The notes under the pieces were generated by a model. That model had not been told where the DNA came from. It made no database searches and worked only from the letters and a program-made list of their open reading frames with translations. A stretch of DNA of 64,000 nt from a virus: IMG/VR virus record IMGVR_UViG_3300045911_000602. The stretch is one strand, 5' to 3'. This document shows, piece after piece, positions 1 through 64,000 of the stretch. The translations under genes were made by a program, and so were the position numbers. Position 1 is the stretch's first letter. Every line of letters begins with the position of its first letter.

Positions 1-53
1 AATGTTTTTGTTATGTGATCAATGTTTTTGTTATGTGATCAATGTTTTTGTTG
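1..53. repeat. 20-bp tandem direct repeat AATGTTTTTGTTATGTGATC: two full units plus a 13-nt partial. It may continue upstream of the window.
   Basis: Read directly: units at 1-20 and 21-40, partial at 41-53. Confidence 0.9.
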
Positions 54-135
54 AAAAAACGTATACAGAGAAGTATATTAATGTAATTTGTGAAAAAACT
101 GCCCCTCCACCATGATTATATGGAGAAAAATATTT

Positions 136-318
136 TTATTGCATATGATAGCAATATGGCTGATATCCACCAAACATCGACCATGTTCCAACAATATTAT
201 CGTTATAATAGATAACGAACTCAAAATGCTTACTGATACCAAACTGCTTAGCTTCCTCTTCAGATTGAAAAGTAATATCTGGACCGTAATTAAAATTAAC
301 GTATTTAATTGTATACAT
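136..318 (-). CDS. hypothetical protein (60 aa)
   Basis: The ORF has normal hydrophilic composition. The overlapping plus-strand ORF 112..378 looks like antisense noise. The RBS is weak. Confidence 0.4.
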   Translation of the reverse strand: MYTIKYVNFNYGPDITFQSEEEAKQFGISKHFEFVIYYNDNIVGTWSMFGGYQPYCYHMQ

Positions 319-417
319 GATTGCGTTCTGTTTTATAGGCGATTGAAGAATTTACTTAAAGTCTTTGGATACACCTAACGTAAATCAATTTGTATTTAAA
401 ATAAGGTAACCTTACGG

Positions 418-1545
418 TTATTCTTGTATTTCGTCAACAGATGTATCTTTCAATCCAAGTTCCTTCCACTTTCCCTTTAGGAAGTCTTTGTAGTCTATTG
501 ATTTGCCAACATATTTGTTCATGGCAAGCCCAAAGTACGAAATAGATTGATAACGAAGTGATTGATCTTGTTGAGCCTTAATAGCATAAGACTTACGATC
601 GAGATGTTTGTTTTCATTGTAAAAGTTCTCCACAAGAGAAACCATATGGTTGTAAATGTGATCGATTTTTGTTTGCATTTGATCGATCTGCTTGATTACA
701 TGATCGTCTGTATAGAACATTGAGCGAAGATCATCGATTCCTTCATCCAGGATTGTTTCGAAAAGACGACGTGGATTGGTGATGTTATCTTTAGCACGGT
801 GAAGAGAAAGATACCAATTGGTTTTGATCTTCACGCGTTGACCAGACTTAAGACGGATTACATATCCTTCAATGTTCTCGATTGATGAGATCGATGCAAC
901 GAATGCGGCAGGATCATCTACCTTTACCGATTGAACAGCATACATTGAGCATTCGTTTGAGTACTTCCAATCATAGGTGTACTCTCCATTGTAACGATTA
1001 CGTACGTTCAGGATTTTCAGTGAAGGTTCAGTATAACCAAGCACGATACGATGTTCGGGAGAACACCATTCAAGATTGACAGTGAAACCAAGATTCGTTA
1101 TATCTGTGAGTTTTTTCTTGAAATCGGGCTTCTTGCTTAACCATTCCATGGCAGCAAGTGCTTGTTGAGAAAAGATAGAACCTTTGGACTTTAGGCGAAG
1201 TTCACCATTGTGAATATAGGTTGACATTAATGAGCCATCAGCCTTCTCTTCGATCTCAACTACTTCTGAAAGATTTAAGTTTGTTGTGAGAGGATTTTCG
1301 TTTAGATTGAAAAACTTCTCCATTGGAAGTGCTGCTAGACAAATTGCTTCGTCATTCTGCACTTCAAACATCACACCTCGACATTCAATCGCAGAAGGCT
1401 CCAAGAAATCAGTGTAAGACGCAAGACGATAATTGAAGATACGATAAGTCTTTTCATCAAGTTGAAAGTCTTGAAAATAGAACGCTTCATTCTTCTTCGT
1501 AAGAAGAAGAAGATCTCTGTACAAAGATTGTTGATAATTGTTCAT
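418..1545 (-). CDS. rnlA: RNA ligase 1 (T4 Rnl1/gp63-like)
   Basis: Nucleotidyltransferase motif I EEKADGSL (KxDG). Blocks YRIFNYRLASYTDFLEPSAIECRGVMFE and PMEKFFNLNENP closely match recalled T4 Rnl1. Length is 375 aa versus 374 aa in T4. Confidence 0.9.
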   Translation of the reverse strand: MNNYQQSLYRDLLLLTKKNEAFYFQDFQLDEKTYRIFNYRLASYTDFLEPSAIECRGVMFEVQNDEAICLAALPMEKFFNLNENPLTTNLNLSEVVEIEEKADGSLMSTYIHNGELRLKSKGSIFSQQALAAMEWLSKKPDFKKKLTDITNLGFTVNLEWCSPEHRIVLGYTEPSLKILNVRNRYNGEYTYDWKYSNECSMYAVQSVKVDDPAAFVASISSIENIEGYVIRLKSGQRVKIKTNWYLSLHRAKDNITNPRRLFETILDEGIDDLRSMFYTDDHVIKQIDQMQTKIDHIYNHMVSLVENFYNENKHLDRKSYAIKAQQDQSLRYQSISYFGLAMNKYVGKSIDYKDFLKGKWKELGLKDTSVDEIQE

Positions 1546-1560
1546 CTGTTTTATTATCTG

Positions 1561-1749
1561 TTATTCAGAAACAACAGTAACTTTTTGATTATAGTCGAAA
1601 AACATGGACGAGTAATCATGAAACGAGATCCAAATACCATTCCCATTATCACGAACATCATCAATCGTTCGAATGTCATTACGACCAACTTGAAGTTGAA
1701 CTCCTTCGGAAACCCAGTTGCTGCAGACATTGACAGAGATTTGTTTCAT
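1561..1749 (-). CDS. hypothetical protein (62 aa)
   Basis: ORF lies in the minus-strand gene train. A TTGTCC-N17-TATTAT promoter-like sequence sits just upstream (about 1775-1805). Confidence 0.5.
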   Translation of the reverse strand: MKQISVNVCSNWVSEGVQLQVGRNDIRTIDDVRDNGNGIWISFHDYSSMFFDYNQKVTVVSE

Positions 1750-1878
1750 GATTTGTTCCTCAGTTAAGATAACTGCATAATACCTTAATTTTTACCCAAG
1801 GACAACAGCATGTACCGGGTTTTTATTATCTTTTGGGCTGAGAAAACTGCGTTGTTTTCAGCTATACAGTAGCTGATT

Positions 1879-2115
1879 TTAGTACTCTCCGAGTTCTTCC
1901 TTCCACCGCTCTCGAAAGGTCTCCTCCCCATCATCACCACTAACAAGCCAGTCGATACGCTGCACCATAGTACCTGTTTTCAGGCACATTTGATGTGCTT
2001 CTTTGAATTTAGCAAGAATATCATCAGGATATTCTGCTTGTTTAATCAGCTCTTCAAGTTGACGAGCAATGTCATGCAGACGGTATTGATTATAATCGAA
2101 ATGACCACCGCTCAT
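1879..2115 (-). CDS. hypothetical protein (78 aa)
   Basis: ORF abuts the stop of 2116..2442, consistent with coupled translation. Confidence 0.6.
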   Translation of the reverse strand: MSGGHFDYNQYRLHDIARQLEELIKQAEYPDDILAKFKEAHQMCLKTGTMVQRIDWLVSGDDGEETFRERWKEELGEY

Positions 2116-2442
2116 TTAATTACTCCTTTCTTCAAAGAAGTTCCTGATTTCTTCTTCGTCATCGCTCTCAAAAACGGGACAGCCACCATATTCAGCATTC
2201 AGCGTCCCATTAGAACCAATATAGACGAAGATAGTAGTCACATACATGCAAGGGTCTTCGTCGCATTCGAATGCTACGAGATAACGAGCTGCGTTGTCAA
2301 CAACACCACTGTACATGAAGTAATCGTTATCTTTTGCAAATTTAAACTCTGCAGCGTTCGTGAAATATCCCGTCGCATCAAGAATGCAACGAATGTCATC
2401 CACTTGAAGTTCACGAAAATTAATCAGAACAGACATTTGCAT
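2116..2442 (-). CDS. hypothetical protein (108 aa)
   Basis: ORF lies in the gene train. Confidence 0.6.
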   Translation of the reverse strand: MQMSVLINFRELQVDDIRCILDATGYFTNAAEFKFAKDNDYFMYSGVVDNAARYLVAFECDEDPCMYVTTIFVYIGSNGTLNAEYGGCPVFESDDEEEIRNFFEERSN

Positions 2443-2503
2443 TCCTTCATGCAGTGTTTACAATAACGCCATTGTAATGCTTTTTGTTGTTGAAGACAAC
2501 AGA

Positions 2504-2602
2504 TTATTCGTCGTCCTTGGAGACTTTTTGTGCTGCAGCGAAGAAACTAAGAATCAGTGCAACAACGACAACATATCCAAGCATCACAAGAATCAGGTAC
2601 AT
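2504..2602 (-). CDS. small membrane protein candidate (32 aa, MYLILVMLGYVVVVALILSFFAAAQKVSKDDE)
   Basis: Hand-translated and below the 60-aa track cutoff. One hydrophobic helix. GAGGA sits 8 nt upstream of the ATG. Confidence 0.4.
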   Translation of the reverse strand: MYLILVMLGYVVVVALILSFFAAAQKVSKDDE

Positions 2603-2614
2603 CTTTATGTCCTC

Positions 2615-2752
2615 TCAATATGGGTCAGACGGAAAAAAATCATCGGCGCTCTGAGGATCGGGATCACAATCAAACATTTCGTTGTAGTAAATGATATGTG
2701 AGCGCGGCGGTGGAAGTTGTTGAACTTGTTGCGGTTCTAGTTGCTCATTCAT
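2615..2752 (-). CDS. small acidic protein candidate (45 aa)
   Basis: Hand-translated. The ATG overlaps the end of the upstream gene by 8 nt. It fills an otherwise empty gap. Confidence 0.35.
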   Translation of the reverse strand: MNEQLEPQQVQQLPPPRSHIIYYNEMFDCDPDPQSADDFFPSDPY

Positions 2753-3191
2753 CTTCGTCATCATATTCCTCGAATCCCGTTTCAATGTCAATCCTCAAAT
2801 CTCCAGACACGAAAATGAACGTACCGTTTTCATCACGAATACAACGAAGAGGCTGATCCACTTCGATGATCCGTCCATAATCTTCCAAAGATTCGCCCTC
2901 ACGCTTCGAAACAAGCTCGAACGGTACAGCACCAATCGAACCGCTATCAACAGGGTACTTGAAGTTATCAAAGTCGTCGTACAACCCATCACCATAAGCA
3001 GTACTATACGCGAAAAAATGAATACCATCAACTACAATATCATGATTCTCGTAATCGGGATGACCAACGATTCCGGGGAACATCTGATCAGAAACTTCGT
3101 CCCACTTCTCATCGGCAATCACATAGCACGGATCACCAATGAAATACTTTCCGGCGGGAAGAGTAAGCTCAACATAGTCCTTGTTCGACAT
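2745..3191 (-). CDS. hypothetical protein (148 aa), acidic C-terminus
   Basis: Track ORF 2745..3302 trimmed to the internal ATG (MSNKDY), which has an AAGGAAA RBS and sits downstream of the stop of 3205..3447. Confidence 0.7.
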   Translation of the reverse strand: MSNKDYVELTLPAGKYFIGDPCYVIADEKWDEVSDQMFPGIVGHPDYENHDIVVDGIHFFAYSTAYGDGLYDDFDNFKYPVDSGSIGAVPFELVSKREGESLEDYGRIIEVDQPLRCIRDENGTFIFVSGDLRIDIETGFEEYDDEDE

Positions 3192-3204
3192 GATCGTTTC
3201 CTTT

Positions 3205-3447
3205 TTAAGAGAGTGCTGCAGTGAGAAGTTTGCTGTCTGCTTTTCGAGCATCAACACCAAGAGATGTACTCTTTCCATAGCAGGTATATTGTCCTTGTTC
3301 ATTCACATAACAAAACCCCGCTGAGATAACCTTTCCGCCAATCAATTGAGCAATATCCGCATGAACATCACTCTCGCTGAATACGTATGGTTTTTCAAGA
3401 CCATTTTTCATTACAACAATGTATTTTGCAGGCATTGCTTTCTTCAT
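3205..3447 (-). CDS. hypothetical protein (80 aa)
   Basis: Track ORF trimmed to MKKAMP. Its ATG overlaps the TGA of the dCMP deaminase gene (ATGA junction). Confidence 0.6.
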   Translation of the reverse strand: MKKAMPAKYIVVMKNGLEKPYVFSESDVHADIAQLIGGKVISAGFCYVNEQGQYTCYGKSTSLGVDARKADSKLLTAALS

Positions 3448-3860
3448 TCCGTTAAAGTTTCGATAGCATACCCAAGATTTGTCGTATATGCAACAGTTTT
3501 GATACCAAAATCTTTGATTGCTTTCATGCATGCAGGACAAGGACGGGACATCCCAAGTTTCCCTTCTCCTGTCATTCGGTAAGTATAGATTTCAGCTTTG
3601 GAGAGATCGTAATCCTTTGCTCGTACGATTGCTGCGATCTCTGCATGGAGATAGTGTGGTATGTTCTGCGGTGTCGTTGCACGAAAACGATCATATTTTT
3701 GTTGAAGCGGATGCGATTTCCTGATATTCGTCCCAACTGATACCACCTGTCCGTCAATGACAATTGCTGCACCAATTTTTGCACGAAATTCTGCGGTGGC
3801 AGAAACTGCTTTTGCCACTTCAAAGTGCTTGATTTGTTTCTTCGTAAGCATAGAGTACAT
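3444..3860 (-). CDS. cd: dCMP deaminase (cytidine/deoxycytidylate deaminase zinc-binding fold)
   Basis: HAEIAAI (H-A-E) and PCPACMKAI (PCxxC) zinc motifs. The start may be the second ATG at 3851 (see the near-leaderless finding). Confidence 0.85.
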   Translation of the reverse strand: MYSMLTKKQIKHFEVAKAVSATAEFRAKIGAAIVIDGQVVSVGTNIRKSHPLQQKYDRFRATTPQNIPHYLHAEIAAIVRAKDYDLSKAEIYTYRMTGEGKLGMSRPCPACMKAIKDFGIKTVAYTTNLGYAIETLTE

Positions 3861-3886
3861 TGTACCCTATTTTAGGAAAATGTCAA
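3859..3886 (-). promoter_or_regulatory. sigma70-type promoter: TTGACA, 16-nt spacer, TACAAT
   Basis: -35 at 3881-3886 and -10 at 3859-3864, read on the minus strand. The -10 overlaps the first ATG of cd. Confidence 0.5.
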
Positions 3887-3990
3887 CTCAAAATTCAAAC
3901 CCTAACGATCGCATTCTTGCAATTACCGGATCAACATCTGCACTCGGAGGATCACCAAACTTGGTATGTTACTATGATTTAATTGTTAAC

Positions 3991-4437
3991 TTAGGATAAT
4001 GTATTATCCTCCATGATTGTTATTTCATCAACAAGTTTAGCTGCTCTTCTACGCTTAGCTTCTGTCTCAATTGCAACAATGTCAGCCATGTCCATAAATC
4101 CTGTGTAATAAGCAATCATTCGGAGTCGTGCTCGCATAGACGCAAACGATGGATGGCTGGAAGGATATGTAGCATGGGCTATTTGTTGGCACACAGCCAG
4201 TCCACTTTTTGGTTGTGCATGCGAAAATGCGCCTTTGGCAATTAAGGTGCGACGAAGAGTTTCACCAATTTCATACCATTCCTTAGTTGTAACGCCAGGT
4301 GGTCGATCCGTCCAACCATCGCCATATCGACCAATTGGAGTTCCATTGTGTTTCAGCCGCATCAGTTCTTCAAACAACATTTCGTACGCAGCGTTCGTCC
4401 AAACTTTCTTTTTATTCACAATTTCACCTCTTTCCAA
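3991..4437 (-). CDS. hypothetical protein (148 aa)
   Basis: ORF overlaps the helicase stop by 14 nt, suggesting the same operon. Confidence 0.65.
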   Translation of the reverse strand: MERGEIVNKKKVWTNAAYEMLFEELMRLKHNGTPIGRYGDGWTDRPPGVTTKEWYEIGETLRRTLIAKGAFSHAQPKSGLAVCQQIAHATYPSSHPSFASMRARLRMIAYYTGFMDMADIVAIETEAKRRRAAKLVDEITIMEDNTLS

Positions 4438-5932
4438 GAGTCAAGTCGATAAACGAGTCTACGGGAGACAAAGCTACTTTCAACGTTGACAATTCTGCAA
4501 TGTCACGAATAATTCGGTCAGCGTTTTCTGCACTTTCAATTTCGTGTTTGATATCATCAAAGAATTCTACAAGCGTTGCTGCACGTTTATCTTTTTGATT
4601 AATCAACCCAATTTGTTCAGGAAGCTGCGAGCCACGCGACAACTTAGTCACAACATCTTCAGAAGGAATGAATCCGAACGTGCGAAGATTTACAACCATC
4701 TCGACGATTGTTGCTCGAAGATCATCACCGATTTCACCGTATGATGGCACGATAACCCACGCATATGGCTTGACAAACTCATCAAGGTCTGAAGGAACCA
4801 TCTCACTTTTATACAACCGTACACGGTCACCAGGATACAGACGCGTTGCACGACCAAGAGTCTGTAGGAATTTTGCTGGACCGAGATCGTTCATAATCAT
4901 CACACCGGTAATCCCTGGCACATCAATCCCTTCTGTCAGAATATCAATGTGCAGGATCAGAGCTTCATCATAGTCTTTCAAATTACGGAGGCGAGAAAGG
5001 AACACGTTTCGGTTGACAACATCACCATTGATCCGAGGCTCATACTTCGATGAGATGTCAAAGATTGTCAGGTTGGGACGCTGACGACGAAGTCGTTGAA
5101 TTTCAGCTGATTTCACCAGCTTATCCAGGTGTTCAGATCCTTTAGTAACGATCAACATCTTTGCACCAATTCGCAACAACGATCGGTGTTCAAGAAACGA
5201 TTCAACAATTGCCTTCGGATCAACACTATCACCGTCGGTGACAGGAACGGAGGTGTGAACGATATGCATCCGCGGGCGGACAATCTCACCAGCCTCGACC
5301 ATCTCGAGAGGAAACTTCTGATACAGAACAGGACCAAACCGGTCCTTGTTGTTCATCCCAAGACCTTCTTCACTTTTCGTTACACGCAACGTTGCGGTAT
5401 AAAAGTACTTGCGAGTAGATGGAAAATCTGTCGGAATCCAGTTGAACTCAGGACGGACAAGAAAGTGTGCTTCGTCGCAGTGGATCACAGTAACAGGAAT
5501 GTTAGATTGAACAATCCGTTGCAGCGAATCATACACTGCAGAAATCACAAGAGGGACACCTTCTCGTTGTGCCTTCTCGTACGTCACCCCGATGTCTTTT
5601 GATGAGGTTGTTGCTGTTAGCTCACGATACACCAGTAGTTCATTTTCTCCAAAATCGGGTGTTTGTCCACTCCGTACGCACAGATACTGGCAGTCAATTC
5701 TGTGCTCAATCAAACGCTCACGAACACTCTCAAGCAGCTGATTCGATAATAGGATTCGAGGGCTGGCAATGACATATACACCTGGCGCTTTTGCAGTGCA
5801 AATATCATTCACAATCGACTCAGCTTGAATCAGCGTCTTACCAGTACCTGTAGGTAGGTTAATGATACCCTTGGGCGCTGACGTGATCGCGCTAACCGCT
5901 TCTTGTTGATGGGGGCGAAGAATGTGAGTCAC
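4424..5932 (-). CDS. SF2 DEAD/DEAH-box helicase (ResIII-like N-lobe plus helicase C-lobe)
   Basis: Walker A LPTGTGKT and Walker B HCDEAHF (DEAH). C-terminal TEGIDVPG and QTLGRATR motifs. GTG start. Confidence 0.85.
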   Translation of the reverse strand: MTHILRPHQQEAVSAITSAPKGIINLPTGTGKTLIQAESIVNDICTAKAPGVYVIASPRILLSNQLLESVRERLIEHRIDCQYLCVRSGQTPDFGENELLVYRELTATTSSKDIGVTYEKAQREGVPLVISAVYDSLQRIVQSNIPVTVIHCDEAHFLVRPEFNWIPTDFPSTRKYFYTATLRVTKSEEGLGMNNKDRFGPVLYQKFPLEMVEAGEIVRPRMHIVHTSVPVTDGDSVDPKAIVESFLEHRSLLRIGAKMLIVTKGSEHLDKLVKSAEIQRLRRQRPNLTIFDISSKYEPRINGDVVNRNVFLSRLRNLKDYDEALILHIDILTEGIDVPGITGVMIMNDLGPAKFLQTLGRATRLYPGDRVRLYKSEMVPSDLDEFVKPYAWVIVPSYGEIGDDLRATIVEMVVNLRTFGFIPSEDVVTKLSRGSQLPEQIGLINQKDKRAATLVEFFDDIKHEIESAENADRIIRDIAELSTLKVALSPVDSFIDLTLGKR

Positions 5933-5968
5933 ATGTAGTCTTTCGTGATTAATTAGCGCTATTGTAAC

Positions 5969-6538
5969 CTATTCCTTACAAAAAGCCAACGCTCTGAACG
6001 CATTCCAAAACAATGTGTTGTTATCGATTAACGTTCGAAGTTGCTCATACCCAATACATTGTACTTTCTTCAGTAACATCTCTTCTTTCGTAAAGTAGTG
6101 TAGGTCGGCAGCTGTTGTAATCACCCACATGTTGTGAGCGGCATCAATGGGGACATTGTATCGGTTTTGAGATTGGAACGCAAATTGCGCAAGATCACGT
6201 TCTACAAGCAATTGCAGTGAATCACTGCGAAACTTGCATTGAACAGTAGCAGGAAAACCATTCATTCCGATTCCGAAACCGTCAACACCATAGTCCTGAC
6301 TCGCTTTACTGATTGGTTGATAATTACCAACCCACATTACAGGAAATAGTTTGAGTAGAGCTTCAACGAATAGCTCGAACCCATCTCCCTTGTACATGTT
6401 TGGATCATACCGATCAGGAAATAGCTCTGCCTGATGCTCAAGTCGACTACAGAACGTCGACATCTTTTTACAATCGTTCAACAGACCCGGCAGATCATGA
6501 CACCGCGTTCTGAATACATGTGTTAGTGCAATTTGCAT
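5969..6538 (-). CDS. Mrr-like PD-(D/E)xK restriction-endonuclease-fold protein
   Basis: Layout GDGFELFVEALL ... DYGVDGFG ... ATVQCKF ... WVITTA matches the recalled Mrr_cat pattern (FE, D-G-vD-G, QxK, iTT). Confidence 0.6.
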   Translation of the reverse strand: MQIALTHVFRTRCHDLPGLLNDCKKMSTFCSRLEHQAELFPDRYDPNMYKGDGFELFVEALLKLFPVMWVGNYQPISKASQDYGVDGFGIGMNGFPATVQCKFRSDSLQLLVERDLAQFAFQSQNRYNVPIDAAHNMWVITTAADLHYFTKEEMLLKKVQCIGYEQLRTLIDNNTLFWNAFRALAFCKE

Positions 6539-6750
6539 ATTGTTTCCAAATAATTAAGATTAGATGTCAACAAGAAAAGGTCTGGATTGTTTCTTCGGCA
6601 CAATCCAGAAAGCCATCAACGGAGTAGGTACTCTTTTCTTCTACTCCGCCACCGATTTCTGTCTTACTATCAACCTAACTGACGCTAGGGCTGCAGATCG
6701 GTGTCGTTTGAACTGTTTAGATTAGCATATTTATCAGTTATGCATTAATT

Positions 6751-7122
6751 TTAATCGACTTGATCAAAGTTGTCAACAGCAAAATTCTTTACGCGTGGAT
6801 TGTAGGATGCATCTTCCAGCTCGTAATCATAAAGCTCAGATGCACGCTTAACGAAAGCACCACGATATTTGTTCACATACCAATCGCGACCAAGAGTTGC
6901 ATAGACAGAAAGATCATAGAATCGACCTTCTTCATATGCAGCATCAAGTTCACGAGCAATTTCATGAGCTTTTTCGAGCGTTGGGAGATTGACCGCTACG
7001 ATTTCACCACCATCACCCTTGGACTTATACCGACCTTGGTTGCTGAGGGGATCATCATCTCCATACCACTCATAAGATTGAGCAGTCCAACCAACAACAT
7101 AGAGATCCTTGTTGATTTTCAT
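6751..7122 (-). CDS. hypothetical protein (123 aa)
   Basis: ORF whose overlapping plus-strand ORF has low-complexity antisense character. Confidence 0.7.
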   Translation of the reverse strand: MKINKDLYVVGWTAQSYEWYGDDDPLSNQGRYKSKGDGGEIVAVNLPTLEKAHEIARELDAAYEEGRFYDLSVYATLGRDWYVNKYRGAFVKRASELYDYELEDASYNPRVKNFAVDNFDQVD

Positions 7123-7170
7123 TGCAACTCCTTTTATGCAATATCGTTAATCAATGAAACGCATTATCCA

Positions 7171-7410
7171 TTAAATGGAGTCGGACGTCAACACCAACTG
7201 AAAATTAATTCCCCGGGGATAATGGTAATTTGCAACCTTGATAGCACCTCCAGGAGTACTTGCTTTCACACGCACCCAACGCTCGCACGCATCCCACATC
7301 ACTCCCTGTACAGCAGTCTTCGTGCTGGGTTGGTACCAACGAACACGAAACTCTTTTACAGGCTCTTCGATGTGGGGAGCTTCTAGGATGTGACCACTTT
7401 GGGGAATCAT
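7171..7410 (-). CDS. hypothetical protein (79 aa)
   Basis: ORF lies in the gene train. Confidence 0.55.
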   Translation of the reverse strand: MIPQSGHILEAPHIEEPVKEFRVRWYQPSTKTAVQGVMWDACERWVRVKASTPGGAIKVANYHYPRGINFQLVLTSDSI

Positions 7411-7435
7411 TTTATTCCTCCTATCAATCAGCTAA

Positions 7436-7756
7436 TTATGCACCCTTCTTCGCAAGATAGAAGTAAGTCGTTGCACCTTGCTTGCTCATATTCAACTTTT
7501 TTTCAAAAAGTTCAATCAGTTGAGCACGATCTCCTCCAAACTCTCGATACATCTCAATTGCTTGTTCAAGCTTGGTCCCTTGACGACCTTGCTTTGGAGC
7601 TTTGTTTTTGATTTTCGGAGGATTTTTGATACCGAACGTTTCCTTAAACCATTGATATTTTTCGGCTTGTTGCTTTTTCCATTGACGCTCATTTACTTCG
7701 ATCACATCGATGATCGTACCACAAACACCCGATTGAGTCGTGCAGAGGATTTGCAT
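7436..7756 (-). CDS. hypothetical protein (106 aa) with a C-terminal HTH-like motif MSKQGATTYFYLAKK
   Basis: The motif is shared with 12216..12845 and 41885..42493. Confidence 0.6.
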   Translation of the reverse strand: MQILCTTQSGVCGTIIDVIEVNERQWKKQQAEKYQWFKETFGIKNPPKIKNKAPKQGRQGTKLEQAIEMYREFGGDRAQLIELFEKKLNMSKQGATTYFYLAKKGA

Positions 7757-7788
7757 TTATCTGTCTCGATGCAGTTGAATTGAGATGC

Positions 7789-7817
7789 ATTGTACAGATA
7801 TCTATGGGGAATGTTAA
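7789..7817 (-). promoter_or_regulatory. sigma70-type promoter: TTAACA, 17-nt spacer, TACAAT
   Basis: -10 at 7789-7794 and -35 at 7812-7817 on the minus strand, about 30 nt upstream of the 7756 start. Confidence 0.45.
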
Positions 7818-7865
7818 CAGTTGACATTCCCCCCCTCTTTTTTAGGAAGCTACTTCACCTTCCTA

Positions 7866-8057
7866 TTATTCATCATCGTCTGCGTCGTTCTGACGCTGTG
7901 GTGCTGGCGCAACCTTACCTGCCAGTCGAGCAAACCAAGTATTCTTTTTCTTGTTCTTCTTTTGAGTCTTAGCAGGACCACCACCTCCATTTTTCCGTTG
8001 AGCGGTGTTTTGCTTACGAAGAGCTACAAGACGACGAGACTTATTGTTAGCAGACAT
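7866..8057 (-). CDS. small, highly basic protein (63 aa, K/R/N-rich with an acidic tail)
   Basis: ORF composition: RKQNTAQRKNGGGGPAKTQKKNKKKN. Confidence 0.5.
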   Translation of the reverse strand: MSANNKSRRLVALRKQNTAQRKNGGGGPAKTQKKNKKKNTWFARLAGKVAPAPQRQNDADDDE

Positions 8058-8131
8058 TTACATCTTCTCCTTGTTACGCGTAAATGAACATCATTACGAT
8101 AATGATACCAGAAACAACCAAAATCGTCCAC

Positions 8132-8299
8132 TCAATTGCATCGAATGTTGTAAACATTTTCATAATCTTCTTCATCTCGAATTTCACGATATGTCCTTTC
8201 ACGTTGTTCATGTTTCCGTCGACGATTGAGTTTTTGTTCGATTGGATCGAGAAACTGGCGACGAAAATCGTTGCGCTTCTGATGCTTCTTTCCGTGCAT
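8132..8299 (-). CDS. small basic protein candidate (55 aa)
   Basis: Hand-translated and below the track cutoff. It overlaps a second candidate, 8074..8163 (a 29-aa hydrophobic peptide). Confidence 0.3.
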   Translation of the reverse strand: MHGKKHQKRNDFRRQFLDPIEQKLNRRRKHEQRERTYREIRDEEDYENVYNIRCN

Positions 8300-8353
8300 T
8301 TTGTAACGTTCCTTTACTAGTAATTAGTCTGTTTCAGAAAGTTGGTCCATGTA

Positions 8354-8659
8354 CTAATCATAACTTACTTGCTTGGGTGGCTTTTGCATATGTTGACACC
8401 AGGCACGACCAACTTTATACAGCATCATCGATCGAATGTCAACAAATCCATCCTCAAGATGAAACCGAAGAGTTGGATGTTGACGAAATGTACCATTCTT
8501 ACCAAGACACATGTATTCGAACGCTTCCATGTGTTCTTGGTTGTAAGGATCGAAATGAACAAAATTCTTTTCAATCTTACGAAGGGTCGGACACAACATT
8601 TGATTTACTCCTTTGTGTGAAGGTAAAGACACTATATCTGATATCGTGTTTTTAGACAA
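8354..8659 (-). CDS. hypothetical protein (101 aa)
   Basis: ORF overlaps the stop of 8652..9443 by 8 nt. Confidence 0.6.
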   Translation of the reverse strand: MSKNTISDIVSLPSHKGVNQMLCPTLRKIEKNFVHFDPYNQEHMEAFEYMCLGKNGTFRQHPTLRFHLEDGFVDIRSMMLYKVGRAWCQHMQKPPKQVSYD

Positions 8660-9443
8660 CGCTATGTCTCATTGCATCTTTGAAGGTGTCAATGCAATAA
8701 AGAATTTCTTCAACACGAAATTGATAATCAACGTTGCCGATTGGTCGAAATTCAAAATAACGTTTTGTTTTTGAAAATGTATTTCTGTCCGCTACGAAAA
8801 CTGCTTTATCTTTTCTTTGTAGATGAGTCGTCATCATGTTGTCAAGTATATTAATCAAGCCTCGACGATATGCTTTTGCTAAGTCTTGATCTGATAAGTT
8901 AAGAATGTTCAATAACTTCTTGAAAGAATAACTTTTTACTTCGAAGAAGTCAACGCTTGCTGTACGAAGCAAGTAGTCAATTCTTTCATTGAGAGAGATC
9001 TCGAGGCAATACTTGTTGGTTGTTCTATCAAATAACTTCAGTATTTCACGCTGCGGAAGACGTTGAACAAGTAACGGATAGGAAACACGTGAATTCATTT
9101 CACGTTTTGCAAAAGACATGTTGACGTGAAGACCGCATGTATAATCAGTCTTGCAATATTGTTGCATCCACATAAGGATTGCTTCGAGTTGATCGATTGC
9201 TTCATTTTCTAGCAATGGGCGCGTGATAAGTTCACAGCATGCACGGCCTTCTTTTTCATAGGATTTTAAATGACGAATCGAATCGTCATCTTCAATACGA
9301 AGATGGTCAATCCAGTCTTCACCAATCGATTTGCGAAGATGTCGCCGAATACCTGAGAATGTGGGGGTCCCTTTCGGACCCACACATTCAAATTCAAAAC
9401 CTATGTTGAACTTATCTTTGATGTCGTGAGTCGTCATATTCAA
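8652..9443 (-). CDS. hypothetical protein (263 aa), with a weak resemblance to amidoligase-type enzymes
   Basis: The GFEFEC and CGLHVNMS blocks recall the ExE / GxHxH signature of the Amidoligase_2 family. This is from memory only. Confidence 0.6.
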   Translation of the reverse strand: MNMTTHDIKDKFNIGFEFECVGPKGTPTFSGIRRHLRKSIGEDWIDHLRIEDDDSIRHLKSYEKEGRACCELITRPLLENEAIDQLEAILMWMQQYCKTDYTCGLHVNMSFAKREMNSRVSYPLLVQRLPQREILKLFDRTTNKYCLEISLNERIDYLLRTASVDFFEVKSYSFKKLLNILNLSDQDLAKAYRRGLINILDNMMTTHLQRKDKAVFVADRNTFSKTKRYFEFRPIGNVDYQFRVEEILYCIDTFKDAMRHSVV

Positions 9444-9600
9444 AACCGGATTGTACTACAAAGTCGATTTGTAGATCATCTCCATAAATTTCATCAAATT
9501 TATCAAAGGCTTCTGAATGAGTGTTAGCGTGAATTGTTACAATTTTATCATTACCGTTTGAATCAAAACAATAAACCAACCACATCTTTTGTTCAGACAT
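9412..9600 (-). CDS. hypothetical protein (62 aa)
   Basis: ORF immediately downstream of tRNA-Leu. Confidence 0.5.
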   Translation of the reverse strand: MSEQKMWLVYCFDSNGNDKIVTIHANTHSEAFDKFDEIYGDDLQIDFVVQSGFEYDDSRHQR

Positions 9601-9620
9601 TCAATTACTCCCGGTTGTTG

Positions 9621-9705
9621 TGGTGCTCGTGGCCAGACTCGAACTGGCATGGCATGTGCCGATGGATTTTAAGTCCATTGTGTCTACCAATTTCACCACA
9701 CGAGC
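9621..9705 (-). tRNA. tRNA-Leu(UAA), class II, CCA encoded
   Basis: Folded by hand. Acceptor GCUCGUG/CACGAGC; anticodon arm AUGGA-CUUAAAA-UCCAU; long variable arm; T-arm GCCAG-UUCGAGU-CUGGC; ACCA end. Confidence 0.9.
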
Positions 9706-9727
9706 ATTAAACTCAGACATAGATGAA

Positions 9728-9757
9728 ATTATAACAGACTACTTACCTATTTGTCAA
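9728..9757 (-). promoter_or_regulatory. sigma70-type promoter: TTGACA, 18-nt spacer, TATAAT, upstream of tRNA-Leu
   Basis: -10 at 9728-9733 and -35 at 9752-9757 on the minus strand. Confidence 0.5.
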
Positions 9758-9758
9758 C

Positions 9759-10592
9759 TCACACTTCTACAAGAGCAATCTCGTAACGATCGTTTGCACT
9801 ACGCTCATGTCCAACATATCCACGTGGATTACATATCACGCGTGTAGCACCAATCATGTAATCAAACGGTGTATGTACATGGCCATGCGTCCACAATGCA
9901 ATCCTTGAAAAATTCATAATGAAATCATCAAGATCACTCTTAAATGCACCATTTAGCATCGTTTGGTTAGCATACTTTGGGTGAATGCTTCGGTTAGAAG
10001 GAGCATGATGCGTGCAAACAACAGCACACCGTCCTTTCTCTTCATTTAATCGATCAAAAATGTATTTCTTCGTCTTCTCAAATAGAGCAACAGTATGATG
10101 TGTGCGAAGCATACACTCTTCACCTGCAACGCGAATCATCCGATAATCGGCTATTAAACGATAAAGTTGCAGCATTGTAAGCGGATCATGTCGGTTGCAA
10201 TCAGTCCAGAGTGTACTACCGATGAAATGCACATCATTGATGATGATATCTTCCATCTCAAGAAGATGGATGTTGGGAAACACGCTAACTTCTTTGCGAA
10301 GAATTTCAAACGTTTGTTCCCATGTGCCATGATAATATTCATGATTTCCCATTATGTAGATTACATGTGGGAAACGCTCGCTACATCGTTGAAAGAACTG
10401 ACGATACGATTTAGCTGCAAGTTGACGTCGATTTTGATTATCAGGAAGCAATTGTTGTGATGCAGGAAAATCATGGAGATCTGCTGCAATACAAATATCA
10501 CCGCCTAGTACAAGTACATCAATTTCTTGGTCGTTTTGAAGATCAAGATCACCAAACTCAAGATGAAGATCGCTTACAACGCCAACTTTCAT
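9759..10592 (-). CDS. calcineurin-like metallophosphoesterase
   Basis: Motifs SDLHLEF, LGGDI, GNHEYY, THHAP and GHVHTP in canonical order. Confidence 0.85.
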   Translation of the reverse strand: MKVGVVSDLHLEFGDLDLQNDQEIDVLVLGGDICIAADLHDFPASQQLLPDNQNRRQLAAKSYRQFFQRCSERFPHVIYIMGNHEYYHGTWEQTFEILRKEVSVFPNIHLLEMEDIIINDVHFIGSTLWTDCNRHDPLTMLQLYRLIADYRMIRVAGEECMLRTHHTVALFEKTKKYIFDRLNEEKGRCAVVCTHHAPSNRSIHPKYANQTMLNGAFKSDLDDFIMNFSRIALWTHGHVHTPFDYMIGATRVICNPRGYVGHERSANDRYEIALVEV

Positions 10593-10621
10593 TGTTACTT
10601 TCCAAATAAGATAGTCCGTGA

Positions 10622-10650
10622 ATTATACGGACTATCTATCGTTTTATCAA
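10622..10650 (-). promoter_or_regulatory. sigma70-type promoter: TTGATA, 17-nt spacer, TATAAT, embedded in a 10-bp-arm inverted repeat (10610-10636)
   Basis: -10 at 10622-10627 and -35 at 10645-10650. The inverted repeat is GATAGTCCGT-N7-ACGGACTATC. Confidence 0.55.
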
Positions 10651-10664
10651 CGATTTTCAAAATT

Positions 10665-10977
10665 TGGTGGGCCCAGCAGGACTCGAACCTGCGACCCAGC
10701 GATTATTCGTTTACTTACTCGATTTTCTGTAAGTATGTGTTTGTGAATGATAAAACAGGACGAAATCAAACTGCATGTGATTATACGTTTCCTTCACAAA
10801 CACATGGTTGCCATCTTAGCAGCAGAACTTACATCCTCCATCTCGTAATTTACGAATTTCTCTTTTTGTCGCCATTGGCTCCCAAAGCATTCCTTTGGGA
10901 GCCATCTTAGACAAGAACACAGTTTATCATCTGTGTTCAAAAGAGTCGCTCGCTCTAACCATCTGAGCTATAGGCCC
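10665..10977 (-). tRNA. split tRNA gene: canonical 5' and 3' halves separated by about 236 nt inside the anticodon loop. The mature anticodon is most plausibly CAU (Ile2/Met-like) or CUU (Lys).
   Basis: 5' half: GGGCCUAUAGCUCAGAUGGUUAGAGCGAGCGACUC.. (10977 downward). 3' half: ..AAUAAUCGCUGGGUCGCAGGUUCGAGUCCUGCUGGGCCCACCA (ends at 10665). Acceptor, D, anticodon (AGCGA/UCGCU) and T stems all pair. Confidence 0.75.
10708..10943 (-). other. intervening sequence in the tRNA anticodon loop: an intron candidate or a small inserted element. Boundaries are good to +/-3 nt.
   Basis: Contains perfect helices of 8 bp (GAACACAG/CUGUGUUC), 11 bp (GGCUCCCAAAG/CUUUGGGAGCC), 13 bp (AUGUGUUUGUGAA/UUCACAAACACAU) and 6 bp (ACUUAC/GUAAGU). 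CUAAGAUGGC occurs twice. Confidence 0.6.
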
Positions 10978-11018
10978 AAATTTATCTAACAGTACTTATT
11001 TACTGCGACCTAACAATA

Positions 11019-11273
11019 CTATTCGTATTCCTCTTCATCTTCCGAAACGATTGGTTCTACCGAAGAAGCGTCACAAACAATATTGGTAATGAACATTGAA
11101 CACTTTTCGTCCCATACACCACCAACAAGCTTGACAATATAGACCAACCGTGCTTCATTACTTTCGTTGAGAACACAATGTCCAATAATTGTTCCAAGTG
11201 CATCTCCTGTAATCGTTGATTTTACTTTCATACCTACGGGAAGTGCACTAATCGTCATCGACTTAAATTCCAT
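11019..11273 (-). CDS. hypothetical protein (84 aa)
   Basis: ORF with its own promoter. Confidence 0.65.
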   Translation of the reverse strand: MEFKSMTISALPVGMKVKSTITGDALGTIIGHCVLNESNEARLVYIVKLVGGVWDEKCSMFITNIVCDASSVEPIVSEDEEEYE

Positions 11274-11313
11274 TGTTCGTCCTCAAAGATTAATTAATCA
11301 CGTCATGAAATAC

Positions 11314-11342
11314 ATTCTACAGAATTTGTTTGTTTCTGTCAA
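11314..11342 (-). promoter_or_regulatory. sigma70-type promoter: TTGACA, 17-nt spacer, TAGAAT
   Basis: -10 at 11314-11319 and -35 at 11337-11342 on the minus strand. Confidence 0.55.
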
Positions 11343-11599
11343 CTATTATTATTGTGCAGAAGAAGAGCAAGAAGAAGCATCGCGATTACTTCATCCATTT
11401 TGTTGAGAGGATCGACAGCATTGGCTATAATTGCTCCGTCAACAAAACTTTGAACATAAGAAGGTTGGAATAAACTATTGATTCCTTGATACAATTGGAT
11501 ACCCGACGCACCAAACAAAGACTGCGTGGGTGTGTTTCCGAGTGTTACCTTATCAACAACACCTGTTGATTTTTCAATCTGAAATTTCGTCATCTTCAT
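11339..11599 (-). CDS. hypothetical protein (86 aa), hydrophobic C-terminus
   Basis: ORF only. Confidence 0.5.
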   Translation of the reverse strand: MKMTKFQIEKSTGVVDKVTLGNTPTQSLFGASGIQLYQGINSLFQPSYVQSFVDGAIIANAVDPLNKMDEVIAMLLLALLLHNNNS

Positions 11600-11816
11600 T
11601 CGTTAGTTGATCGGAAGATTTCTTAAAGTGTATCGATTCAAAGATCTTATATGCTCTATCAGCACGAAGATTGTGCAAGCACATAATTGCTCGAAGAGAT
11701 TCAATCAGTTCCTTCTTGGAAGGGGTCTTCCTGTTAATTTGGTCAATCAACAGTTCAATATCGCTCGAAGTCCCCCATACTCCCACAAGTGCTGCTTCAA
11801 GTTCGTACTTGTCCAT
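11574..11816 (-). CDS. hypothetical protein (80 aa)
   Basis: ORF only. Confidence 0.55.
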   Translation of the reverse strand: MDKYELEAALVGVWGTSSDIELLIDQINRKTPSKKELIESLRAIMCLHNLRADRAYKIFESIHFKKSSDQLTNEDDEISD

Positions 11817-11818
11817 AA

Positions 11819-12136
11819 TTACACCTTCCTTCCCATTGTCTTAAAATCAGCTTCGTCGGTAATTACTTGATATGCTCCCTTATTACTGATTGGAGCAATT
11901 GTGTGCCTTACGGAACGAGCATCATTATCTCGTTTTTGTAAGATTGGGTCAACATATTTTTTTTCCTGCTTTTTGAATGCATTCCCAATACCTTCGCCAA
12001 CAGATATATGAGAAGCACGTTCCTTACGATATTCAGCCATTCTCATATTCGTTGGTGGTACATACACTTTTTTGGATACCTCCCGCTTAGGTTGCTTGCA
12101 GGAGCGGGGAGGTATCCATCCTCGAATAATGCTCAT
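11819..12136 (-). CDS. hypothetical protein (105 aa)
   Basis: ORF only. Confidence 0.6.
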   Translation of the reverse strand: MSIIRGWIPPRSCKQPKREVSKKVYVPPTNMRMAEYRKERASHISVGEGIGNAFKKQEKKYVDPILQKRDNDARSVRHTIAPISNKGAYQVITDEADFKTMGRKV

Positions 12137-12215
12137 AAATTATTGGTCGTTCTTCGGACGACCGGCTCCAATGTACCGAAATTCAGAACTAACTACAGAG
12201 CACATTATACGGACA

Positions 12216-12845
12216 TTACGGTTGTAGGTCAACTACTTTTTTCTTTCGACCGCGCGCGCTTTTTTCGTGAAAAAGTTGAACACCAGTTTCTTTCTCGTAT
12301 TCCTTGCGGACATTGTGCTCGTAGGTTGTGGCACCTGCTCTACTCATTTTGCACTGCTGCATTAGTTGTTCGATAAAATCTTTCTTCGACATTTTTTTAT
12401 CAACGACAAGCTCTTTAAAAAGTTGCTTTGCAATCAGAGCTTTACCGCCCTTCTTAATCTTGCCATTTTCATTTATAACAACCGAAACGCCAGCAATCTC
12501 CTGTGTTTCATGTTGTTGGAGTTGGTTCTCTGCAACATAGATATATTGTAGTGCAGGATTGTTTCGATATTGTTCAACACGTTTATGAGCTAATTCGAGT
12601 GCTTTTTCAGGCACAAAAGTCTCCTTCTGAAGAATAGCATTTTCCACAACGCTCTGTGCAATGTGCAGAGCATCGATGTTACTTTCTACATCGATCATTT
12701 CGCCAGTAATTTCACTAATAATCCGCAGTGCTTCGCTTTTTGGCGAAGGCGAAGTCTCTACACGCTGCCGTACATCTTGTACAGCACGAATAACAGAAGT
12801 TGTTGAAATATCAAGACGTTCAAGTATCCGAAAACTCTCTAGCAT
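12216..12845 (-). CDS. hypothetical protein (209 aa) with HTH-like motif MSRAGATTYEHNVRKEY and a basic tail
   Basis: ORF with the shared motif described for 7436..7756. Confidence 0.7.
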   Translation of the reverse strand: MLESFRILERLDISTTSVIRAVQDVRQRVETSPSPKSEALRIISEITGEMIDVESNIDALHIAQSVVENAILQKETFVPEKALELAHKRVEQYRNNPALQYIYVAENQLQQHETQEIAGVSVVINENGKIKKGGKALIAKQLFKELVVDKKMSKKDFIEQLMQQCKMSRAGATTYEHNVRKEYEKETGVQLFHEKSARGRKKKVVDLQP

Positions 12846-12859
12846 TAGAGCTTCTCCAT

Positions 12860-13285
12860 TTAAAGGACAGGAATTTGTTCATGAGGCCATTTTTCTTTCA
12901 CAAGATGTGCTTGGAGATCTTGCACGGACAAAAACGTCTTTTTTATATCCCAATACGTCTTGTGCCAATATGGCTTCGTTGTTTTTAGTTGTCGCATTTC
13001 TTTCAGTCGACGAATTTCCACATCACTGAACTTTCGGTCAAACTGTGTTGCAGTGATATCAATCACATAATGTTTGTACGTCAAAAACACGTGGTTATGA
13101 TTGTAACGAATCTTGACATCATATCCACGTTTAACGCATTCCACAAACAACATCGAAGATGCGATTGCACAAAATCCTGTTAGATCTTTACAAAAGCAGG
13201 AATCGTATTCTTCATCGAGCTTACAAATAAGCTTTTCACGAATTTCGTGAGCGATTTGTTCGATGTGTTGAAGTGTTGTATTCAT
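12860..13285 (-). CDS. hypothetical protein (141 aa)
   Basis: ORF whose promoter cassette ends only 8 nt before the ATG. Confidence 0.7.
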   Translation of the reverse strand: MNTTLQHIEQIAHEIREKLICKLDEEYDSCFCKDLTGFCAIASSMLFVECVKRGYDVKIRYNHNHVFLTYKHYVIDITATQFDRKFSDVEIRRLKEMRQLKTTKPYWHKTYWDIKKTFLSVQDLQAHLVKEKWPHEQIPVL

Positions 13286-13293
13286 ATGTGAGC

Positions 13294-13321
13294 ATTATAC
13301 AGGAATTTAGTTAAAAGACAA
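13294..13321 (-). promoter_or_regulatory. promoter cassette: TTGTCT, 16-nt spacer, TATAAT
   Basis: -10 at 13294-13299 and -35 at 13316-13321. Same 40-bp cassette as the MORN genes. Confidence 0.6.
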
Positions 13322-13327
13322 CTGTTT

Positions 13328-13750
13328 TTAACTAAACTTCAGAATCATATGTAGTTTTTCTTCATCGCTCAATTTCAGCTTCTTCAACCACTCATCAAAA
13401 CTATACTCAACACCATTCAAGAACCATTCACGTGTCCCATCAGCGTTGATAACAGCAGGTCCATCCTCACGATGGAGTTCTCCGTTCACATACCAGAACT
13501 TAGAACCATCATCGAGAACAGATGCAGGTCCATCTTCGCGGTGATATTTCCCGTGCTTGTACCAACGTTCAACACCGTCAGCATAGATAACGGCAGGTCC
13601 ATTTTCGCGATGAAATTTTCCATTGAACAACCAATACTGAGAACCATCGCTGCGAATAAATGCAGGTCCATCTTCGCGATGGAGTTTTCTGTTCAGGTAC
13701 CAAAACTGATTGCCTTCAGAATCTACGATTTGTTGAATCTCAGCATTCAT
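13328..13750 (-). CDS. MORN-repeat protein, paralog 1 (4 repeats plus conserved C-terminal tail)
   Basis: 23-aa repeat W[YF]LNGK[LF]HREDGPA. Start moved to the conserved MNAEI ATG behind an AGGAAC RBS. Confidence 0.85.
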   Translation of the reverse strand: MNAEIQQIVDSEGNQFWYLNRKLHREDGPAFIRSDGSQYWLFNGKFHRENGPAVIYADGVERWYKHGKYHREDGPASVLDDGSKFWYVNGELHREDGPAVINADGTREWFLNGVEYSFDEWLKKLKLSDEEKLHMILKFS

Positions 13751-13785
13751 GGCATCTGTTCCTGTCTTGTCGTACAAGATTGCGC

Positions 13786-13813
13786 ATTATACAGGAATTT
13801 GGGTTAAAGACAA
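13786..13813 (-). promoter_or_regulatory. MORN promoter cassette: TTGTCT, 16-nt spacer, TATAAT
   Basis: -10 at 13786-13791 and -35 at 13808-13813. Confidence 0.6.
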
Positions 13814-13819
13814 CAGTTT

Positions 13820-14302
13820 TCAACCAAACTTGAGAATCAAGTGCAGCTTCTCTTCTTCACTAAAATTGCTTTTCTCTAACCATTGATTAAAGGAATATTT
13901 AACATCATCCAGGTACCATTCAACAGAACCGTCGGCACAAACAATGCCAGGTCCATCTTCGCGATGGAGCTTCCCATGCAGGTACCAAAGTTGTGTTCCA
14001 TCAGCTAAAATACTTGCAGGTCCATCTTCACGATGAAATTTTCCGTTCAAGTACCAAATTTGTGTCCCATTGCCATAGATGGCTGCAGGTCCATTAACAC
14101 GGTGGAGTTCTCCATGTAGATACCATAGCTCAACCCCACCCGGGTCGATAAAGGCAGGACCATCTTCTCGATGCCGCTTTCCATTTAGGTACCATTCTTC
14201 GGTACCGTCAGCATAGATAACAGCAGGTCCATCTTGCCGATGGAATTTTCCATTCAAGTACCAGAATTGATTCCCACCGATATTTACGACTCGTGGATTC
14301 AT
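13820..14302 (-). CDS. MORN-repeat protein, paralog 2 (5 repeats plus tail)
   Basis: Same repeat and the tail SFNQWLEKSNFSEEEKLHLILKFG. Confidence 0.85.
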   Translation of the reverse strand: MNPRVVNIGGNQFWYLNGKFHRQDGPAVIYADGTEEWYLNGKRHREDGPAFIDPGGVELWYLHGELHRVNGPAAIYGNGTQIWYLNGKFHREDGPASILADGTQLWYLHGKLHREDGPGIVCADGSVEWYLDDVKYSFNQWLEKSNFSEEEKLHLILKFG

Positions 14303-14346
14303 GGTCTTTATGGCATCTGTTCCTGTCTTGCTAAATTATGTTCAGC

Positions 14347-14374
14347 ATTATACAGGAATTTGGGTAAAAGACAA
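14347..14374 (-). promoter_or_regulatory. MORN promoter cassette: TTGTCT, 16-nt spacer, TATAAT
   Basis: -10 at 14347-14352 and -35 at 14369-14374. Confidence 0.6.
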
Positions 14375-14380
14375 CTGCTT

Positions 14381-15010
14381 TTAACCAAATTTTAGAATCA
14401 AGTGCAGCTTCTCTTCTTCACTAAAATTGCTTTTCTCTAACCATTGATTAAAGGAATATTTAACATCATCCAGGTACCATTCTTTGGAACCATTAGTATT
14501 AATAATAGCAGGTCCATCAACACGATGGTGTTTTCCGTTCAAGTACCAAAGTTGCGTCCCATCAGCATTGATAACAGCAGGTCCATCTTCGCGATGAAGC
14601 TTTCCGTTCAAGTACCAGAACTGAGAACCATTACTATAGATAGCAGCAGGTCCGTCTTCCCGATGAAGTTTTCCATTCAAGTACCAATACTTGGTACCAT
14701 TATTATGGATAACAGCAGGTCCATCTATACGATGTCGCTTTCCATACAAGTACCAATACTGAGAACCATCACTATCAATAACAGCAGGTCCATTTTCTCG
14801 ATGTCGTTGTCCATTTAGATACCATTCTTCGAAACCATCACTATCAATAACAGCAGGTCCATTTTCTCGATGAAGTTTTCCATTCAGGAACCATTGTTCA
14901 AAACCGTAGCTATAGATAGCTGCAGGTCCATCCTCACGATGAAGCTTTCCGTTCAAATACCAGAACTGATCGCCTTTCGAATTTACAACGTATTCAATCT
15001 CAGTGTTCAT
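14381..15010 (-). CDS. MORN-repeat protein, paralog 3 (7 repeats plus tail)
   Basis: Repeat consensus; MNTEIEYVV start. Confidence 0.85.
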   Translation of the reverse strand: MNTEIEYVVNSKGDQFWYLNGKLHREDGPAAIYSYGFEQWFLNGKLHRENGPAVIDSDGFEEWYLNGQRHRENGPAVIDSDGSQYWYLYGKRHRIDGPAVIHNNGTKYWYLNGKLHREDGPAAIYSNGSQFWYLNGKLHREDGPAVINADGTQLWYLNGKHHRVDGPAIINTNGSKEWYLDDVKYSFNQWLEKSNFSEEEKLHLILKFG

Positions 15011-15045
15011 GGCATCTGTTCCTGTCTTGCTAAATTATGTTCAGC

Positions 15046-15073
15046 ATTATACAGGAATTTGGGTAAAAGACAA
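15046..15073 (-). promoter_or_regulatory. MORN promoter cassette: TTGTCT, 16-nt spacer, TATAAT
   Basis: -10 at 15046-15051 and -35 at 15068-15073. Confidence 0.6.
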
Positions 15074-15079
15074 CTGCTT

Positions 15080-15778
15080 TTAAGCAAGCTTGAGAATTAA
15101 GTGCAGCTTCTCTTCTTCATTCAAGTTCAATTTCTGTAACCATTCATTGAATGAAAATTTTTTATTATTTAAAAACCACTCCCTAGAACCATCACTATAG
15201 ATGATTGCAGGTCCATTGTTGTGATGAAGTTTTCCATTCAAGTACCAATACTTGGTACCATCACTGTCAATAATGGCAGGTCCATCTACCCGATGTCGTT
15301 TTCCATTCAAGTACCATTCTTCGGTACCGTCAGCATAGATGACAGCAGGTCCATCTTCACGATGTTGTTTTCCATTCAAGTACCAATACTTGGTACCATT
15401 ATTATGGATAACTGCAGGTCCATCTTCTCGGTGGAGTTTTCCATTCAAGTACCAATACTTGGTACCATCACTGTCAATAATGGCAGGTCCATCTACCCGA
15501 TGTCGTTTTCCATTCAAGTACCATTCTTCAGAATCATCATTATACACAATCGCAGATCCATCTTCCCGATGAAGCTTTCCGTTCAAGTACCAGAACTGAG
15601 AACCATTGCTATAGATAATTGCAGGTCCATCTTCCCGATGGAGTTTTCCATTTAAATACCAGAACTGAGAACCATTGCTATAGATAGCAGCAGGTCCATC
15701 TTCCCGATGAAGATTTTTATTCGAGTACCAGTACTGATTGCCTTCAGAATCTACAACGCGTCGGATCTCAGTATTCAT
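15080..15778 (-). CDS. MORN-repeat protein, paralog 4 (8 repeats plus tail)
   Basis: Repeat consensus; MNTEIRRVV start. Confidence 0.85.
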   Translation of the reverse strand: MNTEIRRVVDSEGNQYWYSNKNLHREDGPAAIYSNGSQFWYLNGKLHREDGPAIIYSNGSQFWYLNGKLHREDGSAIVYNDDSEEWYLNGKRHRVDGPAIIDSDGTKYWYLNGKLHREDGPAVIHNNGTKYWYLNGKQHREDGPAVIYADGTEEWYLNGKRHRVDGPAIIDSDGTKYWYLNGKLHHNNGPAIIYSDGSREWFLNNKKFSFNEWLQKLNLNEEEKLHLILKLA

Positions 15779-15813
15779 GGCACCTGTCCCTGTCTTGCTA
15801 AATTATGTTCAGC

Positions 15814-15841
15814 ATTATACAGGGATCTCATTTAAAGAGAA
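15814..15841 (-). promoter_or_regulatory. MORN promoter cassette with a weaker -35: TTCTCT, 16-nt spacer, TATAAT
   Basis: -10 at 15814-15819 and -35 at 15836-15841. Confidence 0.5.
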
Positions 15842-16544
15842 GTGGGTTTTGACTAAACTTTTCAATCAAGTGTTGTTTTTGTTCTTTGCTGAGTTTCAAC
15901 TTCTTCAACCATTCATTAAAGGAAAGTTTAACATTATCCAAGTACCAATAAATGGATCCATCAGAGTTGATAACAGCAGGTCCATCTTCGCGGTGAAGGT
16001 TTCCATTCAGGTACCACACTTCGGAACCATCATTATACACAATCGCAGGTCCATCTTCGCGATGGAGTTTTCCATTCAAATACCAGAACTTAGAACCATT
16101 GCTATAGATAATTGCAGGTCCATCTTCCCGATGGAGTTTCCCGTTCAAGTACCATTCTTCGAAACGGTTTCTATAGACAACTGCAGGTCCATTTTCCCGA
16201 TGAAGCTTCCCGTGCAAGTACCAATACTTGGTACCATCACTATACACAATCGCAGGTCCATCTTCACGATGTCGTTGTCCATTCAAGTACCAGAACTTAG
16301 AACCATTGTCAATAATGGCAGGTCCATCTTCCCGATGAAGTTTTCCGTTCAAATACCAATGCTCATTACCGTTACGATACACAATCGCGGGTCCATCTTC
16401 ACGATGAAGTTCCCCGTTCAAGTACCAGATCTGAGAACCATTGCTATAGATAGCTGCAGGTCCATCCTCACGATGAAGTTTTCCATTCAAATACCAGTAC
16501 TGATCGCCTTTCGAATTTACAACGTATTCAATCTCAGTGTTCAT
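15828..16544 (-). CDS. MORN-repeat protein, paralog 5 (8 repeats, variant tail ending NPLLFK)
   Basis: Start moved to the conserved MNTEI ATG at 16544. Confidence 0.85.
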   Translation of the reverse strand: MNTEIEYVVNSKGDQYWYLNGKLHREDGPAAIYSNGSQIWYLNGELHREDGPAIVYRNGNEHWYLNGKLHREDGPAIIDNGSKFWYLNGQRHREDGPAIVYSDGTKYWYLHGKLHRENGPAVVYRNRFEEWYLNGKLHREDGPAIIYSNGSKFWYLNGKLHREDGPAIVYNDGSEVWYLNGNLHREDGPAVINSDGSIYWYLDNVKLSFNEWLKKLKLSKEQKQHLIEKFSQNPLLFK

Positions 16545-16579
16545 GGCATCTGTTCCTGTCTTAGCACACAAGATTGAGC

Positions 16580-16607
16580 ATTATACGGGGATTTGGGTAA
16601 AAGACAA
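16580..16607 (-). promoter_or_regulatory. MORN promoter cassette: TTGTCT, 16-nt spacer, TATAAT
   Basis: -10 at 16580-16585 and -35 at 16602-16607. Confidence 0.6.
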
Positions 16608-16645
16608 CTGCTTTACGATATCGTTTTCCGTTCGAGTATCAATAC

Positions 16646-16978
16646 TCAGCACCAATACTCAGTACCATCACTATGCACAATTGCAGGTCCATCTTCCCGA
16701 TGGAGCTTCCCGTTCACATACCAGAATTCTGAACCATCAGCATGGATAATAGCAGGTCCATCTTTCCGGTGGCGATGTCCATTCAGGTACCATTCTTTGG
16801 AACCATCAGCGTTGATAATAGCAGGTCCATCTTCACGGTGGTATCTCCCATGTTTGTACCATTCTTCAGTACCGTCAGCATAGATGACAGCAGGTCCATC
16901 TTCCCGATGGAGTTTTCCATTCAAGTACCAGAGTTGATTCCCATCGAAATTTACGATTCGTCGATTCGTGGTCTTCAT
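16646..16978 (-). pseudogene. 3'-truncated MORN paralog 6 (4 repeats, no C-terminal tail)
   Basis: The ORF stops inside a repeat, right after a 13-nt direct duplication CAATACTCAG(C/T)AC on the plus strand at about 16652-16677. The out-of-frame repeat remnant is fused directly to the next promoter cassette. Confidence 0.55.
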
Positions 16979-17013
16979 GGCATCTGTTCCTGTCTTGTTA
17001 AATTATGTTCAGC

Positions 17014-17041
17014 ATTATACAGGTATTTAGTTAAAAGACAA
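17014..17041 (-). promoter_or_regulatory. MORN promoter cassette: TTGTCT, 16-nt spacer, TATAAT
   Basis: -10 at 17014-17019 and -35 at 17036-17041. Confidence 0.6.
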
Positions 17042-17047
17042 CTGCTT

Positions 17048-17401
17048 TTAACTAAACTTCAGAATCATATGTAGTTTTTCTTCTTCGCTAATTTTCAGCT
17101 TTTTCAACCATTGATCAAAACTGTATTCAACACCATTCAAGAACCATTCACGTGTCCCATCAGCATTGATAACAGCAGGTCCATCCTCACGATGAAGGTT
17201 CCCATTCAAGTACCAGAACTGAGAACCATCATCGAGAATAGCTGCAGGTCCGTCTTCGCGATGAAATTTCCCGTGCTTGTACCAACGTTCAACACCGTCA
17301 GCATAGATAACAGCAGGTCCGTCTTCGCGATGAAATTTTCCATTGAACAACCAATATTGATTGCCTTCAGAATCCACAACTGATTGAATCTCAGTATTCA
17401 T
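17048..17401 (-). CDS. MORN-repeat protein, paralog 7 (3 repeats plus tail)
   Basis: Start moved to the MNTEIQ ATG at 17401. Confidence 0.85.
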   Translation of the reverse strand: MNTEIQSVVDSEGNQYWLFNGKFHREDGPAVIYADGVERWYKHGKFHREDGPAAILDDGSQFWYLNGNLHREDGPAVINADGTREWFLNGVEYSFDQWLKKLKISEEEKLHMILKFS

Positions 17402-17436
17402 GGCATCTGTTCCTGTCTTGTTAAGCAATGTTCAGC

Positions 17437-17464
17437 ATTATACAGGGATTTGGGTAAAAGACAA
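17437..17464 (-). promoter_or_regulatory. MORN promoter cassette: TTGTCT, 16-nt spacer, TATAAT
   Basis: -10 at 17437-17442 and -35 at 17459-17464. Confidence 0.6.
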
Positions 17465-17470
17465 CTGCTT

Positions 17471-18100
17471 TTAACCAAACTTGAGAATCAAGTGCAGCTT
17501 CTCTTCTTTATTAGATTTGCTTTTCTCTAACCACTCATTAAAAGAAAGTTTAATATCGTTTAAAAACCACAACTTAGTACCATCTCTATGAACAATTGCA
17601 GGTCCATCTTCACGATGTCGTTTTCCGTGCTTGTACCAACGTTCAACACCGTTATCATAGATAACAGCAGGTCCATCTTCTCGGTGGAGTTTTCCGTTCA
17701 AATACCATTCTTCGGAACCATTGCTGTAGATAACAGCAGGTCCATCTTCACGATGTCGTTTTCCGTGCTTGTACCAACGTACAACACCGTTAGTATAGAT
17801 AACAGCAGGTCCATCTTCTCGGTGGAGTTTTCCATTCAAGTACCATTCTTGGTGACCATCATTGTGAATAACAGCAGGTCCATCTTCACGATGTCGTTGT
17901 CCATTCAAGTACCAACGTTGAGAACCATTGGTATAGATAATGGCAGGTCCATCTTCTCGGTGGAGTTTTCCATTCAAGTACCATTCTTGGTGACCATCGT
18001 TGAGAATAATAGCAGGTCCATCTTCACGATGGAGGTTCCCATTCAAGTACCAATATTGGTTTCCTACAGAATCCACAACTGATTGAATCTTAGCATTCAT
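17471..18100 (-). CDS. MORN-repeat protein, paralog 8 (7 repeats plus tail)
   Basis: Start moved to the MNAKIQ ATG at 18100. Confidence 0.85.
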   Translation of the reverse strand: MNAKIQSVVDSVGNQYWYLNGNLHREDGPAIILNDGHQEWYLNGKLHREDGPAIIYTNGSQRWYLNGQRHREDGPAVIHNDGHQEWYLNGKLHREDGPAVIYTNGVVRWYKHGKRHREDGPAVIYSNGSEEWYLNGKLHREDGPAVIYDNGVERWYKHGKRHREDGPAIVHRDGTKLWFLNDIKLSFNEWLEKSKSNKEEKLHLILKFG

Positions 18101-18135
18101 GGCATCTGTTCCTGTCTTGTTAAGCAATGTTGAGC

Positions 18136-18163
18136 ATTATACAGGGATTTGGGTAAAAGACAA
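18136..18163 (-). promoter_or_regulatory. MORN promoter cassette: TTGTCT, 16-nt spacer, TATAAT
   Basis: -10 at 18136-18141 and -35 at 18158-18163. Confidence 0.6.
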
Positions 18164-18186
18164 CTGCTTTTAACCAAATTACAATT

Positions 18187-18672
18187 TCAAACATCATCGT
18201 TAACTTTTCTTACTTCACGAATTGTAATTGATTTTTTTGAAATTCGGTTTGCCTTCCTGGCAGCCATACCATGCAAACTCCTTAGAGCCTTTGAAGAAGC
18301 CTCATATGTGCGGCGATAATACTTACCGTCTTGGCGACTTACGTAATATGCGAATACTTCAAACTTCTGTGGCTTTTCAAGAAAAAAGAATTCGGAAATC
18401 AAAGCTTCCAGATGTTCTTCGAATTCTTCGTTCGTATTAAACGCAGCCCGATCGCTTTCCAACCACTTTTCTACATCATCATGCGTCCTATACCCAATGC
18501 AACCATCCTGCAGAGCAATCGAAAGCTTCATCACGTCCCACTTATCGAAAATCATGATTGCTTCCATGTGATTCAGCATCCAATAAATATCTTCGTCCAC
18601 TGGATTGGATTTTGTTACTTCAGCGACCTTTGTCTTGAAAAACTCGAAGGTATATTTCATTGATTCGCTCAT
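18187..18672 (-). CDS. hypothetical protein (161 aa), non-MORN gene inside the array
   Basis: ORF with its own promoter. Confidence 0.7.
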   Translation of the reverse strand: MSESMKYTFEFFKTKVAEVTKSNPVDEDIYWMLNHMEAIMIFDKWDVMKLSIALQDGCIGYRTHDDVEKWLESDRAAFNTNEEFEEHLEALISEFFFLEKPQKFEVFAYYVSRQDGKYYRRTYEASSKALRSLHGMAARKANRISKKSITIREVRKVNDDV

Positions 18673-18693
18673 TTATTAATGAATTGAAACCGA

Positions 18694-18722
18694 ATTATAC
18701 ATATCCAACACTATAATGTCAA
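18694..18722 (-). promoter_or_regulatory. sigma70-type promoter: TTGACA, 17-nt spacer, TATAAT
   Basis: -10 at 18694-18699 and -35 at 18717-18722. Confidence 0.6.
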
Positions 18723-18729
18723 CAACTTT

Positions 18730-18805
18730 TGGCGCCCCTGGCAGGAATCGAACCCACACCTAAACGGGTAGAAGCCGTTCGCTCTTTCCATTAAGCTACA
18801 GGGGC
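18730..18805 (-). tRNA. tRNA-Arg(UCU), CCA encoded
   Basis: Folded by hand. Acceptor GCCCCUG/CAGGGGC; D stem GCUU/GAGC; anticodon arm AACGG-CUUCUAC-CCGUU; T-arm GUGGG-UUCGAUU-CCUGC. Confidence 0.9.
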
Positions 18806-18831
18806 GAAAAACTACATCAAACAATACCTCC

Positions 18832-18859
18832 ACTATACAGGAATTTGGGTAAATAACAA
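18832..18859 (-). promoter_or_regulatory. promoter cassette variant: TTGTTA, 16-nt spacer, TATAGT, upstream of tRNA-Arg
   Basis: -10 at 18832-18837 and -35 at 18854-18859. Confidence 0.5.
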
Positions 18860-18886
18860 CAGCTTTCAACCAAACTTCGGAATCAA

Positions 18887-19561
18887 TTAAAGTTTTTGTT
18901 TTTCGCTCAATTTTATTTGTTCCGACCATTGATCGAAAGTGAAATAGTCACCATCCAAGAACCAAAATTTACTAGTAACATCAAAAAAAACTGCAGGTCC
19001 ATCTTTCCGATGGAGTTTCCCATTCAAGTACCAGAACTTAAAACCGTTGCTATAGATAACGGCAGGTCCATCTTCACGATGAAGTTTTCCGTTCAAATAC
19101 CAATACTTAGAACCATCACTGCGAATAGCTGCAGGTCCATCTTTCCGATGGAGTTTCCCATTCAAGTACCATTCTTCGAGACCATTATTGCGAATAATGG
19201 CAGGTCCATCTTCACGATGTCGTTGTCCATTCAAGTACCATTCTTGTGTCCAATTAACGCAATTAACAGCGGGTCCATTTTCTCGATGGAGTTTTCCATT
19301 CAAGTACCAGTACTCTGAACCATCGCTATAAACAAGTGCAGGTCCATCCTCACGATGGTACTTTCCGTTCAGGAACCATTCTTGAAAACCATCACTATGC
19401 ACAATGGCAGGTCCGTCTTCCCGATGGAGCTTCCCGTCCTTATACCAACGTTCGGAACCATCAGCACCAATAATAGCAGGTCCATCTTCTCGGTGGAGAA
19501 CATCATTCATGTACCAGAACTGATTCCCTTTACGATCTACGCGTTGAATTCCAGCATTCAT
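18887..19561 (-). CDS. MORN-repeat protein, paralog 9 (8 repeats, slightly shortened tail)
   Basis: Start moved to the MNAGIQ ATG at 19561. Confidence 0.85.
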   Translation of the reverse strand: MNAGIQRVDRKGNQFWYMNDVLHREDGPAIIGADGSERWYKDGKLHREDGPAIVHSDGFQEWFLNGKYHREDGPALVYSDGSEYWYLNGKLHRENGPAVNCVNWTQEWYLNGQRHREDGPAIIRNNGLEEWYLNGKLHRKDGPAAIRSDGSKYWYLNGKLHREDGPAVIYSNGFKFWYLNGKLHRKDGPAVFFDVTSKFWFLDGDYFTFDQWSEQIKLSEKQKL

Positions 19562-19596
19562 GTGACATACTCCTGTCTTAGCACACAATATTGAGC

Positions 19597-19624
19597 ATTG
19601 TACAGGGATTTGAGTAAAAAACAA
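19597..19624 (-). promoter_or_regulatory. MORN promoter cassette variant: TTGTTT, 16-nt spacer, TACAAT
   Basis: -10 at 19597-19602 and -35 at 19619-19624. Confidence 0.5.
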
Positions 19625-19630
19625 CTGCTT

Positions 19631-20044
19631 TTAACCAAATTTCAGAATCAAGTGCAGCTTTTCTTCTTCGCTCAATTTCAGTTGTTCCAACCATTCGTTG
19701 AAGGCGAAATTGTCATCATGCAAGAACCAAAGTTTAGTACCATCGGCGTTAAAATAAGCAGGCCCATCTTCGCGGTGAAGCTCCCCATGCAGGTACCAAT
19801 ACTCTGAACCATCCATATAGGTAACAGCAGGTCCATTTTCACGATGGAGCTTTCCATGTTTATACCAATGTTTAGAACCACTAGCACCGATGACAGCAGG
19901 TCCGTCTTCGCGATGAAATTTTCCATTGAAGTACCATTCTTCAGGACCATGGCTGTAGATAGCGGCAGGTCCATCTTCTCGGTGGAGTTTTCCATTCAAG
20001 TACCAGAACTGATTTCCGTGGGCATCTACAATATGTCGTCTCAT
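19631..20044 (-). CDS. MORN-repeat protein, paralog 10 (4 repeats plus tail)
   Basis: Start moved to the MRRHIV ATG at 20044, which has an AGGTGA RBS. Confidence 0.8.
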   Translation of the reverse strand: MRRHIVDAHGNQFWYLNGKLHREDGPAAIYSHGPEEWYFNGKFHREDGPAVIGASGSKHWYKHGKLHRENGPAVTYMDGSEYWYLHGELHREDGPAYFNADGTKLWFLHDDNFAFNEWLEQLKLSEEEKLHLILKFG

Positions 20045-20083
20045 GGTATTCGTATCACCTGTTCTTGTCATACAACGTTGAGC

Positions 20084-20111
20084 ATTATAGAGGAATTTGG
20101 CTAAATAACAA
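20084..20111 (-). promoter_or_regulatory. MORN promoter cassette variant: TTGTTA, 16-nt spacer, TATAAT
   Basis: -10 at 20084-20089 and -35 at 20106-20111. Confidence 0.55.
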
Positions 20112-20117
20112 CCGCTT

Positions 20118-20738
20118 TTAACCAAATTTCAGAATCAAGTGCAGTTTTTCCTCTTCGCTCAATTTTATTTGTTCCAACCATTCTTTGAAAGTGAACTCAA
20201 CATCATTCAAGTACCATTCTTTAGTACCAGTAGCACTGATAATAGCAGGTCCATCTTCCCGGTGTCGTTTTCCGTTCAAATACCAGAACTGAGAACCATT
20301 GCTATGGATAACAGCAGGTCCATCTTCCCGGTGTCGTTTTCCGTTCACATACCAGAACTTAGAACCATTGCTATAGATAACAGCGGGTCCATCTTCGCGA
20401 TGAAATTTTCCATTCAAGTACCATTCTTCAGTACCATTACTATCAATAATGGCAGGTCCATCTTCCCGGTGTCGCTTTCCATTCAGGAACCATTCTACGG
20501 AACCCTCAGCAAAAACAACCGCAGGTCCATCTTCACGATGAAGTTTTCCGTGTTTGTACCAATATTTAGGACCATCAACATTGATAACTGCAGGTCCATC
20601 TTCACGGTGAAGTTTTCCGTTGAAGTACCATTCTTCGGAACCATCACTATGCACAATGGCAGGTCCATCTTCCCGGTGTCGTTTTCCGTTCAAGTACCAG
20701 AACTGATTCCCCTTATGATCTACAACACGTCGTCTCAT
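20118..20738 (-). CDS. MORN-repeat protein, paralog 11 (7 repeats plus tail)
   Basis: Start moved to the MRRRVV ATG at 20738. Confidence 0.8.
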   Translation of the reverse strand: MRRRVVDHKGNQFWYLNGKRHREDGPAIVHSDGSEEWYFNGKLHREDGPAVINVDGPKYWYKHGKLHREDGPAVVFAEGSVEWFLNGKRHREDGPAIIDSNGTEEWYLNGKFHREDGPAVIYSNGSKFWYVNGKRHREDGPAVIHSNGSQFWYLNGKRHREDGPAIISATGTKEWYLNDVEFTFKEWLEQIKLSEEEKLHLILKFG

Positions 20739-20777
20739 GGTATTCATATCACCTGTTCTTGTCATACAATGTTGAGC

Positions 20778-20805
20778 ATTATAGAGGAATTTGGCTAAAT
20801 AACAA
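20778..20805 (-). promoter_or_regulatory. MORN promoter cassette variant: TTGTTA, 16-nt spacer, TATAAT
   Basis: -10 at 20778-20783 and -35 at 20800-20805. Confidence 0.55.
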
Positions 20806-21089
20806 CCGCTTTTAACCCCCCATACAAATCATCTGTTGATCAATTACCCAATTTCACATACAATGCTGCTCATCTACAGAGAGCACCATAAGAGTGCAAC
20901 TGGATGCTAAGAGCCAAACCATGGCGGAGGCAGGGGGGAGCTATGGTTCTAATCCAAACCTGGACAAAATAACCATTTTCAAAAAAGTCAACAAAAAAAT
21001 AATGTTGTCATAATGTTTGTTTGTATTTTTCCAAATCTCGTTTTCTTGTATTATGGACACCATAAAATGAAGGATATAACAGCTTTCGC

Positions 21090-21156
21090 ATAAATCAATA
21101 AGTTAACAATATTTGTTAACAAACTTCCTTAACATACTCCCTATAGGTGCCTATAC
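21090..21156. repeat. 67-bp direct repeat, copy A, containing the 19-bp palindrome GTTAACAATATTTGTTAAC (21102-21120)
   Basis: Identical to 21209-21275; period 119 bp. Confidence 0.9.
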
Positions 21157-21208
21157 ATATCTACAACAAAATCAACAAATACATTAACATAAAAAACACA
21201 TGTTCTTT

Positions 21209-21275
21209 ATAAATCAATAAGTTAACAATATTTGTTAACAAACTTCCTTAACATACTCCCTATAGGTGCCTATAC
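21209..21275. repeat. 67-bp direct repeat, copy B (palindrome at 21221-21239)
   Basis: Identical to 21090-21156. Confidence 0.9.
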
Positions 21276-21299
21276 TTAATAGAAGCTTACACTATTTCA

Positions 21300-21449
21300 T
21301 TAATTAGTAGACAATGCGAATAACTTTTTTACTGCTGCTACAGTATAATCTGCTGTATAAAGACTTATTAACAATGTCATGCTAACAATGACAAGAACAA
21401 AAGTAAAAACAACTTCCCACGGGCTAAATAAACGAATATTTTTCATCAT
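21300..21449 (-). CDS. small membrane protein candidate (49 aa)
   Basis: Hand-translated: MMKNIRLFSPWEVVFTFVLVIVSMTLLISLYTADYTVAAVKKLFALSTN. An AAGGAT RBS sits 5 nt upstream. Confidence 0.35.
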   Translation of the reverse strand: MMKNIRLFSPWEVVFTFVLVIVSMTLLISLYTADYTVAAVKKLFALSTN

Positions 21450-21562
21450 GAAAATCCTTTAAAAATAAAGTGTTGATATAAAAATATTATTATGATTGTT
21501 CGTCTGAAGGTATGAAGGTATGAACAGCAATATGATTATCAAAACATAAATTTTATATTGAT

Positions 21563-21756
21563 ATTTACTAGTAAACAGTTTTATAAGTATGTTCTCGCAC
21601 GGGAAAGCTGTTATTTACTAGTAAACATTACAGAAATATTCTCGCACGGGAAATTATTTATATTGTTGTTATTATTTATTTTAAATATTTTCCGTGCGAA
21701 AAAATTGTTGGTTTGTTGCACGGGAAATTTAATTTTTCCTTCAAAACCCGCACGAA
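21563..21756. promoter_or_regulatory. iteron cluster. The 12-15-nt palindromic box ATTTACTAGTAAACA occurs twice, 50 bp apart. The CGCACGG(G)AAA core occurs 4-5 times, one copy inverted.
   Basis: Palindromic boxes at 21563-21577 and 21613-21627. Cores at 21592-21606, 21639-21653, 21688-21701 (inverted), 21716-21727 and 21748-21756 (degenerate). Confidence 0.6.
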
Positions 21757-22012
21757 TTCACGAAATTTCGCCCAATATTAATCACAATACCAAAGAAACG
21801 TCACAGCCTAGCAATGAATTTTCTATTGATAAATCAATAGTTTATAAGAACTTTTTCAATGTTTTTTATCAATATTTTCATTACTAACCTGATTAGGTTG
21901 ATCAATATATTTTTAAGGGTTTTTACACTATACATTGTATTTATTATAGTTGTTAGTCTACGGAAATTTAATTTGTAAATAGTTGTAACCATACGGTAAA
22001 GGAAAAGATTTT

Positions 22013-22537
22013 ATGTTATCTCAAATCCCAAAAAGAAATGTTGTAATGTCTCTTCATCATTATAGGCTGAATGAGTTTACTTTACATGAAAGTAATGTTG
22101 TAGGAAAGGAGATATGGTATCTTGATAATAATAATAAGAGGGTTGAATTTGTTGTTGATAATGTTTATAGAATTGATGTTGATTGTGTGAAAGAATATTT
22201 GCCTTCTAAGGTATTATGGTCAAGGAAGGATGATACTTTTCATTTGATTTATTATACGAATGATGAGTTTTTACCAAGACCTTTTGCTGGGGAGGAGAAT
22301 GTATATTGTTTTTATGTAAGGTGTTGTTCTCATAATATGGTATTACAATATGATGGACGTGTGCAGAAGTTATTTTTAGATCAGACTATTGCTGGTGAAG
22401 ATATTTGTTATATGTTTTTTGTTGGTGAGAGCGATTATCAATACTTGATGAGAGGTGATTTGAAAGAGAGTGTGAGTGAGGTGTGGAATGGGCTTGATGA
22501 ATGTTTGACAAAGTTATCTGAGTTATCAAGAAGATAG
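22013..22537 (+). CDS. hypothetical protein (174 aa)
   Basis: ORF with a GGTAAAGGAAAAG RBS region. It is the first plus-strand gene after the non-coding hub. Confidence 0.65.
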   Translation: MLSQIPKRNVVMSLHHYRLNEFTLHESNVVGKEIWYLDNNNKRVEFVVDNVYRIDVDCVKEYLPSKVLWSRKDDTFHLIYYTNDEFLPRPFAGEENVYCFYVRCCSHNMVLQYDGRVQKLFLDQTIAGEDICYMFFVGESDYQYLMRGDLKESVSEVWNGLDECLTKLSELSRR

Positions 22538-22975
22538 AGTTGTTTTTTCATGTGATTTTTCATGTTTGGTTTTTATGATGTTGTAAATATTAGGATAAAT
22601 TTTATTTACATATTGTGCAAAGAATTGTGGAATGTTGTAAACAATAAGAAACCAGGTAGAAAAGATAAATGATGTGATGAAAAATTGATATTGTGGTTCG
22701 GGGTCTGGAATGTGAAAAGTTACAAGGTAAATAACGATATAAATCCAATATGTAAGGAAAAATACGGATGCATGAAAAAATGTTTGGATTCGTTTTTCAT
22801 AATGTTGGAATTTCGCTAGTAATGATGGGTGTTCATCAAGTAGTGTGGAATTTTTTTGCAAAACTTTTCTGATATTTTTGAAATTGTTTGTATAAAGGGA
22901 ACGGATGTAAAAATGTCCATTAAGAAAATGGATTGTGATCCCAATAATTGCAAGAACGATCAGGATGTCTTTCAT
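22526..22975 (-). CDS. multi-pass membrane protein (149 aa)
   Basis: Three or four hydrophobic segments. Confidence 0.65.
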   Translation of the reverse strand: MKDILIVLAIIGITIHFLNGHFYIRSLYTNNFKNIRKVLQKNSTLLDEHPSLLAKFQHYEKRIQTFFHASVFFLTYWIYIVIYLVTFHIPDPEPQYQFFITSFIFSTWFLIVYNIPQFFAQYVNKIYPNIYNIIKTKHEKSHEKTTLSS

Positions 22976-22976
22976 A

Positions 22977-23168
22977 TTATAGGACCTTTATGACATTATC
23001 ATGCTTGATTGTATGACGTGTAGATAAATAATACCAGTATCCGCTTTGGTTGTGAATTACTTTGAGTATCTTACCACGAACTTCTTGTGGTTGTCCACCT
23101 GTACATGCACAGGTTTTTATTTTTGCTAGTACTTGATCGCCTTCCTTTAGAGGATGATTTATAATCAT
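22977..23168 (-). CDS. hypothetical protein (63 aa)
   Basis: ORF abuts 22526..22975. Confidence 0.55.
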   Translation of the reverse strand: MIINHPLKEGDQVLAKIKTCACTGGQPQEVRGKILKVIHNQSGYWYYLSTRHTIKHDNVIKVL

Positions 23169-23356
23169 TTTGTTTTACTCCTGTAAAACGTATTCTACAT
23201 CACTTGTAGAAGATTTTGCAAATGGTGTTTTGTGTGTAGTCCCCTATATTTATGGACGATAAATTCGGGGAACAAGATTAATGTTGAAAATCAGGTGAAA
23301 ATGGTGAGCGAATTATCATGAATTCGCTCACCCTATTGTTAACCGCTTCTTGATCT

Positions 23357-24376
23357 TTACTTCATCATTGTGTGTTCAACAAGACTTTTCCAATCGTCCC
23401 CAAGTTTGTAAAGAGAACATACTTGTTTTAGAGCACGAAGGGAGAGTTCACGAAAACGCGGTTGATTTTCAAATACAAACTGAAGAATCTCTTCCCCTTC
23501 TTCCTTTGTCAACTGTTCATCCTTGCACATGCTGTTTGTAAAAATATCACGAATCCGAAGAGTACGGGCGCGCTGAGAGGAGAGCGTTAGGTCAAGATAA
23601 ATTGACCGAGAGATCAGCGCTTGAAAATGTGGAGAACTTTTCCGATCTTCAAGTGCTTTGTCTGCCATGTTGATGTTTGTGATAAAAATAACACCTCCCT
23701 CAAACTCAAACTCGTTTGGAACCTTGTTGTCGGTGTTGATTACATAGTCTTGTTGTTGACGAGCATCATAAATCCATGTTGCTTGCTTCCTCCAAGAGAT
23801 TGTACGTGTGTTTGTGGAATCAAGAGCGCTTTTTAGAATATTGAACGCTTGTTCATCATTAAAAATACTGTCACAATCATCAAGAACAATAACTCCACCT
23901 TCACGAGCATGATAGAGAGCCTGATAAAGACCAGGAGCAGAACAAGTACCTTTGATAATGTGATAATAAAGATGATTTTCTTTGTGTGCTTTCTTTAGGG
24001 CACGCTCAATGTCATAGGTCTTACCAATACCAGGAGGACCATAAACAATCATTGATCGAATCTTTTGATTGAGCATCCCATTTACCATCCGGTTCATTAC
24101 ATCGAACTTTGCATTGACACGATCAAGAATTTGTTGATCGCTCAAATCATCATCTGCATTTTTTTGTTCAGTGCTGATCACTTCAGCAGAAATAGGTGCT
24201 CGATTTCCAGCAATCTGCGAAATAAGTGCATTATATTTGACAGGAATTTCAGCACTTTTTGAAAGTTGGTACACGCGCTGTTCTGAGAGCGAAAGAAGAC
24301 TTGCCATTTCCTTTTTCCATGCAGAACCAAACTTCAGCTGAGCAATTTCAGTAAATTCAGTACCGGAAATATTCAT
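23357..24376 (-). CDS. AAA+ ATPase with an N-terminal HTH-like region
   Basis: Walker A VYGPPGIGKT and Walker B VIVLDDCD. Track ORF (TTG start at 24496) trimmed to the ATG MNISGTEF, which has a GAGGAC RBS. Confidence 0.8.
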   Translation of the reverse strand: MNISGTEFTEIAQLKFGSAWKKEMASLLSLSEQRVYQLSKSAEIPVKYNALISQIAGNRAPISAEVISTEQKNADDDLSDQQILDRVNAKFDVMNRMVNGMLNQKIRSMIVYGPPGIGKTYDIERALKKAHKENHLYYHIIKGTCSAPGLYQALYHAREGGVIVLDDCDSIFNDEQAFNILKSALDSTNTRTISWRKQATWIYDARQQQDYVINTDNKVPNEFEFEGGVIFITNINMADKALEDRKSSPHFQALISRSIYLDLTLSSQRARTLRIRDIFTNSMCKDEQLTKEEGEEILQFVFENQPRFRELSLRALKQVCSLYKLGDDWKSLVEHTMMK

Positions 24377-24492
24377 CTGTAATGTCCTCGTTGAGATTCG
24401 TTGCCACATGCTTGCAACATGACGCACAGTATATCTGATTGATAAGCATGTGTCAACTGACAGATTTGAAGAAAAATATTTCTTGCGCCGAA

Positions 24493-24762
24493 TCAATATG
24501 AATATATAATAGATTGTTTAATCTTGACAGACTTTATCAGCTGAATATCATCAAGCTTGATAAGCTGATCATTTTCTGAACTATCCTCTGTTGTCAATAA
24601 AAACACATTTATTTTTGGATTTGGCTTCCCGCAGTCCGTGTCTTTGATTGTGTTGATTTGATAGCAGCGAGAACGATCGCCGGAAAGATCATGACAATCC
24701 ACAACTAGATATTGTGATTTTTTAATTTTTAAAACATCGCCTTTTGTCGGATACCTTTTCAT
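24493..24762 (-). CDS. hypothetical protein (89 aa)
   Basis: ORF only. Confidence 0.55.
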   Translation of the reverse strand: MKRYPTKGDVLKIKKSQYLVVDCHDLSGDRSRCYQINTIKDTDCGKPNPKINVFLLTTEDSSENDQLIKLDDIQLIKSVKIKQSIIYSY

Positions 24763-24793
24763 TGAACTTTCTTTCTTGAATGATTACATGAGA

Positions 24794-25048
24794 TCAACGG
24801 AATGGAATTTCTTTCACCGGTGTTTCTTCCGGCGAAAGGATTCTTTCAACAATAAACACATCATAAATTTTATCATCTTCTGGGTGCTTGATTTCTTCTA
24901 AAAAGAAATCTCCAAAACTATATCTCCAATACACAAACACTTCCCTTTCACCGTTCCAACGAGCAACGCTTGCATTACGACAGCTGCCTTGATAATATGC
25001 ACCATCAACGAGATCTTTTTTAGCAATTCTGCATGGAATATTTCTCAT
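24794..25048 (-). CDS. hypothetical protein (84 aa)
   Basis: ORF only. Confidence 0.6.
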   Translation of the reverse strand: MRNIPCRIAKKDLVDGAYYQGSCRNASVARWNGEREVFVYWRYSFGDFFLEEIKHPEDDKIYDVFIVERILSPEETPVKEIPFR

Positions 25049-25608
25049 TATGCCAGCCCTTCTTCAATGTATTTTTTGTACGGCTTCCTTGGTTGATAAG
25101 CAATAAGCTCAATACCAACCGCTTCATATGCTTTCTTCCAATTCCCGAAATCGCTTTTGTTCTTCCTTGTGTACTGATCAAGAAGACGATTTTCTTCTGC
25201 AGAAACAAGATGAACCATCCGAAACATATTCAACCAGCGAATAATGTAGCTTTTGTTGATCGGACGCTTTTTTTGCTTCTGACGCTTGACATAGTTAAGA
25301 ATGAATGTGCCAGCACCCTGGCGATTGTAATAATGTTCTTCGGTGGGATATTTTTGATCGCCTGAAGCAATGGCACGGATTGCTCCCTTGCTGATAAATC
25401 CGGATTTGATCACCGAAAGCTCATAAATGTCATTCCCAATACCTCTTGCTCGAGCAGAAAAACGCTTTTCGTTTTCCCAGACTTCGTTTGGAATGTTTTC
25501 AATTTTACAAAAAATTTGATCGATAAAATCAAGATCACGATCACAAAAAACAATTTCCATGATTGACTTTGCCTGAATTGAAAATTGATGGTGTGAACTA
25601 TCAAACAA
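25048..25608 (-). CDS. hypothetical protein (186 aa)
   Basis: ORF only. Confidence 0.65.
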   Translation of the reverse strand: MFDSSHHQFSIQAKSIMEIVFCDRDLDFIDQIFCKIENIPNEVWENEKRFSARARGIGNDIYELSVIKSGFISKGAIRAIASGDQKYPTEEHYYNRQGAGTFILNYVKRQKQKKRPINKSYIIRWLNMFRMVHLVSAEENRLLDQYTRKNKSDFGNWKKAYEAVGIELIAYQPRKPYKKYIEEGLA

Positions 25609-25621
25609 AATTCAATTGGGG

Positions 25622-26173
25622 TCAACGATTTTCATTTTTCCGATTTTCGGAATTTGTTTCATGTGAACTTGTAAGCGAACGAATGATTGTTTCCATTCTG
25701 TGATTAGCAAGAGTGGCAGCAATGTTCCAGATTTTACAAGCTTCATTATATGTTGCTACATGATCAGGATTATTTCTACTGAACACACTTTGATATAAAT
25801 TGATGAAATCGGTGTGATCTTTTGCAGCTGTAAGCAACCTTCCTTCAAGCTCACCAATATATTTTTGGTTCGCTTTCCAGTTTCCTACCGGGATTTCTTC
25901 ATCAAGAGAAAGCAAAATTTCTTTTGCTCTCTTATCAAGAGAATCTAACCAATAATAATAGTCAATTGAATCTTCGCTCCCTTGTTTTTTAGCAAAATCA
26001 AGAGATATGTGTTCTATATCTGTTGAATATTGTGTTTTTGCAATCCACCAACCGGTGTTCCAGTCAAGGTGGTCTCGCAGAGTTTGTTTGTAAGGATTTT
26101 CGGAACTTGCTAATCCTAGCAAGTAACTTTCGTGTCCTTCTCTTACTGCTTTTGATAAGAATTTTTGTTTCAT
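25622..26173 (-). CDS. hypothetical protein (183 aa)
   Basis: The palindrome TTTACTAGTAAA (26179-26190) sits just upstream of the start. Confidence 0.65.
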   Translation of the reverse strand: MKQKFLSKAVREGHESYLLGLASSENPYKQTLRDHLDWNTGWWIAKTQYSTDIEHISLDFAKKQGSEDSIDYYYWLDSLDKRAKEILLSLDEEIPVGNWKANQKYIGELEGRLLTAAKDHTDFINLYQSVFSRNNPDHVATYNEACKIWNIAATLANHRMETIIRSLTSSHETNSENRKNENR

Positions 26174-26240
26174 CGTTGTTTACTAGTAAAGATAAATCAC
26201 GAATAACTTATTTCTGAATTTGTGTACTTGACTACCAATA

Positions 26241-26510
26241 TTAACAAGACGACATTGCTTTTACTTTACGAACAGAAGTTGTATGAGGCTTCTGTGACGA
26301 ACTTAATAAAAAGTTTACTCTATCTGCAATTTTCTTGTCAACGGATAAACTGTAAAATTCTAGGCGCGCTTGTGGAGTCATACAAAGTTGTCCTTTTAAA
26401 CTATTTACATGAAGCAACCTGAGGAAATTCAAATAAACCTCGGGGTGAATTATTGCTCCCTTGTAAATATATTCTTGAATTTGTTCGGGTGATATGTTAT
26501 TAGGCTTCAT
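26241..26510 (-). CDS. hypothetical protein (89 aa)
   Basis: ORF only. Confidence 0.5.
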   Translation of the reverse strand: MKPNNISPEQIQEYIYKGAIIHPEVYLNFLRLLHVNSLKGQLCMTPQARLEFYSLSVDKKIADRVNFLLSSSQKPHTTSVRKVKAMSSC

Positions 26511-26530
26511 AATATATCACCCCTGTTAAT

Positions 26531-27325
26531 TTATTTCTTGTTATGAGCCCCGCAACACATTTTCCAAAGAGTGTTGACGATTTGTGATTTAGTTTTATCA
26601 CTCACAGGGTGTGAATCTAGTAAGGGATCATTGTCAAGAACTTCAAATGCTATATCTGTAAATACTGATCTTTTTCTAAGATCAACACTACGATCATCAC
26701 CTTCTTCTTTGATTACTCTGAGCCATGTTTCGTAATCGGATTGTGTAATAAAGTTTGTTGCTTCTTCCATTGGAAGTGCTTGAATTTCATCTCTTAATGT
26801 ATCTAACAGTTCGCGTGAAGCTTCGATCCACTTGTCTTTTGTGTTAATATCTGACATATCAGAATAATTATTCATTGCATGGTCATGGATCTGTTGAATT
26901 GCTTTTTCTTCAGAAATATTTTTGGTAAAAATCAGATTGTTTAGCTTCATCAAAAGCGTTTCAATTTCTTTATCTGTCCAATACTTTAAATTATATACAT
27001 TATGTGATTCAACCAAAACATGTTCAGCAAGAGATGTCAAAACATCATATTGTTTTTTTGTAATGATTCCCGACCAAAAGTCTTTGTTTGCGTCCCATCC
27101 GCCTTCAAAAATATAGCCTTCGCTTTTAAGACCTTCAATAATTAAATTATCGTCTTCAGATATCAGTCTGTGAGTTCCTGAGAAGAAATTCATCCATCCA
27201 TGAAGCGACGAATTAATCCCATGCTCTTTAGCCATTATATATTGTACTTTTTGTAAAAGTTTTACTTTTTCGCTTCCTATTTCTTCCATTAATGAAAGTT
27301 GTTTCATGAATTCAAACGTTGCCAT
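26531..27325 (-). CDS. hypothetical protein (264 aa)
   Basis: ORF only. Confidence 0.65.
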   Translation of the reverse strand: MATFEFMKQLSLMEEIGSEKVKLLQKVQYIMAKEHGINSSLHGWMNFFSGTHRLISEDDNLIIEGLKSEGYIFEGGWDANKDFWSGIITKKQYDVLTSLAEHVLVESHNVYNLKYWTDKEIETLLMKLNNLIFTKNISEEKAIQQIHDHAMNNYSDMSDINTKDKWIEASRELLDTLRDEIQALPMEEATNFITQSDYETWLRVIKEEGDDRSVDLRKRSVFTDIAFEVLDNDPLLDSHPVSDKTKSQIVNTLWKMCCGAHNKK

Positions 27326-27362
27326 AATTTATCTACTCCGTTGTTTAATATATTTATTATTT

Positions 27363-27683
27363 TTAAGCAAAAATTGTTGAGAGTAGTTGTGATAGAGTGC
27401 CAGTTGAGATCGCTCCAGTTTTCGTTGAAACAATGTCATTGTCTTTAATGACAACTATTGAAGGAATACCACGAATATGATATTTTCGAGCAATGTCAGA
27501 ATACTGATCAATATCAATTTTTACAAAGTCGAGCATAGGAGTTTTCATTGATACTTCTTCGACACTAGGTGCAAATGTTTTACACGGACCACACCACTTT
27601 GCTGTAAAGTATAAAACAAGATTTTTTGAATTGTTTATAATTTTTTGTAATTCTTCCTGCGACTGTGGGACTACTAACATCAT
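27363..27683 (-). CDS. trxA: thioredoxin
   Basis: WCGPCK active site and a size of about 105 aa. Confidence 0.9.
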   Translation of the reverse strand: MMLVVPQSQEELQKIINNSKNLVLYFTAKWCGPCKTFAPSVEEVSMKTPMLDFVKIDIDQYSDIARKYHIRGIPSIVVIKDNDIVSTKTGAISTGTLSQLLSTIFA

Positions 27684-27773
27684 TTTTCCTTTTTAAATGT
27701 TAAACTTTTGTCAATCAATGCGTGAGAAATTCAGTTGAAGATGCTAGTTGTTCTTAAGAACAACTAGCAGTTT

Positions 27774-28280
27774 TCACTCAAACAAGTCTTCATTCCATTC
27801 ACGGTGCCCTTCGCGCCATGCCATATTGCTTTCTGTTTCTCGAACTTCGACACGGAAGCACCAAACTCGTTCCGCTTCACCAGGCCCCCAGTAATCAGGA
27901 ATAAAAACACCATTAATAAATTTATACAACATATCAGCTAATCCTTCACACCCGAGCTTAGGAAGAATTGTTAATTTTGCAAGTTTCTTTTCCTCCAAAA
28001 GCTTAAACGTTTCAATTTCAGGATCGTCTTCTGCAACAAGAAGAGTGTGGTCAAATTGGTCTTGTAAAATTTCTTTTAATTCTTTTAGACCACCATAATC
28101 AGCAACCCAGTTTCGAACATCAAGGCTGTTTGATCCAAAATAAAATTTCATAGTAAAAGCATAACCATGAATTAAATTGCAATGACTGTCTGCTCTCCAC
28201 TGACGATATGCACAAGGAAATGCATCCACATATTGTTTTGTGGAAACATATTTGTATGTGATTGGTTGATAAGATGTCAT
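27774..28280 (-). CDS. queD: 6-pyruvoyl-tetrahydropterin synthase / QueD-family protein
   Basis: The SHCNLIHGYAF block resembles the CxxxHGH zinc/catalytic motif, with the last His replaced by Tyr. It lies two genes from a QueE-like radical-SAM gene. Confidence 0.6.
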   Translation of the reverse strand: MTSYQPITYKYVSTKQYVDAFPCAYRQWRADSHCNLIHGYAFTMKFYFGSNSLDVRNWVADYGGLKELKEILQDQFDHTLLVAEDDPEIETFKLLEEKKLAKLTILPKLGCEGLADMLYKFINGVFIPDYWGPGEAERVWCFRVEVRETESNMAWREGHREWNEDLFE

Positions 28281-28353
28281 AATTTTGTCCTCCCAAAAAA
28301 ATGATTATGACGGCAGAATTTTTAGAGAGGGATGACGCCAAGACCTCTGTTGA

Positions 28354-28656
28354 TTATTTACTTACACATTCCTCCAAAAACATTGAAGCAATTTCGTTTC
28401 CGGTTTTATTACTATCCCACACAATATCAATATATTTCAACAAAAAAAGTTGTTCTTCTTTTGAAAAATCTTGTATTCTTGGCAAAAACATTTCTAAAAA
28501 TATTTGTTTTGGAATGTCTTCGTCGTTTTTCAGTTTGTTTGTGTCGAGAATAAAATTCGAACCATCAATACATTCTCCTACAGAAAATGTTCGAGAAAAA
28601 CACGTCAATGGAAACAAAAAAGTTATTAGTAAAGAGAGCGATATAATTGTTTTCAT
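28354..28656 (-). CDS. small secreted protein (100 aa), paralog of 28653..28994
   Basis: Signal peptide MKTIISLSLLITFLFPLTCFS. Shared block ECI/YxGSxF. Confidence 0.6.
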   Translation of the reverse strand: MKTIISLSLLITFLFPLTCFSRTFSVGECIDGSNFILDTNKLKNDEDIPKQIFLEMFLPRIQDFSKEEQLFLLKYIDIVWDSNKTGNEIASMFLEECVSK

Positions 28657-28994
28657 TGTTTAATATAAATGAGACAGTCAAATAAAAACTCTTCTCTGTG
28701 TTTTGAGGGTTCTTTTTTATTTTCCCAGACTTTAAGTGCTTGATTTAAAATGAAAAATTCATCGTTTTCGTTTTGAACGAACCATCTTAATTCTTCAGGA
28801 ACAGACTTTAGTTTTTCAAAGTCTTCAAACATTTGAGAAATAAAATTTTCTTTAACTCCCTCAATTTTTCCACTCTCTCTCAACAACGCAGCGTTTTCAA
28901 TAAATTGAGAACCTTCATAACACTCATCCGTTGTTACAGCATTGACAACACATGGAATTAATAAACCGAATACTAATAATAGTTTAAAAATCAT
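28653..28994 (-). CDS. small secreted protein (113 aa), paralog of 28354..28656
   Basis: Signal peptide. Start trimmed from the TTG at 29006 to the ATG at 28994. Confidence 0.6.
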   Translation of the reverse strand: MIFKLLLVFGLLIPCVVNAVTTDECYEGSQFIENAALLRESGKIEGVKENFISQMFEDFEKLKSVPEELRWFVQNENDEFFILNQALKVWENKKEPSKHREEFLFDCLIYIKQ

Positions 28995-29430
28995 TTTCAG
29001 CACCAATCCCTTCCATTGATAAAATTTTTCTATACGTTGCTTTTACAACTGGAACATGAAGTTCACGACCTTCGTCAATGAATTTTTCGAGCGTCATCCA
29101 TTGCGTTGAACTTGTTTCATATGAAGGTTCGCCAAACAACAATTTTTCTTTTACCTTGCATGTAAAGATTGTTGTTCTTCCCATGAAAACACCAACTTCT
29201 TCAATTTTAATAATGTTTCCTTTAAATAAACCGAGCTCTTCTTGACCTTCACGTAACGCTGCATCTAGGTGTGTTTTGTCTTCGGGATCGACTTTTCCCT
29301 TGGCAATTTGAAATTTTTCGCCACCAAATTCTACGTTTGATGGTTTCATAAACAACATAATAATATCGCTTCCATCAATAAAGTATGGAATTATTCCTGC
29401 TCTATAAATTATTTTTCGTTCTTGTTCCAT
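28984..29430 (-). CDS. Nudix hydrolase
   Basis: Nudix box GKVDPEDKTHLDAALREGQEELGL (Gx5Ex7REUxEExGU). Confidence 0.85.
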   Translation of the reverse strand: MEQERKIIYRAGIIPYFIDGSDIIMLFMKPSNVEFGGEKFQIAKGKVDPEDKTHLDAALREGQEELGLFKGNIIKIEEVGVFMGRTTIFTCKVKEKLLFGEPSYETSSTQWMTLEKFIDEGRELHVPVVKATYRKILSMEGIGAENDF

Positions 29431-29454
29431 GACATTTATCCTTTATTGTATTTA

Positions 29455-30333
29455 TCATGTTCCTACACCGTTACCAAATACAGAATTTTGTATACGATGA
29501 CAATAAATATATCCCTTTTCTATGCACATCTTTGCAACTTTGGCAGAAATTTCTTGTTGTTGTTCTTCGGTGCAAGCCGTTGGCATAATATATACATCTA
29601 TATCTTTAGGAATACCGACGCTATAATATTCGTTCATTGCATCTTCAACTTCTTTAAAATCTTGTTCGTTGGGACCACATACAAATTTGAAATATTGTTC
29701 ACTTGTAGCATACGGGTCCTCGAATTGTTGAAGTGCAACGGCTGGGTTAACAGCTCGATGCCATTTTTCGCCGCTTGCTGAAGGAAGTTTCGGTGAATTT
29801 GACCACGTAACAAAAATATAGTTTTCGTGGCAAAATTTGTAAAAATTAATCACATCTTCTTTACGTAATGGAACACTACAATTTGTTTCAATCAGGACAT
29901 GAGACACATCTTGGAATTGTGGAGCGTATAGAAGGTTTGTGAAATTTTTCATTCGTAGGGTAGGTTCCCCACCAGTTAAACTTAAAATGATTGGTTTATT
30001 TGTGCTGGGATTAACAAACGAATTATGAGGCAATACTTTTAAAACTTCTTCTCCAAGTTCTTCTGCAGATCCTTTTTTCCACATGTGAGAAAATTTTTCA
30101 TCCCACGAATAAATGCTGTCGCATCCTTTGTGGATAAGCGGAATTGAATAAATGTCTTTGTAATCTTTTGGATTAAAACCAAGAACTTCTATTGAAGTTG
30201 TATCTAAATTTTCTGGATTATTGAATTTACGACATTGAAAATTGCAGCGAGCGAAACGAATATATGCTGTAGGATGTCCTGAATATTTTGCTTCACCTTC
30301 AATTGACATAAACACTTCTGACCATTCAAACAT
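29455..30333 (-). CDS. queE: 7-carboxy-7-deazaguanine synthase-like radical-SAM enzyme
   Basis: Motifs EVFMSIEGEAKYSGHPTAYIRFARCNFQC, LTGGEPTL, LIETNCS and a C-terminal HRIQNS. The third cluster cysteine appears displaced about 36 residues (GCDS). Confidence 0.65.
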   Translation of the reverse strand: MFEWSEVFMSIEGEAKYSGHPTAYIRFARCNFQCRKFNNPENLDTTSIEVLGFNPKDYKDIYSIPLIHKGCDSIYSWDEKFSHMWKKGSAEELGEEVLKVLPHNSFVNPSTNKPIILSLTGGEPTLRMKNFTNLLYAPQFQDVSHVLIETNCSVPLRKEDVINFYKFCHENYIFVTWSNSPKLPSASGEKWHRAVNPAVALQQFEDPYATSEQYFKFVCGPNEQDFKEVEDAMNEYYSVGIPKDIDVYIMPTACTEEQQQEISAKVAKMCIEKGYIYCHRIQNSVFGNGVGT

Positions 30334-30426
30334 AATTATCTCCTCAGGATAATTATATTATATATGACAAAACTTTATGCGTCAACTTTAATCTCTATAG
30401 TTATGGTGGAACAAATTCTTGTTTAT

Positions 30427-30540
30427 TCACACCATTTCAATACAAGCAACAATTATTCTGTAAACAATAAATACAATTAAAAAACAACACAACGACACAA
30501 GTCCATAATAAATTATATTGTTTCTCGTTGTTGTATTCAT
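30427..30540 (-). CDS. small membrane peptide candidate (37 aa)
   Basis: Hand-translated: MNTTTRNNIIYYGLVSLCCFLIVFIVYRIIVACIEMV. The RBS is weak. Confidence 0.3.
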   Translation of the reverse strand: MNTTTRNNIIYYGLVSLCCFLIVFIVYRIIVACIEMV

Positions 30541-30564
30541 TTTTCTTTATCCCAAAAACGTTTG

Positions 30565-30636
30565 CGTCCCCACAAGGAATCGAACCCTGAACTCAACGTT
30601 CGAAGCGTTGTATGATATCCATTTCACCATAGAGAC
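30565..30636 (-). tRNA. tRNA-Arg(UCG), no encoded CCA
   Basis: Folded by hand. Acceptor GUCUCUA/UGGGGAC; anticodon arm CAACG-CUUCGAA-CGUUG; T-arm CAGGG-UUCGAUU-CCUUG. Confidence 0.85.
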
Positions 30637-30641
30637 GATTT

Positions 30642-30836
30642 TTAATTGCTGAACAAGTCAATTAAATCTCGTTTTAACGAAGACTTGAGTTTATTGTTAA
30701 GGTAATGATACCTAGGCAGTTCAAGAAATTCGTCAACAGTGATATTTAATTCTTCTAATGTTGGGGGGTTTAAACCAAACCTGCTGGAAATATATTTTGT
30801 TGCTAACTTTCTAACATCTTGATATGAAGGTTTCAT
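30642..30836 (-). CDS. hypothetical protein (64 aa)
   Basis: ORF between tRNA genes. Confidence 0.5.
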   Translation of the reverse strand: MKPSYQDVRKLATKYISSRFGLNPPTLEELNITVDEFLELPRYHYLNNKLKSSLKRDLIDLFSN

Positions 30837-30960
30837 TTTATCGCGTTCTAATAATTCTAACAGTTTTGTTGCAAATCTTCTTGCGTCAGGCTTTAGAAGT
30901 ATTTATACAATCTTAAGAGATAACAAATTTTTCTTATGGCAGTTCCGTGTGACAACTTTG

Positions 30961-31047
30961 CGGAAAGTGTGAGATTCGAACTCACGAACTCTGCAAAGAG
31001 TTTTCTGCTTTCGAGACAGATGCCTTAAACCACTCGGCCAACTTTCC
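30961..31047 (-). tRNA. tRNA-Ser(CGA), class II, no encoded CCA
   Basis: Acceptor GGAAAGU/ACUUUCC; loop CUCGAAA; long variable arm; T-arm GUGAG-UUCGAAU-CUCAC. Confidence 0.85.
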
Positions 31048-31054
31048 ATTTCAA

Positions 31055-31140
31055 TGGTGCTCAGCGCGAGATTCGAACTCGCACGCTGTTTAGGCGGGAG
31101 GGTTTGAGCCTCCTGGGTCTACCGATTCCCCCAGCTGAGC
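31055..31140 (-). tRNA. tRNA-Leu(CAA), class II, CCA encoded
   Basis: Acceptor GCUCAGC/GCUGAGC; anticodon arm GGAGG-CUCAAAC-CCUCC; long variable arm; T-arm GCGAG-UUCGAAU-CUCGC. Confidence 0.9.
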
Positions 31141-31165
31141 ACATTTAAAAATTATATATTAAAAA

Positions 31166-31651
31166 TTATCTGTTTGGAACTGGTGAAGGTATTTTATTTA
31201 AGCAAGCGACAGAATAAATTGCGTTACCAATTGTGCCGATTTCTTTGGTGTTGACTATATCATTAGCAGCATTTTTATGTTCATGCCATCCAACTACATT
31301 GTCCGTAGCGGTTGTATAGAAATCTGTTATTGGTAAAAGATATCCTGTTCCACAATGTAAAATACCTTCACTATAAATTTTTTTAATGTTTCTTCCAACA
31401 CCAGGAACAACTTTTGCTTCACCCGTAAAATTAATCATTGCCATTACGTGACGCAAGTTTTCATATTCTTGAATATCACTCATATTAATCCAATACTCAA
31501 GACCGTTTTCTTCATTTAGTTTAAACCAGTTGTTTTCATCAAAAGTAATTGTTTCGGGTCTTCCAGCATCATTATAATTAACAATCCAATCGTTAGCGGA
31601 AGCCACTGAAGCAATTAACCCAAAAAATAAACCAATAATAATTTTATTCAT
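31166..31651 (-). CDS. secreted protein (161 aa)
   Basis: Signal peptide MNKIIIGLFFGLIASVASA. Confidence 0.7.
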   Translation of the reverse strand: MNKIIIGLFFGLIASVASANDWIVNYNDAGRPETITFDENNWFKLNEENGLEYWINMSDIQEYENLRHVMAMINFTGEAKVVPGVGRNIKKIYSEGILHCGTGYLLPITDFYTTATDNVVGWHEHKNAANDIVNTKEIGTIGNAIYSVACLNKIPSPVPNR

Positions 31652-31666
31652 TGATAATCTCCTTTA

Positions 31667-32158
31667 TTAAATTTCATATTTAACTGTTGGTTGTTTGTTG
31701 CAAAGGAATGGAAACAATAATCCTGCAACATTTTCTGGAATAACTTGTTCCATTTTCGGTGTTTCGGGCTCATATGTATACAATGTTTTTAGATTCGAGT
31801 TGAAAAATTGTTTTTTGACAACATGAAATGTTTCGAATGTGCAATTCATTTCAATTGTATCAACTAACTTACTAACAGGCTCGGAAAATTTATGTAGAAC
31901 TTGATTATCTTCAACATAATCGTTTTGTTGAGGTCTGATAAAATTTGCATGAAGTTTAAAACGTCTAGTCGATCCTATAAATGTTATCGAAGTTGTTTCG
32001 ATTTCAATAATTACATTATCAACTTTAGCAATTTCTACTAAGTTTGGCTTTGGACCAGCAAACGCTTGTATCCCAACGAGTGAAAGAACAATAAAAGTAA
32101 TTAAAACTACTTGTTGAATAACAAAGAAACGATAAATTTTTAAAGCTTGTATTTTCAT
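31667..32158 (-). CDS. membrane-anchored or secreted protein (163 aa)
   Basis: Track ORF trimmed to MKIQALK because the longer version runs into tRNA-Ser. N-terminal hydrophobic segment. Confidence 0.65.
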   Translation of the reverse strand: MKIQALKIYRFFVIQQVVLITFIVLSLVGIQAFAGPKPNLVEIAKVDNVIIEIETTSITFIGSTRRFKLHANFIRPQQNDYVEDNQVLHKFSEPVSKLVDTIEMNCTFETFHVVKKQFFNSNLKTLYTYEPETPKMEQVIPENVAGLLFPFLCNKQPTVKYEI

Positions 32159-32182
32159 AATTCCGCACCCCACAAAAGCGTG

Positions 32183-32267
32183 CGGAAGGTGAGGGATTTG
32201 AACCCCCGTGTCCTCTCGGACCATCTGTTTTCAAGACAGCGCCATTAAGCCTCTCTGGCAACCTTCC
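32183..32267 (-). tRNA. tRNA-Ser(UGA), class II, no encoded CCA
   Basis: Acceptor GGAAGGU/ACCUUCC; loop CUUGAAA; long variable arm; T-arm GGGGG-UUCAAAU-CCCUC. Confidence 0.85.
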
Positions 32268-32358
32268 GTATTACTTTATTTATGTGATTGCTGCATTGTT
32301 TATTTTTAAATACTTATTCAATTTATCTTGTTGTTTAAACAACATTGGGGTTTTTGAA

Positions 32359-32670
32359 TTATTTTATAACTTTTAAAACCGGTTTTGTTTTTTCTTTTAC
32401 ACCTAGAGCATTAATACTACTTTGAAGTTCTTCTAATTTTTCTTTTAGATCATAAAATGACTCCCACATTAGTTTTGAAATTTGAATTGTTGCAGCCAAT
32501 CCATTTTTAGTTTTGTGAATACCGTTAAGTTTCCATTGAATTTGTTTAAGCTTTGTTTGGTGTTCTTCGGGAGCAGAATTAATCATTTCATCGATTAATT
32601 GATTTCGATAAATTTCAAACTCTTCAACGTTTGTTCGATAAAGTTCGCTTAACTCATCAAATGTTTTCAT
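32359..32670 (-). CDS. hypothetical coiled-coil protein (103 aa)
   Basis: ORF only. Confidence 0.6.
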   Translation of the reverse strand: MKTFDELSELYRTNVEEFEIYRNQLIDEMINSAPEEHQTKLKQIQWKLNGIHKTKNGLAATIQISKLMWESFYDLKEKLEELQSSINALGVKEKTKPVLKVIK

Positions 32671-33137
32671 TTGAAAACTCGCTTTGGTTGTCTTGCTTGA
32701 TATTCATATGTACGTCCAAATGTGAGGTGATGAAACCAACCGGTTTTAAGTTGGAGCTCATTACGTATTTTATCAATGATATCGCACTGAACTTCAACAA
32801 TAAAATAATTACCATCGTCAGGTGAATCAGTCAGGCCACTTCGTACAATTTGATAATCACCAACGTGTCTATAAAAAAATTCAACGCGTTGTTGATGATA
32901 TTTTTTCCATAAATGTTGAACTTCTGGTTTTATTTTTTCGCCCCTAACAATCGAAATGTGAGCGTCCCATGATGGTCTTTGTAAAAGAATATGTTTTTCA
33001 TACTTTATCCACCATCTATAATAACGCGTAATTTCTCTGTCAAGATCAATTACACACCAATTTTCCGTGCGACGTTTCATTGGACCACGAAAAGGATCAT
33101 ATACAATAACACCGCTTCCTTTATGATAACCGACCAC
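32667..33137 (-). CDS. putative 2H phosphoesterase (LigT / cyclic phosphodiesterase-like)
   Basis: Two H-x-[ST]-x motifs, AHISIV and HHLTFG, lie about 85 aa apart. Start set to the GTG at 33137 (AAGGA RBS) because the track start lies inside tRNA-Gly. Confidence 0.5.
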   Translation of the reverse strand: MVGYHKGSGVIVYDPFRGPMKRRTENWCVIDLDREITRYYRWWIKYEKHILLQRPSWDAHISIVRGEKIKPEVQHLWKKYHQQRVEFFYRHVGDYQIVRSGLTDSPDDGNYFIVEVQCDIIDKIRNELQLKTGWFHHLTFGRTYEYQARQPKRVFK

Positions 33138-33155
33138 GGTATTGATTCCTTGTAT

Positions 33156-33232
33156 TGGAGCAGACAGAGAGATTCGAACTCTCACCTCAAGTTTGGAAGA
33201 CTCGCATGCTAACCGTTAAACACCATGCCTGC
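33156..33232 (-). tRNA. tRNA-Gly(UCC), CCA encoded
   Basis: Acceptor GCAGGCA/UGUCUGC; anticodon arm CGAGU-CUUCCAA-ACUUG; T-arm GAGAG-UUCGAAU-CUCUC. Confidence 0.85.
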
Positions 33233-33347
33233 AATGTATTGAAAACATTGTTGCCTTTATTTAGGCTATCAGTAATACTTTATTATTTGTTATAAAACTT
33301 AAAATATATAAATATATTATATAGCATATAATTTAGGATGTCAATGA

Positions 33348-33933
33348 ATGTATTTATCGGCGAAACAAGTTAAAGAAACATATCAGATAACAAGTTAAAC
33401 ACTCCATAACTGGAGAAAAAACAACAAAATTGAATTCAAAAGATTACCTTCTGGTAGAATCGTCTATAAGACGTTGGAAGAAGCTCCTATTGTTAAAAAG
33501 AAAAAATGTTCTTTATGCTAGGGTTAGTAATACAAAACAAAAGGATGATTTGGAACGGCAGAAACAAATTTTACGGCAATTTATGGCATCTAATGGATTT
33601 GTAGTGGATGAAGAATATTCTGACATAGCATCCGGGATGAACGAATCAAGAGCAGGCTTTACTAAGCTGGTCAAAGAATGTCTCGAAGGAAAAATAGATA
33701 CAATTTTCGTAACTTATAAAGATCGATTGACACGTTTTGGTTTTGGTTACATTGAATCAATCTTATCTAGCCTTGGGACAAAAATAGTAATCATTAATGC
33801 AACAAAAGAGGAAGATTTCCAGCAAGAACTAACTCAAGATCTAGTTTCAATCATTCACCACTTCTCGATGAAAATGTATTCAAATAGAAGAAAAATTCTC
33901 AAAGAAGTAGAAGAAAAAATCAAAAACATATAA
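33348..33933 (+). pseudogene. tnpA: IS607-type serine recombinase TnpA, disrupted by an in-frame TAA and a frameshift
   Basis: The MerR-like HTH frame MYLSAKQVKETYQITS*TLHNWRKNNKIEFKRLPSGRIVY has a TAA at 33396-33398. The catalytic frame (NVLYARVSNTKQKDDLERQ...) is +1 relative to it. The switch is in the A-run at 33495-33506. Confidence 0.7.
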
Positions 33934-33962
33934 ATCTATTATAACCAATATAATTTCTTAAA

Positions 33963-35216
33963 ATGATTACTTACAAACTTCCAATTCAACTAACCGACGA
34001 CGAAAAGAAGATGATCCTTGAATTCCAAAGGATTCAATCTTCAATGATTCGTTCTGCATATAAGCAAGCTGAATATGGTTGTGCTGAAATCTCTATAAGA
34101 CAGGAAATTCGAGACAGATTTAAAGATCAACTCGATTCCTGGTTCCAACAATCAGCGGTCAAATGTGGAATCGGAATGTTCAAATCCGATCACGAAACTG
34201 GTCGATCTGGTCGAATCTTTGGTGGCAAAGGCAATCTGATTAGACGTGCAAAAGGATTGATCAGCAATGAAGAATGGAAACAAAAACGCCTTCTTCCATT
34301 GTATCTCGTTGGTGAAGCACCAACCAAAGGAAATCGTAAGTTCGAGTTCCGTGAAGACCATGTTGTCTTCAAGCCATATAATGGCTGTAAAATCAAAATT
34401 AATCTACCATCAATGAGAAAAAACTGGTCAAAGATTTGGAAACAATTATTAATTATGACATCTGAGAAGCAAATACCAATCACTGTTTCTTTGACCATTG
34501 ACTCCATTTCCTTTTCTTTTGATGACACCAAGGTAAAACAAGAAATCAAAAAAATTCCAAAACCAATCAAGAATAGATATGCTGGAATTGATATGAATCC
34601 AAATTATATTGGCATTTCTGTTTTTAATGGAACAGAGTTGATTGAAACTAAGCTGTTCTCGTTGAAATCACTGACTGGGAAAAATGCCAGTGCTTCAAAA
34701 CTTGAACATGAAACAAGAGAAATTGGGCATGCAATAGGTAAGTGGCTTCAGCATCTACGAGTTGACAAGTTGTTCATCGAAAAGCTAAAATTTAAACAAG
34801 GCGATAAAAGGATAGGTAAGAATTTTAATCGCTTAACACAGAACCAATGGAAGAAAATAACTTTAAGGTCAATTCTAGCCAAATACTTTAAGTTATATGA
34901 AATCAATGCTGCCTATTCCTCAACAATTGGCAATACTTTACATCCCGAATTACCAGACCCGATAGCCGCAAGTACTGAGATTGCACAACGAGGCTACCGG
35001 CTTGTGATACTCAAGAACAAACAGTTCTATCCAAAACTACCAGCAATAAAGTATCTAGAGGACCTATGGAAGGAAACCAAGATACCTTTGGTCAATAACT
35101 GGAAAGAACTACATTCTTGGGTCAAAAACTCGAAATTGAAATATCGAGTTCCGGTTCCAGACGAATCGGTTTTTAGAATTTTTCAGTCACCAGCTAGTTT
35201 GGTTGGTGTTCTATAG
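33963..35216 (+). CDS. tnpB: TnpB-like RuvC nuclease (IS607-associated type) with no zinc-finger cysteines, copy 1
   Basis: RuvC-like triad candidates are AGIDMNPN (D), LFIEKLKF (E) and ELPDPIAASTEIAQRG (D). AAYSSTIG replaces the usual PxYTSQxC. There are no CxxC pairs in the C-terminal half. Confidence 0.75.
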   Translation: MITYKLPIQLTDDEKKMILEFQRIQSSMIRSAYKQAEYGCAEISIRQEIRDRFKDQLDSWFQQSAVKCGIGMFKSDHETGRSGRIFGGKGNLIRRAKGLISNEEWKQKRLLPLYLVGEAPTKGNRKFEFREDHVVFKPYNGCKIKINLPSMRKNWSKIWKQLLIMTSEKQIPITVSLTIDSISFSFDDTKVKQEIKKIPKPIKNRYAGIDMNPNYIGISVFNGTELIETKLFSLKSLTGKNASASKLEHETREIGHAIGKWLQHLRVDKLFIEKLKFKQGDKRIGKNFNRLTQNQWKKITLRSILAKYFKLYEINAAYSSTIGNTLHPELPDPIAASTEIAQRGYRLVILKNKQFYPKLPAIKYLEDLWKETKIPLVNNWKELHSWVKNSKLKYRVPVPDESVFRIFQSPASLVGVL

Positions 35217-35298
35217 ATTTGTATTGCTTATATGAATTTATATGGAAAATTTATTTTATATTGTTCAGTAATAGTCAACTGTTCAGTTTTATGACAGA

Positions 35299-36075
35299 TT
35301 ATGTTTCTTCTTTTCCAAACAATTTAGCGTAATGTGTTTTAAATTTGTTTAAATATTTTTGATCATACTTGCCTTTTTTAAAAGCAGTAATTCCTTTATT
35401 ATAAGCAATAATAGCACTTTCTTTATCTTTCAATTTGTCAAAATAATGAGCTAATATATCAGCACCATGTTTAATTTGATTTTCAATGTTGTTTAATTCT
35501 TCTTTTGGTATATTCCATACACCCGGTCGTATTTGGGTTAATCCGATAGCGGGATCTTTTTTTAATTTTGATTTGGCGCTTGGATCAAAGCTAGACTCAA
35601 TTGCAACGATAGAAAGTATGTCTTTTGCGCGAGGAAAATCAGGCCTTTCATACTTATGAGCAAGATCAACAACCTGTCGAACTACGTTTTTGTCTGCACC
35701 CTTGAATATATTATTAATTGTCGAAACGTAAGTTTCTTTTTTTTGTTTTTCTTCTTTATATAGTTTAAATTGAGCATCAACAGCTCTTAACATTTGTTCT
35801 TTTGTAATTTTTGTTTTATCGTCTGTGCCCGGAAACAAATCAACAATTTTTGAAATTTGTTCTTGTGTAATATTATCAATAGTATTTTTTACATCTAATA
35901 ACTGATCTTTTGAAAAATTAAATGTGAGCGATGGAAATAATATTAATGCTGCAGCGATTGCGATCTTTTTATACTTTGTTGGTAGTTTTCGAATAATATT
36001 TGCAACGCCTTCTGGCAAATATTGCAAATGTTCTTCGAGGAGTTGATCTTCTAACAAAATTTCGTTTAGTTTCAT
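35299..36075 (-). CDS. lytic transglycosylase (SLT domain) with an N-terminal membrane anchor
   Basis: VAIESSFDPSAKS ... AIGLTQI (E-S ... GLxQ) signature. Confidence 0.75.
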   Translation of the reverse strand: MKLNEILLEDQLLEEHLQYLPEGVANIIRKLPTKYKKIAIAAALILFPSLTFNFSKDQLLDVKNTIDNITQEQISKIVDLFPGTDDKTKITKEQMLRAVDAQFKLYKEEKQKKETYVSTINNIFKGADKNVVRQVVDLAHKYERPDFPRAKDILSIVAIESSFDPSAKSKLKKDPAIGLTQIRPGVWNIPKEELNNIENQIKHGADILAHYFDKLKDKESAIIAYNKGITAFKKGKYDQKYLNKFKTHYAKLFGKEET

Positions 36076-36395
36076 TTTGCTTCTTCTATATCAAATTTTA
36101 AAGGGTGTCCGTTTTCTTTAGCGTAGTTTTCTGCTTTAGCAACTTTTGATTCAGCAACGTCTTTTGTATAGGTTCCAACAATTCCTTTTCCGTTGCGGTG
36201 TGTTGTTATCATTAGTTGAGATGCGTGCTGAAGGTTTAAATTAAAAACTTCGTTCAATACGAAAACAACAAAAAAAGCGGGTGTAAAATCGTCGTTTAAT
36301 AAAACGACATTATACATTTTTGGTTTATCATATTTTGTATCTTGTTTTTCAATATCGATGACACCAACTCGTGGGTTCAACGTTTCCAAATTCAT
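36072..36395 (-). CDS. clpS: ClpS-like ATP-dependent Clp protease adaptor
   Basis: YNVVLLNDDFTPAFFVVFVLNEVF ... ASQLMITTHRNGKGIVGTYTKDVAESK matches the ClpS core pattern. Length is 107 aa. Confidence 0.8.
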   Translation of the reverse strand: MNLETLNPRVGVIDIEKQDTKYDKPKMYNVVLLNDDFTPAFFVVFVLNEVFNLNLQHASQLMITTHRNGKGIVGTYTKDVAESKVAKAENYAKENGHPLKFDIEEAK

Positions 36396-36438
36396 TTACT
36401 TACTCCACACATTTCTTAATAAAATATTTATTAAAATA

Positions 36439-36630
36439 TTATTTTTCTTGTTCTAATTTAATACATTTTGCGGTTTTCAGTGTTGTTTGTTCATTATTAA
36501 TTAAAATTGTTTTTGAAGGTAAAACATCAACAATTTTATCACAAAAAAATTTGCTCACTGGTTTTATTTCGATTGTATATTGAGTGTTTTGATAGAATAT
36601 AAATAGTAAAAACCAATAAAGATTAGTCAA
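36439..36630 (-). CDS. hypothetical small protein (63 aa); it may be spurious within the left end of the IS element
   Basis: ORF with a hydrophobic N-terminus that abuts the tnpB start on the opposite strand. Confidence 0.3.
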   Translation of the reverse strand: MTNLYWFLLFIFYQNTQYTIEIKPVSKFFCDKIVDVLPSKTILINNEQTTLKTAKCIKLEQEK

Positions 36631-37875
36631 ATGGTCCTAAGAGCATACAAGTATCGGTTATATCCAACCAAAGAACAAGAACAGTTCTTGTTGCAAAACT
36701 TTGGTGCAGTCCGCTTTGTTTGGAACCAACTTGTAGCTAACTTCAATTCTTGGTCTAAGGACAAACCAGTTCAGACGGTCACAGAAAAGACCTTAAAAGA
36801 CGATCCTAGATATCCTTGGTTGAACGAAGCCATCAGCTACGCTTTGCAACAAAAGCGAATGGACTTTGATGAGACCAAGAAGCAATTCTTCAACAAGAAA
36901 CGAGCAATCAAACTTGGACGGATGAAGTTCAAATGCAAAGGTCGCTCTAGAGATTCTTTTAGGATTCCTGGTTCTGTGCTTCCAAAAGCAAATCTTGAGA
37001 TGTGCGAGACTGGTCAAATTGTCATCCCAAAGATGACTCCAATGAAGATGGTTGTTGATCGGAAGTTCCATGGCATCATCAAGAACATCACCGTTTCTCG
37101 CAACAAAGCAAATCAGTATTTTGTAAGTGTTCTGGTCGAAGAAGCAAAACCAGAGCCTTTACCAAATACCTATCGTGCTGTAGGTATTGATCTTGGGTTG
37201 AAAGATTTGGCTGTCCTTAGTGACGGCCATAGACTAACTAATCCGAGATGGTTTAGAGAAAGCCAATCTAAACTAAAAAGAGCACAACAGCATTTAAGTC
37301 GCAAACAAAAGGGAAGCAATCGTCGTAAGAGACAGCAGCTGAAGGTCAATCGTATCTATTTGAAAATCATCAATCAACGGAACCATCTACATCATGAGTT
37401 TTCCAAGTGGCTTGTTGAGAATTATGACTACATCTATCTTGAAGATCTAGCTGTTCAAGAGATGATGCAATCTAAGTCAAAGACTAGAAACAAGAACATT
37501 GCAGATGCGAGTTGGTCATCATTGGTATCTAAAATTGAGTACAAAGCAAATTGGTATGGCAAGGAATTTGCCAAGGTTGATCGTTACTTTGCTTCTAGTC
37601 AAGTTTGTTCTACTTGTGGTCATCATGATGGAAAGAAATCGCTAGATGTCCGTCAATGGACCTGCTCATCTTGTGGTTCAGTTCATGATCGAGACTTGAA
37701 TGCTGCCAAGAACATTGAACAAGAAGCCTCGAGAGATTTGGTTAATTGGATTAAAAGAGGCAACAGAGAATTAAGCAACTCGGCCGAATCAGTCGAGAAC
37801 AGACATCGAGAAGTGCTAAGACCAGTGGTCGGTACGACATTGGCTGCTTCGTTGAAGTGTCCAGCGATTTTATAA
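36631..37875 (+). CDS. tnpB: TnpB (IS200/IS605-IS1341 type) with a zinc finger; no adjacent tnpA
   Basis: YKYRLYPTKEQ N-terminus, GIDLGLKD (D), IYLEDLAV (E), CSTCG...CSSCG zinc finger and HDRDLNAAKNI (D). Confidence 0.9.
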   Translation: MVLRAYKYRLYPTKEQEQFLLQNFGAVRFVWNQLVANFNSWSKDKPVQTVTEKTLKDDPRYPWLNEAISYALQQKRMDFDETKKQFFNKKRAIKLGRMKFKCKGRSRDSFRIPGSVLPKANLEMCETGQIVIPKMTPMKMVVDRKFHGIIKNITVSRNKANQYFVSVLVEEAKPEPLPNTYRAVGIDLGLKDLAVLSDGHRLTNPRWFRESQSKLKRAQQHLSRKQKGSNRRKRQQLKVNRIYLKIINQRNHLHHEFSKWLVENYDYIYLEDLAVQEMMQSKSKTRNKNIADASWSSLVSKIEYKANWYGKEFAKVDRYFASSQVCSTCGHHDGKKSLDVRQWTCSSCGSVHDRDLNAAKNIEQEASRDLVNWIKRGNRELSNSAESVENRHREVLRPVVGTTLAASLKCPAIL

Positions 37876-37935
37876 GATTTTATGGAATCGCATGATTATC
37901 ATGATAACAAGCAACCAATTCATAAGTTTCTTGTT

Positions 37936-38175
37936 TTACCAAAAATAAGATACGTTGCCGTGGTTATTTGTTTCGACACGAATTCTTGTTTCGTGTTGTT
38001 TTACTTTTTCTTTAATTAAATCAATTATTTCTTTTCCAAAGATAGCATAACCTTCTTCACCAAAAAGATCAGCAAGAGCAACATTTTCTGGAGTGATTGT
38101 ACCTTCTAGTACAAAAGTAATTTCCGGTCGGTATGTTTGTTTATTGTATTTTATATCAAAATGAGTAATCTTCAT
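37936..38175 (-). CDS. hypothetical protein (79 aa)
   Basis: ORF immediately downstream, on the minus strand, of copy 1 of the 197-nt element. Confidence 0.6.
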   Translation of the reverse strand: MKITHFDIKYNKQTYRPEITFVLEGTITPENVALADLFGEEGYAIFGKEIIDLIKEKVKQHETRIRVETNNHGNVSYFW

Positions 38176-38212
38176 AGTGTGAGATCTCCTGCAATTATTT
38201 ATCGTCTTTTAA

Positions 38213-38409
38213 GCCGAGAAACCCATGTGATCTTCAGTCACGTGGATGAATCGGCCCATTGGTATCTAATTAATTTGTAGTCATAAATAGTAATGTCTGG
38301 TTGTGGGACGCAGTCGGACATTAAACAAAAACCGAAGGAGGCGTCGATGCTGTTAGGTCGAGTCAATGAGTTCGGAAACCGTGTCGTGTTTAGCTACGCG
38401 GTAGTTCAT
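38213..38409 (-). ncRNA. conserved noncoding element of about 197 nt, copy 1: a candidate structured RNA. Strand is tentative.
   Basis: About 80 percent identical to 42540-42735, with long invariant cores (AGTAATGTCTGGTTGT, GGACGCAGTCG, TTAAACAAAAACCGAAGGAGGCGTCGATGC, GAGTTCGGAAACC, TTTAGCTACGCGGTAGTT). No conserved ORF. Confidence 0.45.
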
Positions 38410-38426
38410 GTGCTAATTGATGTTGA

Positions 38427-38499
38427 TAGCAAACGCGGGATTCGAACCCACGGTTCGTACTACTAGAAACAACGCTTTAAATACATTTAACCCTTTGCC
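38427..38499 (-). tRNA. tRNA-like element (73 nt) with anticodon loop UU-CUA-GU, as in an amber suppressor. It is non-canonical and may be a pseudo-tRNA.
   Basis: The T-arm GUGGG-UUCGAAU-CCCGC is good, and acceptor GGCAAAG/GUUUGCU has 6 of 7 pairs. The anticodon stem has U.U and G.G mismatches. The D-arm is UUAA/UUAA and lacks the GG. Confidence 0.35.
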
Positions 38500-38596
38500 G
38501 CCTCGTGACTAGCACGATATTGTTGGATTTCGCCGGGCGGCTGATTAACTATCAAACACGTAAATGAACTATAAAAATTAGAGTATTAATTTTTAG

Positions 38597-38668
38597 TATC
38601 CCCCCACGGACTCGAACCGCGACTAAAAGTTTTGGAGACAATTGTGCTAGCCATTACACCAAGGGGAT
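38597..38668 (-). tRNA. tRNA-Trp(CCA), no encoded CCA end
   Basis: Acceptor AUCCCCU/GGGGGAU; D-arm GUGU-AAUGGCUA-GCAC; loop CUCCAAA; T-arm CGCGG-UUCGAGU-CCGUG. The anticodon stem has two U.U mismatches. Confidence 0.6.
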
Positions 38669-38766
38669 AAATTTAGCCTCACTATCTGAACTTGATAAAG
38701 TTGCAGCACTGAGTGCTATTCAAACCAACGTTGCGTTTAATTTTTAAAGAGCAGCATAACAAATAA

Positions 38767-38798
38767 AAAGGGCGACTTGATTTTTCGAGCCGCCCTTT
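38767..38798. terminator. bidirectional Rho-independent terminator hairpin AAAGGGCG-N16-CGCCCTTT, flanked by A/T runs
   Basis: Read directly. T-runs follow the stem on both strands. It lies downstream of the 42493-to-39015 minus-strand operon. Confidence 0.6.
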
Positions 38799-39014
38799 CT
38801 TTTTGTTCTATTTTGGTTTTTTGTTTATTTGATAGATTCTCCAAAAAGGGCGAAGCGTGGAAGATGGCTGTGCCATTCGAGGCCAAAATGCTTTCCTAGC
38901 CAAATTAAGCTATCTGAACGATTTGAGGATGATAATATTTTAAATCTCTTAAACATTTTTTAGTTAAATTGTGAGTTTATTTTATAATATTTAGGAAATT
39001 TCGTCAACAAATTT

Positions 39015-39314
39015 TTATTTATTTTTTAAATTTTTTATAACTTGTTGATTTACATATTTTTTAAATTTGCTTACAAAATCTTCAATTAAAATATCTCTTT
39101 CGTGTTGAAGATATTCTTCGCTTGAATCATATTTGTTTCTTAAATTTGAGCTCTTTTGATATTGTTCTTCAGCATATACTTTTATCATTTCGGCCAGATG
39201 CTTACCTACAATTTCGGTGAGCGTTTTTTCTTTCTCTCGCATCTGATCCAAACGAGACGATACAGATGATTCAGTTATATTAAAGTTAAATCCCTTGTAA
39301 AGATCAAAATTCAT
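39015..39314 (-). CDS. hypothetical protein (99 aa)
   Basis: ORF coupled to the upstream gene. Confidence 0.65.
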   Translation of the reverse strand: MNFDLYKGFNFNITESSVSSRLDQMREKEKTLTEIVGKHLAEMIKVYAEEQYQKSSNLRNKYDSSEEYLQHERDILIEDFVSKFKKYVNQQVIKNLKNK

Positions 39315-39703
39315 TTGTTTTCCATTTTTGCAAGTTTGGTGTAATAGTTTGGATCTTCAAGTAAATGATCAAGTGCTATTTCGCGAGCAACCTTAATATT
39401 GGTGGTATGCTCCATTTCCACTTGTATTCCTTTTTTTAGTTGATCCATAATATGTTTAAAACTTACTCCATGGAAATTAGCAATATATGTTGGTGTGTAT
39501 GTTTTAACATCGAGCACTTTTTTGTTTTCATACATTTCTCTTCTTGATTTTTGTTTTTCTTTTGCTCTCGAAAAATCATGTTTTTGATCAAAGTGCGCTC
39601 CGCCTTTCTTTGTACGAAGAACGTCATGAAGAGTTTTGCTTCCTGCTGGCTTTTGTTTTTTTAGTTCTTCGACATAATCCTTAAAAGTTAGATTTTTTTT
39701 CAT
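39311..39703 (-). CDS. hypothetical protein (130 aa)
   Basis: Track ORF trimmed to MKKNLTF (AAGGA RBS). C-terminal block EMEHT...ALDHLLEDPNYYTKL. Confidence 0.65.
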   Translation of the reverse strand: MKKNLTFKDYVEELKKQKPAGSKTLHDVLRTKKGGAHFDQKHDFSRAKEKQKSRREMYENKKVLDVKTYTPTYIANFHGVSFKHIMDQLKKGIQVEMEHTTNIKVAREIALDHLLEDPNYYTKLAKMENK

Positions 39704-39713
39704 AATTTTTTCC

Positions 39714-40016
39714 TTACCACATTTTACATGACCAATATCTTGGTGTTGTTTTATCCGTTGCTTGATCACACTTATGTCTTGCTCTAAACGCTTTTCTTCT
39801 TTCCGGAATATGTTTTTTAATTTTTAAATTCGGATCACCAAATCTAACAATAATGACATTTCCTTGTTCATTTTTTACATAAACAGCAAATTTTTTTGGA
39901 CCTCCTGGAGTTCTGAATGGTTTATTTAATTGAACTTTACGACCTTTATATTCTGTCTCTTCAATTAAATCCCATTCAGTAAGTAAGTCTTCTGTTAAAA
40001 TTTGCTCCAACAACAT
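39714..40016 (-). CDS. hypothetical protein (100 aa)
   Basis: Track ORF trimmed to MLLEQIL, just after the stop of 40018..40587. Confidence 0.65.
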   Translation of the reverse strand: MLLEQILTEDLLTEWDLIEETEYKGRKVQLNKPFRTPGGPKKFAVYVKNEQGNVIIVRFGDPNLKIKKHIPERRKAFRARHKCDQATDKTTPRYWSCKMW

Positions 40017-40017
40017 T

Positions 40018-40587
40018 TTATTCTTTGGCCTGTTTAATAACAATCATATTGTCAATTAAATTTGGATAGGGACGTCCCGCTCTTCTTGCTCTAGCTTTTG
40101 CTTTTTTGATTTGTTGTGAAGTCATTTTTCTTCCTTTAGAAGGGGAATCCTTTTCCCAAGGGTTTTCATCTTCTTTAATTGTTTTCTCCCAACGTTCAGC
40201 ATAATCGGTTGAAAATTTTTCTGCTTTTATTTTATATTGTTTTATTCGAGCACCAGCAAAGTATAAATCCATTTCTAGTGGATCTTTTTGAGATTTTATT
40301 GTTCCTTTAAACTCAACATCAAACACATAAAAGTCGTTTTGTTTTTTGAAGTTTGAAATTTTTAATGTTTCGTGATCGACATGTATTTTTAAATCATCAA
40401 GAGTGAAATGATTACCATAACGAATTTCATCGGCAATATGTTCTTTATCTATCTGTTTTACAGGATATTTCACATGTGCTTTTACATTGATGTGATATTT
40501 TTGTTTTTCAGAAGGTTGTCTATCAACGGATGATATTTCATCAGCTTCAATTACAAATTTGTTAACAAGTAATTTAGACAACTTCAT
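40018..40587 (-). CDS. hypothetical protein (189 aa)
   Basis: ORF only. Confidence 0.7.
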   Translation of the reverse strand: MKLSKLLVNKFVIEADEISSVDRQPSEKQKYHINVKAHVKYPVKQIDKEHIADEIRYGNHFTLDDLKIHVDHETLKISNFKKQNDFYVFDVEFKGTIKSQKDPLEMDLYFAGARIKQYKIKAEKFSTDYAERWEKTIKEDENPWEKDSPSKGRKMTSQQIKKAKARARRAGRPYPNLIDNMIVIKQAKE

Positions 40588-40598
40588 AACAATACCTT

Positions 40599-41867
40599 TT
40601 AATTTTTTTCGCTTCGCTTAAAATCAAATAAATCTTTAAGAGAGGGCTTACGACCGCCTCGATAAATAAAATCTCTTACTTTTTCAGGAATGTTGCTAGT
40701 AATTGGATTCATAAAACTTGACAGTTTTATCTGTGCCATCTTTATTGCTTCAACAGTACCTATTTCTAAGTAATCATATAATTCAGTCATTGCAGCGTGC
40801 ACTGTCATACAGAATGATGCTTTTGTGTCATCTCTTGTGTTGTTAAAGTCTGCACAACGTTTAAATACTTCAATAGCATTCTTTAATTCATTTTTAATTT
40901 CTTGAGGAACTTTTACGTTGTTGCCATGAGGATAGGCACCCGAGTAATCTAAGTCTGTTTCGGGTTTTTCTTCTGTGCCAACAGGATCTTTAAATTGGAT
41001 TTCGTCGACTTTTGGCTCGGTTAAGTTAGGGATAATATTAACCTTTTCGTCGGGTTGAGCAGGATTATCACCTGGCTTCGGCATCGTAAAGTTTTCCTTT
41101 ACGGGATGTTGTTTGACAAAGTCATCATATTTCATAAATTTGCCATTTGCAAATTCAATATATTTTGTTCCATCTTTTGCTTGAATAATTTTTGCGCCTA
41201 GAGGAAGCTTTGGTCTTTTGTCCTTTGCTTCACCTCTCCAAACAAGTTCTGAATGTCTTTCACGACCTTGCATCTGTTCAGAAACTAATGTCAATGCTGC
41301 CGTTTTTACATTTAGTGGTTGAGCGTTTGGAGCATCTTTAATAATAATAACATTGCCCGTACCTGAATCTTGAACGACATTGTATGTTTCGTCTTGATAA
41401 TTAACTTTCTGGCCTGTAAAAAATCGGGCACGTGAAAATGCTCTTTCTTCGTTTTCAGAAGAAGTTGATGACTGTAATTCGCCTTGAGGGACCATTTTTA
41501 CTTTGCCGTCAACTTCTATTCCAACAAAATCTGCTTTACCATCTGGTACCACTACCTTGTATGATTTTCCCTTCCACATTACATGTTGACCGGCTGTAAA
41601 TATTGGTGGAACTGCTGCTCGTTCTTCATCTTCACATCCCGCTTGTTTTCCAAATGTTACTTCCATCTCTTCTGTCAATGGAAGAACTTTTGCTCCATAA
41701 AAACCATAGTTTTGAAGTTTGAGAGCGGCAGCCTCAGCTCTTTCAGGCGAATAGTAAACAGTTGCTTCTTCTAAAGATGTCCACGTTGGTTTATCAAAAG
41801 AAGAAGCAGCTGTAAAATATTCTTTAACGTTTTTTGAACGTGCAATTACATAACCGGTCTTATTCAT
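40599..41867 (-). CDS. hypothetical protein (422 aa)
   Basis: Long ORF with no motif I recognise. Confidence 0.75.
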   Translation of the reverse strand: MNKTGYVIARSKNVKEYFTAASSFDKPTWTSLEEATVYYSPERAEAAALKLQNYGFYGAKVLPLTEEMEVTFGKQAGCEDEERAAVPPIFTAGQHVMWKGKSYKVVVPDGKADFVGIEVDGKVKMVPQGELQSSTSSENEERAFSRARFFTGQKVNYQDETYNVVQDSGTGNVIIIKDAPNAQPLNVKTAALTLVSEQMQGRERHSELVWRGEAKDKRPKLPLGAKIIQAKDGTKYIEFANGKFMKYDDFVKQHPVKENFTMPKPGDNPAQPDEKVNIIPNLTEPKVDEIQFKDPVGTEEKPETDLDYSGAYPHGNNVKVPQEIKNELKNAIEVFKRCADFNNTRDDTKASFCMTVHAAMTELYDYLEIGTVEAIKMAQIKLSSFMNPITSNIPEKVRDFIYRGGRKPSLKDLFDFKRSEKN

Positions 41868-41884
41868 GTTTGTTCCTTAATTTT

Positions 41885-42493
41885 TTATTGTTCGACAACA
41901 ATTTTAATAACTTTACCGGCACCGATTTCTTCAAGTGCGTCAAACGCTTTTTCTTTTGTTTCGAAAATCATAGCATCGCGAGCTTTTGGATCTTCAAATT
42001 CTGTCCACTTTGTTGTGTAAGAGTCGAATTCGCAAAGAACGCGTAAATCGTGAGATGGGTGTGAAACAATATAGTATTCTGTTAGTTTTTTCTTTAATGA
42101 ATAAAACATTGTGTTTGCGTGTGGAACTGAGATCCCAAGTTCCATAACAGCAAAGGTAATAAAATCTTTTCTTTTGGCTTCAGGATTTGCTTTAATCCAT
42201 TCACGAATCTTAGTTGATATTTCGCCGCGTGGTCTTTTTGCCTTCTCAGTTGATTCTTCTTTCTTGACAGAAGAAGGTTTTGTATTTGGTGTTTGTTTTT
42301 TTGGTGCTTCGCTAGCTGGCGTTGTCTTTTTCTTTATTGGAAGTTCTTCATCGACATCAATCCCCTTTGCTTTTAATTCTTTTTCGGAACGCTTAATTAA
42401 CTCGCGCTCAGAAGGAGAAAGATCGTCTTCATCGTCAAAACCAAATTGTTTATTGAACCAATTTTCTTTAATCAGTTGCTTAAGAATGCTCAT
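41885..42493 (-). CDS. hypothetical protein (202 aa) with a K/E-rich linker and HTH-like motif ISVPHANTMFYSLKKKL
   Basis: ORF downstream, on the minus strand, of copy 2 of the 197-nt element. Confidence 0.7.
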   Translation of the reverse strand: MSILKQLIKENWFNKQFGFDDEDDLSPSERELIKRSEKELKAKGIDVDEELPIKKKTTPASEAPKKQTPNTKPSSVKKEESTEKAKRPRGEISTKIREWIKANPEAKRKDFITFAVMELGISVPHANTMFYSLKKKLTEYYIVSHPSHDLRVLCEFDSYTTKWTEFEDPKARDAMIFETKEKAFDALEEIGAGKVIKIVVEQ

Positions 42494-42539
42494 TTTTGTC
42501 TCCTGAATATATAAATGTATTTAACTATTTATAAATCGA

Positions 42540-42735
42540 GCTGAGAAAAACACATGATTTTTAGTCGCGTGGATGAAACAACACATTGGTATTTAACCGG
42601 TTTGTGATCATAAACAGTAATGTCTGGTTGTAGGACGCAGTCGAACGTTAAACAAAAACCGAAGGAGGCGTCGATGCGGTTAGGTTGAGTCGATGAGTTC
42701 GGAAACCACGAAGTCTTTAGCTACGCGGTAGTTTA
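42540..42735 (-). ncRNA. conserved noncoding element of about 197 nt, copy 2: a candidate structured RNA. Strand is tentative.
   Basis: See 38213-38409. It lies between the bS21 gene and 41885..42493. Confidence 0.45.
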
Positions 42736-42791
42736 TCTTAAAAGAGACAAAAAGAAGTGAAATGCTGCCGATTATTAGTTTTTTGCTGTTT

Positions 42792-43016
42792 TTAATACAT
42801 CTTTTCTGGGAGCTTTTGCTTTGCTAGATCACGTTTCCAACGCATGATAGCAGCAGCTTTCTTACGATTTTTTCTAATGCCGGGTCTTTCATAAAACGCT
42901 TTTTCTTGCAAGGTTTTAAGAATACCACAATCGTCAACTTTCTTTTTTAACTTACGTAGTGCAATTTCGATGTGCTTTATTTCTTGTTTTTCTGGGTCTA
43001 GGTATACTTTTGGCAT
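42792..43016 (-). CDS. rpsU: ribosomal protein bS21
   Basis: MPKV...IEIALRKLKKKVDDCGILKTLQEKAFYERPGIRKNRKKAAAIMRWKR aligns with recalled E. coli S21 ([41 protein letters not shown]). Confidence 0.85.
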   Translation of the reverse strand: MPKVYLDPEKQEIKHIEIALRKLKKKVDDCGILKTLQEKAFYERPGIRKNRKKAAAIMRWKRDLAKQKLPEKMY

Positions 43017-43090
43017 AAAATTTCCTTTTTGTCGTGTTATGAATTATTACAAAACCAAAAATTTCGATAAAGTTTCTGTCCTTATGGTTA

Positions 43091-43663
43091 TCAGTCGTGT
43101 GTGCAACTGTTACACCAGTCCACGCTTGTTATTAATTTTACAATTTTTTCTGCCGTTTTAAGCGGATCGTAAGATTCAAAAGAAAAATATTGTATGTAAT
43201 TTTTGTTTAGAAAATCAACAATATTTTTATCTATTTGCTTTGCTTGTTCTTCTGTTTCATTTCTTCCGAACTGCACATAATTATCAGGTCGTGATAACAA
43301 TATATTTATGTTTGTATATGTAGAATATACACTTCTTACAAAAGAATCAAACGAATCGTTTTCATAAAAATTTTGTGGTCTATAAAATAAACTTAATAAC
43401 AAAGAAGTGTCGGTGATTGCCCATTCCACTTTTGACTTTACTAAACGACGAAGACGTTTATTTTGTTGTGCAAAAATATAATCTTGTTCGGCGAACATGT
43501 CGGGACGATTTTCGTAAACAAGATCTTTTGGGTATTCATTTACGTATTCAACGTTTAGCTTATTTGCTTTCATTAAGCCAGCAACCAAGAGAGCAGTGGT
43601 CGATTTACGACATCCTGGCCCTCCCAGCATATTAACAACTTTCAAGTTTTTATTGTTTTTCAT
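43091..43663 (-). CDS. P-loop NTPase (kinase/ATPase-like)
   Basis: Walker A-like GGPGCRKST at the N-terminus. Size is 190 aa. Confidence 0.55.
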   Translation of the reverse strand: MKNNKNLKVVNMLGGPGCRKSTTALLVAGLMKANKLNVEYVNEYPKDLVYENRPDMFAEQDYIFAQQNKRLRRLVKSKVEWAITDTSLLLSLFYRPQNFYENDSFDSFVRSVYSTYTNINILLSRPDNYVQFGRNETEEQAKQIDKNIVDFLNKNYIQYFSFESYDPLKTAEKIVKLITSVDWCNSCTHD

Positions 43664-43871
43664 TTTGTTGACAAATGACTATAAAATCTTCGTTGTTTTC
43701 TATCTTCATTTGATAAATTTTGTTGCTTTGTTGTAAACACTGTTCATATGTTAAACCTGCAATTCGTTGACTAACATCGTATAGTTGTGTATTTTCTAAA
43801 GCAGCAATTTCTGACGCAGATGGGTTAGAAAGTGTTAAAACGATAAGGGTATAAAGAGTAATTTGTTCCAT
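43650..43871 (-). CDS. hypothetical protein (73 aa)
   Basis: ORF only. Confidence 0.55.
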   Translation of the reverse strand: MEQITLYTLIVLTLSNPSASEIAALENTQLYDVSQRIAGLTYEQCLQQSNKIYQMKIENNEDFIVICQQNEKQ

Positions 43872-44010
43872 TGTTTTATCCTCTGCATAAAATATTATAA
43901 TTTTATTATTGTATTATGTTTTATGATAAAAAACAACAAAAAATTAGTATGTTTAATCTTTTTTGTGCTTACAGCATAATTATGTATTATTAGAAGCAAA
44001 ACTGAAATTG

Positions 44011-45342
44011 TATAAATACATTATAACCAATATAAATTTCTAAGAATGATCACCTACAAACTTCCAATTCAGCTAACTGATGAAGAAAAGAAAATGGTCC
44101 TTGAATTCCAGAGGATCCAGTCTTCAATGATCCGTTCTGCATATAAGCAAGCCGAATTTGGTTGTACCGAAATTTCTATAAGACAGGAAATTCGAGATAG
44201 GTTCAAAAGTCAGCTTGATTCCTGGTTCCAGCAATCTGCTGTTAAATATGGAATAGGGATGTTCAAATCAGATCATGAAACTGGTCGATTGGGTCGGGTT
44301 TTTGGTGGCAAAGGCAATCTGATTAGACGTGCAAAGGGACTTATTTCAAAAGAAGAATGGAAACAAAAACGACTTCTTCCGTTGTATCTAATTGGTGAAG
44401 CACCAGCTAAGGGGAATCGCAAGTTTGAGTTCCGGGAAGACCATGTTGTCTTCAAGCCATATAACGGTTGTAAAATCAAAATCGATCTTCCTAACATAAG
44501 GAAGAACTGGTCGAGAATGTGGAACCAGCTCTTAGTTATGGCTTCTGAGAAGCAATTGCCGATCACTGTTTCTTTAACTATTGAATCCATCTCTTTTTCT
44601 TTTGATGACGTTAAGGTGAAACAAGAGATCAGAAAAATACCAAAACCAATCAAGAATAGATATGCAGGCATTGATCTGAACCCAAATTATATTGGCATTT
44701 CTGTTTTTGATGGAACAAAACTGATTGAAACCAGATTGTTTTCATTAAAGACATTAACTGGAAAGAATGCCAGTGCTTCAAAACTTGAACATGAAACAAG
44801 AGAAATTGGGCATGCAATAGGTAAGTGGCTTCAACATCTACGAGTTGATAAGTTATTTATTGAAAAGCTAGAATTTAAACAAGGCGATAAAGGCATTGGC
44901 AAAAACTTCAATCGCTTAACACAGAACCAATGGAAGAAAATAACTTTAAGGTCAATTCTAGCCAAATACTTCAAGCTATACGAAATCAATGCTGCCTATT
45001 CATCAACTATTGGCAACATCTTACATCCGGAATTACCAGACCCGGTAGCAGCTAGTACTGAGATTGCACAACGAGGCTACCGGCTTGTGATACTCAAGAA
45101 CAAACAGTTCTATCCAAAACTACCAGCAATAAAGTATCTAGAGGACCTATGGAAGGAAACCAAGATACCTTTGGTAGAGACTTGGAAAGAGCTACATTCT
45201 TGGGTCAAAAACTCGAAATTGAAATATCGGGTTCCGGTTCCAAATGAGTCGGTTTTTAGAATTTTCCAGTCACCAGCTAGTTTGGTTGGTGTTTTATAGA
45301 TTTGTATTGCTTATATGAATTTATATGGAAAATTTATTTTAT
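44011..45342 (+). mobile_element. tnpA-less copy of the IS607-type tnpB unit
   Basis: Homology with copy 1 starts at TATAAAT..ATTATAACCAATATA (about 25 nt of the tnpA 3' end is retained). It ends after ...AAAATTTATTTTAT at 45342, overlapping the stop codon of the ligase C-terminal gene. Confidence 0.6.
44046..45299 (+). CDS. tnpB: TnpB-like RuvC nuclease (IS607-associated type) with no zinc finger, copy 2
   Basis: About 90 percent amino-acid identity to 33963..35216. Both ORFs are intact, and most 5' differences are synonymous. Confidence 0.75.
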   Translation: MITYKLPIQLTDEEKKMVLEFQRIQSSMIRSAYKQAEFGCTEISIRQEIRDRFKSQLDSWFQQSAVKYGIGMFKSDHETGRLGRVFGGKGNLIRRAKGLISKEEWKQKRLLPLYLIGEAPAKGNRKFEFREDHVVFKPYNGCKIKIDLPNIRKNWSRMWNQLLVMASEKQLPITVSLTIESISFSFDDVKVKQEIRKIPKPIKNRYAGIDLNPNYIGISVFDGTKLIETRLFSLKTLTGKNASASKLEHETREIGHAIGKWLQHLRVDKLFIEKLEFKQGDKGIGKNFNRLTQNQWKKITLRSILAKYFKLYEINAAYSSTIGNILHPELPDPVAASTEIAQRGYRLVILKNKQFYPKLPAIKYLEDLWKETKIPLVETWKELHSWVKNSKLKYRVPVPNESVFRIFQSPASLVGVL

Positions 45343-46154
45343 GTGATCATACCCTTTAATTGTTCAACGTCAATAATTTTTACATTTAGTTGTTTTGCTT
45401 TATCAAGTTTTGTGGACGATCCATTAATATTTTCGGCAACAACAAAAGATGTTGTTTTTGAAACAGATCCAGACACCTTTCCGCCCAATAAAACAATCTG
45501 TTCTTCGAGTTCTTTGGAACGAAAGCCCGTAAAAACAAAAGTAAGATTGTTTAATTTACCTTGTGGTTTTGGTTGATATGGAGCCAATATAATATATTTG
45601 CTTACTTTACCAAAGAATTCAACAAATTTTGAATAACCATTAGCAATTTTTGTTGCTGTTTTATGATCAAACCCATCAACGAGTGTAATATCAAGAACCG
45701 ATTGACATTTGGTCATATCTCCTTCAAACGCTTCGTAAAGTTTTTTCATTTTACGAATACCAATCCCGCGACCGAACGCAGGATGTGCCCCCATTAAAAC
45801 ATATAAAGGAATGTTTGTCAGTTTGTCTCGGAGCCCCTTGTAGATCTTTTTTCCGTTTGCTTTTCCAATTACACCACAAACTTCACTTTCAGTAATTGAA
45901 ATAATATCTTCTGGTTTCGTAAAACCAACATTATATAAAGCACGAAGACTTCCTTCCTTAAGAGAAGGAATATCAAGCTCTGCAAAGAAATCAAGAAGTT
46001 GCTGGAACAGTACTTCTTCATGAGTATCTTTGTTCTTTAAAACAATATCTACGGCAGTATCATTCCAGCACCAGTTTCCAGCACCAACGAGTTGATCAAT
46101 TTGTTGATTAAACCACTTGAGGTATTTTTCGTTATATGAATTCATTATTTTCAT
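45339..46154 (-). CDS. ligA: NAD-dependent DNA ligase, C-terminal fragment (HhH plus BRCT domains)
   Basis: BRCT block LTFVFTGFRSKELEEQIVLLGGKVSGSVSKTTSFVVAEN, preceded by HhH-like GxG repeats. Confidence 0.7.
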   Translation of the reverse strand: MKIMNSYNEKYLKWFNQQIDQLVGAGNWCWNDTAVDIVLKNKDTHEEVLFQQLLDFFAELDIPSLKEGSLRALYNVGFTKPEDIISITESEVCGVIGKANGKKIYKGLRDKLTNIPLYVLMGAHPAFGRGIGIRKMKKLYEAFEGDMTKCQSVLDITLVDGFDHKTATKIANGYSKFVEFFGKVSKYIILAPYQPKPQGKLNNLTFVFTGFRSKELEEQIVLLGGKVSGSVSKTTSFVVAENINGSSTKLDKAKQLNVKIIDVEQLKGMIT

Positions 46155-46201
46155 GACACAAAAAGTTATTTAAAAAGAAGTTCAACACTCAACAAGTACA
46201 A

Positions 46202-47386
46202 TTATGAAATAGGCATAGATTTAATAACTTTGGTTATTAACGGAATAACATCTCCGCTACGGACTATACCAACGATAGCGCCAGGTCCAATATTATTTTC
46301 AACAATGAACTTTGCATTGAATGCTGTGCAATAATTAATTTCTACACCAAGAAGTTTAATTGGGTTTACTTTGAGGCGCGGTTTGAGATAACCATCTTTA
46401 CTTACAGACCACTGAACTTCAATCACTTCTGTTTCAGCGTAATTATTAGCATCAGCAATTTTAAATTTTCGTGCATACTCAGGATTTAATGTATCTTTGG
46501 TTGGTACAATTTTATTTCGTAAGTCGATGTCATTCACTTCAATCACAACACCATCAATTTCGTAAGAAGTTGGAGCGCGAAATTCGTTGAGAATCTCTGT
46601 AAGGGATCCGTCATTTACATCCCTTCCATAAATTAGTTTGTTTTGAGGAATTTTGAAATCGTTTTTTTCGTGTAAACTATAAAGAGTTTCGCGTTTGTTA
46701 AAATTATGACCGCCAACAACTACTTCATATGCAATAATGTCAATATATTGATAGACAATGTCTGGATTGGTTTCAGCATTCATTACACCAGCCATCATAT
46801 TACGAGGATTTTTGTATGGTTGTCCAGCGCGATTTTTTACTAGCGGTTGAATTTTAGCAAAATTTTCTTTACTGATAATAGCTTCTGCTCTAATAACCAT
46901 TGGTTCTTTTTCAACAACTCGCATGGGCACCTGTTTGATTTTCATTAAATGACGCGTAATATCAGCACCTTCAATTCCGTCGCCACGAGAATAAGCAATT
47001 TTGAATTGGCCACCTTCTCCATACACTAGAAGAACACTAACGCCATCAAGTTTTTCGGTGACAAATAAATTTTGACTATATAGATTATACTTTTTAATCC
47101 ATTTTTCAATGTCGCCCTCGTACGCTTGTGTAAGAGAACCCATAGAAAAAGGAAGTTTTACTTTACTGCCACGAACTTCACTTCCCACTTTTGCAAAATA
47201 AGGGTGCGAAGGCTGCAGCGTTTCTGCATACCTTTTTACAGAGTCGTACTGCTCATCGGACAAAAAGCTTTCTGCTTCATTAAAGTACATTTCGTCAGCA
47301 TTTTTGAGCATGTCTATGATCTCTTCAAAAGAAAGAGATTCAATGCCAAAAGCTTCAAAAGTATCAATAATTTTTCGGGAAAACAT
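46202..47386 (-). CDS. ligA: NAD-dependent DNA ligase, N-terminal fragment (domain Ia, adenylation, OB fold)
   Basis: Motif I EKLDGVSV (KxDG), an Ia-like FLSDEQYDSVKRY, and an OB-fold end VRSGDVIPLI. Start set to the ATG at 47386; the track start at 47449 is TTG. Confidence 0.8.
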   Translation of the reverse strand: MFSRKIIDTFEAFGIESLSFEEIIDMLKNADEMYFNEAESFLSDEQYDSVKRYAETLQPSHPYFAKVGSEVRGSKVKLPFSMGSLTQAYEGDIEKWIKKYNLYSQNLFVTEKLDGVSVLLVYGEGGQFKIAYSRGDGIEGADITRHLMKIKQVPMRVVEKEPMVIRAEAIISKENFAKIQPLVKNRAGQPYKNPRNMMAGVMNAETNPDIVYQYIDIIAYEVVVGGHNFNKRETLYSLHEKNDFKIPQNKLIYGRDVNDGSLTEILNEFRAPTSYEIDGVVIEVNDIDLRNKIVPTKDTLNPEYARKFKIADANNYAETEVIEVQWSVSKDGYLKPRLKVNPIKLLGVEINYCTAFNAKFIVENNIGPGAIVGIVRSGDVIPLITKVIKSMPIS

Positions 47387-47445
47387 AAAAGTATCTTTTT
47401 GCACGCAGGAGATAAAAGCTACTATAGATGTGTTATTAACAAGTG

Positions 47446-47697
47446 TCAACTGTTGATATATTTCTGGGTTGTAAGTTTAACGTGTTCGTGTAAACTTTGA
47501 TTGTCTTGTAAGTACGGAACCAAATAATATATAACCGGTTCATCGTGTGATGAATAACTTACATTAAAAATCCCAGGTATTTTGTTAATTAAATCAAACA
47601 ATTTAGTTTCAGAAACGTTGTCCTTTTCAATAATTTTGTTAAATTCATTTACAGAAAGAAGTAATTTGTAATGTGTTTTATCAATTTCAGTAATCAT
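47446..47697 (-). CDS. hypothetical protein (83 aa)
   Basis: ORF only. Confidence 0.6.
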   Translation of the reverse strand: MITEIDKTHYKLLLSVNEFNKIIEKDNVSETKLFDLINKIPGIFNVSYSSHDEPVIYYLVPYLQDNQSLHEHVKLTTQKYINS

Positions 47698-47699
47698 AG

Positions 47700-48566
47700 T
47701 TATACTGCCATTGGTGCTTTAATAGTTGAATGAGAAAAATATCCTTCGAGGTGAATGTCATTCATTGTAAAATCATCAATATCTTTAATATCAGGATTTA
47801 AAATAACTTTTGGAGACTGAAAAATCACATTTCTCGAAAGTTGTTCATGTATTTGTTCAATGTGATTTAAATAAATGTGTGCATCACCTGATACGTGTGT
47901 AAATGTTCCAGGTTGCAAGTCGCAACATTGTGCTATTAAGTGGGTAAATAAAGAATAACTTGCAATGTTGAACGGGCAACCAAGAAAAAAATCGTTTGAG
48001 CGTTGATACATTAAGCAATCAAGAAACTTGTCTTGACGGACATAAAATTGAGCAAAAGCATGACAGGGCGGTAAGGCCATTTCATCAAGTTCTCCGGGAT
48101 TCCAAGCCGTAATGATGTGTCTACGATCGTGTGGTTTTGTTTTGATATTTTCAATCAATTTTTTTAATTGATCAATTGTTTCTCCGTGACTATTTTGCCA
48201 TGACCGCCACTGCACCCCATAAATTCTTCCAAGATCACCTTCAAATCTTGCGCGCGGTTTCCAATAGTCTGCTTCAGTATTTAATGTCCAAATTGTTGTC
48301 TTTTCAGAATTTCTGTCGCCAAATAAAATTTCGCGCAATCTTTTTTCGTCATTAGAACCTTCAATGAACCAAAGAAGTTCGCTCACAATTGCCTTCCAGG
48401 CCATCTTTTTTGTTGTCAATAAAGGAAAACCTTTTGTTAAATTATACTTTTGTGTTATTCCAAATAATGACTTTGTTCCTACAGAAGTTCGGTCGTTGCG
48501 AACTTCACCGTGTTCGAGAATATTTTTTAATGCACTTAAGTAAGTGTAATCGTGATTAGTATTCAT
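47700..48566 (-). CDS. thyA: thymidylate synthase (ThyA type)
   Basis: RSNDFFLGCPFNIASYSLFTHLIA and ALPPCHAFAQFYV motifs. Trimmed to the MNTNHDY start. Confidence 0.9.
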   Translation of the reverse strand: MNTNHDYTYLSALKNILEHGEVRNDRTSVGTKSLFGITQKYNLTKGFPLLTTKKMAWKAIVSELLWFIEGSNDEKRLREILFGDRNSEKTTIWTLNTEADYWKPRARFEGDLGRIYGVQWRSWQNSHGETIDQLKKLIENIKTKPHDRRHIITAWNPGELDEMALPPCHAFAQFYVRQDKFLDCLMYQRSNDFFLGCPFNIASYSLFTHLIAQCCDLQPGTFTHVSGDAHIYLNHIEQIHEQLSRNVIFQSPKVILNPDIKDIDDFTMNDIHLEGYFSHSTIKAPMAV

Positions 48567-48580
48567 TTTATTATATGTTA

Positions 48581-48769
48581 TTATATGATTTTGTATAATT
48601 GATCTGTTCTTACCCACTTTTTCCAGGTACCATAAGACATATCGACAGGAGTAATTTCATATAAAATATCATCTTTACCGCTTGGTAGTTTTTTAATAGC
48701 AGTGCGTGATGTTAATTTTACTTCCGTGTTTTCAAAAACATATGTCTGCTGTAAATCGTACAGATCCAT
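48581..48769 (-). CDS. hypothetical protein (62 aa)
   Basis: ORF only. Confidence 0.55.
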   Translation of the reverse strand: MDLYDLQQTYVFENTEVKLTSRTAIKKLPSGKDDILYEITPVDMSYGTWKKWVRTDQLYKII

Positions 48770-48828
48770 GGTTTATAATCTCCTTCTACTATGAAGGATA
48801 CAACACTTTTACAAAGATGTCAATATTT

Positions 48829-49206
48829 TTATCTAAAACTTAAGAAATAATAATTTTTATGCGTTTCAACTACATGAGTGGGATCTACTTTAACCAAAGA
48901 CGTATAAATTTTTATTGTTGCAAAAAACAAATATACTGTATACCAAAAAGCAATACTGAAGAAAATATCAATCAATAATGATGATACAAATATTGAAAAT
49001 AACACACCCATTGTTGTCGTAAACATTCCCGTTCCAAGTATGAAAAGTAAGTGTTTATCAGATTTTCGTATGTCACTATGAAATTTATGTATTAAATTAA
49101 ACAATCGATTAAGATCAACTAATAAAATTAATGACCACGAAATACAAAAACCCATCCAGTAAGCATATATTGTTGGTATATGTTCTATTAAAGTAAAAGG
49201 CATCAT
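48829..49206 (-). CDS. multi-pass membrane protein (125 aa)
   Basis: Three or four hydrophobic helices. Confidence 0.65.
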   Translation of the reverse strand: MMPFTLIEHIPTIYAYWMGFCISWSLILLVDLNRLFNLIHKFHSDIRKSDKHLLFILGTGMFTTTMGVLFSIFVSSLLIDIFFSIAFWYTVYLFFATIKIYTSLVKVDPTHVVETHKNYYFLSFR

Positions 49207-49217
49207 TTTTTATCTCT

Positions 49218-49511
49218 TTATTCTGATTCGAGTTTTTCTAACCTCTTTTGATGATATTTCAAGAGTTGATTTTGGTCATCAATTTTGCCGTCTAGGTTAT
49301 CTAATCTAAAATCTTGCTCTTCGTTTTTTAAATTTATATCGTTTAAACTTTTTGCTATCATTGCTGATGGTGGTATTTTAATATTTTTGTTGATGACAAA
49401 ACCAACAGCAATCCCAAGAATAATAATCAACATTATTCTTACAGACCAATATTTGAGGCAAGCATGAAATCCTTTTTTGTCTCGTGATAAAAGAAACCAA
49501 GTTTTTTTCAT
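49218..49511 (-). CDS. single-pass membrane protein with a coiled-coil tail (97 aa)
   Basis: Trimmed to MKKTWFLL (AAGGA RBS). Confidence 0.6.
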   Translation of the reverse strand: MKKTWFLLSRDKKGFHACLKYWSVRIMLIIILGIAVGFVINKNIKIPPSAMIAKSLNDINLKNEEQDFRLDNLDGKIDDQNQLLKYHQKRLEKLESE

Positions 49512-49618
49512 TTTTGCGTCCTTATTTTTTGATCTTGACATTATATATTTATTTATGTGAACTATATTAATCATCATATCTTAATTTTTGAAGTGTTTTG
49601 TATAAATACATATAAGTT

Positions 49619-50020
49619 ATGAAAACAGAGACATCAAAGATGACAGAACGAAGAATAATGAACGAAGACGCAAACTCAAATTCATTGTTGGTATCTCAAA
49701 AAGCGTCTGTTGTCTTGGATATAAAAGATATAATTGTTGTTGTTAGTACCGCTATATCAATCACGCTTTCGTGGGCAACGATGAGTTCAAGAATTACTCT
49801 CTTAGAACAAAGAATTCAGCAGTACGAAAAACAATTCGAAAAACTTGAAAATAAATATGAATCTTTGGGAAATAAAGTCGATGGTGGTGTCAAATATTTA
49901 ACACCACCAAATAATCAATACGAAAAACAAATCGAAAAGCTTGAAAATAAATATGAATCCTTGGAAAATAAAGTCAATAGTGGCGTCAAATATTTGACGC
50001 CACCAAACAATCAACACTAA
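49619..50020 (+). CDS. membrane-anchored coiled-coil protein (133 aa) with an internal 32-aa tandem duplication
   Basis: One TM segment. QYEKQ[FI]EKLENKYESL.NKV..GVKYLTPPNN occurs twice. Confidence 0.65.
   Translation: MKTETSKMTERRIMNEDANSNSLLVSQKASVVLDIKDIIVVVSTAISITLSWATMSSRITLLEQRIQQYEKQFEKLENKYESLGNKVDGGVKYLTPPNNQYEKQIEKLENKYESLENKVNSGVKYLTPPNNQH
49820..50011 (+). repeat. in-frame 96-bp tandem duplication (2 units)
   Basis: Read directly. Unit 2 contains the perfect 20-bp palindrome GGCGTCAAATATTTGACGCC (49981-50000). Confidence 0.85.
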
Positions 50021-50775
50021 ACCGAAATTCCTAAATCTTCACAGGCAACAATCCAGTTTTTGACTTTTTCGCTTCTAACAATATCGTTAGATGTAAATTT
50101 AATAACACTAAATGAAGAAATTCGGTTTGCAACTTGAATAAATTTGTCAAATCCTGTTTCTTCGTGGCGGCTTCTTAGATCAGTTTGTGGTAGATCGCCA
50201 ACGATAATAATACGTGAATATTCGCCGAGTCTTGTCATAATTGAATTTAACTCATGGAAGTTCATGTTTTGAGCCTCATCAACAATAACAATTGTTCTGT
50301 CCCATGTTAAGCCACGAATGAATGATGTTACTGAAAAATGAACTTTCCCAGCATCTTTCATATCTCTATATGTGCTAAGTCTACCAATCAGTTCATAAAA
50401 CATGTTTTCGTATGGTAATTCATAATGCATAATTTTTTCGTCAAGCGTTCCGGGCATGTGTCCAATATTTCTTGTTGCAACAGCAGAACGAATAATAATA
50501 ATTTTATCTATCGCACTATCTTTTCTTAAGAGTTCATTTAAAGCAAGATACACAGCAAGAAATGTTTTCCCCGTTCCTGCTGAACCATGGCCACATATAT
50601 CTTTTCCAGATATAAAGTCATGCATCATTTCACGTTGCGTATCCGTAAGAGGTTGCACGTGCTGTAAATCGTGATAAGACCATACTTTTCTTGCAGGACC
50701 TTCTCTCATTGCTTGTTCATTAAGGACAAGCGCTTGCGTAAGCTCAATAACATTGCTTCTGCGTTTTTTAGACAT
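50017..50775 (-). CDS. phoH: PhoH-like ATPase
   Basis: Walker A GSAGTGKT and Walker B IVIVDEAQN, with PhoH-like flanks. Confidence 0.9.
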   Translation of the reverse strand: MSKKRRSNVIELTQALVLNEQAMREGPARKVWSYHDLQHVQPLTDTQREMMHDFISGKDICGHGSAGTGKTFLAVYLALNELLRKDSAIDKIIIIRSAVATRNIGHMPGTLDEKIMHYELPYENMFYELIGRLSTYRDMKDAGKVHFSVTSFIRGLTWDRTIVIVDEAQNMNFHELNSIMTRLGEYSRIIIVGDLPQTDLRSRHEETGFDKFIQVANRISSFSVIKFTSNDIVRSEKVKNWIVACEDLGISV

Positions 50776-50937
50776 TGTTTTCCTCCTAAAAGTAAAAGAA
50801 TAAGTGTACTACCAGGAATCAAGATAAAGAAAAGAAAAAGCAGAGTGGTGTGGAAAAGAGAAAATTTAAAAAACAATTTTTTTATTCTCTGTGGTTGAGG
50901 TACACTTTTATTTATTTTTGTGGGGCATAAAAATAAA

Positions 50938-50971
50938 AAAGGCTGATCAATCAATATGTTGATCAGCCTTT
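50938..50971. terminator. Rho-independent terminator: 13-bp stem AAAGGCTGATCAA/TTGATCAGCCTTT
   Basis: On the minus strand the stem is followed by TTTTTTATTTTT. It lies just after the rhodanese gene stop. Confidence 0.75.
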
Positions 50972-50990
50972 TAGGAGGAAAAATAATTAA

Positions 50991-51284
50991 TTATGACCAG
51001 TTATCTTTTGATCCTAAATTATAAACGTTACTATAACCAAATTGGATTAAATAATTGCCGGCTGCTTTAACGTTTTCGTCATCATCACTTTCTCCAAACA
51101 GAATAAAGTTAGTAGTCTTTGGATGTTTAAATAAAGATGAAACATTTCTCAAAGAGACGTTAATTGCATTTGGTAAAGATCCGTCTCTAAATTGAACAGG
51201 ACTTCTCACATCAATTAACAACCCGCCCTTATCAATTAATTTCTTTGCTTTCTGTGGTGTAATTCTTTGTACATTAAACATCAT
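50991..51284 (-). CDS. rhodanese-like domain protein (no obvious active-site Cys)
   Basis: LLIDVRSPVQFRDGSLPNAINV pattern. Confidence 0.6.
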   Translation of the reverse strand: MMFNVQRITPQKAKKLIDKGGLLIDVRSPVQFRDGSLPNAINVSLRNVSSLFKHPKTTNFILFGESDDDENVKAAGNYLIQFGYSNVYNLGSKDNWS

Positions 51285-51844
51285 ACTTCTCCTTCAAGAG
51301 CCTTGCGTTCGCTTTCAAGGTTGCGGTTAATTGCTCGATTTGCATCAAACTTATCGGGAAATCTCACACGTAGCTTTTCAATACCTCGATCTAATAGCCG
51401 TTCCCAATCTAAATTGTTTGCATCGCAAAGTATAGCTTGATACCAGTTTAAGTCAAACATTTCTTCACCAAGATGAACACGATTTAATGGTTTTCCTTGA
51501 ATTACTTGTTGAAGGATTTCAACTAATTCCGTGCTTTCCGTAGCAATTCCTAAAATTCCATGAAATAAACGTGGATCAACATTAATTTCAGGTTGAAGAA
51601 GTAGTGGTGTGTTTCCTCTCTTGTTTAATTGTTGAGAAATAAGCTCAATTGTGCTTGAACATTCAGACCACGTTTCGGATGAAATTGGTTTACCATAAAA
51701 GACATTCTTTTTAACCATATCAAGCATGGTTCCGACAGCTATATAAATTTGCAGCAATCGGACTAGACTGTTTTTATCAAAACTTACTTTTTCAATCGTG
51801 CTTTCTGTCCGTGTTGCCAAAGGAATGAATTCTTGCAAATTCAT
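51281..51844 (-). CDS. mazG: MazG-like nucleotide pyrophosphohydrolase
   Basis: GIATESTELVEIL ... LGEEMFDLNWYQAIL matches the E..E ... EE..D..WY metal-binding pattern. Confidence 0.55.
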   Translation of the reverse strand: MNLQEFIPLATRTESTIEKVSFDKNSLVRLLQIYIAVGTMLDMVKKNVFYGKPISSETWSECSSTIELISQQLNKRGNTPLLLQPEINVDPRLFHGILGIATESTELVEILQQVIQGKPLNRVHLGEEMFDLNWYQAILCDANNLDWERLLDRGIEKLRVRFPDKFDANRAINRNLESERKALEGEV

Positions 51845-51913
51845 GGTAAGCCTCCACTAAAATAGTAACAGGGGGGATTATATATGATAAGATTTATTTT
51901 GACAACTAGCAGC

Positions 51914-52129
51914 TCACTTAAAAATTCTTTCAAAAGAATCAGCTGTTTGTTTTGCTAATTTAATTTTTGTGTTAATAATATCAGTTGTCCATTGTATGGA
52001 CAACTCAATCGATTTGTTGTACAAATTATATTGATGTTGAAAGTACTTTAGAGTGTTAACAGGAGCAGTAGCAAATGGTTCAAACCATTTGCTGTTTTGT
52101 TTAAAAAGGTCTTGTTGAAAAGTATCCAT
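51914..52129 (-). CDS. hypothetical protein (71 aa)
   Basis: ORF only. Confidence 0.55.
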   Translation of the reverse strand: MDTFQQDLFKQNSKWFEPFATAPVNTLKYFQHQYNLYNKSIELSIQWTTDIINTKIKLAKQTADSFERIFK

Positions 52130-52193
52130 ATTTGTTTTTGATGAATTAACAACGATTAGTTTTGGTCCACCTGTTTTGTTTTAAGTTAATTTG

Positions 52194-52266
52194 AGCGGCT
52201 GGCCGGTCTCGAACCGGCGACATTCTGCTTGGCAAGCAGATATTCTTCCAACTGAATTACAGCCGC
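52194..52266 (-). tRNA. tRNA-Gly(GCC), no encoded CCA
   Basis: Acceptor GCGGCUG/CAGCCGC; D-arm AUUC-AGUUGGAA-GAAU; anticodon arm UCUGC-UUGCCAA-GCAGA; T-arm GCCGG-UUCGAGA-CCGGC. Confidence 0.9.
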
Positions 52267-52377
52267 AAAATATTTTTTGTCAACTACTAGTTTTTGTTTT
52301 AAGACGACCAGCAGTTCACAATATACTTTATTTATATTAAAATTTCTAAATATTTATTGTTATTGAGAGTATATGTT

Positions 52378-53133
52378 ATGGTACAAAAATATAGGACAAT
52401 TTGGGTTTCAGATATTCACCTTGGTACAAAAGGATGTCAGGCAAATTTGTTGTTAGATTTCTTAAAACACACCGAAACAGATTATTTGATATTAGTTGGT
52501 GATATTATAGATTTTTGGGCATTGAAACGAAGTTCTTATTGGCCTGCCGAACACAACACAGTTATTCAAAAAATTCTTAAATTGTCAAGACATGGAACTA
52601 AAGTAATTTTTATACCAGGTAACCACGACGAAACGTTGAGAAGTTATGTTGGTCATAATTTTGGTGATATACAACTTCATGAAGAATATATACATCAATT
52701 AGCTGACGGAAAAAAAATTTTATGTATTCACGGCGATTTGTTTGATGCTGTAACAGCATATCATAAATGGTTAGCAATTGCTGGTGATATAAGTTATAAT
52801 TTTTTGTTGTGGTTAAATAGACACTTTAATTGCTTAAGAAACAGAATTGGTCTTGGATATTGGTCTTTATCTGCTTTTATTAAGTTAAAAGTAAAAAAAG
52901 CTGTTAATTTTATCAGTAATTATGAAGAAAATGTTGTAAAATATGCAAAGATTAAAAATGTTGATGGTGTTTTGTGTGGTCACATACATCACGCTGAAAT
53001 GAAAATGATAGATAATATTTTATACTTAAATGATGGTGATTGGGTTGAATCCTGCACCGCAATAGTGGAGAACTATAATGGAAAACTTGAACTCATACGC
53101 TGGACTACCAAAAAGAATATTAATAATAACTGA
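52378..53133 (+). CDS. LpxH-like metallophosphoesterase (UDP-2,3-diacylglucosamine diphosphatase family)
   Basis: Motifs WVSDIHLG, LVGDIIDFW, IPGNHDE, IHGDLFD and GHIHH. Start set to the ATG at 52378. Confidence 0.7.
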   Translation: MVQKYRTIWVSDIHLGTKGCQANLLLDFLKHTETDYLILVGDIIDFWALKRSSYWPAEHNTVIQKILKLSRHGTKVIFIPGNHDETLRSYVGHNFGDIQLHEEYIHQLADGKKILCIHGDLFDAVTAYHKWLAIAGDISYNFLLWLNRHFNCLRNRIGLGYWSLSAFIKLKVKKAVNFISNYEENVVKYAKIKNVDGVLCGHIHHAEMKMIDNILYLNDGDWVESCTAIVENYNGKLELIRWTTKKNINNN

Positions 53134-54142
53134 TGCGTGGCAGCCTCAGATAAATGGAGTCGTAAGAACATTACAAACAACGGTTGATTTAATTACCAAA
53201 AAGGGAATTGACGTTTTTGTAATTCATCCAAAAATGTTCGATACGATTGAGTGTCCGTTTTATAAAGAAATTTCTCTTGTAATAAGTCAAAAACAAGCAA
53301 CTGAAAAAATTAAGCAAACGGTTGAAACTTTTCGTCCGTTATATATCCACATTGTTACAGAAGGTCCGTTGGGCTACGCAGGAAGAAAGTTTTGCATTAA
53401 AAATAACTTGCGATTTACTACAGCATACCATACCAAATATCCTGAATATATGCAAAAAATGTTTCCTTGGATTCCATTTATTAAACAAATAACTTATGCA
53501 TATGTTAAAAATTTCCACAATGCATCATCAAATGTGATGGTTGCTTCAACTGCCCTGCAAGATGAACTTGCAATGAAAGGATTTAAAAATTTGGTCCTTT
53601 GGGGAAGGGGAGCAAATTTGTTGTTGTTTAACCCAGCGGTTCAATCAACTTCTCCTTTTGACCACAAATATGCTTTATATGTCGGTCGGATTTCCAAAGA
53701 AAAACAAATTGAGAATTTTCTTAATACCAACACAAAAAAATATGACAACATGAAAAAAGTTGTTGTTGGTGATGGACCAGAACTAAATCGCTTAATGAAA
53801 AAATATCCAAACGTAATTTTTGTAGGAAAAAAGACCGGATTGGAGCTAGCAAATTATTATAGACATGCTTCAGTTTTTTGCTTTCCAAGCAAGACTGATA
53901 CATATGGTTTGGTTGTGGCAGAAGCGTTAGCTTCAGGTGTTCCGGTTGCTGCTTACAAAACTCCAAATATTGAAGCTATAGTAAATGATCAAGTTGCTGG
54001 ACTGCACGAAACTGATTTCCAACAAGCAATTGATCTTGCATTGAAAAAAGACAGAACTGCATGCAGAAAGTATGCTGAAAAGCAGTTTCATTGGGACAAA
54101 TGTACTAGACAATTCCTTATAAATTTAATATCGGTACAGTGA
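53078..54142 (+). CDS. GT4-family glycosyltransferase
   Basis: N-terminal ILIITDAWQPQINGVV and C-terminal FPSKTDTYGLVVAEALASGVPV (E-x7-E-type block). It overlaps the upstream gene by 56 nt. Confidence 0.75.
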   Translation: MENLNSYAGLPKRILIITDAWQPQINGVVRTLQTTVDLITKKGIDVFVIHPKMFDTIECPFYKEISLVISQKQATEKIKQTVETFRPLYIHIVTEGPLGYAGRKFCIKNNLRFTTAYHTKYPEYMQKMFPWIPFIKQITYAYVKNFHNASSNVMVASTALQDELAMKGFKNLVLWGRGANLLLFNPAVQSTSPFDHKYALYVGRISKEKQIENFLNTNTKKYDNMKKVVVGDGPELNRLMKKYPNVIFVGKKTGLELANYYRHASVFCFPSKTDTYGLVVAEALASGVPVAAYKTPNIEAIVNDQVAGLHETDFQQAIDLALKKDRTACRKYAEKQFHWDKCTRQFLINLISVQ

Positions 54143-54212
54143 ACTGAACTACCACTTGTCTAACGAACAATAAATATTTCTATGTAAACGGAGAAGTTTT
54201 TAAGAGAAAAAA

Positions 54213-54632
54213 ATGAAAATCAATGAAATTTTGTCAGAAAGTTTTTGGAGCACTGCAAAGGCTGTCGGTTCTGCATTGGCAGGTGCAGCAACTGGTACTG
54301 GCCGAGAGATTGTGAGGGGAGCCAAAGCAGTTGTTTTGCCTGGGGTTCGAATTGTAAAAGCAGGAGCTGAAGGTTATTCGAGATCTAAAATTAAAACATC
54401 TAAACAATCAATTGTGCAGGCCATTGATGAGTTGCTGGCGCGTGGTCTTTCAGATAATGAAATTCAACAACTGATTTCTCAACGTATTCAATATCAAAAA
54501 ATGAAAGCGGCAGGTATGTCAGATCAACAAATTCATGATAAACTTAAGTTCGATCAAGAAACAGAAAATTTTGTGAAAAAACAACTAGAAAAGCAAAAAT
54601 CTGAAAAACAACAAACGGCTCGAATTAAATAA
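54213..54632 (+). CDS. hypothetical protein (139 aa)
   Basis: ORF with a GGAGAAG RBS region. Confidence 0.6.
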   Translation: MKINEILSESFWSTAKAVGSALAGAATGTGREIVRGAKAVVLPGVRIVKAGAEGYSRSKIKTSKQSIVQAIDELLARGLSDNEIQQLISQRIQYQKMKAAGMSDQQIHDKLKFDQETENFVKKQLEKQKSEKQQTARIK

Positions 54633-54751
54633 GCAACTCAAACAGATACAACCCAAGCTACTAAGGCAACACAAACATCTCAAGCAACTAAAGCTGCTAA
54701 AGCAGCATAATAACTGAAAAGAAAAAGGTGCATGTGAAGTAGTATGAAAGT

Positions 54752-55147
54752 TTAATTGCTTTGGCTACAAGCAAGTTTCATTGTATTTGCGCCGTGTCCT
54801 GGTTGAACATTTTCCCAAAGTCTATTTTTTGCGTTTAAAACTTCAAAAACGACATTTGCATTTTCGTCGTATCCAACAATTGAAACAACTCTGTTAATTT
54901 TTCTTTTACAATCAATTTCGATAATACCATCAATTAGAAATATTTGTGTTATTTTTTGGTGCGCTTCTGTCGTTTGACCAATTTTGTGGATTGAAATTGT
55001 TTCAGGATCTATATATGTAACGGAAGTTATATCAACAAAATAATCAATGTATTGATCTCTTCCCACAAATATATAATTTGAATCTTCAGCCTGTACACTA
55101 CCACAAAATAAGTTAATTAATAATATCAAAATTATTTTTTTCATCAA
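54752..55147 (-). CDS. small secreted protein (131 aa)
   Basis: Signal peptide MMKKIILILLINLFCGSVQA, with two distal cysteines. Confidence 0.65.
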   Translation of the reverse strand: MMKKIILILLINLFCGSVQAEDSNYIFVGRDQYIDYFVDITSVTYIDPETISIHKIGQTTEAHQKITQIFLIDGIIEIDCKRKINRVVSIVGYDENANVVFEVLNAKNRLWENVQPGHGANTMKLACSQSN

Positions 55148-55646
55148 AGTTTCTCCTTTTTATAAGTTTTTGTTGTTGCTTTTTGGCTATCTGTAGTTTC
55201 AACGGTGAAAGATAATCCACAAATAAAATTCCATTTAAATGGTCAATTTCATGTTGAACACAAACGCTCAATAAGCCGTTAAGCGTCATGGTTTTATGTT
55301 CTTGTTCTGGTGTATAATATGAAACTACAATTTCGTTTGCTCGTTTAACACTAGCAAACAATCCCGGAAAAGAAAGACACCCTTCTTTTAAATTTTGGGT
55401 GTCTTTTTTTGACATAATTACAGGATTAATTAAAATAAGTGAGTTATTTAAACTATCTTTTCCTAAACTTTGGTCAATAACTATAATTTTTTGTTCTAAA
55501 CCAACCTGAGGTGCTGAAATTCCAATACCAGAATGTTTATACATTACAGATACCATTTGTTTACCAATATAACCAGCATCTGTAAAGTTATCTACTTCTT
55601 TACATTTTTTACGTAAGATATCATCAGGGTAATATTTTAATTCCAT
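55113..55646 (-). CDS. def: peptide deformylase
   Basis: All three motifs are present: GIGISAPQVG, EGCLSFPG and HEIDHLNG. Confidence 0.9.
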   Translation of the reverse strand: MELKYYPDDILRKKCKEVDNFTDAGYIGKQMVSVMYKHSGIGISAPQVGLEQKIIVIDQSLGKDSLNNSLILINPVIMSKKDTQNLKEGCLSFPGLFASVKRANEIVVSYYTPEQEHKTMTLNGLLSVCVQHEIDHLNGILFVDYLSPLKLQIAKKQQQKLIKRRNFDEKNNFDIIN

Positions 55647-55708
55647 TTTAAAAATTTAACTTTATATTATGCACCCGAATCTCATTTGTTTTTAACACAA
55701 GCGATAGT

Positions 55709-56290
55709 TCAGGATAGTTTAAGTTTGTGTGCTCTGCTGTGTCGAGGAATTTTTGTTAATAAAAATTCCATTTGATCAGCCAAAATTCTCCTATTCATTA
55801 ATAAAAGATATTCAGCTCTTACAGGAGCATAAGGTACGTATAGTAACTTCATGTCTGCTTCCTCAGGAGTTCTGTTATCTTTTAATTTGTTGCATGAACT
55901 ACAAGCAGCCACAACATTTTCCCACCTATTTTTACCTCCGCGAGATTTTGGAAGTATATGATCTCGTGTTAATTTGTCGGGAGTAAATTCACCACCGCAA
56001 TATGCACAAATGTTGTGGTCGCGTCTAAAAAGAGCGCGATTGGTTAATATGGGCGTTTTATACAAATGTTTGTTGCCCATTTCTCCTTTTGTTGCAATAA
56101 TTGTATTGAAGTCAAGAAATGAGCGCTCGCCGGTGGCTTTAGAAACGCCACCATAAATTCTATATCCATCAACACCAATTGACCACGCAATCAATTCTTT
56201 ACAGTAATAATATGCTGCATTTTCATATGTAATCCAACGCTGTGGATTACCAGTAATGTCAAGCTGCAAAATTAATGGCCGTTCGATCAT
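55709..56290 (-). CDS. HNH endonuclease
   Basis: CAYCGG ... RDHILPKSRGGKNRWENVVAACSSCN (H-N-H with CxxC pairs). Confidence 0.85.
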   Translation of the reverse strand: MIERPLILQLDITGNPQRWITYENAAYYYCKELIAWSIGVDGYRIYGGVSKATGERSFLDFNTIIATKGEMGNKHLYKTPILTNRALFRRDHNICAYCGGEFTPDKLTRDHILPKSRGGKNRWENVVAACSSCNKLKDNRTPEEADMKLLYVPYAPVRAEYLLLMNRRILADQMEFLLTKIPRHSRAHKLKLS

Positions 56291-56471
56291 GTTATTACCT
56301 GTCGAAGAAGTTGTTAATGGTATTTACTGAACTACCGCTTGTATTAACAACTTTTCAAATAATAAAGCAAAGTTATAACTTTACGATACACAAAAACATT
56401 TGAAGAGTCAAGTGTTTTGGCGTTAGCATCCGAACTTGTTATTTCCAGCAACAGCAATTCGCAGATTCTTT

Positions 56472-57434
56472 TCAGTCTAAGATTAAACTAATAGACTGTT
56501 TATGATCAATTCGTGTAATTGTCTCAGCGAGCAGCCCAGATATTGATATTTGTTCAATCTTTGGATTATTTTTCATACTATCAGGTAATTTAACACTATC
56601 AGTTATAAACAACATTTTTAGTTTTGAGTTTAAAATGTTTTCGTTTGCTTTTCCCGATAATACACCATGTGTAGCATATGCAACTACTTGCTTAGCACCC
56701 TTTTCTATCAAAGCATCAGCAGCTTTACCAAGCGTTCCAGCAGTATCGACCATATCGTCTATAATAATACAAGTTTTGTTTTCAACATCACCAATAATGT
56801 TCATTACTTCAGAAACGTTTGCGTTTGGTCTTCTTTTATCAACAATTGCCAAATCAATATTATCCAGATGTTTGGCAACTGACCTGGCTCTTGCTACACC
56901 CCCAACGTCTGGGGAAATAATAATTGGATTTTCAGATATCCAGTTCTTATAAATTGATGCAACAAACAAATGTGTTGCTGAAATGTTATCGACAGGGATT
57001 TTATAAAACCCTTGAATTTGTGTAGCGTGTAAATCGACAGTAATCAAGTGATCAATACCAGAATACTGCAAAATATCAGCAACAACTCTCGCTGATATTG
57101 GCACTCGTGAATAACCTGGTCTTCTATCTTGTCTTGAATAACCCAAGTATGGGATTACAGCAATGACTCTTTTTGCACTAGAACGTTTGAGAGCATCAGC
57201 AAGGAGCGCCGTTTCCATTAACGAATCGTTACAGGGCGGCGAAATGCTGGAAACAATAAAAGCTCTTTGGCCTCTTACGTTTTGTTGAATTTCAATTCGT
57301 GTTTCGCCATCACTAAATTTTTCATTAATAAATTTACTTACATAAGTTTGGGTTCGCTCAATTTCTGTTTTAAGATGTTTACAAATTCCATCTTTTATAG
57401 ATGAAGAAACGTTTCCAAAAAATAAAACGCTCAT
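56472..57434 (-). CDS. prs: ribose-phosphate pyrophosphokinase (PRPP synthetase)
   Basis: DLHATQIQGFY, the PRPP-binding loop CIIIDDMVDTAGT, and a size of 320 aa. Confidence 0.9.
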   Translation of the reverse strand: MSVLFFGNVSSSIKDGICKHLKTEIERTQTYVSKFINEKFSDGETRIEIQQNVRGQRAFIVSSISPPCNDSLMETALLADALKRSSAKRVIAVIPYLGYSRQDRRPGYSRVPISARVVADILQYSGIDHLITVDLHATQIQGFYKIPVDNISATHLFVASIYKNWISENPIIISPDVGGVARARSVAKHLDNIDLAIVDKRRPNANVSEVMNIIGDVENKTCIIIDDMVDTAGTLGKAADALIEKGAKQVVAYATHGVLSGKANENILNSKLKMLFITDSVKLPDSMKNNPKIEQISISGLLAETITRIDHKQSISLILD

Positions 57435-57504
57435 GGTTATAATTCCTTTATTTTCTTAATTAGATTATAAATACAGTAACAATAAATGTCAAGGAGATTT
57501 TATT

Positions 57505-57759
57505 ATGAATTTACAACAACTACGCGAGCTTGCAGGTATTAAAAGAAATGAAGATGAAATTCTTTTGGATGAAGCAATTGAAATTCCAGAAAATATTACT
57601 TTAGAAGAAGTTAATAAAATGTTTGATGCTGCAAAAAAAGCTCTTGGTCTAGCCAACAAGTTACGTGACCCAGACGAAAAGAAAAAGCATATGAGCCAAG
57701 TAATGAGTGGACTCAATAAAATTAGAGCTGCGGTTCAAAAATTATCTAAACAACAATAA
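57505..57759 (+). CDS. hypothetical protein (84 aa)
   Basis: AAGGAG RBS. TATAAATA lies 31 nt upstream. The antisense ORF 57489..57716 is low-complexity. Confidence 0.65.
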   Translation: MNLQQLRELAGIKRNEDEILLDEAIEIPENITLEEVNKMFDAAKKALGLANKLRDPDEKKKHMSQVMSGLNKIRAAVQKLSKQQ

Positions 57760-57791
57760 CTTTTTTATTAATTGTTCAACATTACGCACTT

Positions 57792-57814
57792 GAACTACCG
57801 CTAAGCGGTAGTTC
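57792..57814. terminator. perfect 10-bp hairpin GAACTACCGC-TAA-GCGGTAGTTC between convergent genes
   Basis: Read directly. It has no strong U-run, so the terminator function is tentative. Confidence 0.45.
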
Positions 57815-57828
57815 AGTTATGCGGTAGT

Positions 57829-59085
57829 TCATTCAAATTTCACTGTAGTGCCATGTGGTGCAACAACATTAGTCTTATAAGCAAGCCAAAGAGTGGGAGC
57901 ATAGTCAGGATCCCCCCATGTACTACATTCCATGTCAGTGAAACAAACTAATTGCTTGGGCACAATTTCTTCCCCTTTCAGAAATTCCCAGATGCAATTG
58001 AAGTCTGTTCCTCCATCACCTTTAATTTCATAATCGTAAATTTCTTGGACATTTTCCTCGGTGAACGTCTGGCGGTTGTAGACTTGAGTATCAAAAGATG
58101 CAACGTTAATTTTAAATGAAGCGTGCTGTTGCATAATGCCAACTACTTCTGACATGAATACCTTGATTTCGTCAGGTCCAATGGACCCAGACGCGTCCAA
58201 GAATATATCAGCTTCTACTGTAGGTTCGCGTTGCATTGAAGGAAGAACTGCATCACACAACCAACCACGACGATTCGGGCGCATATAGGTGAAATCATTC
58301 TTAATTTGAGATTCAATTTGTTGAACCAAGAGTTCTTTCCAATTCATCTTGGGTTCTGTCAAATCCTTGATCAAGCGACGGACACCAAGGGGAACATTGC
58401 CTACGCCATGAGCCTGGACCGAAGACATTATCGCATCACGAAGTTCGTCCCTGATCTCCGACAGTTCTTTCTCAGACAGACGTGGTTTTCCATTTGGATC
58501 TTCATCATCTCCCTCAGTGTCATTACCAGCATCAGATTCCAGGTGCTCATCAAGCACTTGAGATAACAGACTGTCGATAGAAATTTTCTCTGCATCTTCC
58601 ATGAGCCTCTCGTAGATCTCTTCCGCAGACATGTCTTTGAATTGCGGATCAAAGAGGCAAGGAAACGTGGTGATTTTCTCGCCGATCTTGAATTCAATTA
58701 GATCTCGGTTGACTGCATAGTCAGCAGCAATGTTCCAAAGTTGGGCATTGCGATCAAGGCAACGTCCGCTTTTGCCCACATGTTCATAGACAGCATGAAG
58801 AATTTCATGTCCTATTAAGAAAATCACTTCTCGAGGTTTGAGCATATTGACAAATTTAGAATTGTACCAAAGTGTCCGCCCATCGGTTGCGGCAGTGGGA
58901 CACCAGTCAACATCACTCACTAGTCTCAAGCGAGATGCAATATTGCCCCAGAACGGGGTGTGCATAAGCATCGCAATTCGCGCTACTATGATTGCTTGTT
59001 CTGCTTGGCTTTTCTCGGCAGCAGTAGGTTCGCCTTTGATTTTTTCCAACAACGTTGGATCATTGATTTTGGATTTAGACGTCAT
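57829..59085 (-). CDS. VWA-domain protein with an N-terminal zincin-like metallopeptidase motif (CobT-like / DUF2201-type partner of the MoxR ATPase)
   Basis: HEILHAVYEH (HExxH) and a MIDAS-like FLDASGSIG. Confidence 0.75.
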   Translation of the reverse strand: MTSKSKINDPTLLEKIKGEPTAAEKSQAEQAIIVARIAMLMHTPFWGNIASRLRLVSDVDWCPTAATDGRTLWYNSKFVNMLKPREVIFLIGHEILHAVYEHVGKSGRCLDRNAQLWNIAADYAVNRDLIEFKIGEKITTFPCLFDPQFKDMSAEEIYERLMEDAEKISIDSLLSQVLDEHLESDAGNDTEGDDEDPNGKPRLSEKELSEIRDELRDAIMSSVQAHGVGNVPLGVRRLIKDLTEPKMNWKELLVQQIESQIKNDFTYMRPNRRGWLCDAVLPSMQREPTVEADIFLDASGSIGPDEIKVFMSEVVGIMQQHASFKINVASFDTQVYNRQTFTEENVQEIYDYEIKGDGGTDFNCIWEFLKGEEIVPKQLVCFTDMECSTWGDPDYAPTLWLAYKTNVVAPHGTTVKFE

Positions 59086-59251
59086 CTGTGGTTTTCCTTG
59101 AACGATCGTACTTTAATAGGTAGTAGACTTTAACTTGTTCCAGCATTTCTTTCAACACCAAATCATTCTCTGCTTGCATTCTGATCGAGTGCCAAAGCTG
59201 ACTCTCTTTCATGGAATTGCGTAGCTTAGATATAGTATTTGGGTCTACCAT
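59075..59251 (-). CDS. small protein candidate (58 aa) between the MoxR and VWA genes
   Basis: Hand-translated and below the track cutoff. The ATG is 3 nt after the MoxR stop. It overlaps the VWA start by 11 nt. Confidence 0.5.
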   Translation of the reverse strand: MVDPNTISKLRNSMKESQLWHSIRMQAENDLVLKEMLEQVKVYYLLKYDRSRKTTDDV

Positions 59252-59254
59252 TTC

Positions 59255-60346
59255 TTAAACTTGTGTGGCCTTAAGGATCAATGAACCAAAGCGTTCATGG
59301 AACTCCTTAAAGTTGGTCAGTTTAGAAGGCGTGAACGGAAGGTGATACTGTTGCAACATGACGCGAATTGCCATCACCATCACTTCAGTCGTCAAACAAT
59401 CCATAAAGAACCGTAGTACATTGTCTGCCTTGTTGTACCAGTTTTTATCCTTTTCGTCGTGTGCTGCCTTGAGTTCATAAGCACAGGAAATTGCCAAAGA
59501 ATACATCGCAGAGATTTCTTTGGTTTTCAACTTTTTGACTTTTCCTTCCAGCACATCCTTCGGATTTGGAAGATTCGATGAATTCTTACGGTGAGCCAGG
59601 AACTTCAATGCCATCCCCTCACCGACGGTGCCTGCAATTAAATCCGCAATCACAGATTCGTCGAGTTGTGGGTCTTTTAGGAATTCTGAAACGAATTCCC
59701 ATGAACGAGGAGTAGCAAAGGATCTGCTAGAGCTTTTTGGATCGAAATCAAATAGACTGTTCTTGCTAAACTCGATAAAGCTCACTACGTCTGGGTGGAT
59801 TTGATTATCCATTGCCCAGCGTGACCAAGAATCTGCGTCAACCCGCAACTCAACGTGAACAAACCGATTGGCTAGTGGAGCAGGTTGACGATAAGTCACG
59901 CCCCTATCTGAGTCTCGGTTACCTGCAGCGAAAATTACACAATTCTCAGGGAGCTTGTATGTCCCAACTCCTCGATCAAGGACTAGTTGATATGCCGCAG
60001 CTTGTACAGAAGGCGCAGCTGAGTTCATTTCGTCGAGGAAAAGGAACACCACAGGGTACTTGGACGCTTCCTCTTCCGTAGGAAGATCGACCGGAGGAGC
60101 CCATTCCATCTTATTGGATTCTTTGTTATAGTATGGAATACCTCGGAGGTCGGTCTGTTCACATTGCGAAAGACGCACATCATAAAACCTACCGCCCATC
60201 TCAGCGCAAAGTTGCGCTACCATAGAACTCTTACCTACACCCATCGGACCCCAGATGAATACTGGTCGCTTAATACGAGCACACGAACGCAACACTTTCA
60301 TAAGTTGTTGACCAGTCACAGTACGGGTCGTTGAAATTTCAGCCAT
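59255..60346 (-). CDS. MoxR/CobS-like AAA+ ATPase (AAA_5 type)
   Basis: Walker A GPMGVGKSS and Walker B VVFLFLDEMN. It is paired with the VWA gene. Confidence 0.85.
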   Translation of the reverse strand: MAEISTTRTVTGQQLMKVLRSCARIKRPVFIWGPMGVGKSSMVAQLCAEMGGRFYDVRLSQCEQTDLRGIPYYNKESNKMEWAPPVDLPTEEEASKYPVVFLFLDEMNSAAPSVQAAAYQLVLDRGVGTYKLPENCVIFAAGNRDSDRGVTYRQPAPLANRFVHVELRVDADSWSRWAMDNQIHPDVVSFIEFSKNSLFDFDPKSSSRSFATPRSWEFVSEFLKDPQLDESVIADLIAGTVGEGMALKFLAHRKNSSNLPNPKDVLEGKVKKLKTKEISAMYSLAISCAYELKAAHDEKDKNWYNKADNVLRFFMDCLTTEVMVMAIRVMLQQYHLPFTPSKLTNFKEFHERFGSLILKATQV

Positions 60347-60404
60347 TCTGGTTTCTCCTTGATTAAATGAGAGGGTTTAGTGTTGGTTATCACCGTTATG
60401 GAGC

Positions 60405-60432
60405 ATTGTATAGAAATTTAGGTAAAAGTCAA
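60405..60432 (-). promoter_or_regulatory. promoter cassette: TTGACT, 16-nt spacer, TACAAT. Same 40-bp cassette family as the MORN genes.
   Basis: GCATTGTATAGAAATTTAGGTAAAAGTCAACT here, compared with GCATTATACAGGAATTTGGGTAAAAGACAACT in the array. Confidence 0.6.
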
Positions 60433-60551
60433 CTAATTTTTTAATTCACTGATTTGAAAAGATTTTTTTAAAAAACACCGACATGGTACAGACTAACAGC
60501 AAGAGCTTGTTTGTTCCAGTTATCAAAGCAGCCCTCTTAGACCGACGAAAT

Positions 60552-60926
60552 TCAATCGTCGAAAAAATGTGCCAACATCAAATGTGGATTTTTAATCCAG
60601 TCTTGTAAGCCTTCGTTTGCTTTTGAATCGTACACTTTTTTAAATAGAAAGCTGAATAATTGATCGGGACTATACTTGGTGAGATCAAACGGAAGGTGCA
60701 TTCCTAAATCAATGCCTTTCTTTTGAGCTTCAATCTGAAGGTTCTTCAAGCCGACCTTTTGTGACTGTGTAATTCTATTATGCATGCAGAAAACTGAAGC
60801 GATGGACAATGCCATGTGTCTATGCATGAATAGACCTCTCCAATAGCACATTTCGTCACCAAAAAGAACTGGTTTAAGACTTAGTAAGCTAAAAGTCATT
60901 TCCATTTCAAATGGTTGCATAGTCAT
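60552..60926 (-). CDS. hypothetical protein (124 aa)
   Basis: ORF only. Confidence 0.6.
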   Translation of the reverse strand: MTMQPFEMEMTFSLLSLKPVLFGDEMCYWRGLFMHRHMALSIASVFCMHNRITQSQKVGLKNLQIEAQKKGIDLGMHLPFDLTKYSPDQLFSFLFKKVYDSKANEGLQDWIKNPHLMLAHFFDD

Positions 60927-61515
60927 TTATTCCTCTAAAGTCTACATTGACAGAACCAGATACAAGCAGCGCCTTTAATTCAGGGCAAGGTACATACCCC
61001 ATTGTCATGTACTTGATTGTTCTCGAAACCAAAGAAGGTGTAACTTTTAAAACCCTAAGAGTTTTGGTCTTTATATCTTCTAAGGTGTGCTCTCCAAAAA
61101 GAAATTGCTTCCCATCAGTCAAGACCTTACATACTTCAAAATCAAATGTATCAAGCACTTTCTGAGGGCTGTCGAAGAATTCTTTTTGTATCAGCTGAAC
61201 GATATGTTTAGAATTGTTGTTGAAAATGGTAATAGCGTTTGGTGAAACGTGAAGAATATCCCATGTTTCAAGAGTTTTAACTTCAAATTCAATTAAAGGC
61301 CAGCTACCGATGCTTGTTTCACGGTTTTTCTGGTGAGTCATTTTTTGTTTTAATCTATCAAACGATTCTTGATCTTTGAACCAAACATCAATGTCTGAAC
61401 CCCCGGCAGGAAGCCCTTGATACCATTTCAGTGCTGCTCCACCCGCAATCCAAGGACCTCGCTCCATGTCTGGAGCAATTAACTCAACAATCTCTCGATC
61501 GTCTGCATGAATCAT
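60907..61515 (-). CDS. hypothetical protein (202 aa), possibly a Pol-beta-superfamily nucleotidyltransferase
   Basis: IAGGAALKWYQGLPAGGSDIDVWF resembles the GG...DxD head motif. The match is weak. Confidence 0.55.
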   Translation of the reverse strand: MIHADDREIVELIAPDMERGPWIAGGAALKWYQGLPAGGSDIDVWFKDQESFDRLKQKMTHQKNRETSIGSWPLIEFEVKTLETWDILHVSPNAITIFNNNSKHIVQLIQKEFFDSPQKVLDTFDFEVCKVLTDGKQFLFGEHTLEDIKTKTLRVLKVTPSLVSRTIKYMTMGYVPCPELKALLVSGSVNVDFRGINDYATI

Positions 61516-61637
61516 TTTAACCTCATGAAAGTTCTAAACTACCATTAGAGGACTATCAATTGCATTTCCAATTGCCTGATGTTTCTTGATGAAATGAGAA
61601 TTGATTTTTCTTTCCGCTGATCGCTAAAACTAACGCT

Positions 61638-61871
61638 TTAAATGTCTCTTTGGGAGGTAATGTTTGAAGTGTTGACACCACGTTCAAACATTGAGAACAG
61701 TTTTTCAAATTCTAGATTATAGATCTCTTTCAATCCAATTAGCGCATTGGCGACTTTATCGTTTGTCCAATCGCGATCCAACACTCCTTCAGAAATTGAA
61801 CCCAGGTGATCCACAAGACCCCAACAGGTCATGAGTTGTTGTTCAAATTCAAACCGATCAAATTTTTGCAT
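61638..61871 (-). CDS. hypothetical protein (77 aa)
   Basis: ORF only. Confidence 0.55.
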   Translation of the reverse strand: MQKFDRFEFEQQLMTCWGLVDHLGSISEGVLDRDWTNDKVANALIGLKEIYNLEFEKLFSMFERGVNTSNITSQRDI

Positions 61872-61978
61872 CGTCTGTTTCCTTTCCCAAAGTTAAATTT
61901 TTTGCGCTCTGTGGACAAACAAATTCTCCCCAGTTGAAAAATTATACTCCAACTGGGGAGACAATTGCAACGATTTGA

Positions 61979-62131
61979 TCAAAGATTAAAATACTTTCTG
62001 CTTTGGGCAAGAAAATACTTTTTTTCTCTTTCTTCCAAATCAAAATTATTTTGTGATTGAGAAAGATACATTTCCAAATCGCTGCGATACTTTAGACGAT
62101 CTTGAAACCAAGAAATAATTTTGGAAAACAT
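61979..62131 (-). CDS. small protein candidate (50 aa)
   Basis: Hand-translated. A perfect AAGGAG RBS sits 8 nt upstream, directly after the Hsp20 stop. Confidence 0.5.
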   Translation of the reverse strand: MFSKIISWFQDRLKYRSDLEMYLSQSQNNFDLEEREKKYFLAQSRKYFNL

Positions 62132-62143
62132 ATTTAATCTCCT

Positions 62144-62599
62144 TTATTCGATTGTTAGTTTTCTAATTGTTTCCTGCGGTTCGTTGCGTTTGATGTTGAT
62201 GTGAAGTAAACCATCCTCGAGTTTAGCGGACGTAATTTCATCACCATCACTTAACTGCCACTTACGGACGAATTGACGTGAAGCAATACCCTTTACAAGA
62301 TATTTTTCATCCGTTTTTGTTTCCTTTTTTGCAGCGATTGTAAGAACGTTTGTTGAATTTACTTCAATAGTAATTTCTTCTTTCTTAAAACCAGCAACAG
62401 CAAGAGAAATTACATAACCATCTTCAGTTTTAATAATATCGTATGGTGGATAGTTTACTGAACGGATTCCAACGGGGAACGTTTTATCGAGCGTTTCAAA
62501 CGCTCTTTCAGCATCTAACCACATTGAATTAATATCAGAAATCCACTTGTTAATGTCTGTTGTTGTATTTTTGAAAAGGGTTGGAAAGTATTTTGTCAT
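62144..62599 (-). CDS. small heat-shock protein (Hsp20 / alpha-crystallin, IbpA-like)
   Basis: YPPYDIIKTEDGYVISLAVAGFKKEEITIEV ... LEDGLLHINIKR alpha-crystallin domain pattern. AAGGAG RBS. Confidence 0.85.
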   Translation of the reverse strand: MTKYFPTLFKNTTTDINKWISDINSMWLDAERAFETLDKTFPVGIRSVNYPPYDIIKTEDGYVISLAVAGFKKEEITIEVNSTNVLTIAAKKETKTDEKYLVKGIASRQFVRKWQLSDGDEITSAKLEDGLLHINIKRNEPQETIRKLTIE

Positions 62600-62687
62600 A
62601 ATAATATTCTCCTTTGAGCAATATTGTTTTTATAACTTCTATAACATCTCCACCACGGCTGATGTTATAGTTTCTCGATAATTTGTT

Positions 62688-63542
62688 TTAGTGCTCTTTG
62701 AGCCACTCTAACAAATTATCTTGAATACTTTTACCTGCACTAAACTCTTCTGTATTTATAATTGCAACACGTTTCCATTTATTTACATTATTACAATTAT
62801 CAAATCTCGTGTCCATCATATTCGGATATGATGGAAGTGTGTTTGGTATTTTATCATGCCACACTGGGAAACTATATCCCTTAGGTACTGTTTGTATTAC
62901 ACCTGAACGTTTGTATTTATATAAATTAATTAATGCTGTAAACCAATCATCTCCATAAAATTCACACCACTGCGAAGCAAAACGAAAATGTATTTCAATT
63001 ATTCCATTTCCCAAAAATTCAAAATTCATTGCTCCATTATAATATGGGAATAGTTGTATATTCCATGTAAGTACTTTGTTAATTATATCGAGATGTTCTT
63101 TTTTAGTTTCAGTAAGTTCCCAACACCAAAACCTATTTTCTGGTAAAGTGTGACCTATTGCCGTCGCTGACCAAAAAACAACATTATCATGTACCAATAC
63201 GTCTACCGAACGATGCTCTCCTTCAAACAGAGGCATAAAATAATACCCGGGTTTATATTTTGCTACATATTCTTGTTCGTTTTCGATTTTGAAGCCGCCA
63301 CCCATTCCATAAAGATTATATATGGGTTTACAAAAAACAGGATATTTCTTTGGAAGAATACCCATTGGACCAGATTCATAATTCAGTAGTTGTGAAACGA
63401 CTAGTTTGTTTGAGTACTGACGTAAATTAATACATTTTTCCCAGACAGCCTCATCATAAATTGGTATGTCGACGCTTTCGGCTTGTCGACTCCACTTTTC
63501 ATATTTGAAAGTTTCCCACGGTTCTGGAGTTAAAAAGGGCAT
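62688..63542 (-). CDS. hypothetical protein (284 aa), possibly ATP-grasp-like
   Basis: The PVFCKPIYNLYGMGGGF ... GEHRSVD pattern is reminiscent of ATP-grasp cores. This is from memory only. Confidence 0.6.
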   Translation of the reverse strand: MPFLTPEPWETFKYEKWSRQAESVDIPIYDEAVWEKCINLRQYSNKLVVSQLLNYESGPMGILPKKYPVFCKPIYNLYGMGGGFKIENEQEYVAKYKPGYYFMPLFEGEHRSVDVLVHDNVVFWSATAIGHTLPENRFWCWELTETKKEHLDIINKVLTWNIQLFPYYNGAMNFEFLGNGIIEIHFRFASQWCEFYGDDWFTALINLYKYKRSGVIQTVPKGYSFPVWHDKIPNTLPSYPNMMDTRFDNCNNVNKWKRVAIINTEEFSAGKSIQDNLLEWLKEH

Positions 63543-63543
63543 T

Positions 63544-64000
63544 TTATTTTTTATTTAAATTCATTTTAACTATATCAAACATATGCTTAACGTCTTCTTC
63601 TTTGACGTTGCCGATGTTTAACGGAGAGGCTTTTTTAAATGTGTCGAAATTATCACGCAAGACTGCATAACGCAAATCTGTTCCTGATATTCCTGGTGTT
63701 CGTTCACCAGAACTTATTGCTATTAAGTCTAATCCTTTTTCGTTAGCATATTTTTTCAGCCTATCGAAGAGACTTCTTTCTTTTTCGTCTTCAAAATAAT
63801 CACCACCCGCAAAGTAAATTAATTTTTTAATATTTGGTTTTTTGGATACTTCATCAACAACAGAAAACATATTTGATGTTGCATCGATGTTGATATCCGG
63901 AATTGCTTTTTTGATATACATAACTTTATCTTCTAAGCGAACAGGGTTTTTTTGATTATCAAAAGTTTTAGATACGTAAATTTTATACGGAATATTTTCT
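63544..64000 (-). CDS. hypothetical protein, 5'-partial at the window edge (contains ISGTDLR, a nucleotidyltransferase-like motif)
   Basis: The frame stays open from the track start (63921) to position 63999, so the gene probably begins beyond the window. Confidence 0.55.
   Translation of the reverse strand, partial: ENIPYKIYVSKTFDNQKNPVRLEDKVMYIKKAIPDINIDATSNMFSVVDEVSKKPNIKKLIYFAGGDYFEDEKERSLFDRLKKYANEKGLDLIAISSGERTPGISGTDLRYAVLRDNFDTFKKASPLNIGNVKEEDVKHMFDIVKMNLNKK

What the first reader, a model, noticed from the sequence alone, without database searches (positions are those of the whole stretch)
13328..20765. Array of 11 tandem MORN-repeat paralogs (about 65 repeat units), each with its own promoter
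In 7.4 kb, eleven consecutive minus-strand genes encode proteins built almost entirely from a 23-aa unit, W[YF]LNGK[LRF]HREDGPA.

- Copy number ranges from 3 to 8 units per gene.
- Each protein ends in a conserved non-repeat tail, [WF][YF]L[DN][DN]V.[YL]SF[NDE][EQ]WL.K..[LF]S.EEKLH[LM]ILKF[GS].
- Each gene is preceded by the same cassette of about 70 bp holding the promoter, RBS and start (TTGTCT-N16-TATAAT ... AGGAAC ... ATG AAT ACN GAA).
- The array is interrupted only by one unrelated gene and tRNA-Arg(UCU), and both use the same promoter type.
- The variable repeat number, near-identical 69-bp DNA units and one truncated copy indicate ongoing unequal recombination.

MORN-type repeats are generally lipid- or membrane-associating modules. 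Their role in a phage, and the reason for maintaining about 11 individually transcribed versions, is not something I can derive from known biology. Dosage, host-surface or membrane targeting, and decoy or anti-defence functions are all open.
Basis: partly seen in the sequence, partly recalled or inferred. Interest (0 to 1): 0.7.

Follow-up and report, generated by a model that had tools for sequence, protein, structure and literature searches.

The report
Phage array of MORN-like repeat genes
A large uncultivated phage carries eleven side-by-side genes, each with its own promoter, for small soluble proteins built from a 23-residue beta-hairpin repeat related in fold to MORN repeats. The family is widespread in phages, giant viruses and mobile elements but has never been studied, and it most likely makes a set of protein-binding factors used early in infection.

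Summary
The core observation holds. Eleven minus-strand genes (13328-20765) carry 65 in-register 23-aa units, 3-8 per gene, and a promoter cassette recurs 12 times where 0 are expected by chance.

Three sub-claims fail:
- Only 8 of 11 genes keep the intact tail.
- The interrupting 161-aa gene uses a different, perfect consensus promoter.
- The 69-bp units are not near-identical: mean DNA identity is 72% and dS is about 1.

The array is therefore old and under purifying selection (pN/pS 0.17 in the core, 0.24 in the tail), with only a few recent recombination events.

"MORN" is right for the fold only. The AlphaFold model (pLDDT 97) matches MORN1, junctophilin and MORN4. Pfam MORN is not matched even at E<=10, MORN_2 is below threshold, and no solved structure is related by sequence.

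The unit (W-Y-x-N-G-x-x-H-R-x-D-G-P-A) occurs in more than 7,700 metagenomic proteins. Tandem arrays of such genes are common in viral contigs, and one lies in a Janthinobacterium mobile island. The tail defines an unannotated subfamily.

Best reading (inferred): an early, host-RNA-polymerase-transcribed repertoire of diversified protein binders for host takeover or counter-defence. No experiment or paper addresses the function. I rate it a moderately interesting new variant of a known kind.

The parts
13328..13750 (-). g1: 4 repeat units plus intact tail (140 aa from the ATG at 13750). Close paralog of g7.
13786..13813 (-). Promoter cassette of g1 (TTGTCT-16-TATAAT).
13820..14302 (-). g2: 5 units plus tail. 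The ancestral ATG is mutated to ATA, so the start lies 9 nt downstream. Its tail DNA is identical to that of g3 over 89 nt.
14347..14374 (-). Promoter cassette of g2.
14381..15010 (-). g3: 7 units plus tail (209 aa). This is the protein modelled with AF2 (pLDDT 97.2).
15046..15073 (-). Promoter cassette of g3.
15080..15778 (-). g4: 8 units plus tail (ending LKLA). It contains a 95-nt exact internal duplication 207 nt apart.
15814..15841 (-). Promoter of g4. The -10 is intact. The -35 half is degenerate (TTCTCT) because the extended tail of g5 runs over it.
15828..16544 (-). g5: 8 units (one of 22 aa) with a diverged, extended tail (KQHLIEKFSQNPLLFK).
16580..16607 (-). Promoter cassette of g5.
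16646..16978 (-). g6: 4 units, truncated (ends ...EYWC*), no tail. A remnant of a fifth unit is fused to the next cassette.
17014..17041 (-). Promoter cassette of g6 (variant spacer TTTTAACTAAATACC).
17048..17401 (-). g7: 3 units plus tail (117 aa), the shortest complete paralog.
17437..17464 (-). Promoter cassette of g7.
17471..18100 (-). g8: 7 units plus tail (209 aa).
18136..18163 (-). Promoter cassette of g8. It is preceded by an 11-nt remnant (AATTTGGTTAA) of a lost paralog's tail.
18187..18672 (-). Unrelated 161-aa ORF with no family hit. Together with the tRNA it replaced the body of a former paralog.
18694..18722 (-). Separate perfect consensus promoter TTGACA-17-TATAAT for the 161-aa ORF. 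This is not the cassette.
18730..18805 (-). tRNA-Arg (anticodon UCU).
18832..18859 (-). Cassette copy (TTGTTA-16-TATAGT) now placed in front of the tRNA.
18887..19561 (-). g9: 8 units. A premature stop lies 7 codons before the normal end of the tail, and the remnant LIPKFG* follows. The JGI gene caller did not call this gene.
19597..19624 (-). Weakened promoter cassette of g9 (TTGTTT-16-TACAAT).
19631..20044 (-). g10: 4 units plus tail. An alternative in-frame ATG lies at 20071.
20084..20111 (-). Promoter cassette of g10 (variant TTGTTA-16-TATAAT).
20118..20747 (-). g11: 7 units plus tail. In-frame ATGs lie at 20765, 20747 and 20738. It is the first gene of the array in the direction of transcription.
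20778..20805 (-). Promoter cassette of g11.
13294..13321 (-). Thirteenth cassette copy, outside the stated range. It drives the unrelated 141-aa ORF 12860-13285, whose ATG lies only 8 nt after the -10 hexamer.

Best explanation
**Shown**
- The locus is a birth-and-death multigene family in a jumbo phage.
- The duplicated unit is one gene plus its sigma-70-type promoter and ribosome-binding site.
- Inside genes, 69-bp units have been gained and lost in register.
- Each product is a small (13-28 kDa), soluble protein. It is predicted to fold into an elongated single sheet of beta-hairpins of MORN-like fold.
- The fold has a conserved N-terminal cap strand and a conserved C-terminal cap of a half-repeat plus two helices.
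- The framework residues W1, N4, G5, H8, R9, D11, G12, P13, A14 and G20 are nearly invariant. Positions 3, 6, 7, 15, 17, 18 and 21-23 carry most of the amino-acid differences.
- The paralogs are old, diverged and kept by purifying selection.

**Inferred**
- The genes are transcribed by the host RNA polymerase, probably early. No terminators lie between them, so transcripts add up along the array.
- The proteins act as a repertoire of protein-binding modules of different length and surface. They probably bind, sequester or redirect host proteins during takeover.
- The most specific version is neutralisation of host defence effectors or toxins. This would resemble MORN_2/YwqK-type immunity proteins and the repeat-protein multigene families of giant viruses.
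- The shared tail would give all paralogs one common property, such as capping, dimerisation or docking.
For: **Anatomy.** There are 65 units in 11 genes. Cassettes are aligned.

**Selection**
- Unit pS is 0.56 and pN 0.21.
- Core codons give pN/pS 0.083/0.50; variable codons give 0.41/0.65.
- The tail gives 0.17/0.71.
- The promoter -35..-10 segment is 86-88% identical between copies, against 72% for coding units.

**Fold**
- The AF2 model has pLDDT 97.2 and pTM 0.88.
- Foldseek ranks TbMORN1 6t68 first (E 1.7e-8), followed by TgMORN1, PfMORN1, junctophilins and MORN4/Myo3a.
- MORN repeats are protein-protein interaction and dimerisation modules (PMC7725318).

**Properties.** The proteins are soluble and non-membrane. 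Paralogs are 57-72% identical to g3 and differ in length, which points to diversification rather than dosage.

**Transcription.** The window holds 20 near-consensus sigma-70 sites, 15 of them on the coding strand, against 4.0 in shuffles. No minus-strand terminator-like site lies inside the array.

**Link to mobile elements and conflict**
- The family is found in phages, giant viruses and an island in Janthinobacterium that also carries an orphan methylase, a relaxase-like gene and an AAA_13 gene.
- Some homologues are named YwqK antitoxin by IMG.
- Tandem arrays recur in many viral contigs.
Against: - There is no direct evidence of expression, timing, binding partner or phenotype.
- No anti-defence or other function is reported for this family.
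- pN/pS stays below 1 even at the variable positions, so an arms race is not demonstrated. Saturation of synonymous sites limits this test.
- No toxin or defence gene is linked to the array in the window, and all neighbours lack family hits.
- Three copies are damaged (g2 start, g6, g9), so not every copy is needed.
Confidence: 0.4

Rival explanations
1. Self-assembling scaffold. The paralogs homo- or hetero-oligomerise through their common tail into filaments or lattices inside the infected cell or the virion, with repeat number setting length.
For: - MORN1 proteins, the best structural matches, dimerise tail-to-tail through their C-termini and form higher-order assemblies (PMC7725318).
- All complete paralogs share one conserved C-terminal module under purifying selection.
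- Lengths vary in discrete steps.
Against: - The promoters are of the host sigma-70 type in a region of small ORFs and tRNAs, not a structural module.
- No structural genes lie nearby.
- The tail-bearing subfamily is mostly made of very small proteins with 1-3 units.
- No oligomer prediction could be run.
Confidence: 0.15
2. Gene dosage. The array exists to make a large amount of one activity early in infection, and sequence differences between copies are neutral drift.
For: - Eleven promoters lie in 7.4 kb without terminators.
- All copies share the same framework, N-cap and tail.
Against: - Copies differ by 28-43% in sequence and more than two-fold in length.
- Drift would not keep pN/pS at 0.17-0.24 in every copy separately.
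- Comparable arrays of unequal paralogs recur in unrelated viral contigs.
Confidence: 0.12
3. Membrane or lipid targeting. The repeats anchor the proteins, or partners, to the host membrane.
For: - This is the historical annotation of MORN repeats.
- TbMORN1 interacts with individual phospholipids (PMC7725318 abstract).
- Junctophilins, which tether membranes, are among the structural matches.
Against: - TbMORN1 did not bind membranes or vesicles in vivo or in vitro.
- The paralogs are hydrophilic and mildly acidic to neutral (pI 5.1-7.3), without hydrophobic or clearly basic segments.
- Canonical MORN sequence features are absent.
Confidence: 0.07
4. Non-functional expansion or assembly artefact. 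The array is a selfish or decaying repeat, or arose from mis-assembly of repeats.
For: - Three copies are damaged.
- Only two, possibly non-independent, contig records carry the array.
- A Logan contig breaks at its edge.
- Repeat proteins are known to be hard to assemble (PMC9238414).
Against: - Eight ORFs are intact, with purifying selection on units and tail and saturated synonymous sites.
- The promoters are conserved.
- Exact repeats are at most 95 nt.
- The array is identical over 20.6 kb in the two records.
- The family and its arrays are widespread.
Confidence: 0.05

Closest known systems
MORN1 of Trypanosoma brucei, Toxoplasma gondii and Plasmodium falciparum (PDB 6t68, 6t69, 6t4d), and other MORN-repeat proteins such as junctophilins and MORN4
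   Same: - The period is 23 residues, with one beta-hairpin per unit and an elongated single beta-sheet.
- These are the best structural matches to the model (E 1.7e-8 to 1e-4, probability 1.0).
- The proteins consist almost only of repeats.
   Different: - No sequence-level relation was found. Pfam PF02493 is not matched even at E<=10, and a profile of the family finds no solved structure.
- The signature differs: W-Y-x-N-G-K-x-H-R-E-D-G-P-A here, against the GxG / G10 / YEGEW features of the structure-based MORN definition.
- TM-scores are only 0.44-0.48, so twist or curvature differs.
- This family has a helical C-terminal cap.
MORN_2 (PF07661) / YwqK-type antitoxin or immunity proteins (COG name used by IMG)
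   Same: - This is the nearest annotated sequence family: 4 of 10 paralogs score 17-27 bits.
- Some metagenomic homologues are named "antitoxin component YwqK".
- They are small, soluble, repeat-only proteins that act by binding another protein (my own knowledge of YwqK, not tested here).
   Different: - Scores are below the gathering cut-off of 29.6 bits.
- No toxin gene is linked to the array.
- The array lies in a phage, with one promoter per gene.
- The tail module is absent from that family's model.
MORN-repeat multigene families of giant viruses (pandoraviruses, mimiviruses, marseilleviruses)
   Same: - These are also large viral genomes with many duplicated repeat-protein genes of unknown function.
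- A morn-repeat orthologous group is highly duplicated in pandoraviruses (PMC13390436; PMC6418002).
- Proteins of Powai lake megavirus, mimivirus R871, Marseillevirus and Orpheovirus are among the closest viral structural matches, at 30-40% identity.
   Different: - Those are eukaryotic viruses, and their proteins are often fused to F-box, RING or kinase domains.
- Here the genes are short, unfused and tightly tandem, each has a bacterial promoter, and they share a specific tail.
Pfam DUF6745 (PF20530) and NCBIfam phage_BC1881 (NF033495)
   Same: - These are the only curated models that any paralog passes. DUF6745 scores up to 49 bits against a cut-off of 27, and BC1881 scores 30-35 bits against 27.
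   Different: - Only about 20-50 of the 206 DUF6745 positions, and 8-10 of the 45 BC1881 positions, are matched. That amounts to one repeat unit embedded in those models.
- Neither family has a known function, and no paper mentions DUF6745.

Membership tests
Canonical MORN repeat (Pfam PF02493; structure-based definition of Sajko et al. 2020) | Repeat period of 23 residues | tested here: met
   64 of 65 units are exactly 23 aa apart.
Canonical MORN repeat (Pfam PF02493; structure-based definition of Sajko et al. 2020) | Sequence signature (GxG, G at position 10, YEGEW), i.e. a match to PF02493 | tested here: not met
   PF02493 is absent from the hits of 10 paralogs at E<=0.01 and of g5 and g11 at E<=10. 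The unit consensus WYLNGKLHREDGPA.I...G... lacks YEGEW.
Canonical MORN repeat (Pfam PF02493; structure-based definition of Sajko et al. 2020) | One beta-hairpin per repeat, forming an elongated antiparallel sheet | tested here: met
   This rests on a predicted structure only. The AF2 model has pLDDT 97.2 with regular strand pairs in every unit. The top Foldseek PDB hits are MORN1, junctophilins and MORN4.
Canonical MORN repeat (Pfam PF02493; structure-based definition of Sajko et al. 2020) | Detectable sequence homology to proteins with solved MORN structures | tested here: not met
   phmmer with g3 and hmmsearch with a 45-sequence profile find no MORN protein in the PDB at E<=1 and E<=10 respectively.
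MORN_2 / YwqK antitoxin family (PF07661) | Score above the Pfam gathering threshold (29.6 bits) | tested here: not met
   The best scores are 17.3-27.2 bits, in 4 of 11 paralogs, and no single stretch passes.
MORN_2 / YwqK antitoxin family (PF07661) | Genetic linkage to a cognate toxin gene | tested here: not met
   No neighbouring ORF has a toxin or any other family hit. The array is flanked by unknown small ORFs and tRNAs.
DUF6745 (PF20530) | Whole-protein score above gathering (27 bits) | tested here: met
   7 of 11 paralogs score above the cut-off, at 28.4-49.2 bits.
DUF6745 (PF20530) | Match over the 206-position domain | tested here: not met
   The best stretches cover only profile positions of about 31-98, mostly 63-83. 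This is one repeat unit.
NCBIfam phage_BC1881 (NF033495) | Score above cut-off over the 45-position model | tested here: inconclusive
   3 of 4 tested paralogs score 30.5-35.4 bits against a cut-off of 27. Only 8-10 model positions are matched, and no stretch passes on its own.
Undescribed 'repeat + SF[DN]EWL...EEK..L.LK[FYW]G tail' subfamily (defined here) | One or more HRxDGPA units followed by the C-terminal half-repeat and two-helix tail | tested here: met
   A tail-only profile finds 67 cluster representatives (E<=1e-3) among 1.84 billion. Nearly all are small proteins with 1-5 units and the tail at the C-terminus. Tail-bearing paralogs are also tandem in L085 and L088-L091.
Sigma-70-type promoter | -35 and -10 hexamers at 16-18 nt spacing upstream of each gene, conserved beyond neutral expectation | tested here: met
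   The sites score 10/12 matches with a perfect TATAAT in 10 of the 13 copies. There are 12 copies against 0 expected. The copies are 86-88% identical, whereas synonymous sites differ at 56%. Activity itself is not testable with these tools.

The most novel reading that the evidence does not exclude
Tandem arrays of HRxDGPA-type MORN-like paralogs are a widespread and so far unrecognised class of counter-defence or host-takeover locus. They occur in mobile elements: jumbo phages, giant viruses and integrative islands. Each array would encode a diversified repertoire of small solenoid binders that neutralise host immune effectors or toxins. Array size and unit number would be tuned by unequal recombination. 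This would be the prokaryotic-virus counterpart of the repeat-protein multigene families of giant viruses.
Probability: 0.22. Interest if true: 0.75.

Novelty: new variant of a known kind. Interest (0 to 1): 0.45.

Why it matters
This repeat family is very abundant in metagenomes: more than 7,700 proteins were found in one capped search. It sits in phages, giant viruses and mobile islands, usually as several adjacent paralogs. Yet it is annotated only as "hypothetical", DUF6745 or, loosely, MORN/YwqK, and no searchable paper treats it.

Marine long-read data suggest that MORN-type repeat genes are strongly under-represented in assembled viral genomes (PMC9238414), so their real weight in phage genomes is probably underestimated.

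This window offers a clean case for experiments. It has eleven separately promoted paralogs of graded length with a common tail, and a confident structural model. If the proteins turn out to be binders of host defence or housekeeping proteins, that would open a large uncharted family of phage-host interaction factors. It would also provide a natural, modular binder scaffold. If they are ordinary structural or dispensable proteins, the finding is a well-documented example of birth-and-death evolution of a phage gene family.

Tried and rejected
**Searches that found nothing or only remote matches**
1. Near-identity DNA searches of the array and of window 1-12000 in 50,697 phage records found no match. 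The phage has no close cultured relative.
2. tblastn of g3 found only Celeribacter phage P12053L, Agrobacterium phage Atu_ph07 and one uncultured phage. In the one Atu_ph07 region examined (12 kb around the best hit) the homologues are small genes annotated as hypothetical.
3. NCBIfam and PHROGs gave only sub-domain matches to families of unknown function.
4. PDB sequence searches, single and profile, found nothing.
5. Literature searches for DUF6745, for MORN with jumbo phage and for MORN with anti-defence found nothing. Two apparent hits were the word "morning" or a bare domain list.
6. The exact promoter cassette is absent from IMG/VR.
7. The metagenome scan with the tail found only 5 distant loci and not the source contig. 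Copy-number polymorphism in close relatives therefore could not be assessed.
8. Pfam on ten flanking ORFs gave no hits.

**Ideas considered and dropped**
1. DNA mimic: pI of 5.1-7.3 is not acidic enough.
2. A hairpin explaining the fixed GGA codon: units with R at position 7 cannot form the extended stem yet keep GGA.
3. Universal codon-level selection on G-P: other arrays fix other codons.
4. Terminators between genes: the terminator-like hits are all on the non-coding strand and come from the repeated codons.
5. The long plus-strand ORFs antisense to the array (for example 15738-16577): these are by-products of the repeat.
6. Diversity-generating retroelement targeting and a T4-like capsid-targeting N-terminus: I considered these from memory only and did not test them. 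No template/variable repeat pair or LxE cleavage motif is evident.

Full report
**1. What is in the sequence**

Between 13328 and 20765 the minus strand carries eleven ORFs. Their products are made almost entirely of a 23-residue unit.
- A motif parse finds 65 units, spaced exactly 23 residues apart except for one 22-residue unit in g5.
- The counts per gene, g1 to g11, are 4, 5, 7, 8, 8, 4, 3, 7, 8, 4 and 7.
- W1, H8 and G12 are invariant. R9, P13 and A14 occur in 63 of 64 units, and G5, D11 and G20 are nearly fixed.
- Positions 15, 17, 18 and 21-23 are the most variable.
- No unit occurs elsewhere in the 64-kb window.

Every protein starts with a short conserved N-terminus, of the type MNTEIQxVVDSEGNQ[FY].

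Eight proteins end in a half-repeat followed by SF[ND]EWL...EEKLH[LM]ILKF[GS]. The other three are damaged or diverged:
- g6 breaks off after four units.
- g9 has a stop seven codons before the normal end, with the remnant LIPKFG* still readable.
- g5 has a diverged, longer tail that runs over the -35 region of the next promoter.

The array is interrupted by tRNA-Arg(UCU) and an unrelated 161-aa ORF.

**2. The promoter cassette**

The motif TTTACCCAAATYCCTGTATAAT occurs 12 times at up to 3 mismatches. All copies are on the minus strand between 13294 and 20799, against 0.00 expected. Including g4's copy, whose -35 half is degenerate (found), there are 13 cassettes.
- Ten sit in front of repeat genes.
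- g4 keeps only the -10 half.
- One, with TATAGT, sits in front of the tRNA.

The 161-aa ORF does not use the cassette. It has its own perfect TTGACA-17-TATAAT promoter.

The alignment of the junctions shows that the duplicated unit runs from the last codons of one gene to the start codon of the next. It takes in the promoter and an AGGA ribosome-binding site.

The alignment also shows that the segment tRNA + consensus promoter + 161-aa ORF replaced the body of a former paralog. That paralog's promoter (18832-18859) and its last 11 nt (AATTTGGTTAA, before 18163) remain.

The -35..-10 segment is 86-88% identical between copies. Coding units average 72%, and synonymous sites differ at 56%. The promoters are therefore conserved beyond neutral expectation.

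Near-consensus sigma-70 sites are enriched in the whole window: 20 against 4.0 in shuffles, with 15 on the coding strand. No terminator-like site lies on the coding strand inside the array.

That the genes are transcribed by host polymerase, and early, is an inference from these facts.

**3. Age and dynamics**

- Mean pairwise identity of units is 71.6%. Only 2 of 2016 pairs reach 95%.
- The longest exact repeats are 95 nt (an internal duplication three units apart in g4), 89 nt (the tails of g2 and g3) and 75 nt.
- Nei-Gojobori counts over all unit pairs give pS 0.56 (dS about 1.0) and pN 0.21.
- Framework codons give pN/pS 0.083/0.50, variable codons 0.41/0.65, and the tail 0.17/0.71.

The family is therefore old and maintained by purifying selection. 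It shows occasional recent duplication (g4 internal; the g1/g7 pair) and occasional decay (g2 start codon, g6, g9). This is birth-and-death evolution rather than a freshly expanding repeat.

With synonymous sites saturated, positive selection at the variable positions can be neither shown nor excluded.

Paralogs are 57-72% identical to g3 and differ more than two-fold in length. This argues against simple dosage.

**4. Is the array real?**

- The window equals JGI metagenome 3300045921 contig Ga0484948_001100 over the 20,630 bp compared.
- The array genes occur on that contig and on one 0.2-1 Mb contig only.
- The JGI contig's coordinates coincide with window coordinates, so the two records may stem from the same data.
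- Logan assemblies of other runs contain the flanks. One contig ends 70 bp from the array, as expected for k-mer assemblies at repeats.
- Exact repeats of at most 95 nt are resolvable with ordinary paired reads. I therefore regard collapse or expansion as unlikely, but it is untested.

**5. What the proteins are**

Sequence searches:
- Pfam does not recognise canonical MORN (PF02493), even at E<=10.
- MORN_2 reaches 17-27 bits against a cut-off of 29.6.
- DUF6745 passes its cut-off in seven of eleven paralogs. It does so through about 20-50 of its 206 positions, which amounts to one embedded unit.
- NCBIfam and PHROGs give only similar fragmentary hits to families of unknown function.
- No solved structure is related by sequence, by single-sequence or profile search.

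Structure:
- An AlphaFold2 model of g3, built with a 45-sequence alignment, is very confident (pLDDT 97.2, pTM 0.88).
- It shows a regular series of beta-hairpins, an N-terminal cap strand, a terminal hairpin and two C-terminal helices at residues 187-193 and 198-208.
- Foldseek against the PDB ranks MORN1 of T. brucei, T. gondii and P. falciparum first (E 1.7e-8 to 8e-7). Junctophilins, MORN4 and radial-spoke MORN proteins follow.
- TM-scores are only about 0.45.

The structure-based MORN definition requires GxG, G10 and YEGEW (PMC7725318). These motifs are not present here.

The family is thus MORN-like in fold and period but a distinct sequence variant.

The proteins are hydrophilic, with pI 5.1-7.3 and no hydrophobic segment.

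**6. Distribution**

- A capped search found 7,702 homologues at E<=1e-5. Nearly all are unnamed, and a few are called "antitoxin component YwqK" by IMG.
- The closest viral structures are from uncultured Caudovirales, Powai lake megavirus, mimivirus R871, Marseillevirus, Orpheovirus, Atu_ph07 and Celeribacter phage P12053L.
- Among cultured phages, only three records match g3.

Tandem arrays are common in uncultivated viral contigs. Of the 79 IMG/VR loci retrieved, 37 hold four or more repeat ORFs:
- 15 ORFs with 53 units in L022.
- 12 ORFs in a 455-kb contig (L056).
- 11 ORFs in L012 (211 kb) and in L016.

Some of these loci carry clear phage genes.

A tail-only profile finds 67 cluster representatives among 1.84 billion proteins. 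Almost all are small proteins with 1-5 units ending in Y.F[DN]EWL...[IL]S.EEK..L.LKYG. Such tail-bearing genes are again tandem in L088-L091. They are also tandem in L085, a relative from the sister sample whose two paralogs, of about 9-10 units and 1 unit, have best local matches 58-72% identical to the window's paralogs.

An isolate genome, Janthinobacterium sp. RB2P8, has seven overlapping paralogs in tandem plus one more about 5 kb upstream. They carry their own lineage-specific tail. They lie between an orphan DNA methylase, a weak relaxase-like ORF and an AAA_13 gene, which is a mobile-island context.

The present array is therefore one more example of a recurrent but undescribed arrangement. 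What is particular here is the promoter in front of every gene. The cassette is absent from IMG/VR.

**7. Genome context**

The window belongs to a large phage.
- It encodes T4-type RNA ligase 1, a helicase and an NAD-dependent ligase. The ligase is closest, at 41-45% identity, to jumbo phages Xoo-sp13, Phosso, Atu_ph07 and XacN1.
- It also carries nine tRNAs, PhoH, PRPP synthetase, peptide deformylase and others.
- The array is the first block of a leftward gene series. It begins at an AT-rich divergent region (about 20800-22000) where GC skew changes sign.
- The immediate neighbours tested have no family hit.

**8. Most likely mechanism**

Shown:
- The locus is a conserved, individually promoted family of soluble MORN-like solenoids.
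- The solenoids differ in length and in a defined subset of positions.
- They share both caps.

Inferred:
- MORN repeats act as protein-protein interaction and dimerisation modules rather than membrane anchors.
- The family is tied to viruses and mobile elements.
- The nearest annotated relatives are immunity or antitoxin proteins.

From these three points I infer that the array supplies a repertoire of binders. These would be made from the onset of infection and would engage host proteins, possibly defence effectors or toxins. The tail would provide a common capping, dimerisation or docking function.

I give this 0.4. The descriptive part alone I would put near 0.9.

Rivals and their weights:
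- Self-assembling scaffold: 0.15.
- Dosage: 0.12.
- Membrane targeting: 0.07.
- Junk or artefact: 0.05.

**9. Verdict**

The MORN label holds for the fold, not for family membership. The membrane premise is weak. The function is unknown and is not addressed in the searchable literature.

This is a new variant of a known kind: MORN-like repeat multigene families of large viruses. It is of moderate interest, which would rise if a counter-defence role were shown.

Noticed in passing
window 13289-20830, every gene junction (e.g. 17432-17482, 14342-14392): The last codons plus stop of each gene (AAATTTGGTTAAAA) and the -35/spacer of the next promoter (TTTTACCCAAATT) form an imperfect inverted repeat around the loop GCAGTTGTC. 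The RNA fold is -8.9 to -11.8 kcal/mol with z -1.9 to -3.5. 82% of cells are paired, against 56-59% when the partner is slid by one column. One G-C to A-U double change is seen. The shuffle control is not significant and no U-run follows. It could be an operator palindrome, an RNA 3' hairpin or a by-product.
   Followed up: partly
window 13328-20765 (58 sites); related loci L012, L071, L005: Inside the units, codons for G12 and P13 are almost fixed: GGA in 62 of 64 and CCT in 60 of 64, against background use of 24% and 36%. The neighbouring R9 and A14 are spread over four codons. As a result the 8-mer GGACCTGC occurs 58 times in the array and once elsewhere. Other phages' arrays fix different codons (GGT CCC, GGC CCG). 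This looks like lineage-specific homogenisation and is not explained.
   Followed up: partly
window 12860-13321: The unrelated 141-aa ORF is driven by a copy of the array's promoter, but its ATG lies only 8 nt after the -10 hexamer. The mRNA would therefore be leaderless or nearly so.
   Followed up: no
window 60405-60432 (-), upstream of the AAA ATPase gene 59255-60346: A promoter-like site outside the array (TTGACT-16-TACAAT) shares the array's spacer almost exactly (TTTTACCTAAATTTCT). This hints that the spacer is a feature of a promoter class of this phage, not only a relic of duplication.
   Followed up: partly
window 33963-35216 (+) and 44046-45299 (+): Two 417-aa ORFs on the minority strand are 92% identical and lie 10 kb apart. 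Neither has a Pfam or PHROG hit. They are probably a repeated mobile gene; motifs such as GIDMNPN and AAYSS recall RuvC-type TnpB-like nucleases, which is my reading and was not tested.
   Followed up: partly
window 36631-37875 (+): A TnpB/OrfB_IS605-family gene (HTH_OrfB_IS605, OrfB_IS605 and Cas12f1-like TNB domains) lies inside the phage genome.
   Followed up: no
window 60907-61515 (-): A 202-aa ORF carries a precomputed Pfam hit to PF26128 (Gad2, an anti-Gabija protein family) in the contig look-up. The local Pfam copy gave no hit. It lies next to a MoxR-like AAA ATPase and a DUF2201 VWA/metallopeptidase pair.
   Followed up: no
window 9621-52266: Nine tRNA genes lie on the minus strand: Leu-UAA, Arg-UCU, Arg-UCG, Ser-CGA, Leu-CAA, Ser-UGA, Gly-UCC, Trp-CCA and Gly-GCC. 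The array's arginines use CGN codons almost exclusively, so the embedded tRNA-Arg(UCU) does not serve the array.
   Followed up: partly
cassettes of g1, g3, g5, g6, g7 and g8 (e.g. window 15005-15020): The start region reads AGATGCCATGAA. An upstream out-of-frame ATG opens a two-codon mini-ORF (ATG CCA TGA) whose stop overlaps the main ATG. The motif is intact in six cassettes. g2 has lost the overlapping main ATG (ATA), and g4 reads GTG in place of the upstream ATG.
   Followed up: no
L093 (Janthinobacterium sp. RB2P8, NZ_JBNYXO010000009.1 27304-43465), 1563-10982: An isolate bacterial genome holds seven overlapping HRxDGPA-repeat ORFs in tandem (7596-10982) plus one more at 1563-2465. Six of the eight end in a shared tail of their own (...LSEEEFNxxLMKKxLNxKLxxxLKPKPTQKRSKI). 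Nearby are an orphan N6/N4 DNA methylase, a weak relaxase-like ORF and an AAA_13 protein.
   Followed up: partly
window 20800-22000: An AT-rich (GC 0.345) region with few ORFs lies upstream of the array, between divergently oriented genes, and GC skew switches sign here. It may be a divergent early-promoter region or an origin or terminus.
   Followed up: no

What the first reader, a model, noticed from the sequence alone, without database searches (positions are those of the whole stretch)
20766..22012. A 1.2-kb non-coding hub at the strand and composition switch, with perfect 67-bp repeats and an iteron cluster
This is the largest non-coding stretch in the window. It separates the higher-GC MORN block from the lower-GC block and sits at a divergent transcription point.

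- A perfect 67-bp direct repeat occurs at 21090-21156 and 21209-21275. Each copy carries the 19-bp palindrome GTTAACAA-TAT-TTGTTAAC and the string CCTATAGGGAGTATG when read on the minus strand.
- Two 50-bp-spaced units each pair the palindromic box ATTTACTAGTAAACA with TTCTCGCACGGGAAA.
- Further direct and inverted copies of the CGCACGG(G)AAA core lie between 21592 and 21756.
- A G-rich-loop hairpin lies at 20917-20948.
- The palindrome TTTACTAGTAAA recurs at 26179-26190, in front of another gene.

Iterons next to AT-rich DNA and palindromic operators are the classic layout of a replication origin or a master regulatory region bound by one or two sequence-specific proteins.
Basis: seen in the sequence. 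Interest (0 to 1): 0.65.

Follow-up and report, generated by a model that had tools for sequence, protein, structure and literature searches.

The report
Conserved early control region of a T4-like phage
The 1.2-kb gene-poor stretch is a real control region, kept at the same genomic position in an uncultured group of T4-like hot-spring phages, with back-to-back promoters and clusters of a 16-bp palindrome matching a known bacterial repressor (MarR/PchR) binding site; whether it also starts DNA replication is untested.

Summary
The region is not junk.

- **Conservation.** Five distant relatives (marker AAA-ATPase 52-55% identical, GC up to 47%) carry a 1.2-2.0 kb gene-poor region at the same syntenic position. 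It holds the same motifs: TACTAGTA 17 copies vs 0.6 expected, CGCACGG 10 vs 0.4, CCCCCCTGC 4 vs 0.
- **The palindrome.** The full site is TGTTTACTAGTAAACA. Its core fits the experimentally defined Bacillus subtilis PchR/YvmB (MarR-family) box GTTYMMYMGTAAAC. The exact 16-mer lies next to MarR genes in at least 11 Bacillales genomes. Single copies elsewhere sit just after -10-like hexamers, close upstream of start codons.
- **New parts.** These are a back-to-back sigma-70 promoter pair (conserved in 5 of 6 phages), a covarying hairpin, an invariant G-run block, a missed 49-aa membrane-protein ORF, and a PeSL-like promoter cassette that recurs before each MORN gene.
- **The "G-rich-loop hairpin"** is not conserved as a structure.

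Best reading is an early transcriptional control hub. An origin role like T4 oriE, oriF or oriG is compatible but unsupported: there is no GC-skew switch and no initiator gene. A twofold depth step at the 67-bp repeats is unexplained.

The parts
20766..20817 (-). First copy of a ~50-nt early-promoter cassette: UP-like GGTTAAAAGC, then TTGTTA-16-TATAAT (20805-20778). It drives the first MORN gene, whose start is at 20765. I call it P_fwd.
   Evidence: BLAST of the region against the window, the alignment of 11 copies and a pattern scan finding 13 copies in front of genes between 13.3 and 20.8 kb. Promoter scan. Relatives have TTGAC(A/G/T)-17-GAT(A/G)AT at the same place.
20836..20864 (+). P_rev, a sigma-70-type promoter TTGATC-17-TACAAT. 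It sits back-to-back with P_fwd and fires rightwards into the gene-poor region.
   Evidence: Promoter scan. The same element (TTGACA or TTGACT, 17 nt, TATAAT or GATAAT) is at the homologous place in L004, L074, L115 and L117. Its hexamers are untouched by strain polymorphisms, which fall at 20857 and 20868 only.
20877..20902 (.). Small stem-loop with pairs 20877-79/20900-02 and 20883-86/20894-97, about 15-40 nt downstream of P_rev.
   Evidence: RNAalifold finds 5 of 7 pairs with compensatory changes. Pair counting gives 82.9% of cells paired vs 53% in shuffles, covariation score 0.66 vs 0.19 (0 of 500), and slid controls of 0.16 or less. Only 5 sequences, so this is suggestive.
20926..20947 (.). 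Conserved G-run block: plus strand GGAGGCAGGGGGGAGCTATGGT, minus strand ACCATAGCTCCCCCCTGCCTCC.
   Evidence: 20 of 22 bases identical to L004 18538-18559. CCCCCCTGC occurs once in 4 of 6 gene-poor regions and never in about 200 kb outside them. It is invariant in variant strains while the 5' stem arm is not. The fold is not exceptional.
21090..21156 (+). 67-bp repeat, copy A. Contains the palindrome GTTAACAA-TAT-TTGTTAAC (21102-21120) followed by promoter-like TTAACA-17-TATACA (21129-21157).
   Evidence: Nearly invariant in three variant strains. The 67-mer has about 7 times the word depth of the right flank.
21209..21275 (+). 67-bp repeat, copy B. Contains the palindrome at 21221-21239 and promoter-like TTAACA-17-TATACT (21248-21276). 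Public assemblies break here, and a twofold depth step sits here.
   Evidence: The Logan contig L002 starts at 21246. Depth data.
21300..21449 (-). ORF49, a small single-pass membrane protein gene with an AAAGGA Shine-Dalgarno sequence.
   Evidence: Called in the JGI and Logan contigs. Translation. No frameshift or stop in three variant strains, and the N-terminal and membrane half is invariant. Small membrane-protein ORFs sit at the equivalent place in L074, L115 and L117 and are homologous to each other (E = 4e-8 and 0.003). No sequence similarity to ORF49 was detected.
21562..21577 (.). Palindromic operator 1, TATTTACTAGTAAACA (15 of 16 matches to TGTTTACTAGTAAACA).
   Evidence: Matches the PchR/YvmB box GTTYMMYMGTAAAC.
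21612..21627 (.). Palindromic operator 2, TATTTACTAGTAAACA. The 47-bp unit 21592-21638 that contains it is absent from a variant strain.
   Evidence: The joint 21591>21639 is seen in run X7.
21592..21727 (.). Second motif family, (T)TCNCGCACGG(G/A)AA, at 21592-21606 (+), 21639-21653 (+), 21688-21702 (-) and 21713-21727 (+). The inverted pair brackets a very AT-rich core at 21654-21687. A degenerate copy lies at 21745-21756.
   Evidence: CGCACGG occurs 10 times in the gene-poor regions vs 0.41 expected. 21541-21746 shows no substitutions in strain X7, while the flanks differ by about 2-3%. The inverted repeat folds with z = -3.3. The degenerate copy is polymorphic at 21747, 21754 and 21760.
21922..21950 (+). 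Promoter-like TTTACA-17-TATAGT, 63 nt upstream of ORF174.
   Evidence: Promoter scan only.
22013..22537 (+). ORF174, the only rightward gene leaving the hub. It is a real gene of unknown function.
   Evidence: A 98%-identical variant carries an in-frame 3-nt deletion. A 55%-identical homologue lies on the opposite strand at the same place in the 69% relative L007. No Pfam or PHROG match.
26177..26192 (-). Solitary operator copy, TCTTTACTAGTAAACA on the minus strand. It ends 3 nt before the ATG of gene 25622-26173 and directly follows a -10-like TTATCT.

Best explanation
The stretch is the early transcriptional control hub of an uncultured clade of T4-like hot-spring phages. It is not one element but several.

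**Left edge.** Two sigma-70-type promoters stand back to back.
- P_fwd is the first of a series of PeSL-like promoter cassettes. It drives the MORN gene block leftwards.
- P_rev is conserved in 5 of 6 phages. It fires rightwards into the gene-poor DNA through a covarying hairpin and an invariant G-run block.

**Middle and right.**
- Two identical 67-bp units, each a stem-loop followed by a promoter-like site. They are present in more copies than the assembly shows.
- A small membrane-protein gene.
- An array of two binding-site families: the 16-bp palindrome TGTTTACTAGTAAACA, and (T)TCNCGCACGGGAA boxes that bracket an AT-rich core.

**Inferred mechanism.** A dimeric winged-helix repressor of the MarR/PchR type, encoded by the phage elsewhere in its genome or by the host, binds the palindromes. 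Solitary copies of the palindrome sit over the predicted transcription start of a few other genes. Binding would therefore switch the divergent early transcription units and that small regulon on or off together.

**What is shown and what is inferred.** Shown: the sequence elements, their conservation, their synteny and their enrichment. Inferred: promoter activity, the identity of the binding proteins and the direction of regulation.
For: 1. **Synteny.** In relatives the order is AAA-ATPase, then a homologue of the window's 63-aa protein, then a membrane protein, then an opposite-strand block, then a 1.2-2.0 kb gene-poor region, then a same-strand block. The window has the same order.
2. **Motif enrichment** in six gene-poor regions compared with the rest of the same loci:
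   - TACTAGTA 17 vs 0.59 expected (p = 2e-19)
   - CGCACGG 10 vs 0.41 (p = 3e-11)
   - CCCCCCTGC 4 vs 0
   - No full palindrome occurs in 268 kb of more distant T4-like loci.
3. **Palindrome symmetry.** Half-sites vary symmetrically (TCTACTAGTAGA in L074). Positions 4 and 13 vary freely without compensation. This fits a dimeric protein site better than an RNA hairpin.
4. **Match to a proven operator.** The core GTTTACTAGTAAAC fits the EMSA-defined PchR/YvmB MarR box GTTYMMYMGTAAAC, which occurs three times in a divergent intergenic region in B. subtilis (PMC4992311). The exact 16-mer lies within 600 bp of a MarR-family gene in 11 of 71 bacterial loci holding it.
5. **Solitary copies** directly follow or overlap -10-like hexamers and lie 3-20 nt before start codons: window 26177, L006 1114, 3130 and 11957, L075 9264, L074 17295.
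6. **Promoters.** P_rev and P_fwd are conserved as TTGAC(A/T)-17-(T/G)ATAAT-type promoters. Thirteen copies of the P_fwd cassette stand before MORN-block genes. This matches the PeSL description (PMC2839356, PMC4122927).
7. **Strain variants.** Variant strains leave the operator and box array, the 67-bp units and the promoter hexamers unchanged, while the spacers vary.
Against: - No MarR-like or other recognisable DNA-binding protein was found in the 64-kb window or in the relatives' 10-kb flanks. The HMM used was narrow.
- The host is unknown. T4-like phages of Bacillota, where the PchR box is known, have not been described.
- In the hub itself the palindromes are not in one fixed position relative to a convincing promoter. 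Only operator 1 fits neatly, in the spacer of TTGATA-18-TATAAG.
- All promoters are consensus matches. The region's promoter-like count (12) is not above the shuffled expectation of 8.9 +/- 2.5.
- No RNA data exist.
- A purely regulatory role does not obviously explain why more than 1 kb is needed. It also does not explain the lineage-specific tandem iterons in relatives: 15-16-bp repeats in L115 and L117, and 10-bp-phased ACAGT in L117 and L075.
Confidence: 0.55

Rival explanations
1. The region is a replication origin of the T4 type, and this does not exclude the regulatory reading. Transcription from the conserved early promoter P_rev would run through the G-run into AT-rich DNA and prime leading-strand synthesis through a persistent RNA-DNA hybrid, as at T4 oriF and oriG. 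Alternatively or additionally, the repeated sites would bind an initiator, as proposed for the iterons of T4 oriE.
For: - T4 oriE has a cluster of direct repeats and depends on an early promoter. oriE, oriF and oriG lie at points of transcriptional divergence and compositional shift, and the oriE iterons are syntenic in close relatives (PMC3016281).
- Here a conserved strong promoter fires into non-coding DNA.
- An invariant G6 run lies 69-125 nt downstream of it in 4 of 5 phages.
- The window has AT-rich stretches (GC 0.27 over 21001-22000) and an AT-rich core bracketed by inverted boxes (z = -3.3).
- Relatives carry phased 10-bp and tandem 15-16-bp iterons.
- The region is conserved in position, which is unusual for phage non-coding DNA.
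Against: - Cumulative GC skew declines through the region. The only local reversal is the coding strand of ORF174.
- The 200 nt after P_rev have no marked G-over-C skew (0.03-0.14, and -0.12 in L074).
- No initiator, helicase-loader or Rep-like gene is adjacent.
- The palindrome also sits singly at ordinary gene starts, which is regulon behaviour.
- Depth shows a step, not a gradient.
- According to the review, T4 origins share no common motif and the role of the oriE iterons is itself unproven.
Confidence: 0.2
2. The region encodes one or more non-coding RNAs. One candidate is a small RNA starting at P_rev that carries the covarying 5' hairpin and the conserved GGAGGCAGGGGGGAG block, which resembles a Shine-Dalgarno sequence. 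Another is small RNAs made from the 67-bp units.
For: - A conserved promoter is followed by conserved sequence blocks and a hairpin with compensatory changes.
- The G-run block is invariant among strains and in 4 of 6 phages.
Against: - No Rfam family matches, even at E <= 10, in the window or the relatives.
- The consensus fold of the whole segment is weak on either strand (-5 kcal/mol).
- No terminator-like site is present (0 found).
- The local hairpin around the G-run is not conserved.
- The 67-bp unit folds no better than shuffles (z = -0.6 and -1.8).
- No RNA runs are available.
Confidence: 0.1
3. The 67-bp repeats mark a structural boundary of the genome. One version is the edge of a long direct terminal repeat holding the early MORN block, like the early-gene terminal repeats of SPO1 or T5, with nearby packaging signals. 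The other version is a recombination joint where two co-existing phage genomes, or an assembler, joined different modules.
For: - In runs X1 and X2, contigs identical to the window have word depth 87-101 (X1) and 109-119 (X2) over 45-13000, and 130 at 20788-21119. Over 21246-41000 the depth is only 43-47 (X1) and 52-60 (X2). The drop falls exactly at repeat B.
- GC content steps at the same place.
- Public assemblies break at the repeat.
- The 67-mer has about 7 times, and the 52-bp spacer about 3.5 times, the right-flank depth. The array or the unit is therefore more numerous than assembled.
- Window 45.4-64 kb is absent from X1 and X2 at 98% identity or more. Three different continuations are seen at 45341-45344, just after the repeated 417-aa ORF, so the source contig may follow a mixed path.
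- The window starts in a 20-bp tandem array with depth 276.
Against: - In the related strains of runs X7, X9 and X5, left and right flank depths are about equal: 44 vs 40, 10.7 vs 7.4, and 4.2 vs 3.6.
- Relatives keep the same hub between the same gene modules, which argues for a real, ancient junction.
- Contig word depths cannot separate terminal repeats from shared segments of mixed strains.
- Alternative junction contigs overlapping the window by only 30 nt would not have been displayed.
Confidence: 0.1
4. The region is decaying filler of a hyperplastic region, made of remnants of promoter cassettes and gene fragments with no collective function.
For: - It lies next to a tandem paralogue block full of repeated promoter cassettes.
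- There is copy-number variation: a 47-bp unit is lost in one strain.
- The 67-bp units resemble "empty" PeSL cassettes.
Against: - Three motif families and a promoter pair are conserved, at the same syntenic position, in phages whose marker protein is only 52-55% identical and whose GC content differs by 10 points.
- Core elements are invariant among strains.
Confidence: 0.03

Closest known systems
PchR/YvmB (MarR-family) operators in the yvmB-yvmC divergent intergenic region of Bacillus subtilis
   Same: - The 14-bp box GTTYMMYMGTAAAC is matched exactly by the phage core GTTTACTAGTAAAC.
- Both have dyad symmetry.
- Both have several boxes (three in B. subtilis, 2-4 per phage region) in a divergent promoter region, plus single boxes at a few other promoters (PMC4992311).
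- The exact phage 16-mer lies beside MarR genes in at least 11 Bacillales genomes.
   Different: - No MarR-family gene was found in the window or in the relatives' flanks.
- The host is unknown.
- The phage sites are paired with a second motif (CGCACGG boxes) that has no counterpart in the PchR system.
- Binding is untested.
PeSL (promoter-early stem-loop) regulatory cassettes of T4-type phages
   Same: - Near-identical ~50-100-bp cassettes carry a strong sigma-70-like promoter and an AT-rich upstream part.
- They are repeated before each small gene of a hyperplastic block (13 copies at 13.3-20.8 kb).
- The 67-bp unit has the order stem-loop then promoter.
- Repeat-associated indels and assembly joints occur, as expected for PeSL-mediated shuffling (PMC2839356, PMC4122927).
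   Different: - The 67-bp units are not followed by a Shine-Dalgarno sequence and a gene.
- Their stem is AT-rich and weak (-8 kcal/mol), unlike the polyG/polyC stems described for PeSLs.
- Terminator and promoter activity are untested.
- PeSLs do not account for the operator and box array or for the clade-wide conservation of the hub.
Bacteriophage T4 origins oriE (iterons plus early promoter) and oriF/oriG (promoter plus unwinding element, R-loop primed)
   Same: - The phage is T4-like.
- The region sits at a point of local transcriptional divergence and compositional change.
- It has repeated short sites.
- An early-type promoter reads into non-coding, partly AT-rich DNA.
- The repeats are syntenic in relatives (PMC3016281).
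   Different: [quoted passage not shown]
- No repEA/repEB-like genes were recognised.
- There is no GC-skew switch.
- No replication data exist.
Phage early/late switch regions with multiple regulator sites between divergent promoters (for example phi29 p4/p6 at A2b-A2c/A3). This comparison is from my own knowledge and was not tested here.
   Same: A compact region with back-to-back promoters and several copies of an inverted-repeat protein site controls divergent transcription units.
   Different: - The region here is five to eight times longer.
- It contains a small gene and extra repeat families.
- The regulator is unknown.

Membership tests
MarR/PchR-type operator | Sequence fits the experimentally defined box GTTYMMYMGTAAAC and has dyad symmetry | tested here: met
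   GTTTACTAGTAAAC fits every position. The full site is the 16-bp perfect palindrome TGTTTACTAGTAAACA, and variants change symmetrically.
MarR/PchR-type operator | Site overlaps or abuts promoter elements or the transcription start of the regulated gene | tested here: inconclusive
   Six solitary or last-in-array sites directly follow -10-like hexamers and lie 3-20 nt before ATG. The promoters are consensus guesses only, and no transcription-start data exist.
MarR/PchR-type operator | A cognate MarR-family (winged-helix) regulator is encoded by the phage or the host | tested here: not met
   An HMM built from 11 MarR proteins that neighbour the exact 16-mer found nothing (best E = 2) among all ORFs of the window and nine clade loci. 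Pfam and PHROG gave nothing for the flanking genes. The rest of the phage genome and the host could not be examined.
MarR/PchR-type operator | Protein binding to the site | not testable with these tools
   Needs EMSA, DAP-seq or a pull-down.
Iteron-type replication origin (plasmid, lambda or T4 oriE style) | Three or more initiator-binding repeats, regularly spaced | tested here: inconclusive
   There are 2-4 palindromes per region at irregular spacing of 29-275 bp. Relatives, but not the window, have phased 10-bp ACAGT and tandem 15-16-bp repeats.
Iteron-type replication origin (plasmid, lambda or T4 oriE style) | Adjacent AT-rich unwinding element | tested here: inconclusive
   The window has an AT-rich core at 21654-21687 and GC 0.27 over 21001-22000. 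This was not evaluated in the GC-richer relatives.
Iteron-type replication origin (plasmid, lambda or T4 oriE style) | Initiator (Rep, O or RepEB-like) gene next to the repeats | tested here: not met
   The neighbouring genes are MORN-repeat proteins, an orphan (ORF174), membrane proteins, a 63-aa conserved protein with a CxC motif that has no family match, and an AAA-ATPase of phrog_1250. None has a recognisable initiator domain.
Iteron-type replication origin (plasmid, lambda or T4 oriE style) | Strand-compositional (GC-skew) switch at the site | tested here: not met
   Cumulative GC skew falls from 0 to -2.39 up to 22 kb, rises only across ORF174, then keeps falling.
Iteron-type replication origin (plasmid, lambda or T4 oriE style) | Replication initiates there | not testable with these tools
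   Only assembled contigs with flat word depth are available. They show a step, not a peak.
PeSL cassette (T4-type phages) | Strong sigma-70-like promoter with an AT-rich upstream part, repeated as a near-identical cassette before many small genes of a hyperplastic region, ending in a Shine-Dalgarno sequence and a start codon | tested here: met
   This holds for the 20766-20817 cassette family: 13 copies, 83% mean column identity, and each is followed by a gene start.
PeSL cassette (T4-type phages) | Stable stem-loop adjacent to the promoter that acts as a terminator | tested here: inconclusive
   The 67-bp unit has an 8-bp AT-rich stem before its promoter-like site (-8 kcal/mol, z = -1.8). 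No terminator-like site was scored. The stem-loop was not examined in the MORN cassettes.
T7-type (single-subunit RNA polymerase) promoter, suggested by CCTATAGGGAG | A phage single-subunit RNA polymerase gene, and many copies of the promoter | tested here: not met
   The motif occurs only inside the two repeats. The longest ORF in the window is 502 aa, a helicase. The phage is T4-like and uses sigma-70-type promoters. The rest of the genome was not seen.
Described non-coding RNA family (Rfam) | Covariance-model match | tested here: not met
   Only tRNAs reach the gathering score in the window. Nothing credible appears at E <= 10 in the region. Nothing appears in the relatives.

The most novel reading that the evidence does not exclude
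A whole clade of uncultured T4-like phages keeps a kilobase-scale cis-acting "command region". In it a MarR/PchR-type repressor, possibly the host's own metabolite-sensing regulator, gates the divergent early transcription units through an operator array. The same region, through the conserved promoter that reads into a G-run and AT-rich or iteron DNA, would serve as the transcription-primed replication origin or as the boundary of a long early-gene terminal repeat. Neither a dedicated conserved control and origin region nor the use of MarR-box operators has been described for T4-like phages, as far as my literature searches and my own knowledge go.
Probability: 0.15. Interest if true: 0.75.

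Novelty: new variant of a known kind. Interest (0 to 1): 0.5.

Why it matters
- **A departure from the T4 picture.** T4-like phages are thought to control early genes with scattered host-type promoters and to have origins that share no common motifs. Here a lineage keeps one long, syntenic, motif-rich control region. That gives a concrete, testable handle on how these uncultured large phages time early expression and perhaps start replication.
- **An immediate experiment.** The match of the palindrome to a proven MarR-family operator points to a specific test: find the binding protein, whether phage or host. It also hints at the host or at phage use of a host sensor.
- **Practical markers.** The motif set TGTNTACTAGTANACA, CGCACGG and CCATASCTCCCCCCTGC (S = C or G), together with the back-to-back promoter pair, can be used to recognise this region, and this phage clade, in metagenomes.

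Tried and rejected
- **Close DNA relatives.** None in the phage collection. IMG/VR had no relatives of the AAA-ATPase and no copies of the 67-bp unit or the C-rich block.
- **IMG/VR scan for two TACTAGTAAA copies.** It returned 66 loci, but none co-occur with GCACGGGA nearby. Most look like unrelated repeats.
- **The single metagenome scan.** The patterns chosen were the generic Walker motifs, so it gave only short or more distant loci without the motifs. These served as a negative control only.
- **Rfam.** Nothing at gathering or permissive thresholds.
- **tRNA or tmRNA-like element.** I suspected one by eye in L004 near 18750. ARAGORN finds none.
- **T7-like promoter reading of CCTATAGGGAG.** Rejected; see the membership test.
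- **Palindrome as an RNA hairpin or translational operator.** Disfavoured, because positions 4 and 13 vary without compensation.
- **Long-range pairing of the C-run with the G-run upstream of P_fwd.** RNAalifold predicts it, but the fold is weak at -5 kcal/mol.
- **Homology of ORF49 to the relatives' small membrane ORFs.** Not detectable.
- **Function of the conserved 63-aa neighbour and of ORF174.** No family match.
- **RNA-seq evidence.** No runs available.
- **Marker-frequency analysis.** Only flat contig depths are available. They revealed a twofold step rather than an origin peak.
- **Literature search for the palindrome sequence itself.** Only unrelated primers were found.


Full report
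**1. What the window is**

The flanking genes identify a distant T4-like phage.
- The 379-aa AAA-ATPase at 23357-24496 (minus strand) belongs to phrog_1250. It hits about 1,300 T4-type phages at no more than 41% identity.
- The window also encodes T4-type RNA ligase 1, an NAD-dependent DNA ligase, a DEAD-box helicase, TnpB-like proteins and nine scattered tRNAs.
- The same DNA occurs in hot-spring and microbial-mat metagenomes.
- No close relative exists in the phage collection or in IMG/VR.

**2.

- The 67-bp repeat is perfect.
- Its 19-bp palindrome is far above chance. The minus-strand string occurs only in the two repeat copies.
- TTTACTAGTAAA is far above chance, as is CGCACGGGAAA.
- GC content steps from about 0.42 to about 0.33 at the region.
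- It is the largest gene-poor stretch in the window.

Three corrections are needed.
- A 49-aa membrane ORF with a Shine-Dalgarno sequence lies at 21300-21449 on the minus strand. It is called in two independent assemblies.
- The strand switch is local, because only ORF174 points rightwards. ORF174 is a real gene. It has a 98% variant with an in-frame deletion, and a 55% homologue in the same opposite-strand position in a relative.
- The G-rich-loop hairpin is thermodynamically ordinary, and the 5' arm of its stem is rewritten in variant strains.

**3. The left 50 bp is an ordinary promoter cassette**

- BLAST of the region against the window shows that 20766-20817 is one copy of a cassette: GGTTAAAAGC, then TTGTCT/TTGTTA, 16 nt, then TGTATAAT.
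- The cassette precedes 13 genes of the MORN paralogue block between 13.3 and 20.8 kb.
- This matches the published description of PeSL cassettes in T4-type phages: strong sigma-70-like promoters with an AT-rich upstream part, repeated before small genes of hyperplastic regions (PMC2839356, PMC4122927).

**4. The region is conserved in distant relatives. This is the key result.**

Homologues of the AAA-ATPase at 52-55% identity lie on long metagenomic contigs. In L004/L005, L074, L075, L115 and L117 the gene order is:
1. AAA-ATPase
2. a homologue of the window's 63-aa protein
3. a membrane protein
4. a variable block on the opposite strand (absent in L075, where the gene-poor region follows the membrane protein directly)
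5. a gene-poor region of 1.2-2.0 kb
6. small genes on the AAA strand

The window has the same order: AAA-ATPase, 63-aa protein, 149-aa membrane protein, ORF174 on the opposite strand, the region, then the MORN block.

These regions are 40-47% GC and hardly alignable to the window overall (42% column identity). Yet they hold the same elements.
- **Palindrome clusters.** There are 2-4 copies of TnTACTAGTAnA per region.
- **CGCACGG boxes** in either orientation.
- **Enrichment against the rest of the same loci**:

| Motif | Copies in the six regions | Expected |
|---|---|---|
| TACTAGTA | 17 | 0.59 |
| CGCACGG | 10 | 0.41 |
| GCACGG | 20 | 2.8 |
| CCCCCCTGC | 4 | 0 |

- **Negative control.** 268 kb of more distant T4-like loci hold no full palindrome.
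- **A small membrane-protein ORF** lies inside the region in L074, L115 and L117. These three are homologous to each other. ORF49 occupies the same relative place in the window.

**5. A conserved back-to-back promoter pair, a hairpin and a G-run**

Aligning the gene-proximal 200-400 nt of the regions reveals several features.
- The apparent inverted repeat TGTCAAC...GTTGAC is in fact the two -35 hexamers of divergent promoters.
- P_fwd is TTGAC(A/G/T)-17-GAT(A/G)AT in the relatives and TTGTTA-16-TATAAT in the window.
- P_rev is TTGACA or TTGACT, 17 nt, then TATAAT or GATAAT in the relatives, and TTGATC-17-TACAAT at 20836-20864 in the window.
- P_rev is present in 5 of 6 phages and reads into the gene-poor DNA.
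- About 15-40 nt downstream of P_rev lies a stem-loop (window 20877-20902) whose sequence differs but whose pairing is kept. Five of 7 pairs show compensatory changes. 82.9% of cells are paired vs 53% in shuffles, the covariation score is 0.66 vs 0.19 (0 of 500 shuffles), and slid controls give 0.16 or less. With five sequences this is suggestive, not proof.
- 69-125 nt downstream comes the invariant block GCAGGGGGGAG(G/C)TATGG.
- No consensus fold of the whole segment is convincing on either strand.

**6. What the palindrome is**

- The full site is the 16-bp perfect palindrome TGTTTACTAGTAAACA. Variants change both halves symmetrically (TCTACTAGTAGA), or vary at positions 4 and 13 without compensation. 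This pattern fits a dimeric DNA-binding protein rather than an RNA hairpin.
- A scan of 185,579 reference genomes for the exact 16-mer gave 71 loci, many of them in Bacillaceae and Paenibacillaceae.
- In Bacillus spizizenii the site lies between the cyclodipeptide synthase gene and a MarR-family gene. In Paenibacillus two copies flank a MarR gene.
- In 11 loci a homologous MarR gene lies within 600 bp of the site.
- The B. subtilis regulator at this locus, PchR/YvmB, has an EMSA-defined box GTTYMMYMGTAAAC. Three boxes lie in its divergent intergenic region and single boxes lie at a few other promoters (PMC4992311). The phage core GTTTACTAGTAAAC fits this consensus at every position.
- In the phages, solitary copies directly follow or overlap -10-like hexamers and lie 3-20 nt upstream of start codons. 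Examples are window 26177, L006 1114 (after TTGACA-17-TATAGT), L006 3130 and 11957, L075 9264 and L074 17295. That is the usual position of a repressor operator.
- No MarR-like gene was found in the window or in the relatives' flanks, though the model used was narrow. The binding protein and its source therefore remain unknown.

**7. The 67-bp repeats**

- On the plus strand each unit has a stem-loop (8-bp arms) followed by TTAACA-17-TATAC(A/T). That is the PeSL order, but no gene follows.
- The units are almost invariant in three variant strains. They are lineage-specific: relatives have other repeat families at the equivalent place.
- In the de Bruijn contigs of runs X1 and X2 the 67-mer has about 7 times, and the 52-bp spacer about 3.5 times, the depth of the right flank. 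The 119-bp unit is therefore more numerous than assembled, or it is dispersed elsewhere in the genome.

**8. Strain-level variation**

Three variant populations (runs X7, X9, X10) differ from the window by about 2-10% in the flanks. Their differences fall as follows.
- **Invariant:** the P_rev hexamers, the G-run, the cores of the 67-bp units, the N-terminal half of ORF49 with its upstream region, and 21541-21746, which is the operator and box array.
- **Exception within the array:** one variant lacks exactly one 47-bp unit (joint 21591>21639).
- **Polymorphic:** the degenerate fifth box at 21745-21756.

**9. Origin or not**

- The T4 literature makes an origin plausible. oriE has clustered direct repeats and depends on an early promoter. 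oriE, oriF and oriG lie at transcriptional divergence points with compositional shifts. oriF and oriG are primed by a promoter-derived R-loop (PMC3016281). P_rev with its G-run and AT-rich DNA, the inverted boxes around an AT-rich core (z = -3.3) and the relatives' phased iterons fit that picture.
- The tests I could run do not support it. There is no GC-skew switch, no marked G-over-C skew downstream of P_rev and no initiator gene. The palindrome also behaves like a regulon operator.
- I therefore rank the regulatory hub first at 0.55 and an origin role, which is not exclusive, at 0.2.

**10. An unexplained depth and composition step**

- In X1 and X2, contigs 100% identical to the window have about twice the depth to the left of the repeats: 87-130 against 43-47 in X1.
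- The change falls at repeat B, where GC content also steps and where assemblies break.
- Related strains in other runs do not show the step.
- Window 45.4-64 kb is missing from X1 and X2 at 98% identity or more. It follows a multi-copy 417-aa TnpB-like element.
- Possible explanations are a long terminal repeat boundary, two co-existing genomes sharing the left module (PeSL-type shuffling), or a mixed assembly path. Contig-level data cannot decide among them.

**11. Verdict**

It is best described as a conserved early control region: divergent promoters, an operator array, PeSL-like cassettes and one small gene. The palindromic sites are of the MarR/PchR operator type. It is a new variant of known kinds of phage regulatory DNA. 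The origin or terminus roles are open, and specific experiments could settle them.

Noticed in passing
window 13266-20850: A tandem block of about a dozen MORN/DUF6745-like paralogous genes. Each is preceded by the same ~50-nt sigma-70-type promoter cassette (13 copies), and the C-terminal coding ends upstream of each cassette are also conserved. This is a PeSL-like hyperplastic block of higher GC (about 0.40-0.44) than the rest of the window.
   Followed up: partly
window 33963-35216 and 44046-45299; also 36631-37875: Two 417-aa ORFs on the plus strand are 92% identical to each other and have no Pfam match, but carry RuvC-like motifs (IDMNPN, AYSSTIGN). Their word depth is raised about 2-3-fold, and several different continuations are seen at 45341-45344. 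They look like a multi-copy TnpB-like mobile element. A canonical IS605-type TnpB (OrfB_IS605 plus the Cas12f1-like TNB domain) lies between them.
   Followed up: partly
window 1-53: The window starts inside a tandem array of a 20-bp unit (AATGTTTTTGTTATGTGATC, about 2.5 copies). Its unitig depth is about 276-430, against about 100 for the adjoining DNA. The JGI contig and the Logan contigs break at the same place.
   Followed up: no
window 45428-64000: No contig of runs X1 or X2 matches this part at 98% identity or more, although 1-45.3 kb is present at 100%. A JGI contig carrying the region is only 44,147 bp long. The window's source contig may follow a different strain or a mixed path after the repeated element.
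   Followed up: no
window 45-13000 versus 21246-41000: A twofold difference in contig word depth in two runs of one sample (87-101 vs 43-47 in X1; 109-119 vs 52-60 in X2). The change falls at the 67-bp repeats and coincides with the GC step. Three other runs with related strains do not show it.
   Followed up: partly
L115 19858-19970; L117 19225-19256 and 18601-18635; L075 15131-15156; L004 17738-17810: The relatives' gene-poor regions carry their own iteron families. These are 15-bp tandem GCCGNNGTCCAAAATGCCG-type repeats in L115, 16-bp GCCGTTTGGCCGCT in L117, and ACAGT/ACTGT pentamers phased every 10-11 bp. ACTGT occurs 57 times vs 15.6 expected. The window lacks them.
   Followed up: partly
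window 22977-23168 (-) and homologues in L004, L007, L074, L075, L115, L117: A 63-68-aa protein is conserved throughout the clade (invariant HPL, CxC, KVI-N-G-WY-L) and always lies a few kb from the gene-poor region. It has no Pfam or PHROG match and is followed by a membrane/coiled-coil protein. Its function is unknown, and it was not tested as a DNA binder.
   Followed up: partly
window 21591/21639 (run X7) and 21163 (run X9): A variant strain lacks exactly one 47-bp operator-plus-box unit. A low-depth contig in another run diverges completely to the left of 21163, inside the spacer between the 67-bp repeats. Both point to recombination at the repeats.
   Followed up: partly
window 9621-52266: Nine tRNA genes, all on the minus strand, are scattered singly or in small groups rather than in one cluster. 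They are Leu x2, Arg x2, Ser x2, Gly x2 and Trp.
   Followed up: no
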